Source of the DNA: Epithemia pelagica
Taxonomy: Eukaryota; Protista; Bacillariophyta
Direction of reading: 5' to 3'
DNA length: 64,000 nt
Assembly: GCA_946965045.2 (NCBI GenBank)
Contig: OX337231.1
Span: 2,170,001 to 2,234,000 of the forward strand
Part shown: positions 1 to 64,000 of the stretch, one piece after another
Layout: each line of letters starts with the position of its first letter
How positions within the stretch are numbered: position 1 is the stretch's first letter
The notes under the pieces: model-generated
The model's database searches: none
What the model was told of the DNA's origin: nothing
What the model saw: the letters and a program-made list of their open reading frames with translations, nothing else
Translations under genes and position numbers: made by a program

Positions 1-1
1 C

Positions 2-568
2 TTTTCCGTCCGTCCTCAGGTCCGACCCCTTCCACCCTCTCTCAAGAATATTTATTTGGAATTGGCCACGGACCCCAATGTTCACTTTGATCCGGCCAAG
101 GGCGAAACGCCTCCCCAAACCTATTCCAATAATGCCATTCCGCCTCATGGCCATTTGATTCGTTGGGCACAACAAGGAGTCTTGCTGATCAATACTGTCT
201 GGTCGGTTCGACGAGGAAAGCCTCAGTCTCACCAAAAGCAGGGATGGGAACAAGTGACTTCGGCTATTTTACGAACCGTCTTGGCCTCCCGTCGCAAGGG
301 CAAGAAGGACGACAAGGTGGTCTTTTTGTTGTGGGGCAAACCGGCGTTGGAACGTGTGCAAAAGTTACAGGCCGATCTTTCCCGTGCCGTCATTTTGTCC
401 AGTTCGCATCCCAGTCCTCTGGGAGCGCGCAAAACCTCTACGCCCTTTATTGGCAGCCAATGTTTTGGCATGTGCAATTTCGCCCTGCAACGCATGTGCC
501 AGACGCCCATTGATTGGAATGTCGATGGACCTCTCCCTACAAACGACGGGACATTGGCCAGGGATTGA
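2..568 (+). CDS. UNG: Uracil-DNA glycosylase family 1, C-terminal part (5' end lies outside the window)
   Basis: The frame from position 2 reads FSVRPQVRPLPPSLKNIYLEL, then WAQQGVLLINTVWSV, HQKQGWE, VVFLLWG and SHPSPLG, which are the canonical UNG motifs. Confidence 0.93.
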   Translation, partial: FSVRPQVRPLPPSLKNIYLELATDPNVHFDPAKGETPPQTYSNNAIPPHGHLIRWAQQGVLLINTVWSVRRGKPQSHQKQGWEQVTSAILRTVLASRRKGKKDDKVVFLLWGKPALERVQKLQADLSRAVILSSSHPSPLGARKTSTPFIGSQCFGMCNFALQRMCQTPIDWNVDGPLPTNDGTLARD

Positions 569-729
569 CGAGTCTATCTCATCCAAATACATCTTTTCGT
601 TGGAGTCTTCAATTGCAGTTTGTCTAGGAAAATTATCTACAGAGTTACTTATAACCAGTTCGAGAGAATGTCCGAATTGTGTGTCTCCTCTACTAGCCGC
701 TCACCGTCGTTTCCTTGCCTCATTTTCGT

Positions 730-1531
730 TTAGAAGAGGGGCTTGAAAAAGTAGGGAGTTTCGGCCACGACGGGAGATCGGTAGAGGGCTTCTTGGACGA
801 CAAAGCCCAAAATGGCCATCATGGCCAAACGACCATGTTTGATTTCCTTGGTCCTCATGGCCATTTGACCAGCCGAATCTCGAGGGAAAAAGCCAAGGGG
901 ATCAAAGCCACAATCACCGGCCGTGTAATCCTTACCCTTGCTTTCTCGGACCTTGTCATTTTCAATTTCGACAATGCCAGCCAAGAGAATGACCAAGACC
1001 CAGTACAAGGTGTCAACCTTGCCCAATCCACCATTCAACAAGGAAGGACTGGCACCGGTCTTGGTCAACAAGGTGGACATGCCCATGGCATCGGCCAAGG
1101 GCTTGTCAAACAATTCGGCCAAGGGCCAGCCCACAACAGCCAACATGGCCAAACGAGAATGTTTCAATTCCGCCTCGCGCATGTACATGAGACTGGCCTT
1201 GTCGGCACCCGCAAAGTTAAAGGGACTTTGGTGATGAAACAAGAAACAATGCCTCGCATTAGAAGGGAGACAACACAACAGAAATGTCGGTATGTGCGAT
1301 CCAGACAACTTACTCAAAGCCAACATCTCCGGCCATGGTACCATCCAACAACTTTGGTCTGGGCAAAAAGGGAAGGGAGGGAGACATGGATTTTTGCGAG
1401 GACGAGCCTTGTTCGTCTTCGTCAAAGAGAGCATAGCGTTGGACCGCGCTCGATGTAGAAGTCGATCGGCTGGAAGGGACAAAGGCTGTCACAGAGACCG
1501 TCGAGAGGAGAAGCAAAAAGGCCTTGAACAT
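730..1531 (-). CDS. Light-harvesting chlorophyll a/c antenna protein, probably Lhcr-like; 2 exons (1531-1314, 1225-730)
   Basis: Signal peptide with TAF-VP (ASAFAP-like). PSLPFLPRPKLLDGTMAGDVGFD|PFNFA joins across a GT-AG intron at 1313-1226. Helix motifs EAELKHSRLAMLA and KEIKHGRLAMMA are present, plus GFDPLGF. Confidence 0.93.
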
Positions 1532-2078
1532 GATGATGGTGATGATGATATTAAGGATGGTTGTGTATGATAAAGATTTATGGCAACAGAGCGGGGGTTA
1601 GACGTTTGACAACAACTTTCACACCGCCAGCGCAGGAAAAGCGTGAGAGGAATGGAAATACAAGTATCTTGTGTGATGGCTGTTGGACCTTGCACACGAG
1701 CACGAGACACGTCGATAGCTCAGTCAGTCGTTGGTTGACTTCTGGGTTGACGGCGGCGTCGATCAAGAGAGATCGAGAAAGCGACTGCACATCAACACCG
1801 AGATACCAATCGTCGAACTTTTCTGATCTCATTGTTGTGTTGGAATGATGCGCTGTATGCGACTGACTCATCTTGCGACTGACTCACGCGCGCGCAAGCA
1901 CAGGCGGTCAGAGGGGCAACGGACAGACGCGTCGTGACGTATTAGACCCGAAGAACGATCCATCGGGTTTGCCACTCTGTTGTCATCGCATATCGCATAT
2001 TCTGCAGCGGGAGCGGAAGAGAAGTCGATCTTTGGGTATCAGGTATTAGACAGTCATCTATTGTCTTTATGCAACAAC

Positions 2079-2885
2079 ATGTTGACGATTCGTCAGTGGT
2101 GTCGTCCAAAGAGCTACAATCGTCTTGGCTCATTCCCCATTGTTCTTGATCAATTTCCAAAGCAACTGAGATTCCTTTCGTCCGACAGTCCGCCGTCCTC
2201 CTCGGCCAACGAGTGGGACGAACAACAAGAAGAACGTGAAATTCTACAAGAGACGGCGTACTTGGCACGATCCTTGTGTCGGTTGTGTTTTCGTTCCACT
2301 CGGTTGTTACGGGTGGCGAACGAGAATGATGAAAAGGAATTTCAACAACGCGAAGAAAAAGATTTGGCCGATCAAGAACAATTGCTTCGCGATCGTGCCG
2401 CCGATTCCAGACTCACATTCTTGTCCATGTTACCACCCGTCAATCGAGAAAAGGAACTGGCCTCACGATACGAATACTATTGTCAATATACGCGTGATTT
2501 GTTTCGGGCCGAAACGGATTGCTTTTCCTTTAGCTCGGATACTCGAACAGAAGGCTTGGATCAAACCAACTTGAACCGCTTTGTGCATCATCTTCGCAAC
2601 GGTGAGCAACAACGGAGATGGCTCCTCAAAGATATGAAGTACAAGGATCCCTACAGTAAGGCCTTGGACCTTGCACGGATCAAGAAATTACAAAAGCGTG
2701 GGGAGGCCTTTTTTGAGCGACGGCAACGTCGAATCTATGGCATGGACCAGGAGGACCAGTTTCTGGATCATGACGAAAAAGCGGAAGGAGATGTTGATCA
2801 CGACAATGAGGAATGGAAAGATTTTCATGATGATGAAGATGAAGACGACCATGAAATCTTTCAGAGAGGTCGACCCAGATTGTAG
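2079..2885 (+). CDS. Hypothetical protein with acidic C-terminus; possibly organelle-targeted, with a weak LYR-like pattern
   Basis: ORF 1980-2885 with first ATG at 2079; charged helical composition. The resemblance of LARSLCRLCFRS...YTRDLFR to LYR proteins is weak. Confidence 0.55.
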   Translation: MLTIRQWCRPKSYNRLGSFPIVLDQFPKQLRFLSSDSPPSSSANEWDEQQEEREILQETAYLARSLCRLCFRSTRLLRVANENDEKEFQQREEKDLADQEQLLRDRAADSRLTFLSMLPPVNREKELASRYEYYCQYTRDLFRAETDCFSFSSDTRTEGLDQTNLNRFVHHLRNGEQQRRWLLKDMKYKDPYSKALDLARIKKLQKRGEAFFERRQRRIYGMDQEDQFLDHDEKAEGDVDHDNEEWKDFHDDEDEDDHEIFQRGRPRL

Positions 2886-2954
2886 ATTCTGTTTTCGAGG
2901 AAAATTGGACACCACCAAAGCCACGCTTTTTTGCGAAATACCTTTCGGACCGCT

Positions 2955-4791
2955 TTACAATCGAGATCGCAACGTTGATCTTGGGGTCGGTTTTGTATCT
3001 TTGGAGGGAAATGTTTTGCACGCATAATGTGTGTCTTCATTGAGGATCCGATCAAACAACAAGTCACCAAATGCGACAGAGGGAGGGTAGAATCCACCAC
3101 AAGAACCGCTCGTTTGGTTGGAGGCGGAAATGGGCAAGTCGCATTCATTTGTATGGGCCAAACACAGGGCCGCTTCGACCATCATGCGTGCCGTTTCCAA
3201 ACATCCCACGTCTTTGGTAAAGTACAAGGCCACTTGTACCCGATTTCCATGGACACCCACACCCTCTCCCGTAATGTATTGATAGTTTTTGGTTTCCATA
3301 CGTTCTTGACTAGGCCCTTGACCGGGTTGGAAAAATACAAATCGTTTCAGCAAGTCATGGGTTAGGGGATTGCCCATGAGGATCATCATGGAGACGGCTC
3401 CACCAAAATAATTGCAAAAGGCGGTCCGGAAATTGGGAACCACTTGCTGTTCCGAGTACGTCAAGTGGGTGTGTCCAACTTGTCGGAGGGCATGACTCCA
3501 TTGTACCACCTTGGCATTGACACCCGCCATGACAAACGGAAGCGTCCAACGACCACGTTTGTCACCATGACGATCCCATGGAGAATTGGACGGCGCAATA
3601 AAGGTGGGCAAATTGGCTTTGAGACGGTATTTGCTTTTTCGTCGTCGTATTGTTCGTTTGGGAATGTCAGCACGATTGACATCATCTTGTTCTACCGGTA
3701 CACGCAATAGGGGATCAATTGAAATCGTCTCTGCCGACGGAGAAGAAGATGATGATGATGACATGGGTGGCGTGTCCAATTTGCCCTCGGCCGAGGCATT
3801 GAGGGTGGCCAGGGTCCCACCTGGAGCGGTGAGTCGGAATTCATCCCAAAATGTGACCGACTCCAAATCATCCTGGCAGTCACGACGTAGCAATTGTTGC
3901 ATCTTCCACACCAAATAATCCCAGGGCACGGAATCGTGACCACAAAAGGGAACCAAGATTGCACCCGTTTGTTCGGCCGTACTTTGCCATTGCGCAATCA
4001 TGGAACGAACCCAGTCGGCTTCACCTGTAGAGAGAGAGAGGGAGTGATCGTGGCAATACTTAGTTTTGTCGTGGACCAAATCAAACACTCATCTCTCACA
4101 ATAACAGAGCTGCGGGATCACTCTTCGTTACGGACGTACCGGTAATGTCTACATAATGGGTTCCATACTTGGCACAAAATTCCACCACATGAGACCCGTA
4201 CAAGCCATAGGGTCCAGCCGTGGTCGCCACGACGCGGGCATGGGCCACCAACTGTGGCAAGGTTTCGGGGACCAAGGTATCCACCACCACAAGTTCGGGG
4301 ACAGCCTCGTCATTGTTTTGCCACTGTCCACCAAAGTCACGAATCAATTCTCGTTGCAATGCTTCCAACTTGGATCGAGAACGACCGGCCATGGCCCACT
4401 TGACTCTGCGTCGTTGCGAACGAGAATTCCGTTGATTGTAGGTTTGTGCCAGATAACGAGCTGCCAGTCGACCCGTAAAACCCGTCACTCCCAAGAGTAC
4501 CACATCATAACGTCGTTTCGGTCGAGGAATCACCTTGCTTGGAACGTGACCGGAATCCAATGGTGGTGGTCGTCGTCGAGACGACTGGTCCTTCTGTTTG
4601 CGGTCCGAAGATGGTTGGACAGCATTCCACAAGGCCTTGCCACTTTGATACGCCACCGAAAGGGGCAAGGCCGTCACAGACAAGACAGGAAGCATGGTGG
4701 CCGTGGCCACAAAATCCGACCAGGAGGACCCCGGTGGTCGATGTCGGGCATGGCGAGGAATATCCACTGGCTGCTCTAACAATGAATTCAT
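2955..4791 (-). CDS. Saccharopine dehydrogenase-like oxidoreductase (SCCPDH / trans-acting enoyl reductase family); 2 exons
   Basis: Rossmann motif YDVVLLGVTGFTG, WAMAGRS and TTAGPYGLYG. HYVDITG|EADWVR joins across a GT-AG intron at 4139-4025. C-terminal VGCLETARMMVEAALCLA and GGFYPPSVAFGD. Confidence 0.88.
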
Positions 4792-5369
4792 GATCCTCTA
4801 GCAAAACCTCGGTCGGTACTCTCCAAGCACAAGTCTATTCCCACGACTTCCCACGGCAAGCAACGAGCTCTGGATTTTGTTTGACAGAGTAATTGAACTC
4901 CTCAACACTCAACATATATCGTAGCGAAATAGCTATCGATCTACCGATGATCATGCGATCTACGTCAGCATGTTCAGTCAAAATTGAAGCCAATGCCTAT
5001 CTCATTTTTGTGCATCTGCCGTGTAAGTGCGACAGCAAAAGTAGAGGAATCTTACCTTTGTACACTTCACGCTATAGTCATCATTTCTTGTGCAGAATAC
5101 ACCCCAGAGATCCTATGTGATATTGACCAGCAGGGAGTATTTTCATATTTTGATTATAAGAATCTTTGAGCAACATCTACACGATATTTACCGCTGGGGA
5201 CAAGGTGCTTCTCCTATGCATTTTTCAACTTTCTGCAGTCTGTGCTCATTTTTTTTGTGACGGAAACTTTTCAAACAACAATGCTCCTCGAAAACGAAAA
5301 TGGAGGAGCAATCCTCTCGTCCTCTCACAAAAACATTAACCAAACAAACGCCAAACCAATTCATTCACC

Positions 5370-5963
5370 ATGTTCGCAGCACCTTCAGATCTCAGCCGAG
5401 CAATCACCCGTGGAAAGTGGTCCTTGGCATCGAAATTGGCCAAACAATTTCCCGAACAAGCCCGAAAAACGTCCAACCGTGAAGGGTTGTTCGATGGACG
5501 GACCAACGCCAAAGTATATCCGATTCATGAAGCTCTGGTGGCAAATGCTCCCCTCAGTTGTATCAAGGCCCTGGTGGAAGCTTATCCGGCCAGTCTCACC
5601 AAAAAAGAGTCCTCGTTTCATCGATTGCCATTGCACTGCGCCTGTCGCAAGAATGCCGATCCTGCCGTCATTGCCTATCTGGTGAAAAAGAATAAGAAAG
5701 CATGTTTGGAGGAAGATTCCCTTCAACGCCTTCCGGTGCATTATGCATTGACCAATGGAGCCAACCCTCAAGTGGTATCCATCTTGGTCAAGGCGGATCC
5801 AGCATCGGTGCGTGGCTGCGACTACTCGGGCTGGACACCGGTCCATGTGGCCCTCAATGTGTGTGCACCACCCACCACAGTGGCCAGCATGCTCAAGGCC
5901 TTTCCAGAATCCGTCATGCTCAAAACAAACAAGCACACGAGCATTCGAAGCGTGATACCCTAA
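5370..5963 (+). CDS. Ankyrin-like repeat protein (LPLHxAC-type repeats), possibly truncated by an early stop
   Basis: Repeats YPIHEAL, LPLHCAC, LPVHYAL and TPVHVAL. The same frame stays open for 41 more codons after the TAA at 5961-5963. Confidence 0.75.
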   Translation: MFAAPSDLSRAITRGKWSLASKLAKQFPEQARKTSNREGLFDGRTNAKVYPIHEALVANAPLSCIKALVEAYPASLTKKESSFHRLPLHCACRKNADPAVIAYLVKKNKKACLEEDSLQRLPVHYALTNGANPQVVSILVKADPASVRGCDYSGWTPVHVALNVCAPPTTVASMLKAFPESVMLKTNKHTSIRSVIP

Positions 5964-6534
5964 AGCAGTCCCTATCGCCAGGAACACCGACAATTGATCG
6001 AGGAGACACAAAAAGTGGTCCAACTGGACTTGCACTTGCCTTCCTTGCGTTATAACTCCATGCGGGCCAGTCGATTGATGATGGTTTAGAGCAACGAAAA
6101 CTACGATGCCCACCTGTAATTTTGCTACATAACATCTTTGAATACATTGACTTCAAACGCACAGAGCTCTAGGAAGGAAATCATCTACTAGAGTAGTAGA
6201 GTTCCAATGCTACAAAGGCAGTGCGATTCACGCTAGCCGACAGCTATAGGAGTGGCTTTATGTTTTGAAAGAAGAAACAAAAGATACTCCCCCTACTCGC
6301 GTATCTTCAGAAAATCCAATTGGTATCGCATTAAAGGGAACTCTCGTGGCCCATTCTCGTTATTTTCTTTTCTAGAGATCAATCCAATGTCATGCTCTTC
6401 GATTAGATACTCAAGCCCGCAAAACGGATGGACGGGAGCTCATCGTGGATTGTTAGAATATGACTCCTCGTTCATCGCTTCACCAGTGGCGCAAGAACTG
6501 TGGATTCATCCCGACGAGGGGTTCCACTAACGAA

Positions 6535-8496
6535 CTAGTACTTGGCTTTTCGATGCTTGGCATGTTTCAATGACTGTTCGGCTTCTTGAAAAAATTCGAC
6601 AGCCGTCATTCCTTGTCTGTGTTTGGCGTATCCAAAAGACGCCGTAGTTTGAACGGGGCGATTTTCCATGTCCAGGATCCCATTCAACGAGCTAGATATG
6701 GCTAGGATCACTTTTTGGATCTCCTCATCGACACTTGCTCGTATGAGTAAACAAAATTCATCCCCTCCATATCGGTACACCTTGTTTGGATACTGGACGA
6801 CACTTTGTAGTTTTTGACCAACTTGCCGCAAGACGTGATCGCCATAGAGTAGAGATGTCTTGTTGAAATCTTTAAAGTTGTCAATATCGAGAATGACCAA
6901 AAACTCAAAATCAAGATTTGACATATCACGCCAGAAGCACCCTTGGTCTTCCAATCGCGTTAGGAAATCAGCATTGCTCAAGGGAGGAGGATGGCAATCA
7001 AAGACACGTAGATTTTCAACAATATCGACCGAGTGTGCCATCTTGGAAACTTCTTCAATTTCAGAGTCTTTATAGTCTTCGTTTGGATAACTTGTTAGCT
7101 GGATCGCTCCGAACGGTACATCCTTTCGTAAAAGCGGGACAATCAGCAGGTTGACATGGTTGGTCGACTTTGGATCCTTCATTGCAAATGGAGTGTGCTT
7201 GCCATTCACAAAAATCGCTTCCGATAAATACGATATCTTGCCACGTTCCCCACTGCAGGGAAAGGAGAGAAACGGTTTGGAAGGCGATTTGGAACCCGCC
7301 CAATCTCGAAACATTCGGCCCGTGCTCGAGTCTTTACCCACGGCAAACAGGCACATGACCAGAGGGGTTGATGTTTCTTGCGTGGAGTTCACCCCCGTTG
7401 GAGGCGTAAAGAGAAAGAAGGTGGCAATTCTGGTCGTCCGTCTCAGAAATCTACCAAGAAAGTCCATGAATAACGCATCGACTCGTTCATGAAGGCGTGC
7501 TACATGTTGATGAGTCCAAAGGGCGTTTCTTGTAACGTCAAAGACCTTGAGTACCGACTCATCAATCGACAAGTCTACTTTGCGCCGTTTGTTTCGTGCG
7601 ACTGTCTGGATCCGTTGTCGTGCCTCTTCCATTCGTTCCTGGAACTTTACCCGGTAGGAGGGGCTCCAATCCCATTGGTCGGATCGAATCCATTTCTGTT
7701 GAAAGGCTTGGACGGCCAGTCGCACACTGTCACGGCGCAAAAGGGTCGCCAAGTTTTCCAAGGCATCGAAATTGGACAAGGAATGTTGCTTCTTCCATGC
7801 CAGCAAAACGTCGAGAATCGAATCTTCGTCTCGCTCGAGAAACTCCTTGGCCGTACGGTAATCTGCCGCCACAAAGTAGTTTTGGGCCAAATCCAAGAAA
7901 CTCACCCCCAACGTAGGGCCCAAAATGGTTGGTTGACTTGGGTCCGTCAAGGCCTTGCACGCTATATCTGCAATTTGATGGGCCATTTCCAAGAAGGTCC
8001 TTCTCTGAATTTGATGGACTTTGTACTCGGTGGTATTTTCCAAAAAGGATTGAACCGTATGATCATCCAACAGTGTATCCACAGTCTCTTCCAAACAAAT
8101 GAATCGAACCTTGATTCGGGGCCCTTCCACTCCACCTACGGCGGCTCGATCCATTTCCCGAAAGCTTTGTAGCTCGGCCACACACGCGGTGCGCTGAAAG
8201 TAGCGTCGTGTCAAGAGGCACAGCGCCACGCCATTGCCGCGGAGTTGCAAAATGGCGTCGGCGAGACCATTGTGGAGATGGCCTTCCAGTCGCTCATCGA
8301 GAAAGACACTGGCGACCCGGAACTGTTGACGGCATCGCTGGTGAATCGAGGATTCTACCAGGCGAGCCAACTGTCGAACCGATCGATCCTGGTCGGAATC
8401 CGAGAGAGGGATTCCTAAACTCTCCACCGCATCTTCACCTCCATGAAAGCTCAGAAACACGTCATATCGCTTTTTGTTGTTTACTTCATGTGACAT
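6535..8496 (-). CDS. TIR - helical linker - GAF-like - GGDEF (diguanylate cyclase-like) multidomain protein, single ORF
   Basis: TIR: YDVFLSFHGGED, VFLDE, CLLTRRYFQRTACVAEL. GAF-like: LLIVPLLRKDVPFGAIQL. GGDEF: VILDIDNFKDFN...GDHVL, RYGGDEF (6754-6768), TASFG, AEQSLKHAK. First ATG at 8496; the ORF track starts at GTG 8538. Confidence 0.88.
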   Translation of the reverse strand: MSHEVNNKKRYDVFLSFHGGEDAVESLGIPLSDSDQDRSVRQLARLVESSIHQRCRQQFRVASVFLDERLEGHLHNGLADAILQLRGNGVALCLLTRRYFQRTACVAELQSFREMDRAAVGGVEGPRIKVRFICLEETVDTLLDDHTVQSFLENTTEYKVHQIQRRTFLEMAHQIADIACKALTDPSQPTILGPTLGVSFLDLAQNYFVAADYRTAKEFLERDEDSILDVLLAWKKQHSLSNFDALENLATLLRRDSVRLAVQAFQQKWIRSDQWDWSPSYRVKFQERMEEARQRIQTVARNKRRKVDLSIDESVLKVFDVTRNALWTHQHVARLHERVDALFMDFLGRFLRRTTRIATFFLFTPPTGVNSTQETSTPLVMCLFAVGKDSSTGRMFRDWAGSKSPSKPFLSFPCSGERGKISYLSEAIFVNGKHTPFAMKDPKSTNHVNLLIVPLLRKDVPFGAIQLTSYPNEDYKDSEIEEVSKMAHSVDIVENLRVFDCHPPPLSNADFLTRLEDQGCFWRDMSNLDFEFLVILDIDNFKDFNKTSLLYGDHVLRQVGQKLQSVVQYPNKVYRYGGDEFCLLIRASVDEEIQKVILAISSSLNGILDMENRPVQTTASFGYAKHRQGMTAVEFFQEAEQSLKHAKHRKAKY

Positions 8497-9764
8497 GAAT
8501 GCCGGTTCAAGTGTCGGAGATGCGTCTATCCATACCACTGGTTAGATTCCGACGATGGTTGCCTTTTGGATGTGCTGCCCATTCAAAATTCAAACTATAT
8601 TTTTGTTGCATTCCAATCCGTGTCGGAAGAAGTCTCTCATGGTTGTTAGCGGACTCTTGCAAACAAACAAACGTGCATGATTTACAAGACATTCAGCGTG
8701 ATGGATATCAAACGCTGGGCAATAGGAAATATGCCAACCGACTGAGAGATAGAGGAGTCTATCCAACACGCTCGATTATTATTATTTCTTTTACCAAAGT
8801 GACATCAAAGGAACGACCGACACCGTGGAACGAGAGCATGTGCAACGGAGACATGGTCACTCCTTTCAACGACTTTTCTCCACTTTCAACAGCTCTCTTC
8901 CAAGATCCAACATCCAACAGTCCAAGTCTTGATTTCTTGAACGGAGCAACGGACATGACCTCTCGATCCGTTCCTTTCTTTCTCTCCAAGTTTCTGCCGT
9001 TGCTACGATGGTTGGTGGACTCCGCCGCCCATCACCAGTCGTTCGAGGATGGGGTCCAAGACCAAGATCAGCCTCGCCGACCGCCGACCACGAGACACAA
9101 GACTAAACCTCTTTGTTTACCAAAGAGTACGTGTCTCCCGCACGTTTGAGCATCAATCGTCTGTCGTCTGGCACGTCCAAACTTCGGACTAGTGTGTCTC
9201 GAAAAAAGACATGGTCGCCGAACGCCGAACACGAATTCCTTCCTACGCTCAAGCGTGATAACGTGATTAATAGTTTGAAGTTGTAATGAAATATTTACAT
9301 TATCACGATAGGTTGTGATTTCCATTCTTGTTTGGGGGTTCGGAATGGCCCAATCCCCCACAACACCTGCCAGTTGGCGAATGTCACGCCGTGGCCACGC
9401 AATCGTATTCGTAGACGAGAACGAAAACGAACCCAAGAGTTGCGTTTGCGATCCACCCAAAGTTTGGGGGCCCAACGGACATGGGCGCGCGCTTTTCCTA
9501 CCAATTTACAAGAGACTTCGCCATCCCACATCCCACACTACTCTTTTTTGGCTCTACTTACACTTTGGCGCCGAAACTTGCTTTCGGGTCACCGAACTTT
9601 CGCCCCACCACCGCCATCGAAATCCATCTCGTCTCGTTCTGGTTTGTAGCTTGTTGTAGTTGGGTTTTGCACCCGAGTCTCTCTTTTCTTTTAGCAATCA
9701 CCACACCACACCGTCTCATTGAAACCACAAACAAAACGACACACTACACCCAGTTTCGAGTATC

Positions 9765-10595
9765 ATGACTTCTCTATCAACCACAAGCACAACCAACAAC
9801 AATAGTCGAACGTTTTCGAGCATGACTCCATTTCGAAGAGGCAAAATACGAGCCCGACAACCGGAAACGTTTCACACCAGCAGCAGCGAGTGTCCCTCCC
9901 CGCTGCGCGAGACTACGGACCGTTTCTCCCGCAGCCTCTGTGAACCATGGCATTCGTTGTCACATCCCGAACATGCCGCCGCCGCTGTAGTTCCACAAAG
10001 CGATTCTCCCGAAGATGTTGTTGTTGTGCAATCACTGGAAGAATCTCCTTCCTCCTCGTCGTCCGCTTCCTTGACGGATCGACAAGAACAATTGTGGATG
10101 CATTATCGATCTCATCCTTCTCACGAAGGCCGCAAACAACGACCGTCGGTATTCCGTCGTCGCCACCAACGACGACAGCTCTTGCCCGAAGAACCCGTTC
10201 CCGCCTTGTTGGATTTGCAGCAAACGAGTAGTCTGGGCAGTAGTAGCAGTGAATGGACCGAAGACAAGGACACGACGAGTGAAATGGATCATGGCAGCAC
10301 CACGACAAGCCAGGAGATTGCCACATGTGGCAGTCTCGAAGTCTTTTCCGAAGAGGAGGACCACCACGACGACCAGGCACGTTGGAGCTATACGTCCATT
10401 GACGATGAAATTCCCCGACTCTTGCGGCAAGACCGATGGATGGACACTCCTTTGATTGTATCGCCAGCACCCAAAGAGGTCTTTGACGTTCCGGTCGATG
10501 AGGAACCCACAGCTCCTATCAGCGAACACCGACGAACGTTGGCGGCCACCGCCTGGAACGTGATTCATGAACTGGACAGCATCTTTGGTCCCTAA
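9765..10595 (+). CDS. Hypothetical low-complexity, probably disordered protein
   Basis: 276-aa ATG-started ORF rich in S/T/E; no recognisable domain. Confidence 0.5.
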   Translation: MTSLSTTSTTNNNSRTFSSMTPFRRGKIRARQPETFHTSSSECPSPLRETTDRFSRSLCEPWHSLSHPEHAAAAVVPQSDSPEDVVVVQSLEESPSSSSSASLTDRQEQLWMHYRSHPSHEGRKQRPSVFRRRHQRRQLLPEEPVPALLDLQQTSSLGSSSSEWTEDKDTTSEMDHGSTTTSQEIATCGSLEVFSEEEDHHDDQARWSYTSIDDEIPRLLRQDRWMDTPLIVSPAPKEVFDVPVDEEPTAPISEHRRTLAATAWNVIHELDSIFGP

Positions 10596-10841
10596 CCAAC
10601 GCGCAACCAGAACGACTGCACTACGTATTGTGTTTGTAGTGTCCGATTCGCAAAACTATTTTAGCTAGCCGCTTGTTGCAATAGAATTAAAAGAGTTTCA
10701 TACTACCCTTGATAGCAATAAGATCGAATGGCCTACGCTCCAGAGAAAACAACATAGGAGTATCATCTATCTCACAGTAACAGTTTGTGAAGAGATTAAA
10801 GAGTCACACCGGGGCCAATCGTTACGTGGGTGTCGTCCTAC

Positions 10842-13800
10842 TTACGATTTGCGATACTCATTGGACGAAGCCACAAAGACGGCTTGCACCAAATCGGACC
10901 GTGTACACGAGGCTCGACAGGTGGGACAGGTGGAGGATTTCGTCATCCATTGGCTCCAACACGACTGACATGCCACATGGCCACAGGGTGCCATGAATGG
11001 TTTCGGATTGGCTTGATCACACAAGGGACAGGACAGACCCTTGGGGGCATTGGAATCGGGTCCCCTTGTGTTTTTGGACCAGGACCGCACAAAGACTTGA
11101 GATTCCGCCTTGCCCAGCACAGAACCAAGCGAATGACGTTGAGGAACTTGTGGGGCCTTTGTTGACTTGGAATTCTTTTTATACGGGTTGGTTATGCGTA
11201 ACGGCGCAGTCGTCGCCTTGGTAGATGGAGGAGGATCCTTTGGTGCCGTTACAGGCTTGGTTGGTTCCGAATGGTTTGGGGGTGGTATAGATGGTTGCAG
11301 AGGCTGGACTTGTTGTTGTTGTTGTTGTTGTTGTTCCAACCGAGGTATCTTTCGAGGATTTTGTTCCGCACCAGTTTTGAATGAGGCAGAATCGGCAATG
11401 GATGAGGACGGCTTTTTGCTCTCCGATGGGCGAAGATAAGGGTTCTTGGGCACTGTCGACGAGGAGGATGTTGATGACATGGAACTTGGACGTTTGCGAA
11501 TGTATGGATTCTTGCATGGTTCTGGTTTCGTTCCAACCAGAGGTTCCTTCGGGGTGGTGTTGGTCGTCGCGGGCGGGAAATGACTGCTTCGTTTCGGCAA
11601 GGCAAAGCGACGCATATCCATGCCTGCCGCACCGACGCGTGCTCGATCCCGTTGTTTCAACTCATCCATTTTCTCTCGGGCCGTCATGTCATCCACAATG
11701 GTTTGGGCTTGTTCCTTGTAACGCAGAGGGATCATACGGACAAAGGCGGCACACATGGGGCGTGATTGACTCTTGTCGGTGCTTTTCCCGTGCAAGATGG
11801 ACAGTGCTTCATGAATGTCTTCTATCAATGGCCGAGGATCAGAAGAGGTCACCAGTGAAGACGAGTCATCTGCATCTGTCACCCATAGCTTTTGGATCAC
11901 ACGCAACACGCAGCATTTCAAACGACTGTGGTCGGCAGGGGCAATGCATTTTTTGGCAATGTCATTGAGAGGCGAGGCTTCAAAAATCATGCGGTAGGCC
12001 AAACTTTCCGTATCTTTTTTGTATGCTTGCGGTAAAAGCTGAAAGAAAATTGATAATAGACTTTCCTGAGGCGCTTGAGTCAGTTTGTCACCGCTGTGCC
12101 GAATCAAAATGTCGAGAACCTGGTGCGCGTTCTGATGATAGGTTCGTCCATCATGAGCATCACTGGACTTCTTCATGGTGACAATTGCCTTGCGTATCTT
12201 GGCTTGATCAGCAGTGGAGAGGGATTTGGTTCCTTCCATGAATCGGACGGCGGACTTATCACGAGCTTGGGCCTTGACCTTCGGAGGACGGGTAGATAGA
12301 GCGGACTTTGCAAACACACTGTCATACGAGACTGGCTTTTTGGTAGTGTTGCTCCCTTGACTGGGTCGGGAACTTGGATGCGATGATGGCTGGTTCATTG
12401 ATCCAAGAAGAGTGTTTGAACTCACTGTGGCTATGACTTGATCCGGTGGAATATACGAACCCGACACCATGGAATCTACTTGTGACTGTTCAAGAGAATT
12501 GGCCGACGGTTTGGCCTCCATGCGACGAATCAAGGCAACCTTGGCACAATTTTCCGTATTCTCTTCATCATCCTTCTCAAACAATGGCGGGCAGGCTGGT
12601 GCGGCTGGTATTGCGGGAACAAGTTCAAATGATTTCGCCTGAACGGCTTTGTAAAATTGCCTCAAGTCTTTCTCAGCCAAAGCAAAGCCTTGGTCCTTGA
12701 GCACGTGTGGCCGAATCCATTTGCTTAACCCCAGTAGATTGCGGTCTTGGTCAAATCGTGAATCCAGCAGCAAGACTGCACCATAGTCGGTGCGACTTCG
12801 AATCACTCGACCAACAGCTTGATTGACGGCGCGGTGTGCTTGTTGCGTGTACCATTCATTTCCGGAAAGCTTGACCAGGGAAGACGACACGGAAAGTCGT
12901 TTCTTGTCTTCGTCCGATGGCGAACTAAAGCCACCGTCATTTATCTTGAGTTGTTGTTGCTGCTTGGCTTGGCTGGCCACTCGTACGGCCCCGTCCAAGT
13001 ATTCTCGTTTCAGTTTGACCTTGGCATCCATGGCGGGGGCAAAGGGAATACCGGTAATAATCACCGCACGACTCATGTCATTGGCAAAATCAATTCCCTC
13101 ACTAATCTTTCCCCGACAAACGCCCATCAAGATGCAACCGGGCGAGTGTGGCAAGTTCAAGAGTCTTTGAAATTCCGCAATCGCCTCATTCAAATCGGCC
13201 GAGGACCGGGGTTCCAATACCACGGATTTCACTTCCAGCAGTTTGTGCCACAAGGATTGAGACAGTGTGGATGACGACGAAGGGATTTGGGGAAAGACAA
13301 ACTGATTGACGCCGGTAGACGCTTTTTTCTTGCGTCGTTGTTGGGGCGCAAAAAAGTCTGTTTTCTTGGTGTTGCCTCCAAAGGAAGACGACGCCGACGG
13401 TCCACCCCACTTTTCAAGACAAGCATCCATGACACCATAACTTGGGAAAAAGACAAGGACACCAGCCGGTATAACTTTGGTCAGCCTCACAAGGGTTGCG
13501 CCTAAATCTTTGTAGTAGTCGGCATTCTTTCGGTTTTCGTAGGAACTCGACAAGACTTGGTTATTCACGCCTCTACCAATCACTCGAACATGGAGTTGCT
13601 GCTTTGCATCAATAATGTGTGGATTCTCCAAGGTATGTGGAAAGGGCAGGCCCAATTCCATACTGTAAGAAGGCAAGGGTGACAATGTCCCGGATGTGAC
13701 CAGAATGGAACGGACATTGAGATTGGCCAATTCTTCCATGGCCAAGGCAGGGGCAAAACACCAGTACGATATGGTTCGACTGACAGGACTCGGATTGGTT

Positions 13801-15386
13801 TTGCTGTTTGCGCCATTTGTTTTGTTGTTGGGTCCTCCGCGTACAGGTCCGGTCTCTTTGGGTGAAACGTGCTGCGTCAAAGCCAACGAAAACAAGCACA
13901 ACAGCGCACAGTATAAGGTTAAAAGGACAATTTGCGCAAACATCTCTTGTTCTGGAGCGATTGCCCTCGGGGAACGTACCACGCGATAAAAGCTAGCCTT
14001 GGCAAGACACTTGCTTTCGAGTTTGTGTCCAAACACTCGTTTCATACAGGTTGCAAAGTGCTCGAGTCGGGGCGACCCTCGGATGGCACCCGTCCCCTTG
14101 AGATCCAAAATGACTTCATTGACTTTGCGAATTTCTTCCAATAAAATTTCGTGATTGCCATGGGTAATGCCAGCGGCTTGTTGCAAAAAGTGCATCATGA
14201 ATTCTCCACCAAAGGCCGTCTTGGAGGCCGGAATTCGATGCACCAAATAGTCTTCTAATTTCAAAAAGATTGCCTTGAGACGCACCAAGTTGTCAGCCTT
14301 TAACATGGACTGTTCCCCCGATGACGAAAGGACGTGTAAATAGTTGAGAGCTCGATCCACTTCCAGGACACAGCCGGCCAAGTCGGTGTTGGACAAATCA
14401 AAGGAGGCGGAATCACTGGCAAAGGATTCCAAGTTGTGCGCTTCGTCAAAAATTACCACGGCATTGTTCCATGGGACATCCTGCAAGGTGGTTTCCCGTG
14501 CATCCTTGTCAAACAAGTAATTGTAGGGGACCAGAATCAATTCGGCATTTTCTACCAATCCTCGAGTGTAATAAAAGGGACAAACATTCATAGTCTTGCC
14601 CATTTGAACAAGCTCTTCCATATCCATGACTGGTTGATGCTGTTGCTGCGAGGATGAGCCACAACAGCCGGATTGGACCTCGGAAACATCGAGAACTTCA
14701 TTGGAGGGTGGCACAAAGGATCCACCATCCAAGGCATTGCGAAATCGACATTTGCGTTCCTTGCCTAACTTGTTGCAATCATGATTGATGTCACTGGCCG
14801 ATGCCTGTGGCTTTTTCACTTTGGGATGCACGCACATGTGTTCTCGACTCCCCAATACGGCATGACTGGGACGATAGCGGGTGTTGCGTAGTTCACGCAC
14901 CACTTGGGACAATTGCGAGTGGGTCCGACTGGCGTAAATAATGGTGGGAACTTTGGTTTGTTGCTGCTGGGAATGTTGTGGTTGTGGATTTGTTTGTCCT
15001 GTCGCAGACCCTGTCGATTGAGAGCTCGTGGTTGTTGGCAATTGGCTGCCGTTCATGAGCAATTGGGCTTGCGACCGTTGCCAGGCCAAGGTGGAACACA
15101 ACAAACACAAGGTTTTACCAGTTCCAGTGGGAGATTCCAACAAGGCATTTTCGGATCGTGCCAGAGCTTTCAAGACTTTGGTCATGTAGTCTTTTTGACA
15201 TTCGTATGGTCGAAAGGGGAAATGCACGGTAATTCCGTTGCACAGCTCCACCGCCGTAGGAGGAGAGGCTGGATTGACCTTGCGACGAATCCGTACTTGT
15301 CCTTGCGCATGTCCTGGCTCAGATCTACCGCCACCACTACCACCACGGCTGGTCCCTCCGATTCGTTGCTGGACCATTGACTTCAT
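10842..15386 (-). CDS. RTEL1: RTEL1-like Fe-S DNA helicase (XPD/FANCJ family) with C-terminal C3HC4 RING finger
   Basis: ESPTGTGKT, YASRTHSQL, LGSREHMC, CPFY, LVPYNYL, DEAH, TSGTLSP, CRGKISEGIDF, QAVGRVIR. C-terminal CPLC...CGH.AC..C...CPTC. Probable in-frame 108-bp GT-AG intron at 13979-13872. Confidence 0.85.
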   Translation of the reverse strand: MKSMVQQRIGGTSRGGSGGGRSEPGHAQGQVRIRRKVNPASPPTAVELCNGITVHFPFRPYECQKDYMTKVLKALARSENALLESPTGTGKTLCLLCSTLAWQRSQAQLLMNGSQLPTTTSSQSTGSATGQTNPQPQHSQQQQTKVPTIIYASRTHSQLSQVVRELRNTRYRPSHAVLGSREHMCVHPKVKKPQASASDINHDCNKLGKERKCRFRNALDGGSFVPPSNEVLDVSEVQSGCCGSSSQQQHQPVMDMEELVQMGKTMNVCPFYYTRGLVENAELILVPYNYLFDKDARETTLQDVPWNNAVVIFDEAHNLESFASDSASFDLSNTDLAGCVLEVDRALNYLHVLSSSGEQSMLKADNLVRLKAIFLKLEDYLVHRIPASKTAFGGEFMMHFLQQAAGITHGNHEILLEEIRKVNEVILDLKGTGAIRGSPRLEHFATCMKRVFGHKLESKCLAKASFYRVVRSPRAIAPEQEMFAQIVLLTLYCALLCLFSLALTQHVSPKETGPVRGGPNNKTNGANSKTNPSPVSRTISYWCFAPALAMEELANLNVRSILVTSGTLSPLPSYSMELGLPFPHTLENPHIIDAKQQLHVRVIGRGVNNQVLSSSYENRKNADYYKDLGATLVRLTKVIPAGVLVFFPSYGVMDACLEKWGGPSASSSFGGNTKKTDFFAPQQRRKKKASTGVNQFVFPQIPSSSSTLSQSLWHKLLEVKSVVLEPRSSADLNEAIAEFQRLLNLPHSPGCILMGVCRGKISEGIDFANDMSRAVIITGIPFAPAMDAKVKLKREYLDGAVRVASQAKQQQQLKINDGGFSSPSDEDKKRLSVSSSLVKLSGNEWYTQQAHRAVNQAVGRVIRSRTDYGAVLLLDSRFDQDRNLLGLSKWIRPHVLKDQGFALAEKDLRQFYKAVQAKSFELVPAIPAAPACPPLFEKDDEENTENCAKVALIRRMEAKPSANSLEQSQVDSMVSGSYIPPDQVIATVSSNTLLGSMNQPSSHPSSRPSQGSNTTKKPVSYDSVFAKSALSTRPPKVKAQARDKSAVRFMEGTKSLSTADQAKIRKAIVTMKKSSDAHDGRTYHQNAHQVLDILIRHSGDKLTQAPQESLLSIFFQLLPQAYKKDTESLAYRMIFEASPLNDIAKKCIAPADHSRLKCCVLRVIQKLWVTDADDSSSLVTSSDPRPLIEDIHEALSILHGKSTDKSQSRPMCAAFVRMIPLRYKEQAQTIVDDMTAREKMDELKQRDRARVGAAGMDMRRFALPKRSSHFPPATTNTTPKEPLVGTKPEPCKNPYIRKRPSSMSSTSSSSTVPKNPYLRPSESKKPSSSIADSASFKTGAEQNPRKIPRLEQQQQQQQQVQPLQPSIPPPNHSEPTKPVTAPKDPPPSTKATTAPLRITNPYKKNSKSTKAPQVPQRHSLGSVLGKAESQVFVRSWSKNTRGPDSNAPKGLSCPLCDQANPKPFMAPCGHVACQSCWSQWMTKSSTCPTCRASCTRSDLVQAVFVASSNEYRKS

Positions 15387-15977
15387 TGTACGGGTTCAAC
15401 ATTGGACATTGGAAGAATGGATAGGGCGACGATCGACGATGCAATGAGAGAGATTTGAGAGCAATCAAAGCCATGAAAAATGCTTCCAACACGAAAAGGC
15501 GCGGGCCAAACGAGGCCCGCGATTGACCGTTATTTCGCGCCGGGGGACCTCAACTCCACATTACACAAAAGTCGCCGAACCATCGAAACAGATTTGATCG
15601 TTACCTAACAAAATACAAAATTCGTGGACGGGTAACTCCCGGGGCCTTGATGATGGAACCGTAAGGTAAGAGAGATGTGTAGCTAACTTTATAACTGCCA
15701 ATACAACTCGTATGTCAAAGCAAATGAGCGAGCAAAATGATGATTATAACAGAATCATCATTATTTCAATCCATTGCAATCAAGTCAGAGAATAGCTTTT
15801 CATCGCCATAAGGGGCAAGCTGATTCTCCGTGAGTGAATGCATGGACCCCCAAGAAGTTGCTTTTGGCGCGTACCAAAACTCTTGTCCGTAGGAAGAATT
15901 AGTTGTGATACCAGCCGTGTCATGGGATGCCGTTTCCGGTCGCCCGACTGATCACATGACATTCAGGCAGACGCCAC

Positions 15978-17986
15978 TTATAGTCGGCAATAATCCGTAC
16001 TTTGAGGGTTTGCCATTTCTTCTTCTTCATTCTCGTCCTCTTCGTCAATTGTGGGTGTACTATTAATTTCCAGCTGTCGATTGAGGGGGCTTGTTTTGCT
16101 GTCGACATCGGCCTCGTCGCAACTTTTGGTCTGTAGCAAGGGCGGCAGCGTTTCGGGCATGGCGACTAGATAGAGTAGCGGAGGTACCCAGGACAAGGCG
16201 GACAAAATGCCAAAGACTTGCTGATAGCCCAAATCTTGAGCCAGCGCTTCTCCAACATAGCCAGACACGGTGCAACCAATGGAGATTGCGGCAGTGGTTA
16301 ATCCCAAGGTCATGCTAAATCGCCCCGTCCCACCCGAAATGTCCGAAGTGACCAGAATGTACATGGTCCCAAAGACACCAAGTCCAATTCCTCCGAGCGC
16401 TTGCGTTGACAAGATTAAACAATTCATCAGTCCCAAACTCTGGTCCTTGTCATCCCCACGCAACTTCAACAAGAGTGCCAACAAGGAACATCGGACCGGC
16501 AATGACACGAGACCAATCAAGAACAAGGGTTTGCGACCGTAGGTTGTCGAGTATTTGCCACAAAGTTTGGCAGACAGAGCCATGAAGGATTGAGAGACCA
16601 CCATGCACATTCCGGCCAGATACATACCACCGGCCCCGGACCCAATCGCCAATGTTTGCATCACCAGAGGAAGCACAGTCGCATTCGCCAAGTTGAATCC
16701 AAACACAATGAGAATGAAAATTAACAGCACCGGATCGCAAAGCACCCGCAGGGGAGAATCGGCTTTGAGAAAAGTGACGGTAGAACCATCGGCCCACGGT
16801 GCAACCACCTCGAGTGCCGTCCCATCCATACAACCAAAGTTGAAACTGGGAGTTTTTTCGACTGGTTTCCGAACATTTTGTTGCGCAGCCTCGAGCATTT
16901 CAGCTGGACTGAGAGGACCAGTTTTCTCTGTTGTTGATGGAGTGGGAGGAATGTACTCGATTCTCTTGCCATTGTTGAAGCATGACGAAAGGTCGTCCGT
17001 CTTTGCACGCTGAATAGCTGTCAAACCGCGTGCCTCGTTGTGGTCAATCCAGTTTGGATCAAGTTTACAGAGAAAGAAAAGAAGACCTGCACAGGCAACA
17101 GGTGCAACCAAAAATAAAAGTCCCAGATCGGGAAAGAGCCACATGGACAAAAGAGAGCTCGCCAGAGCAAGAACGACCGTCCCCAGATGATTCATCATTT
17201 CATTGTTTGCCACTTGATTTGTCATTCCAGCCACTCCGACAATACCCTGTGTTATACTGTTCAATCCGGGAGGAAGAAAAGACGTTGCGGCTCCCTGAAG
17301 AATCTTAATAATGATCATTAATGTCATGTTTTGCCCCTCTGGTTTGGCCAACGCGGCGGTTGCCAAAGTCAAGCATGTCGTTGATACGGCGGCCGCTGAA
17401 AACCATGTTACTTTGTCATCACTGTAGTCATACAAATATCCTGCTGGTGCTTGAAAGAGAAATTGGCTTACCCCAAAGACTAAGAATATAATCGCGATGA
17501 TGTCATGAGAAGATGGTTGATTCACAAACTACAAATGGGGCGACAAACCACCGAGATTCCCACGTACCGAAAAATAACATTCCTCCCTGTTTCTCAGTAT
17601 ATTCCTATTGAAATGAAATTGTAGAACTGTCAGATTGATGTAAAAGGGCGCTTTGGTTCGTCGCCTTGACACGATGAGAGAAAGCGACTGACGACAGCAT
17701 TCCGTCCCATTTTTTCTCGACAAACGACTCCACGTACTTTCGACACAATGAGGAATGCATTCTGCATGTTGATCATTGTCAAACCATCTCGAATATCGCC
17801 CAGGAAAAGTGACGCCCATCGTAAGATTCTCCTGCAAGAAAAGATCACAGAACGCGTGAGACATGACGACAACAGCGAATGGCGAAGGATGTCGTCTCAT
17901 CTTTTTCAATGACACCTTGCTCACCTTGCTTTGGCCTTGTTGTCCTCTTCTCTTTCGGTTGACGGGGCCTTGGTCAAACCGCTCAT
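15978..17986 (-). CDS. Major facilitator superfamily transporter; 4 exons
   Basis: Joining across GT-AG introns 17924-17832, 17737-17605 and 17567-17480 gives MSGLTK...RRILRWASLFLGDIRDGL...QAPAGYLYD. About 12 hydrophobic segments, GRKPLF loop and GTGRF motif. Confidence 0.85.
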
Positions 17987-18862
17987 GCTCCACTCGTACT
18001 CGAGTCTTGTTCTTTCCCTATACTAGAATTGTTCGTTGCTCTGATGGTTCATAAGTCATAAGGCGCTCTTTACTCGTTTGTCTCTCGATGTTGCAGAACA
18101 AACAAAAATGCAAATCCTGGTCTTGTGATCATCGGTTGGTCGCTTCTCGCTTGCTTTGTCTGTTGTCTCCACGAACGGCAGGACAGCGCTATTTAACCCC
18201 TACTTATTTCTCAATATCACTACATATTACGTTAGAGTCTTGTTCCCATCGCCAACGAGGCGTGCTTGGAATCTGGGAGACAATTACTTATGCCTCACGA
18301 ACTGAGAAAAATACAATGGATGTTGAATGGGATTACTTATCGTATTTGAACGTGCTCCAACGCTCACAAGCATGGCGGCTCCAACCAGTGCACACAAACT
18401 ATGCGCAAACTTTTGAACCACAACATCATCATCATTGGTACAAGAAGGAAGAAGAAACGAGGAACGAAAATGTGAGTGGTCCTTTGTATTTCGGCTCACT
18501 GGGTTGTCGAACGAGGCTCTCAGCGCTGGGGTTATTACAATGGGACGTGAAGCATCGAACATATGACTGTTCCATGCAGCGGGTACTCTTTAGAGTTGCT
18601 TCTCTACAATCTACAAGCTGTAGATAGAGGGACCAGTCCAGATATGGGAAACACAAACCTAGAATTATTGGGGCTCGATGATGCATACTCCGACTCTTAT
18701 TGTCCCAAACGAAATCGAATATATTGAAGGCACCAAAGACTGCTGTCTAGAACACAGTCTAAGAGAGAACCCCACTCAGTAAACACACAAGAAAACGAAG
18801 AATGAACTACCGAGTCAGCCGCAAGGTGCAAACCCACAATCCTGGGATCCTGGCTTGTAGAT

Positions 18863-21800
18863 CTAATAGTAACGCATGTATCCTGGTGCTGTACGGGGAA
18901 TAATGGCAGGGACTTCAGAACGGAGACGTTCCCACATGACTGCATCGACATTACGGTAGATAATGGCACCAATCTGCTGAGCACGTTCCGGCATGGCCCA
19001 GGTCAAAACCTTGATGTAGCGCACGCGTTGAGGATGGCGGGGCAAACCCGTGATAATGTACGGAATGATAACCTGGAAGATTTAAACATTTGATAGTGCA
19101 ATTGAGATGTGATTAACTTGGAATGTTCCGTGCCAAAGCATATGAGAATGAGTCCACTTACCTCCCATCGCTTGGAATCAGTGATTTCCCAAACCTTACG
19201 AGACAACTGCACCATGACTGCAATAGGAAGATATTTACGGCCAATAGGGTTGAGGTGATCTTCTTCCCCACGCAAATGCTCTTCAAAGTGTTCGAAAAAG
19301 CCTGGCAATTCGGACTGAAGTTGCTTGAGAGCATTCTTGCGCTCCTCCACATCCACACTGGTATCCAAGGCCATGTTGGCCTTGGCAAGGTAGTCGGCCA
19401 TCTTTTCGTGGTCTTCCGTGTGATCATCGTTCCATTTACGGGCGTGATCGGAAAAGTAGTCATTAAAGGTTTTGAAAATGACTTCGTCTTCGTGTTTGGC
19501 GTGTTCTTCGTGGACGATACAAAAGCGGTTGAAGTGAGCGGCAAACAAGGCCAAGGTTTCCTTGGCTTCGTCGGAATCATCGTCGACTGTGATATTCTCT
19601 GCGTAGAACTTGAGTGTGGCCAAGTTTCCACGAAAGGCTTCATGAGTCAACTTCATGAAAGACAAGGGTCCCCATTTGACTTCCGGTGTGAACACGCCAC
19701 GTTCACGAATTACAGCGGCAACCGTGTGCCAAAAGGCAGCCAAGTTGGCAATCGCAGCAATTGTCAAGAAAATGACTTCCAGGGTTTGACTGAATTGGTA
19801 TCCATTCAACGTGTAAAAGTGAGCCGCGGCAGCCGCCAAGGTATCCAAGGCAAATACTTCGGTCCAGTATCCCATACCAAAGCCAGCCTTGCCAAAGAAT
19901 CCCAAATAGGGCATGGTGGCCCACAAGAGTCCCAGAAAGATAAAGAGTCCAATGAAATACTTGTCCATCCAACCGGTGTAGCACTGACGGACAGATACGA
20001 ATTCGGGGGATTCGAAGATTCCGGAACCGGCCTCGAAGACACAAATAATGTATTCGGCCAAACCCAAAACACAGGGAGCTGCCAGCCAAATCCAAACGCC
20101 ATGACGCAAGCGGTCGTCACTGTTGTGTGTTGTGACAGTCTTGAAGAATGTGATGACAAACAAGGTAATCCACATGAGCCAGGCAAAGGAGAAAAAGAAA
20201 CGAGCCACCAAGACGTCCGCAACGGCATTTCCATTGTCAGAACGAAAGACACCGACAAGGGGAGCAACCAAGGCCGAAATGGCCAAACCGACCGGGAAAA
20301 TCATCCATTGAGCATGCACATGCTCCAGTTCCAAACTACGACCAATCCATTCGCCGAATTTGCAGACCGTCATGATAGCATGAACAACAGATCCCACCCA
20401 CCACAAGACACGAGCAAATTTGTGCACAGCCGACTCGCCTTCGTCGTCGTCGCGACCATGGATTTCGTCAAAGACGAGGAAGGCATAGAGAGTAATGGTA
20501 ATGGAAATCAATCCAAACGCCGGAGATTTGTGAGGGGCATCCCATTCTTTGGCAATCTTCTGGGGATACAAAGCCGCACGAGCCATGTACAACAAGAGAA
20601 AGACACAAAAGAAAAAGGCTCCAATAAAGGAAAAGACATGTTGCCAGGTTTCCTGTACCACCAACGATCGCTTTTGTCCATCGACGGCACCCGAGCGAGG
20701 GAATTCAAACTCGTCCGAAAAGTTACTCGCCAACTTAAAGGCCGTGGCCAATCCAGCAATGGCCAATGGCATGCCAAAATAATCCACTTGCATGTGACGA
20801 ATGACATCAAAGTCATCCTTGGTCCATTCGTCGGTTTTAACTTGGTACTTGAGTGAAATGTCCGAGGAGGGATCTGAGTCGACACGGGTCGGAACCGGGG
20901 CCTGTGAGTCACTAAACTTGTAATTCCAACTGTCGACAATTTCTTGACGACTGGACGTGTAAATGCGGTAGACCGCATCGGGAATGAGACCAAACTGAAT
21001 GCCATATCTGATCCACAAAAGAACAAAAAACAGCACGATTCACAAGATACCAGTCGTTAGCAACTCAAGAAGTATGAAAGGTTCGTGTGGAACCAGTTGG
21101 TTGTCGATTCGCTTACCCATAAAAGAGACAGCCCAGACAAAAGTCGAGAAAGGCTTCCAATCCAGCAGCAAAGGCGAGCATGCCCATCCAGACGGCTCCG
21201 ACCACGTCGTGATAGTGAAAGTCCAAAAAGTAAAAGAGGGTTCCCATAAAGGTGAAAAAGACTCCACAAAAGGCGGCAAACTGTTTGGGAGGTCCGGGAC
21301 GGAAATCGGGCTTGAAAAAGCTGGTCAAGACGGTCGACGTCATTCCCAAGGGCGACAAATGCGCACCAGCCACGAGACGCAACCCAAAATCGACCAACAA
21401 TCCCACCGCCAAGTAGCGGCCCCAGATTTCGTAATGAAAGGCGGCCGACAAGACACTGAGACAAAAGACTTGAAAGCCTGTGAGACGAATGACCCAATTG
21501 TTGACATGATTGGGAAACCAAAAGGGAGGATTCATGGCCTTGGAACGTTCCATGGGAACCAGCTTGGCCGTTTCGACCTTGTCCGTACTGGTGGTTTGCT
21601 TGCGATGAATGAGGCCCTTGAGGTACACACGTTCGAGTTCTCCCGTCTGATGCAAAGCCTTGAGGTCGTCGCAACCACCGACAAAGGCTCCATTCAAGAA
21701 GATGATTGGAACGGTGTAATGGTCATGCGTGGCACTCAAATAGCGAAAGACGGCCGAACCTTGAGGATGCGTGTTCACTTCCAAGGCATAGACCTTGACT

Positions 21801-22039
21801 CCGAGTTGCTTTCCCAACAAATCTTTGGCATCACGAGAAAAGGGACACCATGTCTTGCTAATCATCAACACCGGATGTGCCTGAATAATGGAGTCCACCT
21901 GTTCTTCCACCGTCGAACCTTCGTAGGAGCCCAAATCTCCCACCACTGTAATGTTCATGCTCGTCGCCATGGCTTCGTCACGAGGCTCTTCCTCTTTGGT
22001 AGGAGTGGGAGGAGCTCCAACTTCGACGTCTTCGGTCAT
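18863..22039 (-). CDS. Fusion protein: monothiol glutaredoxin (CPFS) - DUF4395-like membrane domain - SLAC1/TehA-type channel - hemerythrin-like domain; 3 exons
   Basis: Grx: SKTWCPFS, TVPIIF, VGGCDDL. DUF4395-like: GPPKQFA...CLGC. SLAC1/TehA-like: YFGMPLAIAGLA...WMIFPVG...GYWTEVFAL. Hemerythrin: HEAFR, HAKHEDEVIF, DHTEDH, HLRGEE. GT-AG introns 21116-21008 and 19161-19073 join all domains in frame. ATG at 22039. Confidence 0.82.
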
Positions 22040-22108
22040 TTTCAATTCGTTTTTGGAAGAGAACGTTGTTGATGCTCGTCGAAAAATGTGTCAACCTCAA
22101 AGGGAAAT

Positions 22109-22265
22109 TGTGAGGTTGTATATGCACCTATGCTGACATCACCTACTCTCCATCTTACTCTCGATTCAAAAGATTCCTCCTCGTTCCATACGATTCATTC
22201 TTCCAATTTATGTTCCGCATCATCTTACGTGAAATGTTCCATATCAAGTTCCGTATCAAACTTTA
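22109..22265 (+). repeat. Element B 5' LTR, left part
   Basis: Matches the start of the 3' LTR at 38656 and ends at the duplicated TA. Confidence 0.93.
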
Positions 22266-22621
22266 CAAGCTGGTTCGAGACGAAACCTGCATGACAGTAT
22301 TAGTGTAAGAAAAACTTACAATAAAGTAGGACTACACTTTAGCCCACAGTACCCTAGCGTTCTGGTATGCCTTCGGGTTTTTCGGTTACGAGCTTGCCCT
22401 CACATTTTGTCACGCATTTCATTCAAAAAGCAAATATCGATAACGATTAGTGACCGCTTCCCATGACGATGGCCGTCGTAGGCCCTTCGACCCGACACCA
22501 CCCCCCCAGACTTTTAGTATAGGTGTAATAGAACAATACCAGAATGGTGGTGTCGGGTCAAGCGACCTACATCTAGCGTTATACCAGTAGTTAGTACTTA
22601 GTGCTTTACGATCATCCTCCA

Positions 22622-23016
22622 CTGAAACAACAGCACCACCCGAAGAAGAAGAAGAGAGTCGCCGTCATCCTCCCAACCCTTGCAACAACCATCATTGTCG
22701 TCATCATCTGAAACAACAGCAGCAGCACCCGAAGAAGAAGAAGAGAGTCGCCGTCATCCTCCCAACCCTTGCAACAACCATCATCATCGTCATCATCTGA
22801 AACAACAGCACCACCCGAAGGAGAAGAAGAGAGTCGCCGTCATCCTCCCACCCGTGCAACAACAATCATCATCATCCTCCTCCTCTGAAACAACAGCACC
22901 ACCCGAAGAAGAAGAAGAGAGTCGCCGTCATCCTCCCACCCGTGTAACAACAATCATCCTCCTCCTCCTCCTCTGAAACAACAGCAGCCGAAGAAGAAGA
23001 AGAGAGTCGCCGTCAT
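22622..23016 (+). repeat. Minisatellite, about 4.5 copies of an 86-89 bp unit
   Basis: Unit CTGAAACAACAGCACCACCCGAAGAAGAAGAAGAGAGTCGCCGTCATCCTCCC... repeated in tandem, with internal trinucleotide slippage. Confidence 0.92.
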
Positions 23017-23204
23017 GCATTAGACTTCGAGAGAAGATTGCTGCTGTATCGCTAGCTATACACATCCGGTTGACAATCCGTCCGTCCATTGGACGAATAG
23101 AAAGTCATCTCTTGCAAAATCTTTTCAATACTTGCGGATGCCTCTGGAAGATAGAATAGTAACCAAGCTTACATAAGAGCATTAACGACATATATGTTCC
23201 TGGC

Positions 23205-23922
23205 AGACCTTGAGACTGTCGGGGACGTCATCCGCCCATTGCAAGACCCTTCCGAAGGATCCCTTCAATTCCGGAGCGGTGGTCGGAACCTTTCCTCGAA
23301 TGACTTCACCCGTACTTCCGTTCAAAGAAATGACATCTCCTTCCTTGAACACTTCTCCGGTTTCCTTGATCACCATTGTCCTTGCTTCTTCATCAATGAA
23401 AATATCATCGCAGCCACAGACACATGGTTTGCCCCATCCTCGAGTCACAACGACCGCATGGGAAGTGATACCTCCTCGGCTGGTCAAGATTCCTTTCGAA
23501 TTCCACATGCCACCCACGTCTTCGGGTGAAGTGTTTTCTCGAACCAAAATGACTCCCTCGGCAGTTCGTTCTTCGGCCGTGTGTGTCGAAAAGACAATCT
23601 TTCCCACTGCGGCCCCAGGACCACCCTTCAAACCGACGACCACAATATTGTCTTTGTATACAGGGGAGGAGAAAACGTCGGAGGCAATTGCCGGATGAAG
23701 GTTCTGTTGGACATGATCAGGTTCCACCTTGAGGAGAGCTTCCTCCAAAGTCAAAAGTCCTTCGTCGACCATGTCGTCGGCAACCAAGAAGGCGGCCTGT
23801 CCAGTACGCTTTCCGGATCTGCACTTATTCATCCATAGATTTTCGTTCCCGACAGTGAATTCGACATCTTGCATGTCTTTGAAATGATGTTCCAGTTTGT
23901 AAACATTCTTGATAAACTGGTC
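23205..23922 (-). pseudogene. PPDK: Captured internal fragment of pyruvate, phosphate dikinase (central phospho-histidine domain)
   Basis: DQFIKNVYKLEHHFKDMQDVEF, CRSGKRT, GPGAAVGKIVF, TSPEDVGGM, ILTSRGGITSHA, GWGKPCVCG, ISLNGSTGEV. The N-terminal nucleotide-binding and C-terminal PEP domains are absent, and the fragment lies inside the TIR element. Confidence 0.9.
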
Positions 23923-24161
23923 ATCGTCGGTATCGAGATTGTGAAAGAGCTATTCGTGCAGATGCCGTTGGTCGCATCCAGGCGCTGTCTCGTGGTGCAC
24001 ACACGCTCTCCCGTAAGAATCGACGTGTCCCTCTGGAATACCTTACAGGCTACGGCTACAGGTATCCTAATATCGGGTTTTTGCCATGGCCATTTGCCAT
24101 GGTCGTCGTCTCCACAGAGGAAGGGGGCCTATGTCGTGACTATAGATTTTTGTGTAGGGAT

Positions 24162-24919
24162 TGTTAGGATTCTCACCGAAAACTAGGTGGCGAAACCTAC
24201 AACTCATCGAATGATGCTAGTATTTTATGGCATCCGATGACATTTTCCTAAAAGTGAGAAAAGAATGTCGGCATGCTCGCGAAACTATAAATTTGGCCAC
24301 GGCATGCTCGCAGTGCACGCGTTATCGGCGACCGCTCGGATATTAACTATGGCCCAACACGTGCGCGCCCAAAACTATCAAGTGCGCGCCTCTACTATCC
24401 GAGTACGCGCATCCACGATTCGACCTAACGGTCTATGTAATCAAAGCACGAATCACGATCACGCGAGACCATATCTCTGTTCCCACAAATCCAAGAATGC
24501 AAACAGCAACGCGCCCAGGACAAGACTTATACCACGACAAAGCAAGAGCTGTTGCATCCCATACATGTTATCCATCACCCTATACATTCAATATACACCA
24601 ATGCCGGTCTACTCCAACCAGTGAGGACCTATCACACCAGATCCATGGCCGTATACGAGAGCCAGGACTTCGGCACCATCAACCACCTTAGTTAGTAATC
24701 GTCTCACAATCATTAATATCACCATTTTAACACTCATCTTAAGACTAACCTCTTATCAGTGGACCGACTGCCCCCACCCACGGCGGACTTCGACTTGCAA
24801 CTCTTCTCTGACCCGTGGAGGATTGTTGTATCGGTTGGTGATTCGATTGTCGGCTCAGCGAGCCTTTTACCTATCCTACCTATCTGTCTAACCCCTGTTG
24901 AATCGAGAGAAGTTTATTA
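24162..24919 (+). repeat. Element A 5' LTR (TG...TA)
   Basis: Appears identical to 31672-32429; the ORF track shows identical spurious translations at a constant 7510-bp offset. Confidence 0.95.
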
Positions 24920-24933
24920 GATTAACAGTCTCA
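24920..24933 (+). promoter_or_regulatory. Putative primer-binding site of element A, complementary to a tRNA-Asn anticodon arm
   Basis: GATTAACAGTCTCA directly follows the LTR. Its reverse complement TGAGA-CT-GTT-AA-TC resembles a tRNA-Asn(GUU) anticodon arm. The same 14-mer follows the 5' LTR of element C. Confidence 0.7.
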
Positions 24934-24957
24934 TCGTTTATTTCCGAGAAGCTTTCG

Positions 24958-25713
24958 ATGTCATACGACGATTCCAACCTCTCTATTCGACACATCTTTC
25001 ATTCCTTTCAACAAAGCGGGGAGGAACTCCATCCACCCGTGTCCCATCCGGGCGAGCCCTTGATTGAAACTCCGAAACAGACCCCGACTCAGGCCAGTGC
25101 TCCGAATCCCTTCCAGACCCCGGACCAAGTGGTCCAGCCTCCTTCGATTCCGACTCACCCTTCGACTCCGCCTCGCCGTTTGAACCCTACTCGCACCCGA
25201 CGTACGAGCCGTCTTCTTACTGCGCATATCCGACACTTCCGCGAGCCGACTGAGTCGACTACCGACCCCGACGTGATCCGTTCCACAACCAAACGCGAGA
25301 TCGATTTCCAGTCCGTCCAACCCGTGACTGACCTTGAGGACATCCAACGACTTCTCGACCTCTTGTACCAGTGCTCGAGACGCCGTTTCATTGTCCAAGC
25401 CCTGTTGGGCAACCCTGTGGAACCCATCCGTATTCGATTCATCTACTTTGAACGTCCAACCAACTACTTCCACACCATCTGGATCGTCAACTCGACGACG
25501 AATCCGCTACCTACCCCGACTACTCGTCTCGACGAGTACGTCTCCTTTGTTCACGAGATCCATCTCTGCCAGGATTTCCGTGCGACTATCTACCCTCTCT
25601 TCACTCAACACGTGAACCACTTGTTGGAAGACGACGACGTTGAAGAACTAGCCACTACAGTGACCGATTCCGCATCTCGTCTTCAGTACCGAGCCGAAAG
25701 TGACCAAGAATAA
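24958..25713 (+). CDS. Extra ORF (ORF0) upstream of gag in element A, unknown function
   Basis: 251 aa from ATG 24958; clearly homologous to 61734-62513 of element C (ASAPNPFQTPDQVV, DLEDIQRLLDLL, NYFHTIW, TTRLD, QDFRATI). Confidence 0.8.
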   Translation: MSYDDSNLSIRHIFHSFQQSGEELHPPVSHPGEPLIETPKQTPTQASAPNPFQTPDQVVQPPSIPTHPSTPPRRLNPTRTRRTSRLLTAHIRHFREPTESTTDPDVIRSTTKREIDFQSVQPVTDLEDIQRLLDLLYQCSRRRFIVQALLGNPVEPIRIRFIYFERPTNYFHTIWIVNSTTNPLPTPTTRLDEYVSFVHEIHLCQDFRATIYPLFTQHVNHLLEDDDVEELATTVTDSASRLQYRAESDQE

Positions 25714-26027
25714 GTAACTTTACGTAGTTTCTACACCGAACCAGACACAAAACCGAGTTCCGCACATCCGGGTACCCTTGGTCGCACAACACGCCACACA
25801 TTCCCGTCAAATCGCGAAAATTCGGCGAAAATTTGTTGAAACTCGGCGAAAATTTGTCGGAATCAACGGAAATTTCCAGGAGTCGCACATCACAACACAC
25901 ATCCGGGTATCACATACGTGGTACATACGTGGCACACGTGGTACATCCGGGTTCACATCACATCACACATTAAATAAACCACATCACACCGCACATTAAA
26001 TAAACATCGAACCAACCAAATAACATC

Positions 26028-29000
26028 ATGGAAGCGACACCTCCCAAGACACCGTTTACTCCTCCTGAGGACAAGTCAAGTCATATAACCAACCAAGATC
26101 TCTTCGACCATATAACTAAAGGCATCTTTGGTTGTAATGATGAACGAGCCCAATCACTTCAAAAGTGGATGCGACATCATGGTTTTGAACATATCCTTCA
26201 TGTCCTCGACCATGTTGCAACTGATCCCGAGGAGACACTCAAGGATCTCATGCAATACAAGGTTGGAAAACAAGTCAACGACCTACAGACAAGTACAAGA
26301 TTACAACTCAAACTAATGGCATATTGGTTACTACAACAACGGCAACTCCAACATGGAAAACTACCCCGTGCTACATGGATGAACCTCACGAGGGACCAAT
26401 ATGACGATTGGAGGATCAACACCAACTTTACCAAGTCTGGTATGAACCAAGACCCAGTTTCTCCTCTGAAATCACCTGCACACTCCGTATCATCCCGATC
26501 TCCCACTACATCCTCTACAACATCTCAATCCATGTTAGATCTCTCTGCTTTCAAGAAAGGAACCAAAAGAGATGCAACAGCATTTGAATCATTCAAAGAC
26601 GAACGATACTTTGATTCGTTTTGGCGTGTATTCAAATCAACTGCGAAAGCACAAGGATTGTCGAATGTTCTTGATTTCGATTACAAGGTACCCAAGGATG
26701 ACGAATGCGCAGAGTTACTTTTCCGAGAACAACAAGTCTTTGTCTATTCTGTACTTGTACGTATTATCCAAACCGACCAAGGAAGAGCATATGTTCGAGA
26801 ACATGAACATGATGAAGATGCAAGAGCCGTCTTGAAGAAACTCCATGTTCTACACACTGAATCTGATCTAGCTAAGCGAGAAGTGTTACGCCTAACAAGC
26901 TACATTTCGAATCTTCGACTGGATGACTCTTGGCGTGGTACAACTCGTCAGTTTCTCCTACATTTTCAAGAACAGCTACGACTTCTGGATAACCTTGTAC
27001 CACTGTCGGATCGTATCCATGACCATACAAGGATGACCTTCCTTATGCAAGCTGTTGAAAAGGTACCTGACTTAAGACGAGTCAAGATCTTGGATAACGT
27101 TGTCAACACAAAATCTGGAGCCAAGTCTCTCTGTTATCAATCATATTTCCGCCTGCTTCTTGATGCTGCTTTTGACCATGACCAAGCTACCCGAACTTCT
27201 GCGTCTAACCGCCGTCGTCATGTAAAGCAACATGAATTTCAGTTGGATGAACCTTTTGAACCAGTGGAGCCCCCTGACTACCAGATCAACAACACGAATA
27301 TCCAATCCGAAAAGTCCCCAACTTCGTCGAAAATCAGCCTTCCAAGAGATGTATGGTTTAAACTCTCTGAAGAGGATCGGCAAATCATTGTCGACTTCAA
27401 TAAATCCGTCCAAGATTCCCCGACAACTCCACGCAAGGTCCAAACACATTCTCTTGACATTGATCCTGAACCGGACCCTGATCCTGATGCCAACAACATT
27501 GGTGATACCCATCAAGATGCACCAGAACAAGATCCATTCGATACATCCTCTGATCCGGTTACCCAGTTCGTACACCAGGCTATTGCATCGACAGATATCA
27601 ATCATCCAGCATCTGACCTCAGCAACATCTTGTCAACTTCTACGACAAAGTCAAGTCCTAAAGTCAAGTTCAAGTCTTCTGCTGATCACAAGCAAAAGGT
27701 TCATATGTCACGATATCTATTCTCCCGCAAATCCACCTTTTCTGGTAATCAACTCATCGATCGAGGTGCCAATGGAGGCCTTGCAGGATCTGACATGCGT
27801 ATCCTTGCCAAAACCGGATGTCATATTACCATCGTAGGTATTGACAATCATGAATTGACTGGCCTTCCAGTTGTTACCTGTGCTGCCAAGTTTGATACAA
27901 GTGATGGACCCATTATTGGTATCTTCAATGAATATGCCCACTATGGAAAGGGTTTATCTATCCATGCCCCAGCGCAATTTGAACATTTCGGCCTATCTGT
28001 CGACAAACGATCCGTCAAGGTTGATGGCAAACAACGCATTACTACCCTTGATGGACGCGCATTGCCCTTACGAATCAAGGATGGCCTTGCATACATTCAA
28101 TCTCTGGGAATCCCTTCTGATGACGATATGGATAAATATCCGCATATTGTGTTCACTTCACCCCATATCTGGGATCCTTCTGTACTTGACCATACCCATC
28201 CAGACCCCCATCAAGACCCTGCACCGAACTGGACATCTGTGGAGACTGATGGTAGTATGGAAACGTACCCCTATGACCAATATGGGGAGTATACCGATCG
28301 CGTTGTCTGCACTTTGAACCTCCTCCTTGATCTCCCATATGATCATGGCCCCGATACACCTTCCTTCTTTTCCATCTATGCTGATCAAGATGGCAACGAC
28401 CCCACACTTCATGCGTCTGTCCACAAACTCTACAAGGAACAATACGACTGGAAGAAATTTCGCCCTTTCTTTGGGTGGCAATCGGAAGACGTAATCGCCG
28501 ATACGTTCAAGCATACAACTCGTCATGGACACATTTCCTTTGACCAGGATACCTTGAAGAAACACTTTAAGGCCCGGAATCCTATCCTTAACCTACCACG
28601 ACGGCATGAACCCGTTGCCACTGACTCCATCTTCTCCGACACCCCGGCTGTTAACCATGGTGGCAAGATTGCTCAGATTTTTGTTGGTCGTGATACTTTG
28701 GTTACTGACATTTATGGTATCAAGTCTACCAAGCAATTCGTCAATACCCTCCAGGATAACATTCGTACACGTGGTGTCATGGAGACTTTGATCAGTGATG
28801 GTGGTTCGTCACTTATTTCCCACAAGGTCAAGGATATTCTTCGCACCCTTCTGATTGGTGAATACCGTTCCGAGCCCTATCATCAACACCAGAACAAAGC
28901 TGAGAACCGCTACCAGACCGTTAAGCGTATGACCAATGCTATCATGAATGCCTCTGGTTGCCCTGCTTCTGCATGGTTACTTTGTTTAGAATATGTGTGT

Positions 29001-31677
29001 GACCTCCTCAATCACACTTCCTCTCCCACCCACTCTGGCCGCACCCCTCTTGAGGCTCTTACCGGTACCCCACCCGACATTACCCATCTCCTTTTCTTTC
29101 CTTTCTGGGATGAGGTCTACTATCGTGTCGACCCTTCTGAACCTACCTCCGGTTCTTACCCTTCGTCTCCCGACGAGAAGATTGGCCACTGGGTTGGTTT
29201 TGCCCACAATGTTGGTGATGCCTTTACTTGGAAGATCCTCACTGCCGACAACGTCATCATCTACCGTTCCGCTGTCCGTCGCGTTGCCTCCACTACCCCC
29301 AACCTTCGTGTGGATATCTCTTCAGGGGAGGAGTCGCCGCATAAACCCACTGACAAGCAAGGTGACACTGTCTTTATTCGCAGCAGAAGTGAAGACCCAT
29401 CCACACCTATGCCAACAATTGACTACGACGATTTAGTTGGACGCACATTCCTTTGTGACACTGAAGAGAATGGGGAGCGCCACCGAGCACGAGTAATCAA
29501 ACAAGTTGTCGACCTGGAACAAGATGCAACCAAACAAGAAGATCGACTCAAATATATCTTTCGCAAGTCTAACTCCAATGTTGATGAGATGATCTCCTAC
29601 AACCAGCTCATGGAATACATTGAAAGGGATAATCAAGCCCAAACGACAGGGGATAGTCTCTTCCGATTCAGAGACGTTATTGCACACCAAGGACCTTTGA
29701 ACTCAAGCGACCCAGACTATAAAGGGAGTAAATATAATGTCCTTGTTGATTGGGAGACTGGGGAGACGACATACGAACCTCTATCTCTTATTGCAAATGA
29801 TGACCCCATCACAGTCGCCATCTATGCCAAGAAAAATGGTTTGCTGGATCTACCTGGATGGAAACATCTCAAGCGATACGTCAAGACAAGCAAAAGACTC
29901 ATTCGAGCAGCTAAACAATCCAGGATCAAACAAGTTCGTCGCTCTATCAAGTACAAGTTTGGTTTCCAAGTACCTCGCACCTATGAAGAAGCAGTGGAAC
30001 TAGACAAGCAATTTGGGAACACGAAATGGCAAGACGCAACAGAATTGGAACTCTCACAGATCCAATCGTATAACACCTTCAAAATTGGCCAATGCACCAG
30101 AAGGATATCATAAGATAAGAGTACATCTGGTCTTTGATGTCAAGCATGACGGAAGGCACAAGGCACGACTTGTCGCAGATGGACATCTCACCAAGGAACC
30201 CGTTGATACCATCTATTCAGGGGTTGTCTCCATTCGCAACCTTCGCATTGCCATATTTCTTGGAACCATGAACGACATGGAAATATGGGGAGCAGATATT
30301 GGGAACGCATACCTAGAAGCATTGACAGGAGAGAAGATTTTCATCATTGCAGGACCAGAGTTCAAGGAGTTAGAAGGACATATCTTGATCATCTACAAGG
30401 CATTATATGGTCTCAAATCCTCAGGTGCTCGCTGGCATGACAAACTGTTTGATGTTCTCATTGATATGGGATTTTCTCCAAGCAAGGCTGACCCTGATAT
30501 TTGGATGAAGAAGGCTCCTGGAGAAGACTGTTATGAATATATCGCTGTATATGTTGATGACTTAGCTATCGTTGCCATGGACCCTGAAGCTGTCTGCAAG
30601 ATCTTTATAGAAAAATACAACTTCAAACTCAAAGGAGTCGGACCTATTGAGTATCATTTGGGGTGTCGTTATACCAAAGATCCAGACGGTACACTTGTGT
30701 CTGACCCACGAAGGTACATCGAGAAAATGATGGATACCTATGAACGATTGTTCAATGAGAAACCCAAGAAAGCAAAGCCGCCAGTCATTGCTAACGATCA
30801 TCCTGAACTCAATGACTCTGAGCTCTTAGATGAAGAAGGGACCCAGCATTTCCAGACTCTTATTGGACAACTGCAATGGCTAATTACCATTGGCCGTTTT
30901 GATGTCTTTCCTGCTACCATGACTCTATCAAGGTTCAGAGCTGCTCCAAGGATTGGTCATTTGAAGCGAGCTAAACGCATCTATGGATACCTCATGTCAT
31001 TTCCTGATGGGTCTATCAGATTCCGCACTGGGGAGCCAGATTTATCAGCTTTACCTATCCAAGAATACGATTGGAGTCGTACCGTATACATGGACGCCAA
31101 GGAACGTATCCCTGAGGACTGTCCAACCCCACTTGGGCGTTTTGTGACAACTATACATTATGTCGACGCAAATCTCATGCATGATACGGTTACTGGGAAA
31201 GCAGTTACAGCTATCCTGCATTTTGTAAATGGTACACCCGTGGACTGGTACAGTAAGCGACAAGCCACAGTGGAAACAGCCACGTATGGATCTGAATTTG
31301 TTGCCGCAAGGACTGCAGTTGATCAGATCACGGAGCTACGCCTTACACTCCGATACTTGGGAGTCCCTCTGCGAGAGAAGAGTTACATGTTTGGAGATAA
31401 CCGCTCTGTCGTTATCAATAGCACCACACCACACTCAATCATCTCCAAGAGGCACCATCTCCTATCCTATCACCGAGTCCGTGAAGCTATCGCTGCAAAG
31501 TACGTCGCATTCTACTGGAAAGATGGAAAGACAAACCCAGCTGATATCCTCAGTAAACATTGGGAATTCGCCGCAGTTTGGCCCATGCTCAGATCTTTGT
31601 TATTCTGGAGAGGAAAAATCCAGGAAAGTGATGAGGGAATTGACAATCCTCATTTGACGAATTGTGGGGAGTGTTAG
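26028..31677 (+). pseudogene. Element A gag-pol polyprotein, frameshifted near 30080
   Basis: ORFs 26028-30113 and 30013-31677 overlap in different frames. Relative to element C, about 32 nt (KDHGKAIFTNG region) are missing. Motifs: IDRGANG, ATDSIFSD, YVDD, TYGSEFVA, NPADILSK. Confidence 0.92.
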
Positions 31678-32429
31678 GATTCTCACCGAAAACTAGGTGG
31701 CGAAACCTACAACTCATCGAATGATGCTAGTATTTTATGGCATCCGATGACATTTTCCTAAAAGTGAGAAAAGAATGTCGGCATGCTCGCGAAACTATAA
31801 ATTTGGCCACGGCATGCTCGCAGTGCACGCGTTATCGGCGACCGCTCGGATATTAACTATGGCCCAACACGTGCGCGCCCAAAACTATCAAGTGCGCGCC
31901 TCTACTATCCGAGTACGCGCATCCACGATTCGACCTAACGGTCTATGTAATCAAAGCACGAATCACGATCACGCGAGACCATATCTCTGTTCCCACAAAT
32001 CCAAGAATGCAAACAGCAACGCGCCCAGGACAAGACTTATACCACGACAAAGCAAGAGCTGTTGCATCCCATACATGTTATCCATCACCCTATACATTCA
32101 ATATACACCAATGCCGGTCTACTCCAACCAGTGAGGACCTATCACACCAGATCCATGGCCGTATACGAGAGCCAGGACTTCGGCACCATCAACCACCTTA
32201 GTTAGTAATCGTCTCACAATCATTAATATCACCATTTTAACACTCATCTTAAGACTAACCTCTTATCAGTGGACCGACTGCCCCCACCCACGGCGGACTT
32301 CGACTTGCAACTCTTCTCTGACCCGTGGAGGATTGTTGTATCGGTTGGTGATTCGATTGTCGGCTCAGCGAGCCTTTTACCTATCCTACCTATCTGTCTA
32401 ACCCCTGTTGAATCGAGAGAAGTTTATTA
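31672..32429 (+). repeat. Element A 3' LTR
   Basis: Direct repeat of 24162-24919, preceded by the PPT and followed by TSD GGGAT. Confidence 0.95.
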
Positions 32430-32495
32430 GGGATGCCGTCACTACAGTATTTTTACTCTAATCCTCTCATGCAGGTTCAGTCTCGAACCAGCTTG

Positions 32496-32567
32496 TATTA
32501 CGTACGACTAGTTTTAACAAAGTACCGGTAGTCTAAAGCTCACAATTTCGAAAACATACAGATCTCA
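32496..32567 (+). repeat. Element B 5' LTR, right part
   Basis: TATTACGTACGACTAG...CAGATCTCA matches the end of the 3' LTR, apart from a small indel. Confidence 0.92.
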
Positions 32568-32580
32568 GGTTATGAGCCCA
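32568..32580 (+). promoter_or_regulatory. Element B primer-binding site (initiator tRNA-Met half-molecule type)
   Basis: GGTTATGAGCCCA directly follows the LTR. It is complementary to the tRNAi-Met anticodon arm (GGGCTCATAACC), like the Drosophila copia and Ty5 PBS. Confidence 0.85.
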
Positions 32581-32692
32581 AGTGTGTTTGAACGGCCGTT
32601 TGACTGAGTAACTACGCATTAACCTCGTTTTAATTTGTCTTTGAAATTGCTAAGTTCTCACCATTGTTACCACTCGGTTTCAAGCTCAAGCA

Positions 32693-34027
32693 GTGGACGC
32701 TGAAGCTGCTAACGCTTTGGCTCAAGCCATTCAGGCTCTCGCGGCTGCGATTCCTGGTCCTCCTCCTGCAGCGGCCGCTGCTCCCGACATGGTTTCCCCG
32801 TACAAGGGAGGCACTCTTGACCTAACGTCCCGCACAGGCACTGGCTTGTTCCGCGCTGGATGTGACCCGCTGGATAGCAAGTTCACCGGGAAAGTTGAAG
32901 ATCTACACCTATTCCTAGCCGACTTGCGCACTCGCGTTGAAACCTGCCATTGGAATTCGGCGACTCACGGAATTTTGGATGTTGCAGTTGGAGGTATGAC
33001 CTTCAAGTTGCTAGATGATTATGGAAAAGTAACCGAAGCGCAAGTTGAAGCTGCTCGTATCACGCGTTCTGCTGCGTCGCACCGGACCAAGCAAAACGCC
33101 CAAATGATGTATGAATGCCTCATGGCATCCATCACCGACGAAGCCAAGTCCGCCCTTGCATCACGTGGTGACGTCGATTTCAATAATGATGGACCCAAGC
33201 TCTTCTACCATCTGGTGTCCGAGCTTTTCACTGCGACATTCTCCAACGCACAAGCTACGAGAGATAAATTGTCCGAGTTTCACCCACGACGCTTTAAGTA
33301 CGACGTTACCCAGGTGAACAAATTCATCCGTTCAGCTATCAAGACCTTGAAGGCTGCTTCTGCGACTGGTGGATCCATTACCGATCAAGAAATCTTGTAT
33401 TTCCAGTTCAAGGCCTATAAGAAAATCAAGGCTCCTGCGGAATGGACGTCTCACATTTTGTTTTTGGAGGCTAAAGCATCCAGCACTCCAACCTATGCTC
33501 CAGATACGCTCTACAACGAAGCGCAAGCCAAGTACAACAACTTGGTGAACTCTGGACTCTGGAAACCGTCTGATAAGACACCAGAGGAGCAAACCTTAGC
33601 CATGGTTGCTCAACAATCCAACAAGTCGTCTTCTGGTACCAAGTCGAACAAGCGCAAAGCGGAATCCAAGGCCTCAGATGGCGACAAAGATAAGAAACAG
33701 CCTCCTTTTGCTCATAAGGATGGCAAACTCGGTGATTCAAAAGAGTGGAATGGGAAAACCTATTACTGGTGCCTGGCAAACCACAAATACTCTCATTGGC
33801 ACACGCACAAGGTAGAGGATTGTAACACCAACAAGAAGATGAAGGCCGGAGGCAATGGCAAAAAGGAAGCACCTAAAAAGCAAATTGGTTCTGGTGTGGC
33901 CGCCGAAGTTGCTGTCGATGTGGACAAGCTCAAAAAGGGAATGGCCGCAATCCTTCCTGGCGGCGAGTTCGATACTGATGATTTGGCCGATGCTCTTGCA
34001 GCCATCATCAAGAATGGCAGTGAATGA
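32693..34027 (+). CDS. Element B gag-like protein
   Basis: 444-aa ORF following the PBS, with a C-terminal Cys/His knuckle-like motif YYWCLANHKYSHWHTHKVEDC. Confidence 0.8.
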   Translation: MDAEAANALAQAIQALAAAIPGPPPAAAAAPDMVSPYKGGTLDLTSRTGTGLFRAGCDPLDSKFTGKVEDLHLFLADLRTRVETCHWNSATHGILDVAVGGMTFKLLDDYGKVTEAQVEAARITRSAASHRTKQNAQMMYECLMASITDEAKSALASRGDVDFNNDGPKLFYHLVSELFTATFSNAQATRDKLSEFHPRRFKYDVTQVNKFIRSAIKTLKAASATGGSITDQEILYFQFKAYKKIKAPAEWTSHILFLEAKASSTPTYAPDTLYNEAQAKYNNLVNSGLWKPSDKTPEEQTLAMVAQQSNKSSSGTKSNKRKAESKASDGDKDKKQPPFAHKDGKLGDSKEWNGKTYYWCLANHKYSHWHTHKVEDCNTNKKMKAGGNGKKEAPKKQIGSGVAAEVAVDVDKLKKGMAAILPGGEFDTDDLADALAAIIKNGSE

Positions 34028-34231
34028 CTGCTACCCTCATGGGATGCATTCATGGCATTTTGGCCGTTTGTTGATTTTCTTACGATCAAAATGAATATTG
34101 TCGCGTTCTATGAGGTTCTGTCATGGGTCAAGCGGATTGTGAAGTTTTTCTCCGCTTGAACCAAACCATTCAAAGTCGTCAACAAGCCTTTCCGACGTCG
34201 TCCGCCCCGAACTCGAATCCACAGATCAAGT

Positions 34232-37200
34232 GTGGGCCGCCGTCTCCCAGTTGACATCACCATCAAATTGCCTCGTATATTGTTATGTCTCGCGGCGCTG
34301 CAAATTGACCAAAAGATTCGGTGGATTGCAGTGGGTCATCTTTCCAAACAAGCCAACAAAACGTTTCACTTCCAAGACGTTGATTGTTGCGTTGATACCT
34401 CTCGCACCCGAGGGAGGACCAAAAAGAAGTCATTCTTCCGCCAGGCCAAACAATTGGCATACTTGTTCATCCCAACCAAGAATCCATTGATCGATTTGGC
34501 TATGAATGGCACGTCCACCACAAGCTCGGATGACCGTCCTCGTACTGCCGTCTTCGATTCTGACGCCGACAAGTTTCTCATTGACTCTGGTGCCTCTCAT
34601 CACCTGTGGAAGTACCGTAGAGCCTTCACATCCTACCGTCCCTTGACCAAAGAAGAAAGAATGAAGGAAGCCTTGCTCGGCGTAAATGGAGAAACTGTCA
34701 TGCCCTTAGGCATAGGAACCGTTCCAATCAAGTTAGAAGATGACTTGAACATAATTCACACCATCGAATTGCGAGATGTGCGGCACTTACCTTCTGCCCC
34801 CCTCAACATTATGGTGCCCCAAGTCTTTGTTTGGCAACGACGAGAAGAAGGAGACACAAAAGCTCGCTGTTCAATTGACGATATGAGCATAGAGTTAGAG
34901 TGGCTCAGTACCAAGGATCAAAAAGTGAGCAATACGTACCGCTCAACAAGAACAACGTCGGTATGTGCTTTACAGCCCCTGGTTTCCGTCGTTTCCGTGC
35001 ATTCATGGCTCTTGCAATGCCTGCCAACCCGGTCTCTGACTCAGAAGATGAAGATGATCCTGAGCGTCCGCCTCCTGATCCTCCGCCCGATGATGAAGAC
35101 CAAGAGCCCCAGCCGATTCATCCAATCCGGTCGTCACCATCCGAGGGAGTGACAACCGATTTCACCACGGATCCCAATGTCTTGCCACCCATTGTGGAAG
35201 ATGAACCATTGTTGCGTTCGGACCAAGACCTCTTGATGCAATATCACGAGCGATTGGGTCACTGCTCCTTTCAACAACTGAAACAACTAGCAGAAAAGGG
35301 CGTGATCCCGAAACGGTAAGCAAAGGTTGCGCCTCCCAAATGTCCCAGCTGCCTCTATGGGAAAGCGCACAAGAAACCTTGGCGCACCCACAAGGTGGAT
35401 CCGAAGATTCGCACGTCAACAGTCCCTGGCGCAGTCGTGAGCATGGACCAGTTGGAATCCCCAGTTCCTGGTCTCGTACCAACAGGAAAGGGCCAACCGA
35501 CCAAGAAAAGATTCAAAGGTGCCACAGTGTTTGTTGACCACGCGTCCGATTTGACTTACGTGCATTTAATGCACGCCATTACCACCGAAGAAACCTTGGA
35601 GGCAAAACACGAGTTCGAAAGATTCGCGCAACGGCATGGTGTTACCGTCCAGCATTATCATTGTGACAATGGACGATTTGCGGACAAGGAGTTTGTGAAC
35701 GATGTCAAAAACGCACTCCAAACAATTTCTTTCTGTGGCGTGGGAGCCCACCATCAGAATGGGATCGCGGAAAGGCGAATTCGAGACCTTACCGAAAGCG
35801 CAAGAACGATGATCCTTCATGCTGCTCATAGATGGCCAAAAACCATCACAGCAAATTTGTGGCCACAAGCGGTGAAGCATGCAACGAACATTCGCAATGC
35901 ACTCCCACGTAACAACAAAGCCAAATCTCCCATCTCCATCTTTTCCAACTCCGATGTGGAACCAAACACCAAACACTTTCATCCTTTTGGTTGCCCCGTT
36001 TATGTGCTCCAAGCTCCACTCCAGACAGGAAGCCCTCATCACAAATGGGCAGAACGATCTCGAGTTGGTGTATTGTTGTGTCACTCGCCCCATCATGCTG
36101 CTTCTGTTCCTCTCATCCTGTCTACGCAAACTGGTCTTGTAAGCCCACAATTCCATTGCGTGTATGACGACAAATTCGAGACAGTGAAGAACGAACAACA
36201 TGACACAAGCATTTGGAAGCAAAAGGCGTTAGTGCACAAAGGAGATGAAAATAGATCTGACCATCTGATCTCGCGTCCCTTGACACGACGATCACTTACA
36301 CAACAACAACAACGACAACAAGAATCCAACTTACTCAACTTTGGGAACAACATCCCACAGGCCTTGCTCAAATTACCCGATCTCTTGACGGGTGCAATTC
36401 CGCAAGTGCCTGCTGACGATCCAGCTCCTCTTCCTAATGCCGAACCCGAGCCACAGATAGCTCCTGTTCCACCAGAAGAGACTCCACAACCATACCCAGT
36501 GGACATTGCCCCCACAGGGCAAACCAGGACCGGTCGACAAGTGCGTCCCCCTTCTCGATTGTCGTTGATTGCTTATCATTGTTGTTTTATGGCTCAGGAT
36601 GTGGCCATGACCATCTGATCTTGCGTCCCTTGACACGACGATCACTTACACAACAACAACAACGACAACAAGAATCCAACTTACTCAACTTTGGGAACAA
36701 CATCCCACAGGCCTTGCTCAAATTACCCGATCTCTTGACGGGTGCAATTCCGCAAGTGCCTGCTGACGATCCAGCTCCTCTTCCTGATGCCGAACCCGAG
36801 CCACAGATAGCTCCTGTTCCACCAGAAGAGACTCCACAACCATACCTAGTGGACATTGCCCCCACAGGGCAAACCAGGACCGGTCGACAAGTGCGTCCCC
36901 CTTCTCGATTGTCGTTGATTGCTTATCATTGTTGTTTTATGGCTCAGGATGTGGCCAAGACTTTGGCCGACTATCATCCTTTGGCACTGCTGCAGATGAT
37001 GAGCACCGCCGCCATCAAGCCAGATGTTATACCCTTGCATATCGCTCTCCAACAAGAAGATAGCGACAAGTTCATTCAGGCCATGGTGAAGGAACTCAAA
37101 CAGCATGCCGAATTGAAGCATTGGAAGATCGTGCATAAAGCTCAAGTTCCACCCAACGCAAAACCAATCCCCATGGTTTGGTCGTTTATGCGCAAAAACG

Positions 37201-38660
37201 ACCCAGCTGGAGCAATCATTAAATGGAAAGCTCGCCTCTGTGCTGGAGGCCACAGACAGGTTTTTGGTGATACCTACTGGTCCACTTTTTCCCCTGTTGT
37301 TGCATGGCCAACCGTCCGGTGCATCTTCATCCTGGCGTTGATTTTGGGATGGGACATGCGATCGATCGACTTCATTATGGCGTACACTCAAGCAAAGGTG
37401 AAGACCGATATCTTCATGCAATTGCCAAAAGGTACCACATTGCCCGGCCTTGACCCGAATAAACACTTGCTGAAGCTCCAACAAAACTTGTATGGCTTGA
37501 AAGACGGCCAAGTGACTTGGCATGAGCACATAAAAGATGGACTCCTCAAGCAAGGCTTCAAACAATCCAACGTTGATCCCTGTTTATTCTCAAAGGGCGT
37601 CGTTCTTCTCGTCCTGTATATCGACGACGCAGCCTTCTTCTCTCCGGATCCGAAAGCCATTGACCGAGAAGTAGCGCTGCTCCAAAAGTCCTTTGACCTG
37701 ACAGACGATGGTCCACTGTTGGACTATCTTGGAGCCCGATTCATTTGGCATGAAGATGGGCGCGTTGAGTTGCAACAACAGAAGTCGATCGACAATTGCT
37801 TGAATCATCTTGGTCTGGGCCTCTCTCAAGAAAATGTCAAGATGCATGACACTCCAGCCGAAGCCAATAAGATCCTACACGCGGACTCTGATGGCCCCAC
37901 TCGGAAGCAAGATTGGAACTACCGTGCCGTGATTGGTTCCCTCAATTATCTTTAAGCCTTGTCTCGCCCGGATCTATCCTATGCTGTGCATCAATGTGCT
38001 AGGTTCTGTAGCGATCCGAAGCTATCCCATGAGGTGGCAGTCAAACGAATTTGCCGCTATCTACGTGCGACCCGTGATAAAGGTCTGTTCTTCCGACCGA
38101 ATGTCCGTGAAGGATTCAAGTGCTACGTGGATGCTGATTGGGCTGGTTACTGGAATAAGAATAGGCCCAACGATCCTGCTGGTGCGCTCTCGCGCACAGG
38201 CTACGTGATTATGTACGCTGGTTGTCCGTTGGTATGGGGATCCAAGATGCAGTCATTGGTAGCGCTCAGCACGACCGAAGCGGAAATTATTGCCCTCTCA
38301 ACAGCCCTACGCGAAGTCATTCATCTCCAGAATCTCTTAGAAGAATTACGTGACTCTGGTTTTCCAATTCCCTTCTCCAAGGCACAGGTTCAATGTCGCA
38401 CTTTCGAAGACAACGCTGCTTGTATTGAAGTTGCTACGTCAGAGCCTAAGATCCGACCACGAACCAAGCATCTTGCGGTTCGTCTTTTTCATTTCCGCAG
38501 TCATGTGGAGAATGGGCGTATTACCATCGAACATGTGCCTTCTCAGGAACAATTGGCTGATATCTTTACCAAACCTTTGCCACGGGATTCGTTTTGCCGT
38601 TTACGGGATCGATTGCTTAATTGGTCTTCCGATCCGGTCCCGCAGCACGAGGGAGTGTGA
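34232..38660 (+). pseudogene. Element B pol (PR-IN-RT-RNaseH), multiply disrupted
   Basis: Motifs FLIDSGASHH, HERLGH, HCDNG, HHQNGIAERRIR, WKARLCAGG, LYIDD, YVDADWAG, STTEAE, QLADIFTK. Lesions: frameshift near 34930, TAA at 35317-35319, 350-bp tandem duplication, TAA at 37953-37955. Confidence 0.93.
36258..36957 (+). repeat. 350-bp tandem duplication inside element B pol
   Basis: 36258-36607 is nearly identical to 36608-36957; the period is not a multiple of 3, so it shifts the frame. Confidence 0.92.
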
Positions 38661-38876
38661 GGTTGTATATGCACCTATGCTGACATCACCTACTCTCCAT
38701 CTTACTCTCGATTCACAAGATTCCTCCTCGTTCCATACGATTCATTCTTCCAATTTATGTTCCGCATCATCTTACGTGAAATGTTCCGTATCAAGTTCCG
38801 TATCAAACTTTATTACGTACGACTAGTTTTAACAAAGTATTCTAAAGCTCACAATTTCGAAAACATACAGATCTCA
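38656..38876 (+). repeat. Element B 3' LTR (intact, 221 bp)
   Basis: TGTGAGGTTG...GATCTCA followed by TSD GAAAT. Confidence 0.95.
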
Positions 38877-39745
38877 GAAATCTTGTTCGGCCTCAACGGA
38901 CAAAGTGTCTGTGTCACAATCAATAGCGTCCAACCCTGTAAGCGATCCACCAACAGCGATATACTGCAATGGTGAACTCGTTGGCAGATTATTGCAGATG
39001 TGTGATGGTTGTCACAACAATGCCAAGGTTACGACGACCAAAAAGAGGCTCTTCCTTTGTTGTCTTCCCAAAAGATACACCGAGAGTTTCTCCGAGAGAC
39101 GACTTTAAATTTATTGGCCGGACGGCGTGGAGCAAGAGTCAACCAACTGCAACCTACGAAAAGACCAACTTCTTGATCGTGTCAACGTCAAGTGTCCACA
39201 AGTGACACCTCCGCGCTCCTTCAATGATCAACGAATAAAGTGGATTAATTCTATTCAACATAATGCAGCTAGGGTGTGAAATCTTGGATGTTCAAATTTC
39301 AAAACTTAAAAGAGATCCATCGTGCATCCAGAAAGAAGCCCAGTCAGTCCCACGTGGTTCCCACTCTCTACGAGTAATGTTCGCGAGTTGGCCTGTCGAC
39401 TGTCGAAACGAAATCCTTAATTGTAATTCGCCCTCCGGCTAAGAATGCGAAAGGGCTATTTTATTATTGGTAGAGGGAGCCGAACCAGTCGCATTCGCGC
39501 TCCAAAATTGCATACATTCTGTCAAAGTAATAGCGGCACACCTCAACCTCAAATACAATCATACTACCTGACGTGAGAACGTATTCAGTCATTTACAAAT
39601 CATCCCTATAATTGTGGAACGAGACCCCAGGGAGTTTTTCAATTGAGTGCCACGTGTAAGCTCTTTGATCTATTCATGCTAGCAGAGCTATCCTTTTCCT
39701 CTTCCGATCAACGATGAGATCCATCATCCCAATGGCACCACCGCC

Positions 39746-41989
39746 ATGAGGAAGAGAGACCTATTGTGGAATCATCATGGGTGGTGGTTGGCTGCTGTAG
39801 GAATTCTTCTTTTCGATCTGGTCAGACCAGTGTCGTCGTGGACGATCGGGAGGACCACTGGCGAAAGAGCACTCCATCCAAACGGGCAACGACAAAGACC
39901 ATCCATGTGGCATCACCTTGAAGCAGAAACACGTTTGGCTTGGCCGCATGGTTTCGGAAACCAGCCTGGAAGGGCCGTGGCGGTGAGCTTGCTTGCTGCT
40001 TCTTCTTCTTCTTCTTCTTCTTCTTTGGACGACAACAAGGATGAGTCGGTCGCATCTAGCATAAAAGTGGACAACGACGACGACGACGACGACGACGCCA
40101 CACTCTGTTCTACGACAACCACCACGTCGTCCAGGCCATTAGTTTATCCAGACAAGTGGGAACAGTTGCAACGATTGGCCCAACGTACCTCTCGTGATAC
40201 ACAAGCGGTCCATCAAGCCCAGGTGTTGATGGACCAACTGGAAGAGAAATCCCACCATTCTTCCAGTCATGCCGCCACCGACGACGACGACCAGCTGCCG
40301 TTTTTGACGATTGACTGGTACAATCTCTTGTGGGAAGTCTATGCGTACGCGACACATCTTCCGGAGGCACCCGACATCATTGATGGACAAATTCAACAAG
40401 TGACGGATCGGGTGGAAGCCTATGTGCAACTACAGCAACCAAACAACGCTGCGATTCCATCCATGATAACCCAGTGTTGGCCCAATCTCGATTCCTACGC
40501 CAAACTCATGGATGCCTATACCCAACGAGGGGACTTGTCCAATGTTGAGGCTGTGGTCAAACACTTGAAAGAACAAGCATCCTCGCAACCACGACAGTCT
40601 TGGAATCGCGAGTTATCCCTGCAACCCACGGTCGATATTTACAACAAACTTATTCGAGCCCATGGCATGTTGGGACAAGCCCGTCATGCCCAACAAATTG
40701 TACAGGAAGAGTTGTTGGAACCATCGGGATGTCAGAGTCTCTTGAATGGCATGCGGGCCAAGGACACGAACAGCAACAAATTGGGGTGGTTGCGTCCCAA
40801 TCGCAAAACGTGGATTCATCTCTTGAGAGCCTTGGCCACGGAGGGACGCGTCGACGAAATTCACCAGTACATGCATCATGTCATGACACGAGGGTATCAA
40901 TCCTTTCCGGATCAATGTCATGATTGGAAGCCCACGGTACATGCTTATAATGCACTGATTCGGGCAATGATCCTGCAACACGCCAACCAGAGCAAGAACT
41001 ACGTCAAAGAAACAACCTGTCATGCTCAAGTGGAACAGGTGCTGTACCATATGATTCAACAATCACGAAGACAAGAAAGCAACCTAGAGGAATCGTCCAG
41101 CGACAAGCCACCAAAGGCGCAAAGAATCGCACCGCATGATCCAGAGTCGTCATTCTCGGGGGCAGAATACAATGAGGATACAATTCGACCCAATCGCGAA
41201 ACCTTCTTTTTCGTACTGCAGTCCTACCGAGGATCCAGGTCGGCCAGTATGGCCGACAAGGTGGAACGTCTGTTGGAACTGCAACTTGGATTGGCCACGA
41301 CTGCCATGGAAGGTGGTCGTCAAGACGTGACTGCGTCCTGGCTTCCGGATACCCGGACCTTTAATCTGGCCATTTCCATTATATCCCGAACCAATGATTC
41401 TCAAAAGGCGGTTCGGGCGGAACGTTTGTGGAATACCATGATCCAAACTCTCAATCACTGCCAAACGGAGCGAATCAATGACGGCAACAAAAACACTGTG
41501 TCGCACATTCCATGGGGCTTGAACACGGCCCGACCAAATTTTGCCACGCTCCGGAACGTACTCAATGCCTGTGCCTATACCCGAGGGTCTACTCGAGACC
41601 GATGGGCCGCCTTTCAAATTGCAATTCAAGTCTATAATCAGGCTCGAAAAGAGTCCGATCAAACGTCATCAGTTGATGCTGAACAAGACAAGAGCAATCA
41701 ACGACAAGGCGAGGACAGTGACGATATTACTCTCACACAGGAAAACCGAATCAAGATTTATCAATTGTTTTTGCTCTCCTGTTTCAATCTCATGCCGCCT
41801 AGTCCCAAACGGGATGCCGTCATAGAACGTGTCTTTAACCGATGTTGTCGAGAAGGGTTGCTCTCCAATCTTATTCTCTATGGTGTAGTCTTGAAGCATG
41901 CTTCTGATGATCTCCAACTCAAGCTTTTGGGTGGCTTTGTCGAAGACGGTGTACAACCACGGGCTGAGTGGAGTCGAAATGTTCCATGA
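39746..41989 (+). CDS. Pentatricopeptide-repeat (PPR-like) protein with probable bipartite plastid-targeting presequence
   Basis: Repeats PNLDSYAKLMDAY, PTVDIYNKLIRAH, PNRKTWIHLLRAL, PTVHAYNALIRAM, PNRETFFFVLQSY, PDTRTFNLAISII, PNFATLRNVLNAC. Hydrophobic N-terminus ending in VSS-W. Confidence 0.8.
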   Translation: MRKRDLLWNHHGWWLAAVGILLFDLVRPVSSWTIGRTTGERALHPNGQRQRPSMWHHLEAETRLAWPHGFGNQPGRAVAVSLLAASSSSSSSSLDDNKDESVASSIKVDNDDDDDDDATLCSTTTTTSSRPLVYPDKWEQLQRLAQRTSRDTQAVHQAQVLMDQLEEKSHHSSSHAATDDDDQLPFLTIDWYNLLWEVYAYATHLPEAPDIIDGQIQQVTDRVEAYVQLQQPNNAAIPSMITQCWPNLDSYAKLMDAYTQRGDLSNVEAVVKHLKEQASSQPRQSWNRELSLQPTVDIYNKLIRAHGMLGQARHAQQIVQEELLEPSGCQSLLNGMRAKDTNSNKLGWLRPNRKTWIHLLRALATEGRVDEIHQYMHHVMTRGYQSFPDQCHDWKPTVHAYNALIRAMILQHANQSKNYVKETTCHAQVEQVLYHMIQQSRRQESNLEESSSDKPPKAQRIAPHDPESSFSGAEYNEDTIRPNRETFFFVLQSYRGSRSASMADKVERLLELQLGLATTAMEGGRQDVTASWLPDTRTFNLAISIISRTNDSQKAVRAERLWNTMIQTLNHCQTERINDGNKNTVSHIPWGLNTARPNFATLRNVLNACAYTRGSTRDRWAAFQIAIQVYNQARKESDQTSSVDAEQDKSNQRQGEDSDDITLTQENRIKIYQLFLLSCFNLMPPSPKRDAVIERVFNRCCREGLLSNLILYGVVLKHASDDLQLKLLGGFVEDGVQPRAEWSRNVP

Positions 41990-42452
41990 AAGAGCAACAA
42001 TAGCAAGAGCATGACTGCCTGGACTCGAAGCTTACGCAACTGGTCGTCTAGGAATCTTTGGTTCCAGTCCCCGTGCATGATCGCATCGTGGTTGTTGGGA
42101 TTAACGGTTTCTATTATGAATTATGGATGCTTTGTCGTCTTCCGAAGAGCACTGCGAAACTCGCCTCCAGCGCATCCTACAAGGATCTACACATACACCA
42201 GGCTCTCGTCATGGTAAGACGGCAAGATTCGATAAACGGGTTGATATGTTGCAAAACGGAAATGAAATTCTTTCCTCCAATCGACGCGGTTCTGCAACGA
42301 TGGCATTGCTGTATTCTCCCTGGTCTCTGTTCCCTCCATTCGTTTCTTTGGGGGAAACAGATGTCTGGAGCAAGCAAACAAGCCGTGTCCACAAAGTCGC
42401 ATATTTCCTTTTCACGGCGTCAAAGTTGTCGTCATAACGAATTCTCGTCGGT

Positions 42453-45261
42453 TCACCGTTGCTTTGCGTCTGAAGTGTCCCCGCTCCTTTTATCCGAATT
42501 GCTCCGATCCAGTTTTTCATAGTCGGCGACATAATTCCACTCCGAAGCAGAACCTTGACAAATGGCCCTTAGTCCCTCAACAGCGCCTTTGAGAACGAGC
42601 AGAAATATTTACGTTCATGCATTTGAAACGAAAACCCGAATTGAGTGCGGCACCAATGCACGTTCCAGTCAACGGTTTCCTACTTACCTTTCCACGAGAA
42701 TAATGACGCCCCCTCGGAAATGTAAAGATAGTTATCAAACATTTCCGTTCCAGCTGGGACTGGCTTTTCCAGTGCGTCTATCGCGTATGTCAACCAGTTC
42801 TGTCGATGTCTGGCCGGATCGTAGAATCTCCTCCGAAGGACTTTCGGAAGCTCGTCAACTTGAGCATTGACTTCAGTGACAGGGAGGATGTTGTCTGTAT
42901 GATATGTTCCATTGCATCCATGGTTAACAAATGTCATTATTCCCGGGTCAATGAACAACGAAGTTTCACCATATGGGAATGTTTCCATCCCATAGCCATG
43001 TACGTAGAAATATAGTTCCTCCACGTAATCGTTCAAATCATACATTCTTTCAATCAGACGAACAGTGTCGGGCATGACCAACATGCTGTGCACAACCTCG
43101 TCAATCCCCAAGTACACATGGGCCGGAATATCCTCCACGGCAAATATTCCCCGTCCGATACTTGGATTAGTTGCCGTTCGTATTTCAAACTTGGATGTGG
43201 GAACATTTTGTCGTTCACTGTCGAGCCTTTCAACACAGCCATAACCCTCCCCTTTCGTGGAAAGATACGAACAATAAGTATTCTCGGCTTTGCGGGTGGG
43301 CGTTTGGTACGACGCCATTGTGGCTCCGTCGAGAAACTTCAAAGCGCCGTCGCCAGACTTGGTCAATACCGTTCGATGCGCAATGTCCAAGTCTGTCATC
43401 GCCTCTCCATTAAACCACCGAGATAATCCGTGTCGATCGGAGGGGGCAATAAAGAATTTCCAGGCGTCATCAAATCCGCATCCACTCTCCATATAATCGT
43501 GGAGAACAAAGAACCCTACACGTTCTAGATTGTTGATCAATCTGATCCAATCGTGGTCATCGTAGACAGTGCGCTGACGCTCAATGCCAACTTGACCGCC
43601 TAATATTCCACCTTCTCGGAGGGCCGAGTGAATTGCTTTGGCAAAGTTAATGTTGCCGTACATGTAGTCGGAAAACTCCAACATGGACCCCGGATCCCTA
43701 GTTCAACAACAAGTTGAGGTAAGAACGGTCGACCTCGAAAGCACTACCAACGCCCAAACAGCAATTCAACTTACAGTGAGTCCAGGATAATAACATCAAA
43801 CTTTTCTTCTTCGGGAATGTTTGTTTTGTTGAAAAACCGCTGGATAAACCATCCAATGGCATCTTCATAGTATACGGTAGCTCGAGGATCGTCGAAACAT
43901 GACTGATATGTTCCACTTTGGTCTCCTCCCAGCTGCTGCTCTTTGTCTTCACTGGTGTGCGGAGAAAGCAGATCCGAGCAATCGTTCCAGTCTTGCAAAT
44001 AGTCTTGTGCAGCTTGTGTAATCTCCTCGTCAATCTCAATCATGACACACTCGTCGACCGTGTTGTGTTTCAACACTTCTCGCAGGGTCGCACCTTCGCC
44101 GCCCCCAAAAATGGCAACGCGGCGGGGATTGGGATGGGCCAACAAGAGCGGATGCACCAAGGCTTCATGGTAGGCCTCCAAGCCACGTTTTCGGCTTTGC
44201 ATAATGCTGTCGAAATAGACGATGCGATCCGGTTGTTCCACGCCGTCAGGATTGCAATCCGCATGAGAACCAGTACAGGGTGCAACGGTTTCATACTTGT
44301 TGAAGCGCAAGTCGTAGCAATCGTAGAGATCCATTTGTTGAAACTTGGTGTCGACATGGGCCACGTATTGTTTGTAAAATCTGTTTTGTTCCATGTGCAG
44401 GTTTGGCATATCCACCACCCAGGCAAGATCCAATTCATAGGTATTACCGCCCTTGTCCTCGTCCATGGTATAACGAAAGCCGCGTTCGGCTTGGTGCCAC
44501 AGGGGGGCCGACAATACTCCGTGTTTGGTTCCCAACGACGTCATGTAGTTGGTGAGACGGTCGACTTTTCCTTGAATTGCCGTCGTCGACAATGTTTCCG
44601 ATTCACCAAGGAGTGACTGAGATGGCAAGTAAAAGTCAATCATATAGAGAGGGTTTGGAGACATGGAATCTTCTCTTTGATTGCTTTGTGGACTTTGAAC
44701 ATGGTACACAGAAATATAACCACGTCCATTCAAGAGACCCAAACACCGCACAACCGCGCCTCCGGAGCACTGCATTGATTCCGGTAGAAGTTCGAGTTGC
44801 ATCTCTCGAGCGACCTGTGTAGTCACCGTTTGTACATGATCGACCATATCTTTCTCATAAACAGCTGTACGTTTTTCGAGAGGCTTTTCGAAACTAAAGA
44901 GAAGCTGAACTGCTGTGCAGCAATTGTCGGGTGGCGGCGACGTGTCGGGTGCCAATGCCGTCGCCTCGGAATCGGGAGCTTGACAGACTTGGTCCCCGAC
45001 GAGCCATGTTGTGTTCCATGGATGCAACCGTTTTGTCCTGATCAAGAAAGGAATGAGACTTTTACTGGCCCAGTACGGTAAGACGGCAGCCAAGACGATA
45101 TTGAACAGAATCCACCGGACTGTCAAACGGACGATCATACTGGGGGGAGCCTTGGCGGATGTCGTCGTGGCTGGTTCTTGAAGAGAGATGTTGCGATGCG
45201 CAGACGAATTGGCAAACGTCTTGTCGATTCGACGTTCCGGTCGTCTCTCGTTTATCGACAA
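42453..45261 (-). CDS. Diatom long-chain-polyamine-type fusion: signal/anchor - degenerate AdoMetDC-like - aminopropyltransferase - SET methyltransferase; 3 exons
   Basis: YHEALVHP, PRRVAIFGGGEGATLREVLKH, VMIEID. FDVIILDSL|DP joins across intron 43774-43698. SET motifs GRGIFA, FVNHGCNG and GTEMFDNY. A last exon ends at TGA 42453. First in-frame ATG is 45138. Confidence 0.85.
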
Positions 45262-46245
45262 AGGAAAGGCAGAACGACAGGAGCAACAATGCGTCGTGAA
45301 CTCATTGTGTCGTTGAACGGGTTTGGTTTTCTCGGAGCATGCGTTTTCAGCACGGAAGGCGTGTAAGAGTGTGGACTTGAGCGTCGACCAGCTCGCTTTT
45401 TAGAGGGCTTAGGTACTCATGGAATCATTCTTTTACAAGCACGCCTAACTGGTGGGAGTAGCTGCAACAGAGCCCACATGTCGTTTAGTCTTGGTCATGA
45501 GTGACTGAAAGTGTCAAAATTTGATAGGAGGCATGTCCTATTAAATGTCCATGTCCGTTGACCATGCTCAATTGCCCATAGATGATTAGATGAGTGAGCT
45601 CGAAGGCACGTGCTTACTGACCCAATAAATAATCTTTCCTCAACGACCTCACATTTTGCCCCCACCCCCCACCCAACTTTTTGGGTGTCATTTGTCAATT
45701 GTCAATTGGAGCTACCCCTCTAGCTAGAGGTAGGTAGGTGCCATGCACCAAGAAGACAAGAGACGTGAGCTTGGAGTAGGGACTAACTATAGAGAGATAT
45801 CGTTGGGGGCCACGATGGTGGTTGAGAAAAATTGTCGATCAAGGAAGAGAGAAAGACAAGTAACCATTGAACATCGGGAGTTTCGATTTCTTGGGAAAGT
45901 TCTCTGGATCTCTAGAATGCATGACAAGGACAGAGCATGTGTTTCAGGTCCATTACAAAGACCAAATATATTGGCCATTGAGACTTTAGAGATGGGCAAT
46001 CGGCGTACCTTTTCGCCATTGGGGATTGGTTTCGATCCGGACCACAGACAGACTGCCTACAAACGATCTGTGTGTCTGCGGTGGCGGGAGACACGCAGAC
46101 CAACACGTTTCTTTGCTGCACCTCCTCCTCAATAATCTCATGTCCCAAATCATCTGTGCAACTCCTTCCGTGTGTTTGATGTTCTCGTCTTGGATCCTTG
46201 GCAATCACATTAGCTTTGTTCCAGACAACGTAAGAAAGCATCAAA

Positions 46246-47796
46246 ATGACATTGGATGTGCGCAGTCGCGACGACGGTGGTATCGTTCCTTCCGAGACGG
46301 AGCAAGAACTGAATCTTCAAGAACGACATTCAAATGATGGATCTACGCCCGAGGACAATCCCCCACAGCCTGCTCTTCATCAACAGTTGCTGCGCAGTGG
46401 TGGAAGACCGCAACTGCGTCGAAGTGATGGGTCTGGTACGTCGTCTGTGACCGGCCTTGTGGAGTCGTTGATTCATGCCCAAAAAATGTTGGATCAGGAA
46501 ATCTATGCAACCTTGTCCGTGGACGATCGAAAGGACTACGACGAGTTATCAACACTTGGAGGTGCCAGTATTGTGTCGTTGGATGAATCGGCGCATGGCT
46601 TGGAATCTCTTCCCATTCACAGTACTGGGGAATCAAACCGGAAAAGCAATCCTACGAACCACCGTGCGCTGGAGGAACCAGGGCAGCGACAACCACCACC
46701 GCTCCATCACGTGCTGAATCAACAGCGCCTTGCGTCCACTCGACGCAACGATGGAGCTGGATCATCCTCTGTGACAGGTCTTATTGTGGATGCTTTAATC
46801 GAAGCTCAGTCCATAATGAATAAGGATACACCTGGAGCATCTGTTGCCGATGAGAAAGAAGAGGTATCGACTCTTGGTAGCATATCGTCCGAAGTGAAAC
46901 GATTGGATGCTCTGTCCAAAGAACTACGGAACCATTTGTTTCAAGTAGAGCAAGATTTTCAAAACATTCGGGAACGTCGTGCGGCTGCTGGTGAGGGCAA
47001 TGGTGGCACTGCCAGTAGACGATCCAGCGAGTTGTCCTTGTTGAAAGAGCTTGTTGAGGAAGAGTCTCGTAGGATTGAAGCGTTACCATCGTCGACACAG
47101 AAAGAAGTGACGCCGTCTGCAGACAACCATGCCTCTAAAGAACGAAGCGCTGTCAAGGGAATGAGTGAACTTTCCGTGTTGAGTGATTTTCTGGAGGAAA
47201 ACAGTAAACATATTTGGGTGAACAGGGATATACCTGAGATGTCGGGTCCTCTACATAAGCGATGCGAATCATCTTCCACACTGGGCAGTGAAATGTTGGA
47301 GGATTATCCTGCTTGGCAACATTCCGCGTACCAAGATGGAAACGAGTCTTTGATAGGGAATGATTCCTTGATTGGGAATGAATCACTTGTCCACACCATC
47401 GTGGAAGAAGATTCGGAACACTCGGATATGGCGGACGACCGAACAACAGGCACATTTGCAACTCTTCTCGAAGAGTTGGATGACCCCCATACGGAGTCGA
47501 CTCCTTCTTCCACAAACAACGACTACAACCGCGACATGAATGGTTCTGGCCGCCGCTTTTGCGCACGGTCACTCAGTCTTCGAACTGCCACTGGGACACT
47601 GGCCTCCTCCAGTCAAGTCGTGACGATGCACAACAAACAAGGACCCGCCAGGATACTCCCACGGTTTTTGCGGAACCGTTTTCAACGTGTCAACGATACC
47701 AAGGCTTTGGCTGTGGGTGTACCCATCTTGGGCAGTGCGTCCGATGGTCGGCGGATGATGTTTATGATGAATCCTGCTTTGCCGTCTCAAAAGTAA
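46246..47796 (+). CDS. Hypothetical low-complexity protein
   Basis: 516-aa ATG-started ORF rich in S/E, with an internal repeat (GSGTSSVTGL-VESLI / GAGSSSVTGLIVDALI). Confidence 0.6.
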   Translation: MTLDVRSRDDGGIVPSETEQELNLQERHSNDGSTPEDNPPQPALHQQLLRSGGRPQLRRSDGSGTSSVTGLVESLIHAQKMLDQEIYATLSVDDRKDYDELSTLGGASIVSLDESAHGLESLPIHSTGESNRKSNPTNHRALEEPGQRQPPPLHHVLNQQRLASTRRNDGAGSSSVTGLIVDALIEAQSIMNKDTPGASVADEKEEVSTLGSISSEVKRLDALSKELRNHLFQVEQDFQNIRERRAAAGEGNGGTASRRSSELSLLKELVEEESRRIEALPSSTQKEVTPSADNHASKERSAVKGMSELSVLSDFLEENSKHIWVNRDIPEMSGPLHKRCESSSTLGSEMLEDYPAWQHSAYQDGNESLIGNDSLIGNESLVHTIVEEDSEHSDMADDRTTGTFATLLEELDDPHTESTPSSTNNDYNRDMNGSGRRFCARSLSLRTATGTLASSSQVVTMHNKQGPARILPRFLRNRFQRVNDTKALAVGVPILGSASDGRRMMFMMNPALPSQK

Positions 47797-48381
47797 TTTG
47801 GCACTTGATGAGTTCATTGTCCAGAAACCGCGTCTAGCTGGCTCCTTAAGGAGCACGTCGTCAAGGAAGTATCTCATAGCTCGAGAGTCTATCATCACAA
47901 AAACAATCTAAGCGAACGAAAGATTTCGATGGTGGTGTAGGGATACCAATCGAGTGTTTCGGCTGAAGCCGTTTTCACATAATTCCTAGACAAGGCATGA
48001 AGCGGAGGGAGCTTGACAAGAAACTGGTTATACGCTCGTCGCGCGCATTGAAAGAGATGTAAAGGTCAACATATTGAGGCTGACAAGAAATTATACTTCT
48101 GTTTGTGGATATTCAAAATAGCACCTTTAATATTATTACAAAGAATTGGTTCTAGACATTTGACTAAGTTTGGGTTGATGGATTAACCCGTTTCTGTTCA
48201 AACAATGAGAATGTAGAGAAGACTGCATTTTCTGTTTCACGTAAAACCTGTCCGGTTGTTGTGGCGTGTTGTTTCCTTTGATGTGCGATGAATGCCAGTT
48301 GCATTGGGAGCATTCCCCTGATCCCTTCCCTTTTACCATCTGAGTTCAATTTTGGGTTGGATTGACGATTCTTCATACGTT

Positions 48382-50487
48382 TCAATCCATTCGATCGAGC
48401 ATTTTTGGTTCCGCCAAATCCAATGCAATGAGATTTTCGGACAAGTCGGACATGATACTGCCGCTGAGAGATGCCGAGGCAATGGACATGCTTGCTACCG
48501 AAGCATTTCCACCACCGCCTCCACCCGCCATGCGGTTTGTCTTACTGCTGCTGTCTTCGCCACTGCTAGACCCGTAGTACAACTGCGCAGGAGATGGTAC
48601 GGGTGGGACGGCGGCCTGAGGTCTTTGATGCAGCGATGAGCTCATTCCAGTCGATGACTGACGCATCATGGTGGATTCCATAACTCCACTTGGTGCTCCT
48701 GCTCCAAAAGCAGCAGTAGCTCCCATTGGCATTGAGCCAGACATTGCCTGATCACGTAGGTAATACGAATGGAACGACTGCTGACCAGACATGACGGAGT
48801 TCACATCGTGAATGCCTCCACCTATAAGCGAATGATCCGCCCAGCTCATGTTATCAGCATGTTGTGCCATGCCTTCTTGCCAAGAGCGTGTTCGTTGAAG
48901 CGATGAGCCGCCAATGGAGCGCATATCAGCCGATTCCAAAGTCCGCTGGCTTCCGTTTGCCCATTGTTGACGTAGCTGCTGCAACTGATTGTATCGCATT
49001 GCTTGGAATTGCTGGTAGGATTGGGGTCTTGCCATGGGTTGTTGGAATTCGGACTGGCCTCCATGATTTTCGGCACCGCTCAACGCGCTAATGGGGTCTG
49101 TCAACGCCGAGATCCCAGACATACCGGACAGAGCACTTGGGTTCGCTCCGGTGTTGGCAGACATTCCAGAGAGCATACTAGATTCTCCACCAGCATCAGG
49201 GACATGGAACTGGCGACCAAAAGCAATATCTTTTGTCGGTGGTGCAGGAAATTCGCCATCGTCTGTATGTCGCATGGCCGCTGCTGCCGCTCCTGAGACG
49301 CCTTTGGCACCACGTCCCCTCACACCAGGAAAAATGGCCTTGGAGGGACCTTTCTCTTGTGTGGGTGGTAAGATGGGCTGATAAGAGTCTTGTGTTACGC
49401 TATGCATTCCATGGTACGATCCAAACGATCCCTTGGATTGCTGTGACGTCACAGATCTCTGTGATGAGGATTGTGTCGTGATAACTTTAGCACCACGGCC
49501 TGAAACAGCTGTTGCAGTGCCAACCGTCACGGTTGCCAATGGTTGAACTGCTGCCGAGCTTGACGATGGAGGTATTTGCTTCTTACTCTTTGAAGCCGAA
49601 GAAGGCGTCTTCTTGGCAGCTGGAGACACTGAACTCTTTGAATCAGCTTGTTCTCCACCCTCTTTTTCCTCATCAGACCCGATTTCGTCACGGATATCAG
49701 GAGCATCTTCACGAAGAGCCTGGCCAACCTTTTTTATTGCTTTGGCGTCTCCAATGTCGTACCAGGAGCCATCTGGGTCCTCCTTCAAAAAGCGACCAGG
49801 GGGTTCCTTGGCTCGGATATCGCGGACAATATCGGCCGCAATATGCGCCTTTTCCAATTTCTTGGTCGTGGGGGCCAGATAATCCTTCTTTCTTTGCACG
49901 ACAATGTCCCGGAAGCGAACATTTCCCGTGTGAGCGTTGATTCGTCCTCCTCGGCCACAAAGAACATCATTATCGTTTGGTTCATGAATTGGGCCAATTC
50001 CACGAGGTGGGATCTGGATCTCTGGTCTTGGTTGGGCCGTCGATTTCTTTTTGGTTTTCTTCTCCGGTGATGCTTTTCCTGAAGTCGAGGCTTGAGATGA
50101 AGGCGTGACAGTCTTTCCTTCCGATGAGGATGGAGCTGAGGCAGGAGAGGGGTTGTTGCCTCCAGCGAACAAACCTGTGACCAGGGCCCCAGCCGCTTGT
50201 CGTCTCTGTCGCTTCCGATGGGCATTCTGTCGATCCATAAAAGAAGAAGTATTAGAAGACTTGTGTTTTCTCGCCGAACTAATGATTCGGCCCGAAGGGT
50301 CACGTTGAGGAGAGCTCATTTTTGGTGATGGATATACAGGGGAAGGCGCACTCGATGCGATTGCGACTGTCATTTTGTTGGAAGTGATCGACCCTGGGTC
50401 GTCTTTGTGCGAAGTCAGTGTGGAAACGTGACGAAGAGACGATACAGGGGGAAGTAAACTTTGGTAGTAATAGTGTTGTGATTGCAA
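48382..50487 (-). CDS. DUF6824-domain protein (diatom-expanded family) with long disordered tails
   Basis: PNDNDVLCGRGG...HTGNVRFR...GRFLK...WYDIGDAKAIKKVGQALRE. First ATG in frame is 50373. Confidence 0.82.
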   Translation of the reverse strand: MQSQHYYYQSLLPPVSSLRHVSTLTSHKDDPGSITSNKMTVAIASSAPSPVYPSPKMSSPQRDPSGRIISSARKHKSSNTSSFMDRQNAHRKRQRRQAAGALVTGLFAGGNNPSPASAPSSSEGKTVTPSSQASTSGKASPEKKTKKKSTAQPRPEIQIPPRGIGPIHEPNDNDVLCGRGGRINAHTGNVRFRDIVVQRKKDYLAPTTKKLEKAHIAADIVRDIRAKEPPGRFLKEDPDGSWYDIGDAKAIKKVGQALREDAPDIRDEIGSDEEKEGGEQADSKSSVSPAAKKTPSSASKSKKQIPPSSSSAAVQPLATVTVGTATAVSGRGAKVITTQSSSQRSVTSQQSKGSFGSYHGMHSVTQDSYQPILPPTQEKGPSKAIFPGVRGRGAKGVSGAAAAAMRHTDDGEFPAPPTKDIAFGRQFHVPDAGGESSMLSGMSANTGANPSALSGMSGISALTDPISALSGAENHGGQSEFQQPMARPQSYQQFQAMRYNQLQQLRQQWANGSQRTLESADMRSIGGSSLQRTRSWQEGMAQHADNMSWADHSLIGGGIHDVNSVMSGQQSFHSYYLRDQAMSGSMPMGATAAFGAGAPSGVMESTMMRQSSTGMSSSLHQRPQAAVPPVPSPAQLYYGSSSGEDSSSKTNRMAGGGGGGNASVASMSIASASLSGSIMSDLSENLIALDLAEPKMLDRMD

Positions 50488-51305
50488 AGCAAGTCAATGG
50501 ATATGTTTGGATTGTGATTTTGTGACGACGAGATGTTCTCAACAGAAATCGTTCAGTCGTTCCAAAACTCGTCCAACCTTTCTCATCATACCGGCAAAAG
50601 AAACAAATCCCGGCGCGAGCGAATGAAACGTTCAACGAGAAATTTTAATGAAAACCCAAGAGCTCACGCTAAGAGTGTCTCGCAGAACACACTGGAAACA
50701 TCGCTTTGACACGATGCAGGTTTCGCACGACCCTTCTCGCGATGAAAGATTTTCTTATGCACAATACGCAAGAGTCACAAGGACGGACTTTCGACCGGTC
50801 TGAATCTTTTGTTTCCTGACAACAATCACTCACCAAGGAACCAGGTTGCATTTCTCTAATGATTTGTCTTCGATTGTCAAAATGTGAAGTGCTGCCTATA
50901 GAATTCTTCTTTTGTTTGCCTCGTTTGTTTTGTTGCGTTGAGGTGTTCTCTCTCTTTCACTTGTCTCCGTCCCGCATACTCCACTCTGTCGTTGTTCGTC
51001 CATGGTCCGTTGAATCCATGAGCCTTCTGCTTTCGGTTTATGCCCTTGGAGGGCTTATTCATTTTCATCTCGTCGCCGCTGGGTATTCCTCTTTAGGTTG
51101 ACGTGTTAGGTAGTTCGGGGTTTGGGGGTAGTAGGTAGTAGCATCAAAATACTCCTACTCTACTCCTAGCTAGGAGTAGAAGTAAGGTTATAATCCTAAA
51201 TGGATAAGCATTGACACTAGTTCGTCAAATGGTTAGAGTCTGCAATGTTTTTTCTCTCAACATTTATCACTCTTCAGTGAATCTAAAAGAACTCGAACGG
51301 TGCAC

Positions 51306-52333
51306 TCAGACTTTGTATTTGATGGCCTCTCGGTCAAAGGCGGAAACCACACGATCGAGGTTGGCGCAGAATGGATGCGCGGGAAATTGATCCTTCATTT
51401 GCGCAACCAATTCATCGGCCGGTTTGTTTTGTTGCACGTTGCAAACAATAAGGTTCACCAAGGTATCCGGAATGACTGCAACATCGCTAAAGTCGCGAAT
51501 GCATTCTTCCAGTTTGCTCTGTGCATTGTCGTAATCCCCCTGCAACATGAATCCAACCGCCATGAGATTCAACAACAATGGTGATGCACCGTACTGTTCC
51601 GTCAGAGAATTTAGGCCATGAACGGCATCCGGTGCTCCCTTCGATCCCGTCGCTAAGCTAACATAAACATTGGCAAGTTGAGTCAAAATAGCATCCTCGT
51701 CCGCTTGACGCAGCAAGTTGTACTGTTGTTTGGCCAAGTCCAATCGATCCAGTTTGAGGTAAATTTGCATAACTTGCGCAATGTGTTCCATAGTGGCACC
51801 CAAATGCACCTGCTGCAGAGCTTCTTTCGTTTGACCCGCAGCCAAAAGCACTTGCGACGTGGTCAACTGAATCGAAGGATTTGGATTGGATGCCGCCAGT
51901 GTTTTCAGCTGGTCGACATATCCCGTTTGAGCAGCTTCATTGCCACTTGCCAGTTCAAATTGGGCCTTTAAGACCAACGCCTGCAATGCTACACCGAGAG
52001 GAAGACCAATCGATAGCGTCAGTATCGAATGCGACAAAATTCACGTGATTTTACGTAACAAATGCGCCTTCAATGCACAAGTCAATCCATCACTGAGTTG
52101 GGAATAATAAATGCTTAACTCCCTTCCGACGTACCTGGAGTATCCGAGAGATTGAGTGCCTTGTCGTGCTGGTTCGCGGCAATATAAGCACGAGAGAGGA
52201 ATTCTTCTCGTTCAGCCTTTAGATTCGGAGACATTGGGCGCCGAGCTATCGATTTGGCCTCATCGATTGCCATTTGATAATGACCTAGCCAGAATTGGGC
52301 GCGCAGTGTGTAAAGATCATCGGGTTCCGTCAT
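51306..52333 (-). CDS. COPE: Coatomer subunit epsilon; 2 exons
   Basis: MTEPDDLYTLRAQFWLGHYQ, LKLDRLDLA, EDAILTQLA, SPLLLNLMA, FDRE. GT-AG intron at 52134-51989. Confidence 0.9.
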
Positions 52334-52670
52334 GGTCACAAAGGGAAAGATAGCACGCTCAAATTGTGTCCGGGAAGAGGCATTGCGCTGTGGTGGGGGA
52401 ACGTAAAGCGTCGCCCCCCACTATGCTTTACATGGGTTCACGTTCCCCGCTATTCCTCTCTAGCTAGAGGTGTATGTCGTGTGTCGTGGCCTGGGGTTGG
52501 GGTACTCCTCGAGAAGTGTGGGTCCTTCAAAGTCTAGAGTGAGAAGTCTACAAATTGATCAAACGAAGGATATGTCTTTCTATTCTATTTGCAAGCTTTA
52601 GCTATTCTCTTGTGGACCAGTTCTTCTGATCCGGATCGCATGTTCATGGGTGTTCATCCTGGGCCTGGCT

Positions 52671-53339
52671 TCAGTTGGAAGCTTCTTGTGTTGGAGAACT
52701 CATTTTCATCATTCTCTTCAGAATGAGGTCTCGATTCATGGAAAGAAAAGAATTCCAGCTCGGCCACTCGCAATGACGAGTATAATCCAAGGGCGTGTGT
52801 CCTCGCACGTCTTCCGTGACCAAATAGGTTGGATCGACCACTTGAAGCAGAAATCGCAAGATTTCAGTTTCCAACTCGGGCCTCCAGCATGCGTCGTGCA
52901 GAATAGAGCGTCCCAAGTTATCGGTAACGTGAACATCGACACCAGCTTCCAGCACCAAGAACTTTATTGTTTCGAGATCACCACGGCGACAGGCCAAATG
53001 GATCAGATACTCGCCATTGATGTTGCAGACATCAAAACATTGGTCTTGATCGTTGAGGAGTTCCCGCAATCGGTCAACGTCGCGGGATCGAATGGCGTTG
53101 ACGACATTGTTGTTGTATGAGTCCGTGTTCGCAGCGTAACAGATGGCGTTTGCCTCTGTTGACACGGACGAGGATGAAAGCATGTGCTTGCGCCCGGTCA
53201 GCTTTGGAAAGATGGAATTCATCGTGTCTTTTGGGTGACAAGCGCTATCAGAAACGCTAAGTTTACTTGAATCGTCGCGAAGCATCATTGTTCTGTATTG
53301 TGTTGGTTCTTGCCAATTGCTTGTTGATTGACTTTGCAT
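52671..53339 (-). CDS. Ankyrin-repeat protein
   Basis: NINGEYLIHLACRRGD, DNLGRSILHDACW, DVRGHTPLDY. Confidence 0.85.
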   Translation of the reverse strand: MQSQSTSNWQEPTQYRTMMLRDDSSKLSVSDSACHPKDTMNSIFPKLTGRKHMLSSSSVSTEANAICYAANTDSYNNNVVNAIRSRDVDRLRELLNDQDQCFDVCNINGEYLIHLACRRGDLETIKFLVLEAGVDVHVTDNLGRSILHDACWRPELETEILRFLLQVVDPTYLVTEDVRGHTPLDYTRHCEWPSWNSFLSMNRDLILKRMMKMSSPTQEASN

Positions 53340-55090
53340 TGTTTTCCTTGCTCAACTATTTTATGGGATGCCTAATCAACGCAGCAAAGAGCAAAGACAA
53401 ACAACCCCAATTTATTTATTCCCTGGCCAACTGGTCGGTGTCAGACTCACTTTGTTGTTGATCCGTGCTGATGTGTACCCCCGACCACCTGAAATTTGGT
53501 GTACGCAAGCGCCATTCGGAACCTGGGTTTGGGCTACGTGGTCGCGATTCTGATGGTTTTGTTCCGTGTGGCAAGTCGAATGAGCCGGTGTGTTCGCGTC
53601 TGGCGAGTGGCGAGTTCTCACTCGTGGTCTCACTCGTGGAGTGGGGTACAAATGCGACTGAAAATTTTAGATGGTATGCCTTTTATAAAGATCTCATCAT
53701 GTCTGACAAATGTCCTGAATCAACGACCATATGTTTGAATTTCATTCCCTATTGGTCTTGTCGTACTCCTGATAAAAAAGACATAGTCTTTTATAGAAAG
53801 TTAGGGTATCGCATTCCGTTAATGCGATTGATCAAGTCGGAGTCCACGTATGCACGAAGCCGACGAAGACGAATTCGGACTATTCTACTATTCTCGTTTT
53901 TTACCACAGCGTCCACATGCTGTGCATGTTTGAGTGCATGCACGCTCCTGGGAGGGTCATCAAACGACCGACATCCGACATCCGACCAGTGGTAGATAAC
54001 AGTAACGACTAGAGCGGTAGGTTCGGACGCATAATGTTTGGTATGCGAGAGCTTCGGAAAATGCTTCTGGAAGCCACTTCGGGTTTTCGTCTCAATACAT
54101 TTATCTCATGAGTTGGTCGCTGTTTTCATGATGGCTCAGAATGCTGTCACCACCAGGGCGAATTGGATGTCAGATGCGCCTAGGATCTGATATCAGACCG
54201 GAGAAACGAGAAACCGTGAATGGAGCCCACTTTTGCCTTTTCACTCATGTGGATGATTAGAATTTATGGACACGAACACGAATGGCTTTCGCACTGTCGG
54301 ATCACTTTGTTCTTCTAGCTGCACCCGACCGCATCAAGATCCATCCGTGGATGTTGGATGTTGGATCATGGTACCTTTGCCAATCAAATCGATCCATAAA
54401 AACCTGGGTCCAACAAAATCGGTTCATAAAAAACATGCGTTGAGATTTTGCAGGAAAACTTGAGATGGGCTTAAATGTTTGGGCAGGGGCAGTACTATTG
54501 AAAAACACTCGGAAGTTGGTAGCTGTCACCATGATATCCAGTGGAGTCAACGATCGCTTCATTCAATACCACGATGAATGATAATGCAAGTCCAGACTCA
54601 ACGAATGATATGCCACCATTGGCTCCAGATGAATATGAAGTGACCTGGCCAGCAGGAAGCATATTGGGTTACGGGAAATCCAAGAACAAGGGAGCAGCCT
54701 TTACGTACTATGGAAAGATGAAAGGTGGAAAGCCTAGTGAAGCGGAGTCTCTCCAGTTAATTCGAAACAAAGGAGATGTCTTTGTTGCAATTGATGGCAC
54801 TTTGGTGTGTGATGATGAGTTTGATACAGTTCGGTCCCTGATTAAGGAAAAGAAGGGTTCTCAAATGCATCTCCGGATGCGAGACATTCGGTTCTGGGAC
54901 AGTCCGAAAAAGCAAGTCGCAAGAACCAAAGATCCGATCCCTATAGTATACGCTGTCAGCCAATGTGAAACAGAAAGATTACCTACTGTCCAACCGATGT
55001 TGGCAAGCGGTGTCAGGAAAGAGGTCCATCCAACGGCATTGCTGTGTGAGGAACAGGAACAAAAGCTCTTGGCGGAAATAACGACCCTTC

Positions 55091-55856
55091 TAGTAGAATT
55101 CTGTCAGTACACGCTCTAGAAGAGCCACAATCGATTACCAACTGATACCAAGGTTCTCCACGGGTCAGAGAACAAAGGAAACCCAAGGGTTCTATCGTAG
55201 GGATAGTCAGGACACTGAAGACGTGATGATATGGTAATGTTAATGATTGTGAGCTTACTACTAGGTTTGGTGTGTGAGATTTCCATTCTTGTTGTCGATC
55301 GTGTGAAATAGGTTCTTGGCGGTGATAGGTCTGGAATGGTTGGAGTTGATGTATGTGAGGTATAAAACATGTATATGTGCTTGTATATCATATACAGCCT
55401 CAACGATTCTTGGCTAAAGTTGGTATATGTAGTTTTGTTGGCGCGTCCTTGTTTGCAATCTTGAAATAGTGGGAACGATGATATGGTCTCGCGTGATCGT
55501 GATTCGTGCCTTGTGTACTTAGACCGTTGGGTCGGATACATGATCGCCACGCTCGGATAGTTCTTGCGCGCATCTTGACGAATTTGGGCGCGCACGCTTA
55601 GGGCATAGGTCAGGCTCGGATGTTCAACGGATGATCATCCGTTGATGGGATATCAAGACCAAAGTTGATTCTTGATAGCACGTTCGTCAATCTGTTCTCA
55701 CTTTTTGGTATATGCGACCGAAATATAGGTTGAGCTAGCGCGAAGCTAGGTATGTAGTGTGGATGTAGGTGATGTAGGTGATGTTTGAAGCCACGGGACT
55801 CGACTAACCGATGAGGTGCCGAACCTAACCGATGATTTTTGGTGAGAGTTCTACTA
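55091..55856 (-). repeat. Element C 3' LTR (TA...TA)
   Basis: Direct repeat of 62553-63318, with terminal inverted repeat TAGTAGAA...TTCTACTA. Confidence 0.95.
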
Positions 55857-58800
55857 CTCCCCACAGCTCGTTGGTTCAGCCTTGTCATCGCTGGATTCGT
55901 AGAGATCTTGAACTTCTCCTCTCCAAAACAATAGGGGCTTGAGTAGAGGCCAAATAGTTGCAAATTCCCAAGGCTTGCTGAGGATGTCGGCAGGGTTGGT
56001 CTTCCCATCCTTCCAATAGAATGCAACGTATTGCGCTGCTATTGCTTCTCGTACCCGGTGATATGAAAGGAGATGATGTCTCTTGGACAAGATAGAATGA
56101 GGCATTGTTGCGTTAACAACCACAGATCGATTGTCTCCAAACAGATAACTGCGATCCCTGATTGGTACTCCAAGGTAACGAAGTGAATGCCGTAATTCAG
56201 TGATTTGGTCGACTGCTGTCCTTGCTGCCACAAATTCTGATCCATATGTTGCCGTTTCCACAGTGCTCTGTCGTTTGCTGTACCAATCAATTGGTGTCCC
56301 ATTCAAGAGATGCAGGATGGCTGTTACAGACTTTCCTGTGATCATGTCGTGCATAAGGTTAGCATCAAGATAGTGCGTTGTCGTCACATATCGTCCAAGT
56401 GGTTCTGGGCAATCATGAGGGATGTATTCCTTGGCATCTGAATAGACCGTACGACTCCAATCAAAGTCTTGACTTGGAATGCTTGAGAAATCGGGCTCTC
56501 CGATTCGGAATCTGATTGCACCATCAGAAAGATTGAAAAGGTATCCATAGATGCGTTTAGCTCTGTTGAGATGTCCCTGTCTTGGAGCTGCGCGAAACCT
56601 GGAAAGGGTCATCGTAGCAGTAAAAACATCAAAGCGACCAATTGTAATCACCCACTGAAGCTGTCCAATCAAGGTCTGGAAGTGCTGTGTACCTTCTTCA
56701 TCAAGGAGTTCGGTGTCGTCCAATTCCGGGTGATCACCAGCAATGAGAGGGGTTTTAGCCTTCTTGGGTTTCTCTTTGAAGATACGTTCGAAGGTGTCCA
56801 TCATTTTGCTAATGTATCGACGTGGATCAGAGACTAGGGTTCCGTCAGGGTCCTTGGTGTACCGGCATCCCAGGTGATAGTCAATAGGTCCATCTCCCTT
56901 AAGCTTGAAGTTGTACTTTTCCTTGAAGACTTTGCAAATGTTTCTAGGGTCAGTAGCTATGATGGCTAAGTCATCCACATATACGGCGATGTATTCGTAG
57001 CAATCCTCCCCAGGTGCTTTTCTCATCCAAATGTCAGGATCTGCCTTGCTTGGTGAGAAACCCATATCGGTGAGGACGTCAAAAAGGACATCATGCCATC
57101 GTGCGCCTGAAGATTTGAGACCATAGAGGGCCTTGTAGATGATGAGGATGTGACCTTCTAGCTCCTTGAACTCGGGTCCTGCCACAATATATAACTTCTC
57201 CCCAGTCAATGCTTCAAGATACGCATTCCCAATGTCTGCTCCCCATACTTCTAGATCGTTCAGAGATCCAAGGAATAAAGCAATTCGTAGGTTGCGAATA
57301 GAAACAACTCCAGAGTAGATTGTTTCCACAGGTTCCTTCGTCAAGTGTCCGTCTGCAACAAGTCGTGCCTTGTGCCTACCATCATGTTTCACATCAAAAA
57401 CGAGATGCACTCGAATCTTTTGATATCCCTCAGGTGCATTTGATACCTTGCCATTTGTGAAGATGGCCTTCCCATGGTCCTTGAATGTCTCATATGATTG
57501 TATCTGAGACAGTTCCAATTCAGTTGCGTCTTGCCACCTTGTGGTACCATTTTGTTTGTCAAGATTGACAGCCTCGGCGTAATCTCGAGGGACTTGGAAT
57601 CCAAACTTATACTTGACTGATCGACGTACTTGTTTGATCCTTGATTGTTTTGCAGCACGTATCAGGCGTTTACTCGTCTTGACGTAGCGTTTCAGGTGTT
57701 TCCATCCTGGTTCGTTGAGGAGCCCATGCTTCTTTCCATATATGGCAACGGTGATTGGGTCGTCGTTGGCAATAAGGGAGAGTGGTTCATAGGTTGTCTC
57801 CCCAGTTTCCCAATCCACAAGCAAGTTATACTTACTCCCCTTATAATCCGGGTCGGTTGAAGACAGTGGGCCTTGATGTGCAATAACATCCCTGAAACGG
57901 AACAAATTATCTCCCGAGGTCTGCGCTTGATTGTCCCTCTCAATATACTCCATTAACTGGTTATAAGAGATCATTTCATCAACGTCAGAATTTGTCTTGC
58001 GGTAGATGTACTTGATGCGTTCTTCTTGCTTGAGTGATTCTTCATTAAGATCTACAACTCGTTTGACAACGCGTGCTCGATGACGCTCCCCATTTTCTTC
58101 AGTGTCGCATAGGAAAGTGCGTCCTATCATGTCTTCGTAATCGATTGTAGGCATTGGTTTGGATGGATCTTCACTTTTACTGCGAATGAAGACAGTGTCA
58201 GCCTGCTTATCAGTGTCATCTTTCGGAGACGTCTCCCCTGAAGGTCGATCCACACGAAGGTTGGGTGTAGTGGAAGCGACACGGCGAACAGCGGAACGGT
58301 AGAGGATATGGTTGTCAGCAGACAAAATTTTCCATGTAAAAGCATCACCAACGTTGTGAGCAAAACCAACCCAATGGCCAAGTTTCTCATCGGTCGAAGA
58401 AGGGTAGGGACCAGACGACGGTTCGGAGGGGTCAACACGATAGTAGACTTCATCCCAGAAGGGAAAGAACAGGAGGTGCGAAATGTCGGGAGGGTGACCG
58501 GTGAGAGCCTCAATAGGAGTACGTCCAGAGTGTGCATGTGAAGAAGAATGATTCAATAAGTCACAGACATATTCTAGGCAAAGTAACCAAACATTGGCCG
58601 GGCATCCAGTTGCATTCATGATAGCGTTCGTCATTCGTTTAACGGTCTGATAACGATTCTCGGCTTTGTTCTGATGCTGGTGGTATGGTTCAGAGCGATA
58701 CTCCCCGATGAGCAAGGTGCGAAGGATATCCTTAACCTTATGGGAAATGAGAGATGAACCCCCATCACTAATGAGTGTCTCCATAACACCTCGCATGCGT

Positions 58801-61520
58801 ATATTGTCTTGAAGAGTGTTCACAAATTGCTTGGTAGACTTGATACCGTAAATATCAGTGACAAGAGTATCGCGGCCAACAAAAATTTGAGCCACCTTTC
58901 CACCATGATCAACAGCAGGTGTATCAGAAAAGATCGAATCGGTAGCAACGGGTTCATGACGACGTGGTAGATTCAGGATAGGGTTGCGTGCCTTGAAATG
59001 TTTCTTGAGAGTGTCACAGTCAAAAATCACATTAGCATGTCGTGTAGTATGCTTGAAAGTATCGGCAATAACTTCCTCGGATTGCCAACCAAAGAAGGGA
59101 CAAAATTGTTTCCAATCATGTTCTTCCACATAACGACAATGGACAGATGCATGTTGAAGGGTTGGGTCTTCACCATTAGCATCAGCATAGATAGAGAAAT
59201 ATGTGGTGTTGTCGGGTCCGTGATCATAAGGAAGGTCAAGGAGAAGATTGAGATGGCAGACAACACGATCAGTGTACTCCCCATACGTGTCATATGGATA
59301 ACGTGCCATACTGCCGTCGGTCGTAACCTGATGCCATGTAGTAGAAGCATCATGCTGTGGATCTGAATGAGTATGGTCAAGAACAGAGGGGTCCCAAGTA
59401 GATGGCGAAGTAAAGATGATTTGCGGCAATCGGTCCATGTCATCATCAGAAGGGATACCTAATGAGTGGATAAAGGCAAGTCCATCCTTGATACACAGAG
59501 GTAAAGCACGTCCATCAAGGGTAGTGATACGTTGCTTTCCATCCACCTTGACAGAACGTTCATCCACAGATAGCCCATAATGTTCCAATTGACAAGGCGC
59601 ATGTATAGACTGTTCTTTTCCATAGTATGCATATTCGTTGAAGATACCAACGATTGGTCCATCATTAGTTTCAAACTTGGCAGCACAAGTGACAATGGGG
59701 AGACCAGTAAGTTCATGGTTGTCGATTCCCACAATCGTGATGTTACGACCTGTTTTGGAAAGGATACGCATATCAGCTCCGGCTAAACCACCATTGGCAC
59801 CACGATCAATGAGTTGATTCCCAGTATAAGTCGACTTTTGAGAGAACATATATTGAGTCATGTGGACCTTCTGCTTGTGCTCATTCTGTTTGAAACTAAC
59901 TTTCTTACTCGTCTTAGATGCGGCATTGGATAGAACATTAGACAAATCAGAAGCTGGGTGATTGAGGTCGGTTGACGTCATTGCTTGATGGATGAGATGG
60001 GTGGCTGGATCGGAATCATCATGCGGATATGTGGGGTTGTCCAGGTCATTGAAAACATCTTGACCAGGGTCAGGATCAGGTTCAGGATCAATGTCAAGGG
60101 AGTGTTGCTGTACTTTTCTTGGACTCGGAGTAGAAGCTTGCACGTTCTTGTTATACTCAACAATCATCTTGCAAGCATCCTCAGGAAGTTTAAACCATAG
60201 GTCACGAGGAAGACTGGCTTTTGGAGATGCCGTGTTATCATCTTGGACATTGGTATTGTTTATCTGATATGCATCGTCTTCCTGAAGGGATCCCTCAATA
60301 TCATGTTGTGTTTCGTGTTGCTCGTGTTGCTTGACACTACGACGACGACCAGTTGCAGAAGATTGCGTGACTTGATCATGGTCATATGCTGCGTCCATCA
60401 AAATGGAGAAGTACGACTGATAACATAAAGACTTTGCTCCAGACTTCGTGTTGACGACGCTGTCCAAGATTTTAACTCTGCGAAGGTCAGGTACCTTCTC
60501 GACAGCTTGCATAAGAAACGTCATCCTGGTGTGATCAGGTATGCAATCAGAGAGATCAACAAGGTTATCGAGTAAACGTAGTTTGTCTTGGAAATGAAGC
60601 AAAAATTGACGTGATGATCCACGCCATGTATCATCGAGGCGAAGGTTGGAGATGTAATTGGTTAATCGTAAGACCTCTCGTTTCGCTAAGTCTGACTTCG
60701 TATGCAATGTGTGAAGCTTCTGTAACACTGCTCGTGCGTCTTCATCATGTTCATGTTCGCGAACATAAGCTCTTCCTTGATCAGTCTGGATGATGCGCAC
60801 AAGGACGGAGTATAGGAAGATTTGTTGCTCTTGGAAAAGTTCTGTTGCATACGTATCATTCGTTGGCGGCTTGTATCGGAAGTCAAGAACATTAGATAAA
60901 CCTTGGGCTTTTGCTGTGGTCTTGAAAGTCCTCCAGAACGTGTCGTAGTATCGTTCATCCTTGAATGTTTCATATGCCATAGCGTCACGCTTGGTTCCCT
61001 TCTTGAATGCGGTTAGGTCCAGTTGGGACTGTGATGCAGCAGAAGTAGTACTAAACGATTTGGGTGACGTCGAATGGGATGGAGATTTCATAGGTGATAC
61101 TGGGTCATTGATAGGGCTTCCGGAGCGAAAGTCAGTGTTTATCCTCCATAGATCAAATTCTGCCTTGGTCAGATTCATCCAGGTTGCCTTGGAAGGTATA
61201 CCCTGAATGTCGATACTCGTTTGTCGGAACCAATGGGCAAGCAACTTGATCTGCTGGCTTGTATTGACATGTAGGTCGTGCATTTGTTTTCCTGACTTGT
61301 ATTTTGTCATACTATCCATGTTCTTCTCAGGGTCAATTGCCATATGTTCAATGATACTAAGGATATCATCAAAAGCATGATAGTGCATCCATTTCACGAG
61401 TACATCGACCCTTTCCTTGGAAAAGTTGAACAACACCTGAGTAATATGATCAAAGACTTCTTGATCAGATATACTTTGATTGGTGTTGAACTCTGGTGTG
61501 GTCGGTGTAGTTGGTTCCAT
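55854..61520 (-). CDS. Element C gag-pol polyprotein (gag-PR-IN-RT-RNaseH)
   Basis: IDRGANG, ATDSIFSD, LISDGG, KAENRY, HKARLVADGH, YVDDL, TYGSEFVA, GDN, NPADILSK. Confidence 0.96.
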   Translation of the reverse strand: MEPTTPTTPEFNTNQSISDQEVFDHITQVLFNFSKERVDVLVKWMHYHAFDDILSIIEHMAIDPEKNMDSMTKYKSGKQMHDLHVNTSQQIKLLAHWFRQTSIDIQGIPSKATWMNLTKAEFDLWRINTDFRSGSPINDPVSPMKSPSHSTSPKSFSTTSAASQSQLDLTAFKKGTKRDAMAYETFKDERYYDTFWRTFKTTAKAQGLSNVLDFRYKPPTNDTYATELFQEQQIFLYSVLVRIIQTDQGRAYVREHEHDEDARAVLQKLHTLHTKSDLAKREVLRLTNYISNLRLDDTWRGSSRQFLLHFQDKLRLLDNLVDLSDCIPDHTRMTFLMQAVEKVPDLRRVKILDSVVNTKSGAKSLCYQSYFSILMDAAYDHDQVTQSSATGRRRSVKQHEQHETQHDIEGSLQEDDAYQINNTNVQDDNTASPKASLPRDLWFKLPEDACKMIVEYNKNVQASTPSPRKVQQHSLDIDPEPDPDPGQDVFNDLDNPTYPHDDSDPATHLIHQAMTSTDLNHPASDLSNVLSNAASKTSKKVSFKQNEHKQKVHMTQYMFSQKSTYTGNQLIDRGANGGLAGADMRILSKTGRNITIVGIDNHELTGLPIVTCAAKFETNDGPIVGIFNEYAYYGKEQSIHAPCQLEHYGLSVDERSVKVDGKQRITTLDGRALPLCIKDGLAFIHSLGIPSDDDMDRLPQIIFTSPSTWDPSVLDHTHSDPQHDASTTWHQVTTDGSMARYPYDTYGEYTDRVVCHLNLLLDLPYDHGPDNTTYFSIYADANGEDPTLQHASVHCRYVEEHDWKQFCPFFGWQSEEVIADTFKHTTRHANVIFDCDTLKKHFKARNPILNLPRRHEPVATDSIFSDTPAVDHGGKVAQIFVGRDTLVTDIYGIKSTKQFVNTLQDNIRMRGVMETLISDGGSSLISHKVKDILRTLLIGEYRSEPYHQHQNKAENRYQTVKRMTNAIMNATGCPANVWLLCLEYVCDLLNHSSSHAHSGRTPIEALTGHPPDISHLLFFPFWDEVYYRVDPSEPSSGPYPSSTDEKLGHWVGFAHNVGDAFTWKILSADNHILYRSAVRRVASTTPNLRVDRPSGETSPKDDTDKQADTVFIRSKSEDPSKPMPTIDYEDMIGRTFLCDTEENGERHRARVVKRVVDLNEESLKQEERIKYIYRKTNSDVDEMISYNQLMEYIERDNQAQTSGDNLFRFRDVIAHQGPLSSTDPDYKGSKYNLLVDWETGETTYEPLSLIANDDPITVAIYGKKHGLLNEPGWKHLKRYVKTSKRLIRAAKQSRIKQVRRSVKYKFGFQVPRDYAEAVNLDKQNGTTRWQDATELELSQIQSYETFKDHGKAIFTNGKVSNAPEGYQKIRVHLVFDVKHDGRHKARLVADGHLTKEPVETIYSGVVSIRNLRIALFLGSLNDLEVWGADIGNAYLEALTGEKLYIVAGPEFKELEGHILIIYKALYGLKSSGARWHDVLFDVLTDMGFSPSKADPDIWMRKAPGEDCYEYIAVYVDDLAIIATDPRNICKVFKEKYNFKLKGDGPIDYHLGCRYTKDPDGTLVSDPRRYISKMMDTFERIFKEKPKKAKTPLIAGDHPELDDTELLDEEGTQHFQTLIGQLQWVITIGRFDVFTATMTLSRFRAAPRQGHLNRAKRIYGYLFNLSDGAIRFRIGEPDFSSIPSQDFDWSRTVYSDAKEYIPHDCPEPLGRYVTTTHYLDANLMHDMITGKSVTAILHLLNGTPIDWYSKRQSTVETATYGSEFVAARTAVDQITELRHSLRYLGVPIRDRSYLFGDNRSVVVNATMPHSILSKRHHLLSYHRVREAIAAQYVAFYWKDGKTNPADILSKPWEFATIWPLLKPLLFWRGEVQDLYESSDDKAEPTSCGE

Positions 61521-61733
61521 GATTGCTTGACTTGGTGATAAGATATGTTGATATGTGTCCTGTGATGTCTTAGTCGAAAACTTTACTTATCACTTGTAAC
61601 CCGGATGTGTGGTGTGCCTTGTGAACCCGGATGTGCCACGTATGTCCACGTGTGATGTGATGTCCGAAAGGTAACCCGGATGTGCGGAACTCGGTTTTGT
61701 CTCTGGTTTGGTGTGAAAACTACTTAAAATTAC

Positions 61734-62513
61734 TTAAACGTGGTCACTTCTGGGCTCGTTGTGGTAATCAAGTTGAATCGGAGACTCAGTAACAGAGGTA
61801 GCTTCTTCGTTGCCGTTGTGGTCCTCAACTAGGTGGTTCACTGGTTGGGTGAGTAGAGGGAAGATAGTGGCACGGAAGTCCTGGTGCAACTTGATAACGT
61901 GGATGAAACCAACGTAGTCGTCGAGACGGGTAGTCAAGGTAGGAAGAGGTTGGTTAGTCTTGTTCACGACCCAAATGGTATGGAAGTAATTGACCGGACG
62001 CTGGAAAGTAAGGAAGCGTACCCGAAGGCAGCCTGATGGGGTGGTCGATAGGGTCGTCGCTATGTATCGGTAGCTTGGAGATTGGAATAGCAAGTCTAGG
62101 AGTCGTTGGATATCCTCTAGGTCGACGACGGGTTGGACGGACTCGAACGAGACCTCGTGTTCGAGCGTCGAACGGATGTGGTCCGGGTCGCTCTGATACT
62201 CGGATGGCTCGCGGAAGTAACGGAGGTGCGCGTTGATGAGACGGCTCGTACGTCGGGTGCGAGTTGGGTTCGGGCGAGGAGGTGTACTCGGTCGGCGTGC
62301 AAGGGTGTTCGGCGGGCGATTCGGGTCGGACGGCGGAGGGACGACTTGATCGGGAGTCTGGAACGGATTAGGCGCGCTAGCCTTCTCCGGGGAGTTAGAG
62401 GGCGTCTCGATGAGGAATTCGCCAGGGTGGACGGCAATCTGCTGTGTTGGGTCACCACTCTGCTGGAAAGCATTGTAGATCCGACGGATAGGAGTATTGG
62501 AGTCACTGGACAT
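61734..62513 (-). CDS. Extra ORF (ORF0) upstream of gag in element C, unknown function
   Basis: 259 aa from ATG 62513; homologous to element A ORF0. Confidence 0.8.
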   Translation of the reverse strand: MSSDSNTPIRRIYNAFQQSGDPTQQIAVHPGEFLIETPSNSPEKASAPNPFQTPDQVVPPPSDPNRPPNTLARRPSTPPRPNPTRTRRTSRLINAHLRYFREPSEYQSDPDHIRSTLEHEVSFESVQPVVDLEDIQRLLDLLFQSPSYRYIATTLSTTPSGCLRVRFLTFQRPVNYFHTIWVVNKTNQPLPTLTTRLDDYVGFIHVIKLHQDFRATIFPLLTQPVNHLVEDHNGNEEATSVTESPIQLDYHNEPRSDHV

Positions 62514-62538
62514 GAAAACTTCGGGGAAATGAGACAGG

Positions 62539-62552
62539 TGAGACTGTTAATC
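62539..62552 (-). promoter_or_regulatory. Putative tRNA-Asn-half primer-binding site of element C
   Basis: The plus strand reads TGAGACTGTTAATC and abuts the 5' LTR; it is the same 14-mer as in element A. Confidence 0.7.
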
Positions 62553-63318
62553 TAGTAGAATTCCGTCAGTACACGCTCTAGAAGAGCCACAATCGATTAC
62601 CAACTGATACCAAGGTTCTCCACGGGTCAGAGAACAAAGGAAACCCAAGGGTTCTATCGTAGGGATAGTCAGGACACTGAAGACGTGATGATATGGTAAT
62701 GTTAATGATTGTGAGCTTACTACTAGGTTTGGTGTGTGAGATTTCCATTCTTGTTGTCGATCGTGTGAAATAGGTTCTTGGCGGTGATAGGTCTGGAATG
62801 GTTGGAGTTGATGTATGTGAGGTATATAACATGTATATGTGCTTGTATATCATATACAGCCTCAACGATTCTTGGCTAAAGTTGGTATATGTAGTTTTGT
62901 TGGCACGTCCTTGTTTGCAATCTTGAAATAGTGGGAACGATGATATGGTCTCGCGTGATCGTGATTCGTGCCTTGTGTACTTAGACCGTTGGGTCGGATA
63001 CATGATCGCCACGCTCGGATAGTTCTTGCGCGCATCTTGACGAATTTGGGCGCGCACGCTTAGGGCATAGGTCAGGCTCGGATGTTCAACGGATGATCAT
63101 CCGTTGATGGGATATCAAGACCAAAGTTGATTCTTGATAGCACGTTCGTCAATCTGTTCTCACTTTTTGGTATATGCGACCGAAATATAGGTTGAGCTAG
63201 CGCGAAGCTAGGTATGTAGTGTGGATGTAGGTGATGTAGGTGATGTTTGAAGCCACGGGACTCGACTAACCGATGAGGTGCCGAACCTAACCGATGATTT
63301 TCGGTGAGAGTTCTACTA
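62553..63318 (-). repeat. Element C 5' LTR
   Basis: Direct repeat of 55091-55856, flanked by TSD CCTTC. Confidence 0.95.
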
Positions 63319-64000
63319 CCTTCGTCACGAGATTCAACGCCTTGATGACTTGAAGAAATATCGACAAGCTGAATTAACTCAGAAGGAAGCCATGGTTTGT
63401 AAAGTACAAATTCAAGACGTGACCGTTCTGGAGAACCAACTCCGTGCGCTCAAGAAACAAATGGTGGAAACCTCACAGAAACACGGTGACATGGCCCTCA
63501 TGCCTCCGGGAGACGATAAAGTTCCCAAATCCCCAGTCACAGCTTTGGGTGACAGTGGTTGTGTTTTAGATACGGAGGACAAGACTCCATGCACACGGGC
63601 CTTGGTGGCCCATGATCCGTTGATGGACAATACAGTTCCAATAGTTCCATTTAGCAGGAAGCGTAAACAGTCAAGCATGTAACCAAAACCAAGATCAACC
63701 AGGTAGATGCTCACTGCTCACCTAAATCACTGCTCAGGTATTTCACGAATGGTAAATGGTAACCATGGTTTCCGACAGGGTTCGACAAGAATCATTAGTG
63801 GGTCTAAAAGATGGAAAGAACTTGTGTTTCTAGGAGTACTAGAGAAGAGTATCAATAGAGAGGGTAGTGGGTAGAGCTACGGTTGTGATTCTTGTGATGG
63901 TTCCGTTTTCCCTTCTTCCGATTTGAAATTCGGTCGCGCTTCTATAAGGCGCCGAAACCGTGAGTGGCGATCGGCGACCGGCGACTGTAAAGTAGACTTC

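Follow-up and report, generated by a model that had tools for sequence, protein, structure and literature searches.

A diatom gene predicted to encode a TIR domain joined to a bacterial-type GAF-GGDEF cyclase

We describe a diatom gene whose product is best read as a soluble, four-part signalling enzyme. In this protein, a plant-like TIR domain and a family-specific helical bundle are fused to a GAF-GGDEF cyclase of bacterial type. Control would be exerted by the GAF domain and by oligomerization, and the protein would be tied to a TIR/NLR-type network. Both enzymatic activities are predicted, and we place the probability of this overall reading at about 0.5. The gene itself is a genuine, selectively maintained, eukaryotic nuclear gene of a raphid pennate diatom.

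The gene is on the minus strand of the window, the whole stretch of 64,000 nucleotides that was analysed. The longest reading frame (6535-8538) encodes 667 amino acids, counted from a GTG, while the first ATG, at 8496, gives a protein of 653 residues. The intronless coding sequence in the list of open reading frames is 6535-8496, with the stop codon at 6535-6537. Without the stop, the coding part (6538-8496) is uninterrupted. The translation is identical to a stored protein, P0005, carried on a 1.6-Mb contig. Note that an orthologue, P0223, starts and ends at matching positions. Hence, the ORF is complete as well as intronless, the latter as claimed by the initial annotation. No transmembrane segment is predicted; the maximum Kyte-Doolittle score for any 19-mer is 1.22.

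A second haplotype copy is present on a 0.8-Mb contig, which has 96-97% nucleotide identity to the 1.6-Mb contig. The two haplotypes differ by 42 synonymous and 14 non-synonymous changes, none of which falls at a functional residue (dN/dS of 0.10, a sign of purifying selection). Neighbouring genes encode LHC, RTEL1-RING helicase, ankyrin and MFS proteins, and copia retroelements are also present. Both GC and GC3 equal those of adjoining genes. The best named relatives of the neighbouring LHC gene are from Epithemia (85%), Entomoneis, Nitzschia, Cylindrotheca and Seminavis. These are raphid pennate diatoms, and the earlier identification of the host as a diatom is correct.

The first part of the protein (7942-8472, minus strand; aa 9-185) is a plant-TIR-like domain with the motifs YDVFLSFHG, in beta-A, and ACVAEL, in alpha-C. 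The segment YDVFLSFHGGED corresponds to aa 11-22 (8431-8466) and CVAEL to aa 105-109 (8170-8184). A Glu in the catalytic position had been placed at 8173-8175; this is exactly the codon for Glu108 of CVAEL. The Pfam TIR and TIR_2 models did not match the protein at E<1, and NCBIfam and PADLOC scans for TIR domains gave nothing significant. Hence, the identification had to come from structure. An AlphaFold2 model has a pLDDT of 93.2 and a pTM of 0.91. When this was compared with the PDB using Foldseek, the best 29 matches were TIR domains without exception, the majority of them from plant resistance proteins (probability 0.85-1.00, mostly close to 1; target TM 0.5-0.63). Model and matches agree on the flavodoxin-like TIR fold.

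Sequence profiles give a fainter signal of the same kind. The NCBIfam FxsC TIR-like model matches the protein weakly (E=0.0046) and TIR_2 has sub-threshold matches to four family members (E between 2e-4 and 9e-3). A phmmer search of the PDB with the N-terminal 200 residues returned only the RPP1 TIR domain (E=0.72). With a family profile, 11 of the 14 weak matches in the PDB were TIR proteins, aligned on the same two motifs. The N-terminal TIR domain of the initial annotation is thus upheld by the predicted fold and by weak, consistent profile matches; of the checks it proposed, structure comparison agreed and the Pfam TIR models did not. Position 108 is Glu in 29 members of a 34-member family alignment; in AtTIR and RUN1 its counterpart is the Glu of WCLDEL, and RPP1 aligns likewise. 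Our protein and its orthologue have Ala for the Trp of WCxxEL, a Trp that is kept in 12 of the 34. Similarly, SFRG of plant TIRs reads SFHG. A TIR domain that keeps Glu108 may cleave NAD+ upon assembly, or may serve solely as a surface for assembly or docking.

The TIR domain is followed by a helical bundle (7600-7941, minus strand; aa 186-299), for which the AlphaFold2 model has six high-confidence helices. The bundle ends in a KW..W.W motif (aa 266-277). Throughout the 34-member family, a bundle of about 110 residues always accompanies this type of TIR domain, and residues G193, K268, W269 and W277 are nearly invariant (alignment A1). For the bundle by itself, no matching structure emerged. 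A three-part layout had been proposed for the protein. The order, from TIR to GAF-like to GGDEF, is right; the number of parts is not, since the bundle makes four.

The TIR domain and bundle form a single module that is present, with other partners, in other proteins. These partners are NB-ARC with WD40 (P0133, P0136 and P0161), NB-ARC (P0138, P0151 and P0143), Pkinase with Sel1 (P0183) and Roc (P0139). Stand-alone proteins, of about 300 amino acids, also occur. Note that the NLR-like relatives carrying the module come from SRA assemblies. An NB-ARC/NACHT NTPase domain, found in module-sharing relatives, is absent from the protein studied here according to Pfam and NCBIfam. That the module is shared with NB-ARC-WD40, kinase and stand-alone proteins is the strongest argument that the context is one of immune-type signalling. 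The fusion also indicates that microalgae have a TIR/NB-ARC-WD40 repertoire not yet described.

A basic linker (7552-7599, minus strand; aa 300-315), with low pLDDT in a model of aa 301-653 and 44% identity to the orthologue, leads into a divergent GAF-like sensor domain. The initial annotation had recognized a GAF-like segment at about 7030-7430. We agree on its identity; its extent is wider, at approximately 6997-7551 (minus strand; aa 316-500). An insertion of some 35 residues (FRDWAGSKSPSKP...) is conserved within the domain, whose C-terminal end (LLIVPLLRKDVPFGAIQLTS ... ENLRVF) is typical of GAF domains. Pfam GAF_2 matches aa 443-490 below its cut-off (13.5 bits versus 28.6; E=0.085). 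Hence, the Pfam check that had been proposed was negative, and homology appeared at the level of profiles. Briefly, genuine GAF domains of multi-GAF proteins match aa 436-500 with their C-terminal halves, and hhalign against an alignment of true GAF domains gave a probability of 93.6% (E=2e-7), solely over the final 52 columns, which correspond to beta5-beta6-alpha5. A search of the PDB with a profile of three sequences from this region found nothing. The AlphaFold2 model of the region has a GAF-like topology with disordered loops (pLDDT 58-85). For the GAF-GGDEF model, the best Foldseek match was Dcsbis (4zmu), over 348-380 columns, with a score dominated by the GGDEF part. We conclude that the domain is divergent, and that profiles support its being GAF-like, with a model topology that fits. 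It is joined to the GGDEF domain by a Pro-Pro-Pro linker (6982-6990, minus strand; aa 503-505), conserved in the orthologue and invariant in alignment A3 (P503-P505). The three prolines stand where a continuous signalling helix would usually be. Hence, the usual control of the GGDEF domain by its sensor may not apply.

The C-terminal part (6538-6981, minus strand; aa 506-653) is a GGDEF diguanylate-cyclase domain. Pfam PF00990 matches over profile positions 35-158 of 161 with E=1.6e-19, well outside what chance would give (70.7 bits, where 23.8 is the cut-off), and NCBIfam TIGR00254 matches with E=8.5e-17 (61.3 bits against 37.4). Sequences in the PDB match down to 1e-9. In the AlphaFold2 model, the domain has a pLDDT of 81-94, and Foldseek superimposes it on 4urg, 4urs and 4wxw, GGDEF domains of T. 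maritima and SadC, with a target TM of 0.81-0.83 and an rmsd of about 2 A. The segments LDIDNFKDFNKTSLLYGD (aa 536-553) and QYPNKVYRYGGDEF (aa 568-581) belong to this domain. Present are DFLT, DID (537-539), N545, G552-D553, R575, YGGDEF (576-581) and K647, the last being part of the terminal AK (A646-K647). The catalytic set among these (D537/D539, N545, D553, R575, GGDEF and K647) is invariant in the orthologue. The GGDEF domain of the initial annotation is therefore secure, with all of its quoted motifs in place and the active-site residues intact.

Other positions deviate. The allosteric I-site, RxxD, is common in diguanylate cyclases, though not obligatory. It is absent here; the protein has Q568-Y-P-N571, which is the QxxN replacement previously noticed, and the orthologue has G-A-R-S. 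The usual NDxxGH loop had been described as altered and one residue shorter, and alignment with a solved cyclase agrees (NKT-SLL). In DxLTxLxNRR, D510-F-L-T513 is kept and NRR reads EDQ. Further near-invariant changes are ND to NK, and Lys for the Tyr of MYxAK. The N-terminal helix alpha-1, or the segment before DID, is some 10-13 residues shorter than in bacterial homologues. Judged from sequence, any of the deviations at near-invariant positions could lower or abolish cyclase activity. We also considered a Hypr-type GGDEF domain. D553 is, we assume, the position of the specificity Asp that separates such cGAMP-making domains. Since D553 is retained in both orthologues, a Hypr-type domain is unlikely.

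The orthologue P0223 is 42% identical over its full length (41% across the GGDEF domain), has the same four parts, and lies on an independent contig from another sample. This contig lacks a poly-A tail, and so gives no sign of transcription. The architecture is very rare: among about 15 billion proteins, it occurs in two sequence clusters. When the whole protein was used in a word-based search, the allelic copy was the only match, and a search with the GGDEF region returned only bacterial or unlabelled proteins with 35% identity or less. P0012 scored strongly but was rejected as close kin, because it has five tandem GGDEF domains and the scores simply add up. We found no relative of the protein in 185,579 bacterial and archaeal species, each represented by one genome. 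Similarly, no relative with the N-terminal module was detected among IMG/VR viral contigs and JGI metagenome contigs; the single JGI match is an ordinary GGDEF domain. The papers searched contain no description of the architecture, in keeping with the earlier remark that none was known from diatoms. In a GGDEF phylogeny, the two diatom sequences are united (support 100/99), without placement among bacteria, on a long stem; the orthologue has a very long branch. The tree shows neither a donor lineage nor an en-bloc origin of GAF and GGDEF. We infer that a bacterial GAF-GGDEF gene was acquired long ago and later fused to a host TIR module, and that both events predate the split between two lineages whose proteins have diverged to 42% identity.

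How might such a protein work? GGDEF enzymes act as dimers, with one GTP per monomer, and TIR enzymes must self-associate to form their active site. In NLRs, oligomerization activates the N-terminal domain. We propose that the GAF domain would bind a small ligand and dimerize, while the module of TIR domain and bundle would self-associate, or dock onto other proteins with the same module. GAF domain and module would jointly place two GGDEF half-sites opposite each other, and two GTP molecules could then be condensed to c-di-GMP. Since RxxD is lost, c-di-GMP would exert no inhibition through that site. Once assembled, the TIR domain might cleave NAD+, or else provide an assembly and docking surface alone. 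We infer the two catalytic activities, the direction in which the signal runs, and a role in defence or stress signalling. Defence, and the signalling to biofilm bacteria suggested in the initial annotation, are candidate roles.

Could the gene be an artefact? The GGDEF family is overwhelmingly bacterial and only two sequence clusters carry the architecture, as might be expected of contamination by bacteria, of a chimera made in assembly, or of a horizontally transferred gene in decay. We consider this highly improbable, and reject contamination, chimera and pseudogene. The ORF is continuous on haplotype contigs of 0.8 and 1.6 Mb, with eukaryotic genes and retroelements on its flanks, and the same fusion is found on the independent contig of the orthologue. 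These observations contradict the contaminant or chimera that the initial annotation had named as a possible refutation. Furthermore, the composition is that of adjoining genes, dN/dS is 0.10, and the 185,579 bacterial and archaeal species yielded no relative.

Two other alternatives each remove one of the predicted activities. The GGDEF domain might be a non-catalytic module for nucleotide binding or dimerization, of the kind known from degenerate GGDEF sensors and receptors. If so, NAD+ cleavage by the TIR domain would be the sole enzymatic output, and GAF and GGDEF would form a sensor that triggers TIR assembly. This is consistent with the deviations at near-invariant positions, the shortened alpha-1 helix, the long stem of the diatom clade and the very long branch of the orthologue. 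Conservation of Glu108 fits too, as does the arrangement in paralogues, where sensor or oligomerization parts, such as NB-ARC-WD40, come after the module. Nevertheless, the entire catalytic set is kept in two proteins that are 41% identical across the domain. Moreover, known receptor-type GGDEFs, for example PelD-like proteins, have lost GGDEF and kept RxxD, and here that pattern is reversed. We regard a purely non-catalytic domain as unlikely. Conversely, the TIR domain could be a non-enzymatic homotypic adaptor, comparable to those of animal TLR/MyD88, that recruits the cyclase to assembled TIR-bearing NLR-like receptors, with c-di-GMP the only output. We doubt this, since Glu108 is kept in both orthologues, Glu predominates across the family (29 of 34 members), and the closest structural matches are catalytically active TIRs of plants and bacteria. 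Even so, the module occurs on receptor-like and stand-alone proteins and on proteins with an enzyme (kinase or cyclase), as is typical of a network of adaptors, and the Trp of WCxxEL has become Ala specifically in the cyclase-linked pair.

Synthesis of c-di-GMP is considered essentially a bacterial activity, the established exception among eukaryotes being Dictyostelium DgcA (PMC5055082). The four-part architecture suggests that some diatoms make this bacterial-style second messenger themselves, the activity being predicted from sequence. A conserved and maintained diatom GGDEF enzyme, if active, would represent a second eukaryotic lineage able to make c-di-GMP. Diatoms are dominant ecologically, and their contact with biofilm bacteria is intimate. 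In addition, the fusion physically joins NAD-derived and cyclic-dinucleotide signalling chemistries. To our knowledge, these are linked only via separate proteins in bacteria and animals. The protein is also a candidate ligand source for bacteria-like STINGs in protists without cGAS-type enzymes (PMC10732462). Bacteria-like STING (prok_STING) is reported in the pennate diatoms Nitzschia sp. Nitz4, Cylindrotheca closterium, Thalassionema and Thalassiothrix, and the same study asks how such STINGs work in organisms without CD-NTases (PMC10732462). Speculatively, and with long odds, the protein might be the endogenous cyclic-dinucleotide synthase of diatom innate immunity. Assembly with TIR-bearing NLR-like receptors would then trigger production of c-di-GMP, to be read by bacteria-like STING. 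Such an axis, from NLR to GGDEF to STING, is without description in the papers searched and, if true, would answer the question posed in PMC10732462.

Parts of the protein resemble known systems. Bacterial GAF-GGDEF cyclases, such as Dcsbis (PA2771; PDB 4zmu), share the order of GAF and GGDEF and an intact GGDEF active site, and 4zmu is the best structural match of the whole model. Unlike these enzymes, the diatom protein is eukaryotic and nuclear, and has an added N-terminal module of TIR domain and bundle. Its GAF domain has the conserved 35-residue insertion, a PPP linker replaces the signalling helix, the RxxD I-site is missing, GGDEF alpha-1 is shortened, and sequence identity is low, at about 30-35%. 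Among eukaryotes, the diguanylate cyclase already established is Dictyostelium DgcA (Chen and Schaap 2012, as cited in PMC5055082), likewise a GGDEF enzyme of prokaryote type with a nuclear gene. DgcA, which we set against our protein by description, belongs to another supergroup. We know of no TIR or GAF domain in DgcA.

TIRs of plant TNL resistance proteins and of TIR-only proteins (RUN1, RPP1, RPS4, L6 and AtTIR) share the fold, the beta-A motif (Y/F)DVFLSF(R/H)G, and CxxEL, with its Glu, in alpha-C. As in plant TNLs, relatives of the module also place TIR at the N-terminus of NB-ARC proteins. In contrast to plant TIRs, the diatom domain falls below Pfam TIR thresholds and has His for Arg in SFRG and Ala for Trp before Cys. 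The helical bundle behind it has no counterpart seen in plant TIRs, and the domain is fused to a cyclase rather than NB-ARC-LRR. Finally, bacterial TIR-STING and CBASS-type systems also combine cyclic-dinucleotide chemistry with a TIR domain. Our protein has no Pfam domain of a CD-NTase, of STING or of another cyclic-nucleotide receptor, and no significant match in PADLOC. In those systems, the signal comes from a separate CD-NTase and is sensed by a STING domain, whereas here a GGDEF synthase is fused to the TIR domain. Hence, the logic of the signal may be reversed.

A single ORF occupies positions 6535-8538 of the reverse strand. The first ATG is at 8496 and the stop codon at 6535-6537, giving a protein of 653 residues. 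All motifs quoted in the initial annotation were present where claimed: YDVFLSFHGGED (residues 11-22), CVAEL (residues 105-109, with Glu108 encoded by bases 8173-8175), LDIDNFKDFNKTSLLYGD (residues 536-553), QYPNKVYRYGGDEF (residues 568-581), and A646-K647, close to the C-terminus. A database protein from a 1.6-Mb contig has exactly the sequence of this ORF. A second copy, 98% identical, comes from a 0.8-Mb contig, in a region with 96-97% nucleotide identity to the window across 22 kb, indicating a second haplotype or strain. Between these two copies, pS inside the ORF is ~0.095. Codon changes are 42 synonymous and 14 non-synonymous (dN/dS ~0.10), and none affects a functional residue. Note that window positions 1-18548 are only 96-97% identical to the 0.8-Mb contig (L001, from an ENA assembly), with many indels. 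The L001 copy is either a haplotig of a highly heterozygous diploid or a second strain.

The neighbouring genes are eukaryotic; their products are a light-harvesting protein of the chlorophyll a/c type, an RTEL1-type helicase that carries a RING finger, an ankyrin protein, and an MFS transporter. The best named relatives of the light-harvesting protein are all from raphid pennate diatoms: Epithemia (85%), Entomoneis, Nitzschia, Cylindrotheca, Pseudo-nitzschia, and Seminavis. The GC content of the ORF (0.485; GC3 0.518) equals that of neighbouring genes. An orthologue of 719 residues, P0223, is encoded on a separate contig of 3.1 kb that comes from a different sample. It aligns end to end with the window protein, at 42% identity, with the same order of parts and corresponding start and stop positions. 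Together, the contigs, neighbours, composition, dN/dS, and orthologue exclude contamination, mis-assembly, and a pseudogene. We conclude that this is a real diatom gene, complete and free of introns, as first proposed.

More distant parts of the window contain copia-type retroelement ORFs (26028-31677 and 35395-36618, forward; 55854-61520, reverse), comprising two RVT_2 reverse transcriptases, which score almost identically, and a retroviral SH3-like domain. The 22-38 kb region, where such ORFs occur, has a strongly negative GC skew. Also encoded are a PPR-repeat protein (39746-41989, forward), a spermine/spermidine-synthase-like protein (43771-45261, reverse), and a DUF6824 protein (48382-50487, reverse; E=7e-29). 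A 677-residue ORF (19003-21036, reverse) joins a SLAC1-type anion channel domain (E=1e-29) to a C-terminal hemerythrin domain (E=2e-8), and is possibly a channel fusion that senses O2, NO, or iron. Pfam gave no match for several long ORFs, such as 2955-4088, 9765-10595, and 46246-47796.

The N-terminal part had been described as a TIR domain. Pfam TIR models did not detect it, and sequence evidence was weak (FxsC TIR-like, E=0.0046; RPP1 TIR, E=0.72), but its predicted structure and a catalytic-position Glu bear the claim out. An exhaustive search with residues 1-520, against 1.84 billion representatives of ~15 billion proteins, found ~35 cluster representatives sharing residues 4-300 at 30-43% identity. 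Compared with the PDB, the family profile matched 14 sequences at E 0.01-0.55. Eleven were TIR proteins, aligning at the beta-A and CxxEL motifs. An AlphaFold2 model built from the family alignment (pLDDT 93.2, pTM 0.91) has an alpha/beta domain (residues 13-183) followed by a six-helix bundle (196-299). The top 29 Foldseek matches in the PDB were all TIR domains, with probabilities of about 1. These include plant RPPT, RUN1, RPP1, RPS4, L6, RPV1, SNC1, and AtTIR, and bacterial AbTir; SARM1 and Cat1 TIR structures ranked lower. In alignments, Glu108 coincided with the Glu of the plant TIR motif WCLDEL. Hence, a TIR fold with a catalytic-position Glu is established, while NADase activity is putative.

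Relatives carrying this TIR and helical module derive from SRA assemblies, on eukaryote-like contigs. The module is joined to NB-ARC and WD40 propellers (P0133, P0136, P0161), NB-ARC only (P0138, P0151, P0143), protein kinase and Sel1 repeats (P0183), or a Roc GTPase (P0139). Many further proteins, of ~300 residues each, contain no other domain. Such a range of partners is typical of a signalling module at the N-terminus of NLR-like receptors and their partners. The family (P0132-P0189; loci L004:5526-9947 and L005:2057-2959) looks like an undescribed NLR-like/TIR repertoire. No relative of the module turned up in scans of JGI metagenomes, IMG/VR, and bacterial and archaeal species genomes.

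For the middle part, a GAF-like segment had been suggested. Pfam GAF_2 matched only below threshold, but residues 436-500 resemble genuine GAF repeats in their C-terminal halves. Profile-profile comparison with true GAF domains gave 93.6% probability (E=2e-7), limited to the last 52 columns. A model of residues 301-653 shows GAF-like topology at moderate confidence, and its best PDB match, the GAF-GGDEF cyclase Dcsbis, aligns across both domains. A divergent GAF-like sensor is thus moderately supported. This domain is the best conserved between orthologues (52% identity, counting an insertion). The insertion, of ~35 residues (FRDWAGSK.PSKP..., FRDWAGSKSPSKPFLSFPCSG...; window 7180-7290, residues ~395-430), which bacterial GAFs lack, is nearly invariant between them; it may be an element for ligand or interface contacts that is particular to the lineage. 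A PPP motif between GAF and GGDEF is also conserved.

The GGDEF assignment was confirmed by Pfam (PF00990, E=1.6e-19), TIGR00254 (E=8.5e-17), and PDB cyclases (E down to 1e-9). The modelled fold (pLDDT 81-94) matched with target TM 0.81-0.83 and rmsd of about 2 Å. The closest bacterial domains are at most 35% identical. A GGDEF tree groups the two diatom sequences together (support 100/99); their clade has a long stem and no firm position. Hence, we infer a bacterial origin from family distribution only, and no donor can be named. Terminal branches are 1.14 for P0223 and 0.27 for the window protein. P0223 also deviates at TASFG (EVSIG) and at the Ala preceding the catalytic Lys, so its cyclase domain may be under relaxed constraint in that lineage. 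Separately, a 796-residue JGI metagenome protein (P0012) gave a misleadingly strong match, with 638 Pfam bits over five stretches, reflecting five tandem GGDEF domains.

Overall, the evidence fits best with a putative diguanylate cyclase that is controlled by ligand and oligomerisation and connected to a TIR/NLR-type network. GAF dimerisation, together with self-association of the TIR and helical module or its docking to paralogues, would bring two GGDEF half-sites together, so that c-di-GMP is made. The I-site is absent (alignment with a solved cyclase confirmed QxxN in place of RxxD), and feedback through it would not occur. The TIR might additionally cleave NAD+, or act only as a scaffold.

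It is unlikely that the GGDEF domain is non-catalytic, leaving the TIR as sole output. Several near-invariant positions are altered: NRR is missing after DxLT, helix alpha-1 is shortened, ND is NK, the GH loop is one residue shorter in the alignment with the solved cyclase, as claimed, and Lys replaces Tyr before AK. Both orthologues keep D537/D539, N545, D553, R575, GGDEF, and K647. Similarly improbable is a TIR that serves as a non-catalytic adaptor. Both the window protein and its orthologue have Ala before the Cys; among 34 family members this residue is Trp in 12 and Tyr in 8. The catalytic-position Glu is present in 29 of the 34.

Only two clusters in the exhaustive search extended past the module into the linker and GAF region, and only for P0001 and P0223 was a C-terminal GGDEF domain separately confirmed, through Pfam and a pairwise alignment. 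Neither a diatom GGDEF protein nor a TIR-GGDEF fusion was found described in full-text literature searches. The fusion is real and, within that literature, undescribed; it is assembled from known kinds of domain. According to one comparative-genomics paper, GGDEF domains occasionally generate the signal in conflict systems of prokaryotes (PMC7159879). Pennate diatoms are reported to have bacteria-like STING proteins, and that study raises the question of how these work without CD-NTases (PMC10732462); an evident candidate for the source of their ligand is a diatom GGDEF enzyme. The two C-terminal domains have their closest known counterparts in bacterial GAF-GGDEF cyclases, and the N-terminal fold and motifs have theirs in plant TNL TIR domains. 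Dictyostelium DgcA is the established eukaryotic diguanylate cyclase (PMC5055082), and among the closest relatives in kind. Although the window protein has neither STING nor a CD-NTase, it would, like TIR-STING and CBASS, pair a TIR domain with cyclic dinucleotides.
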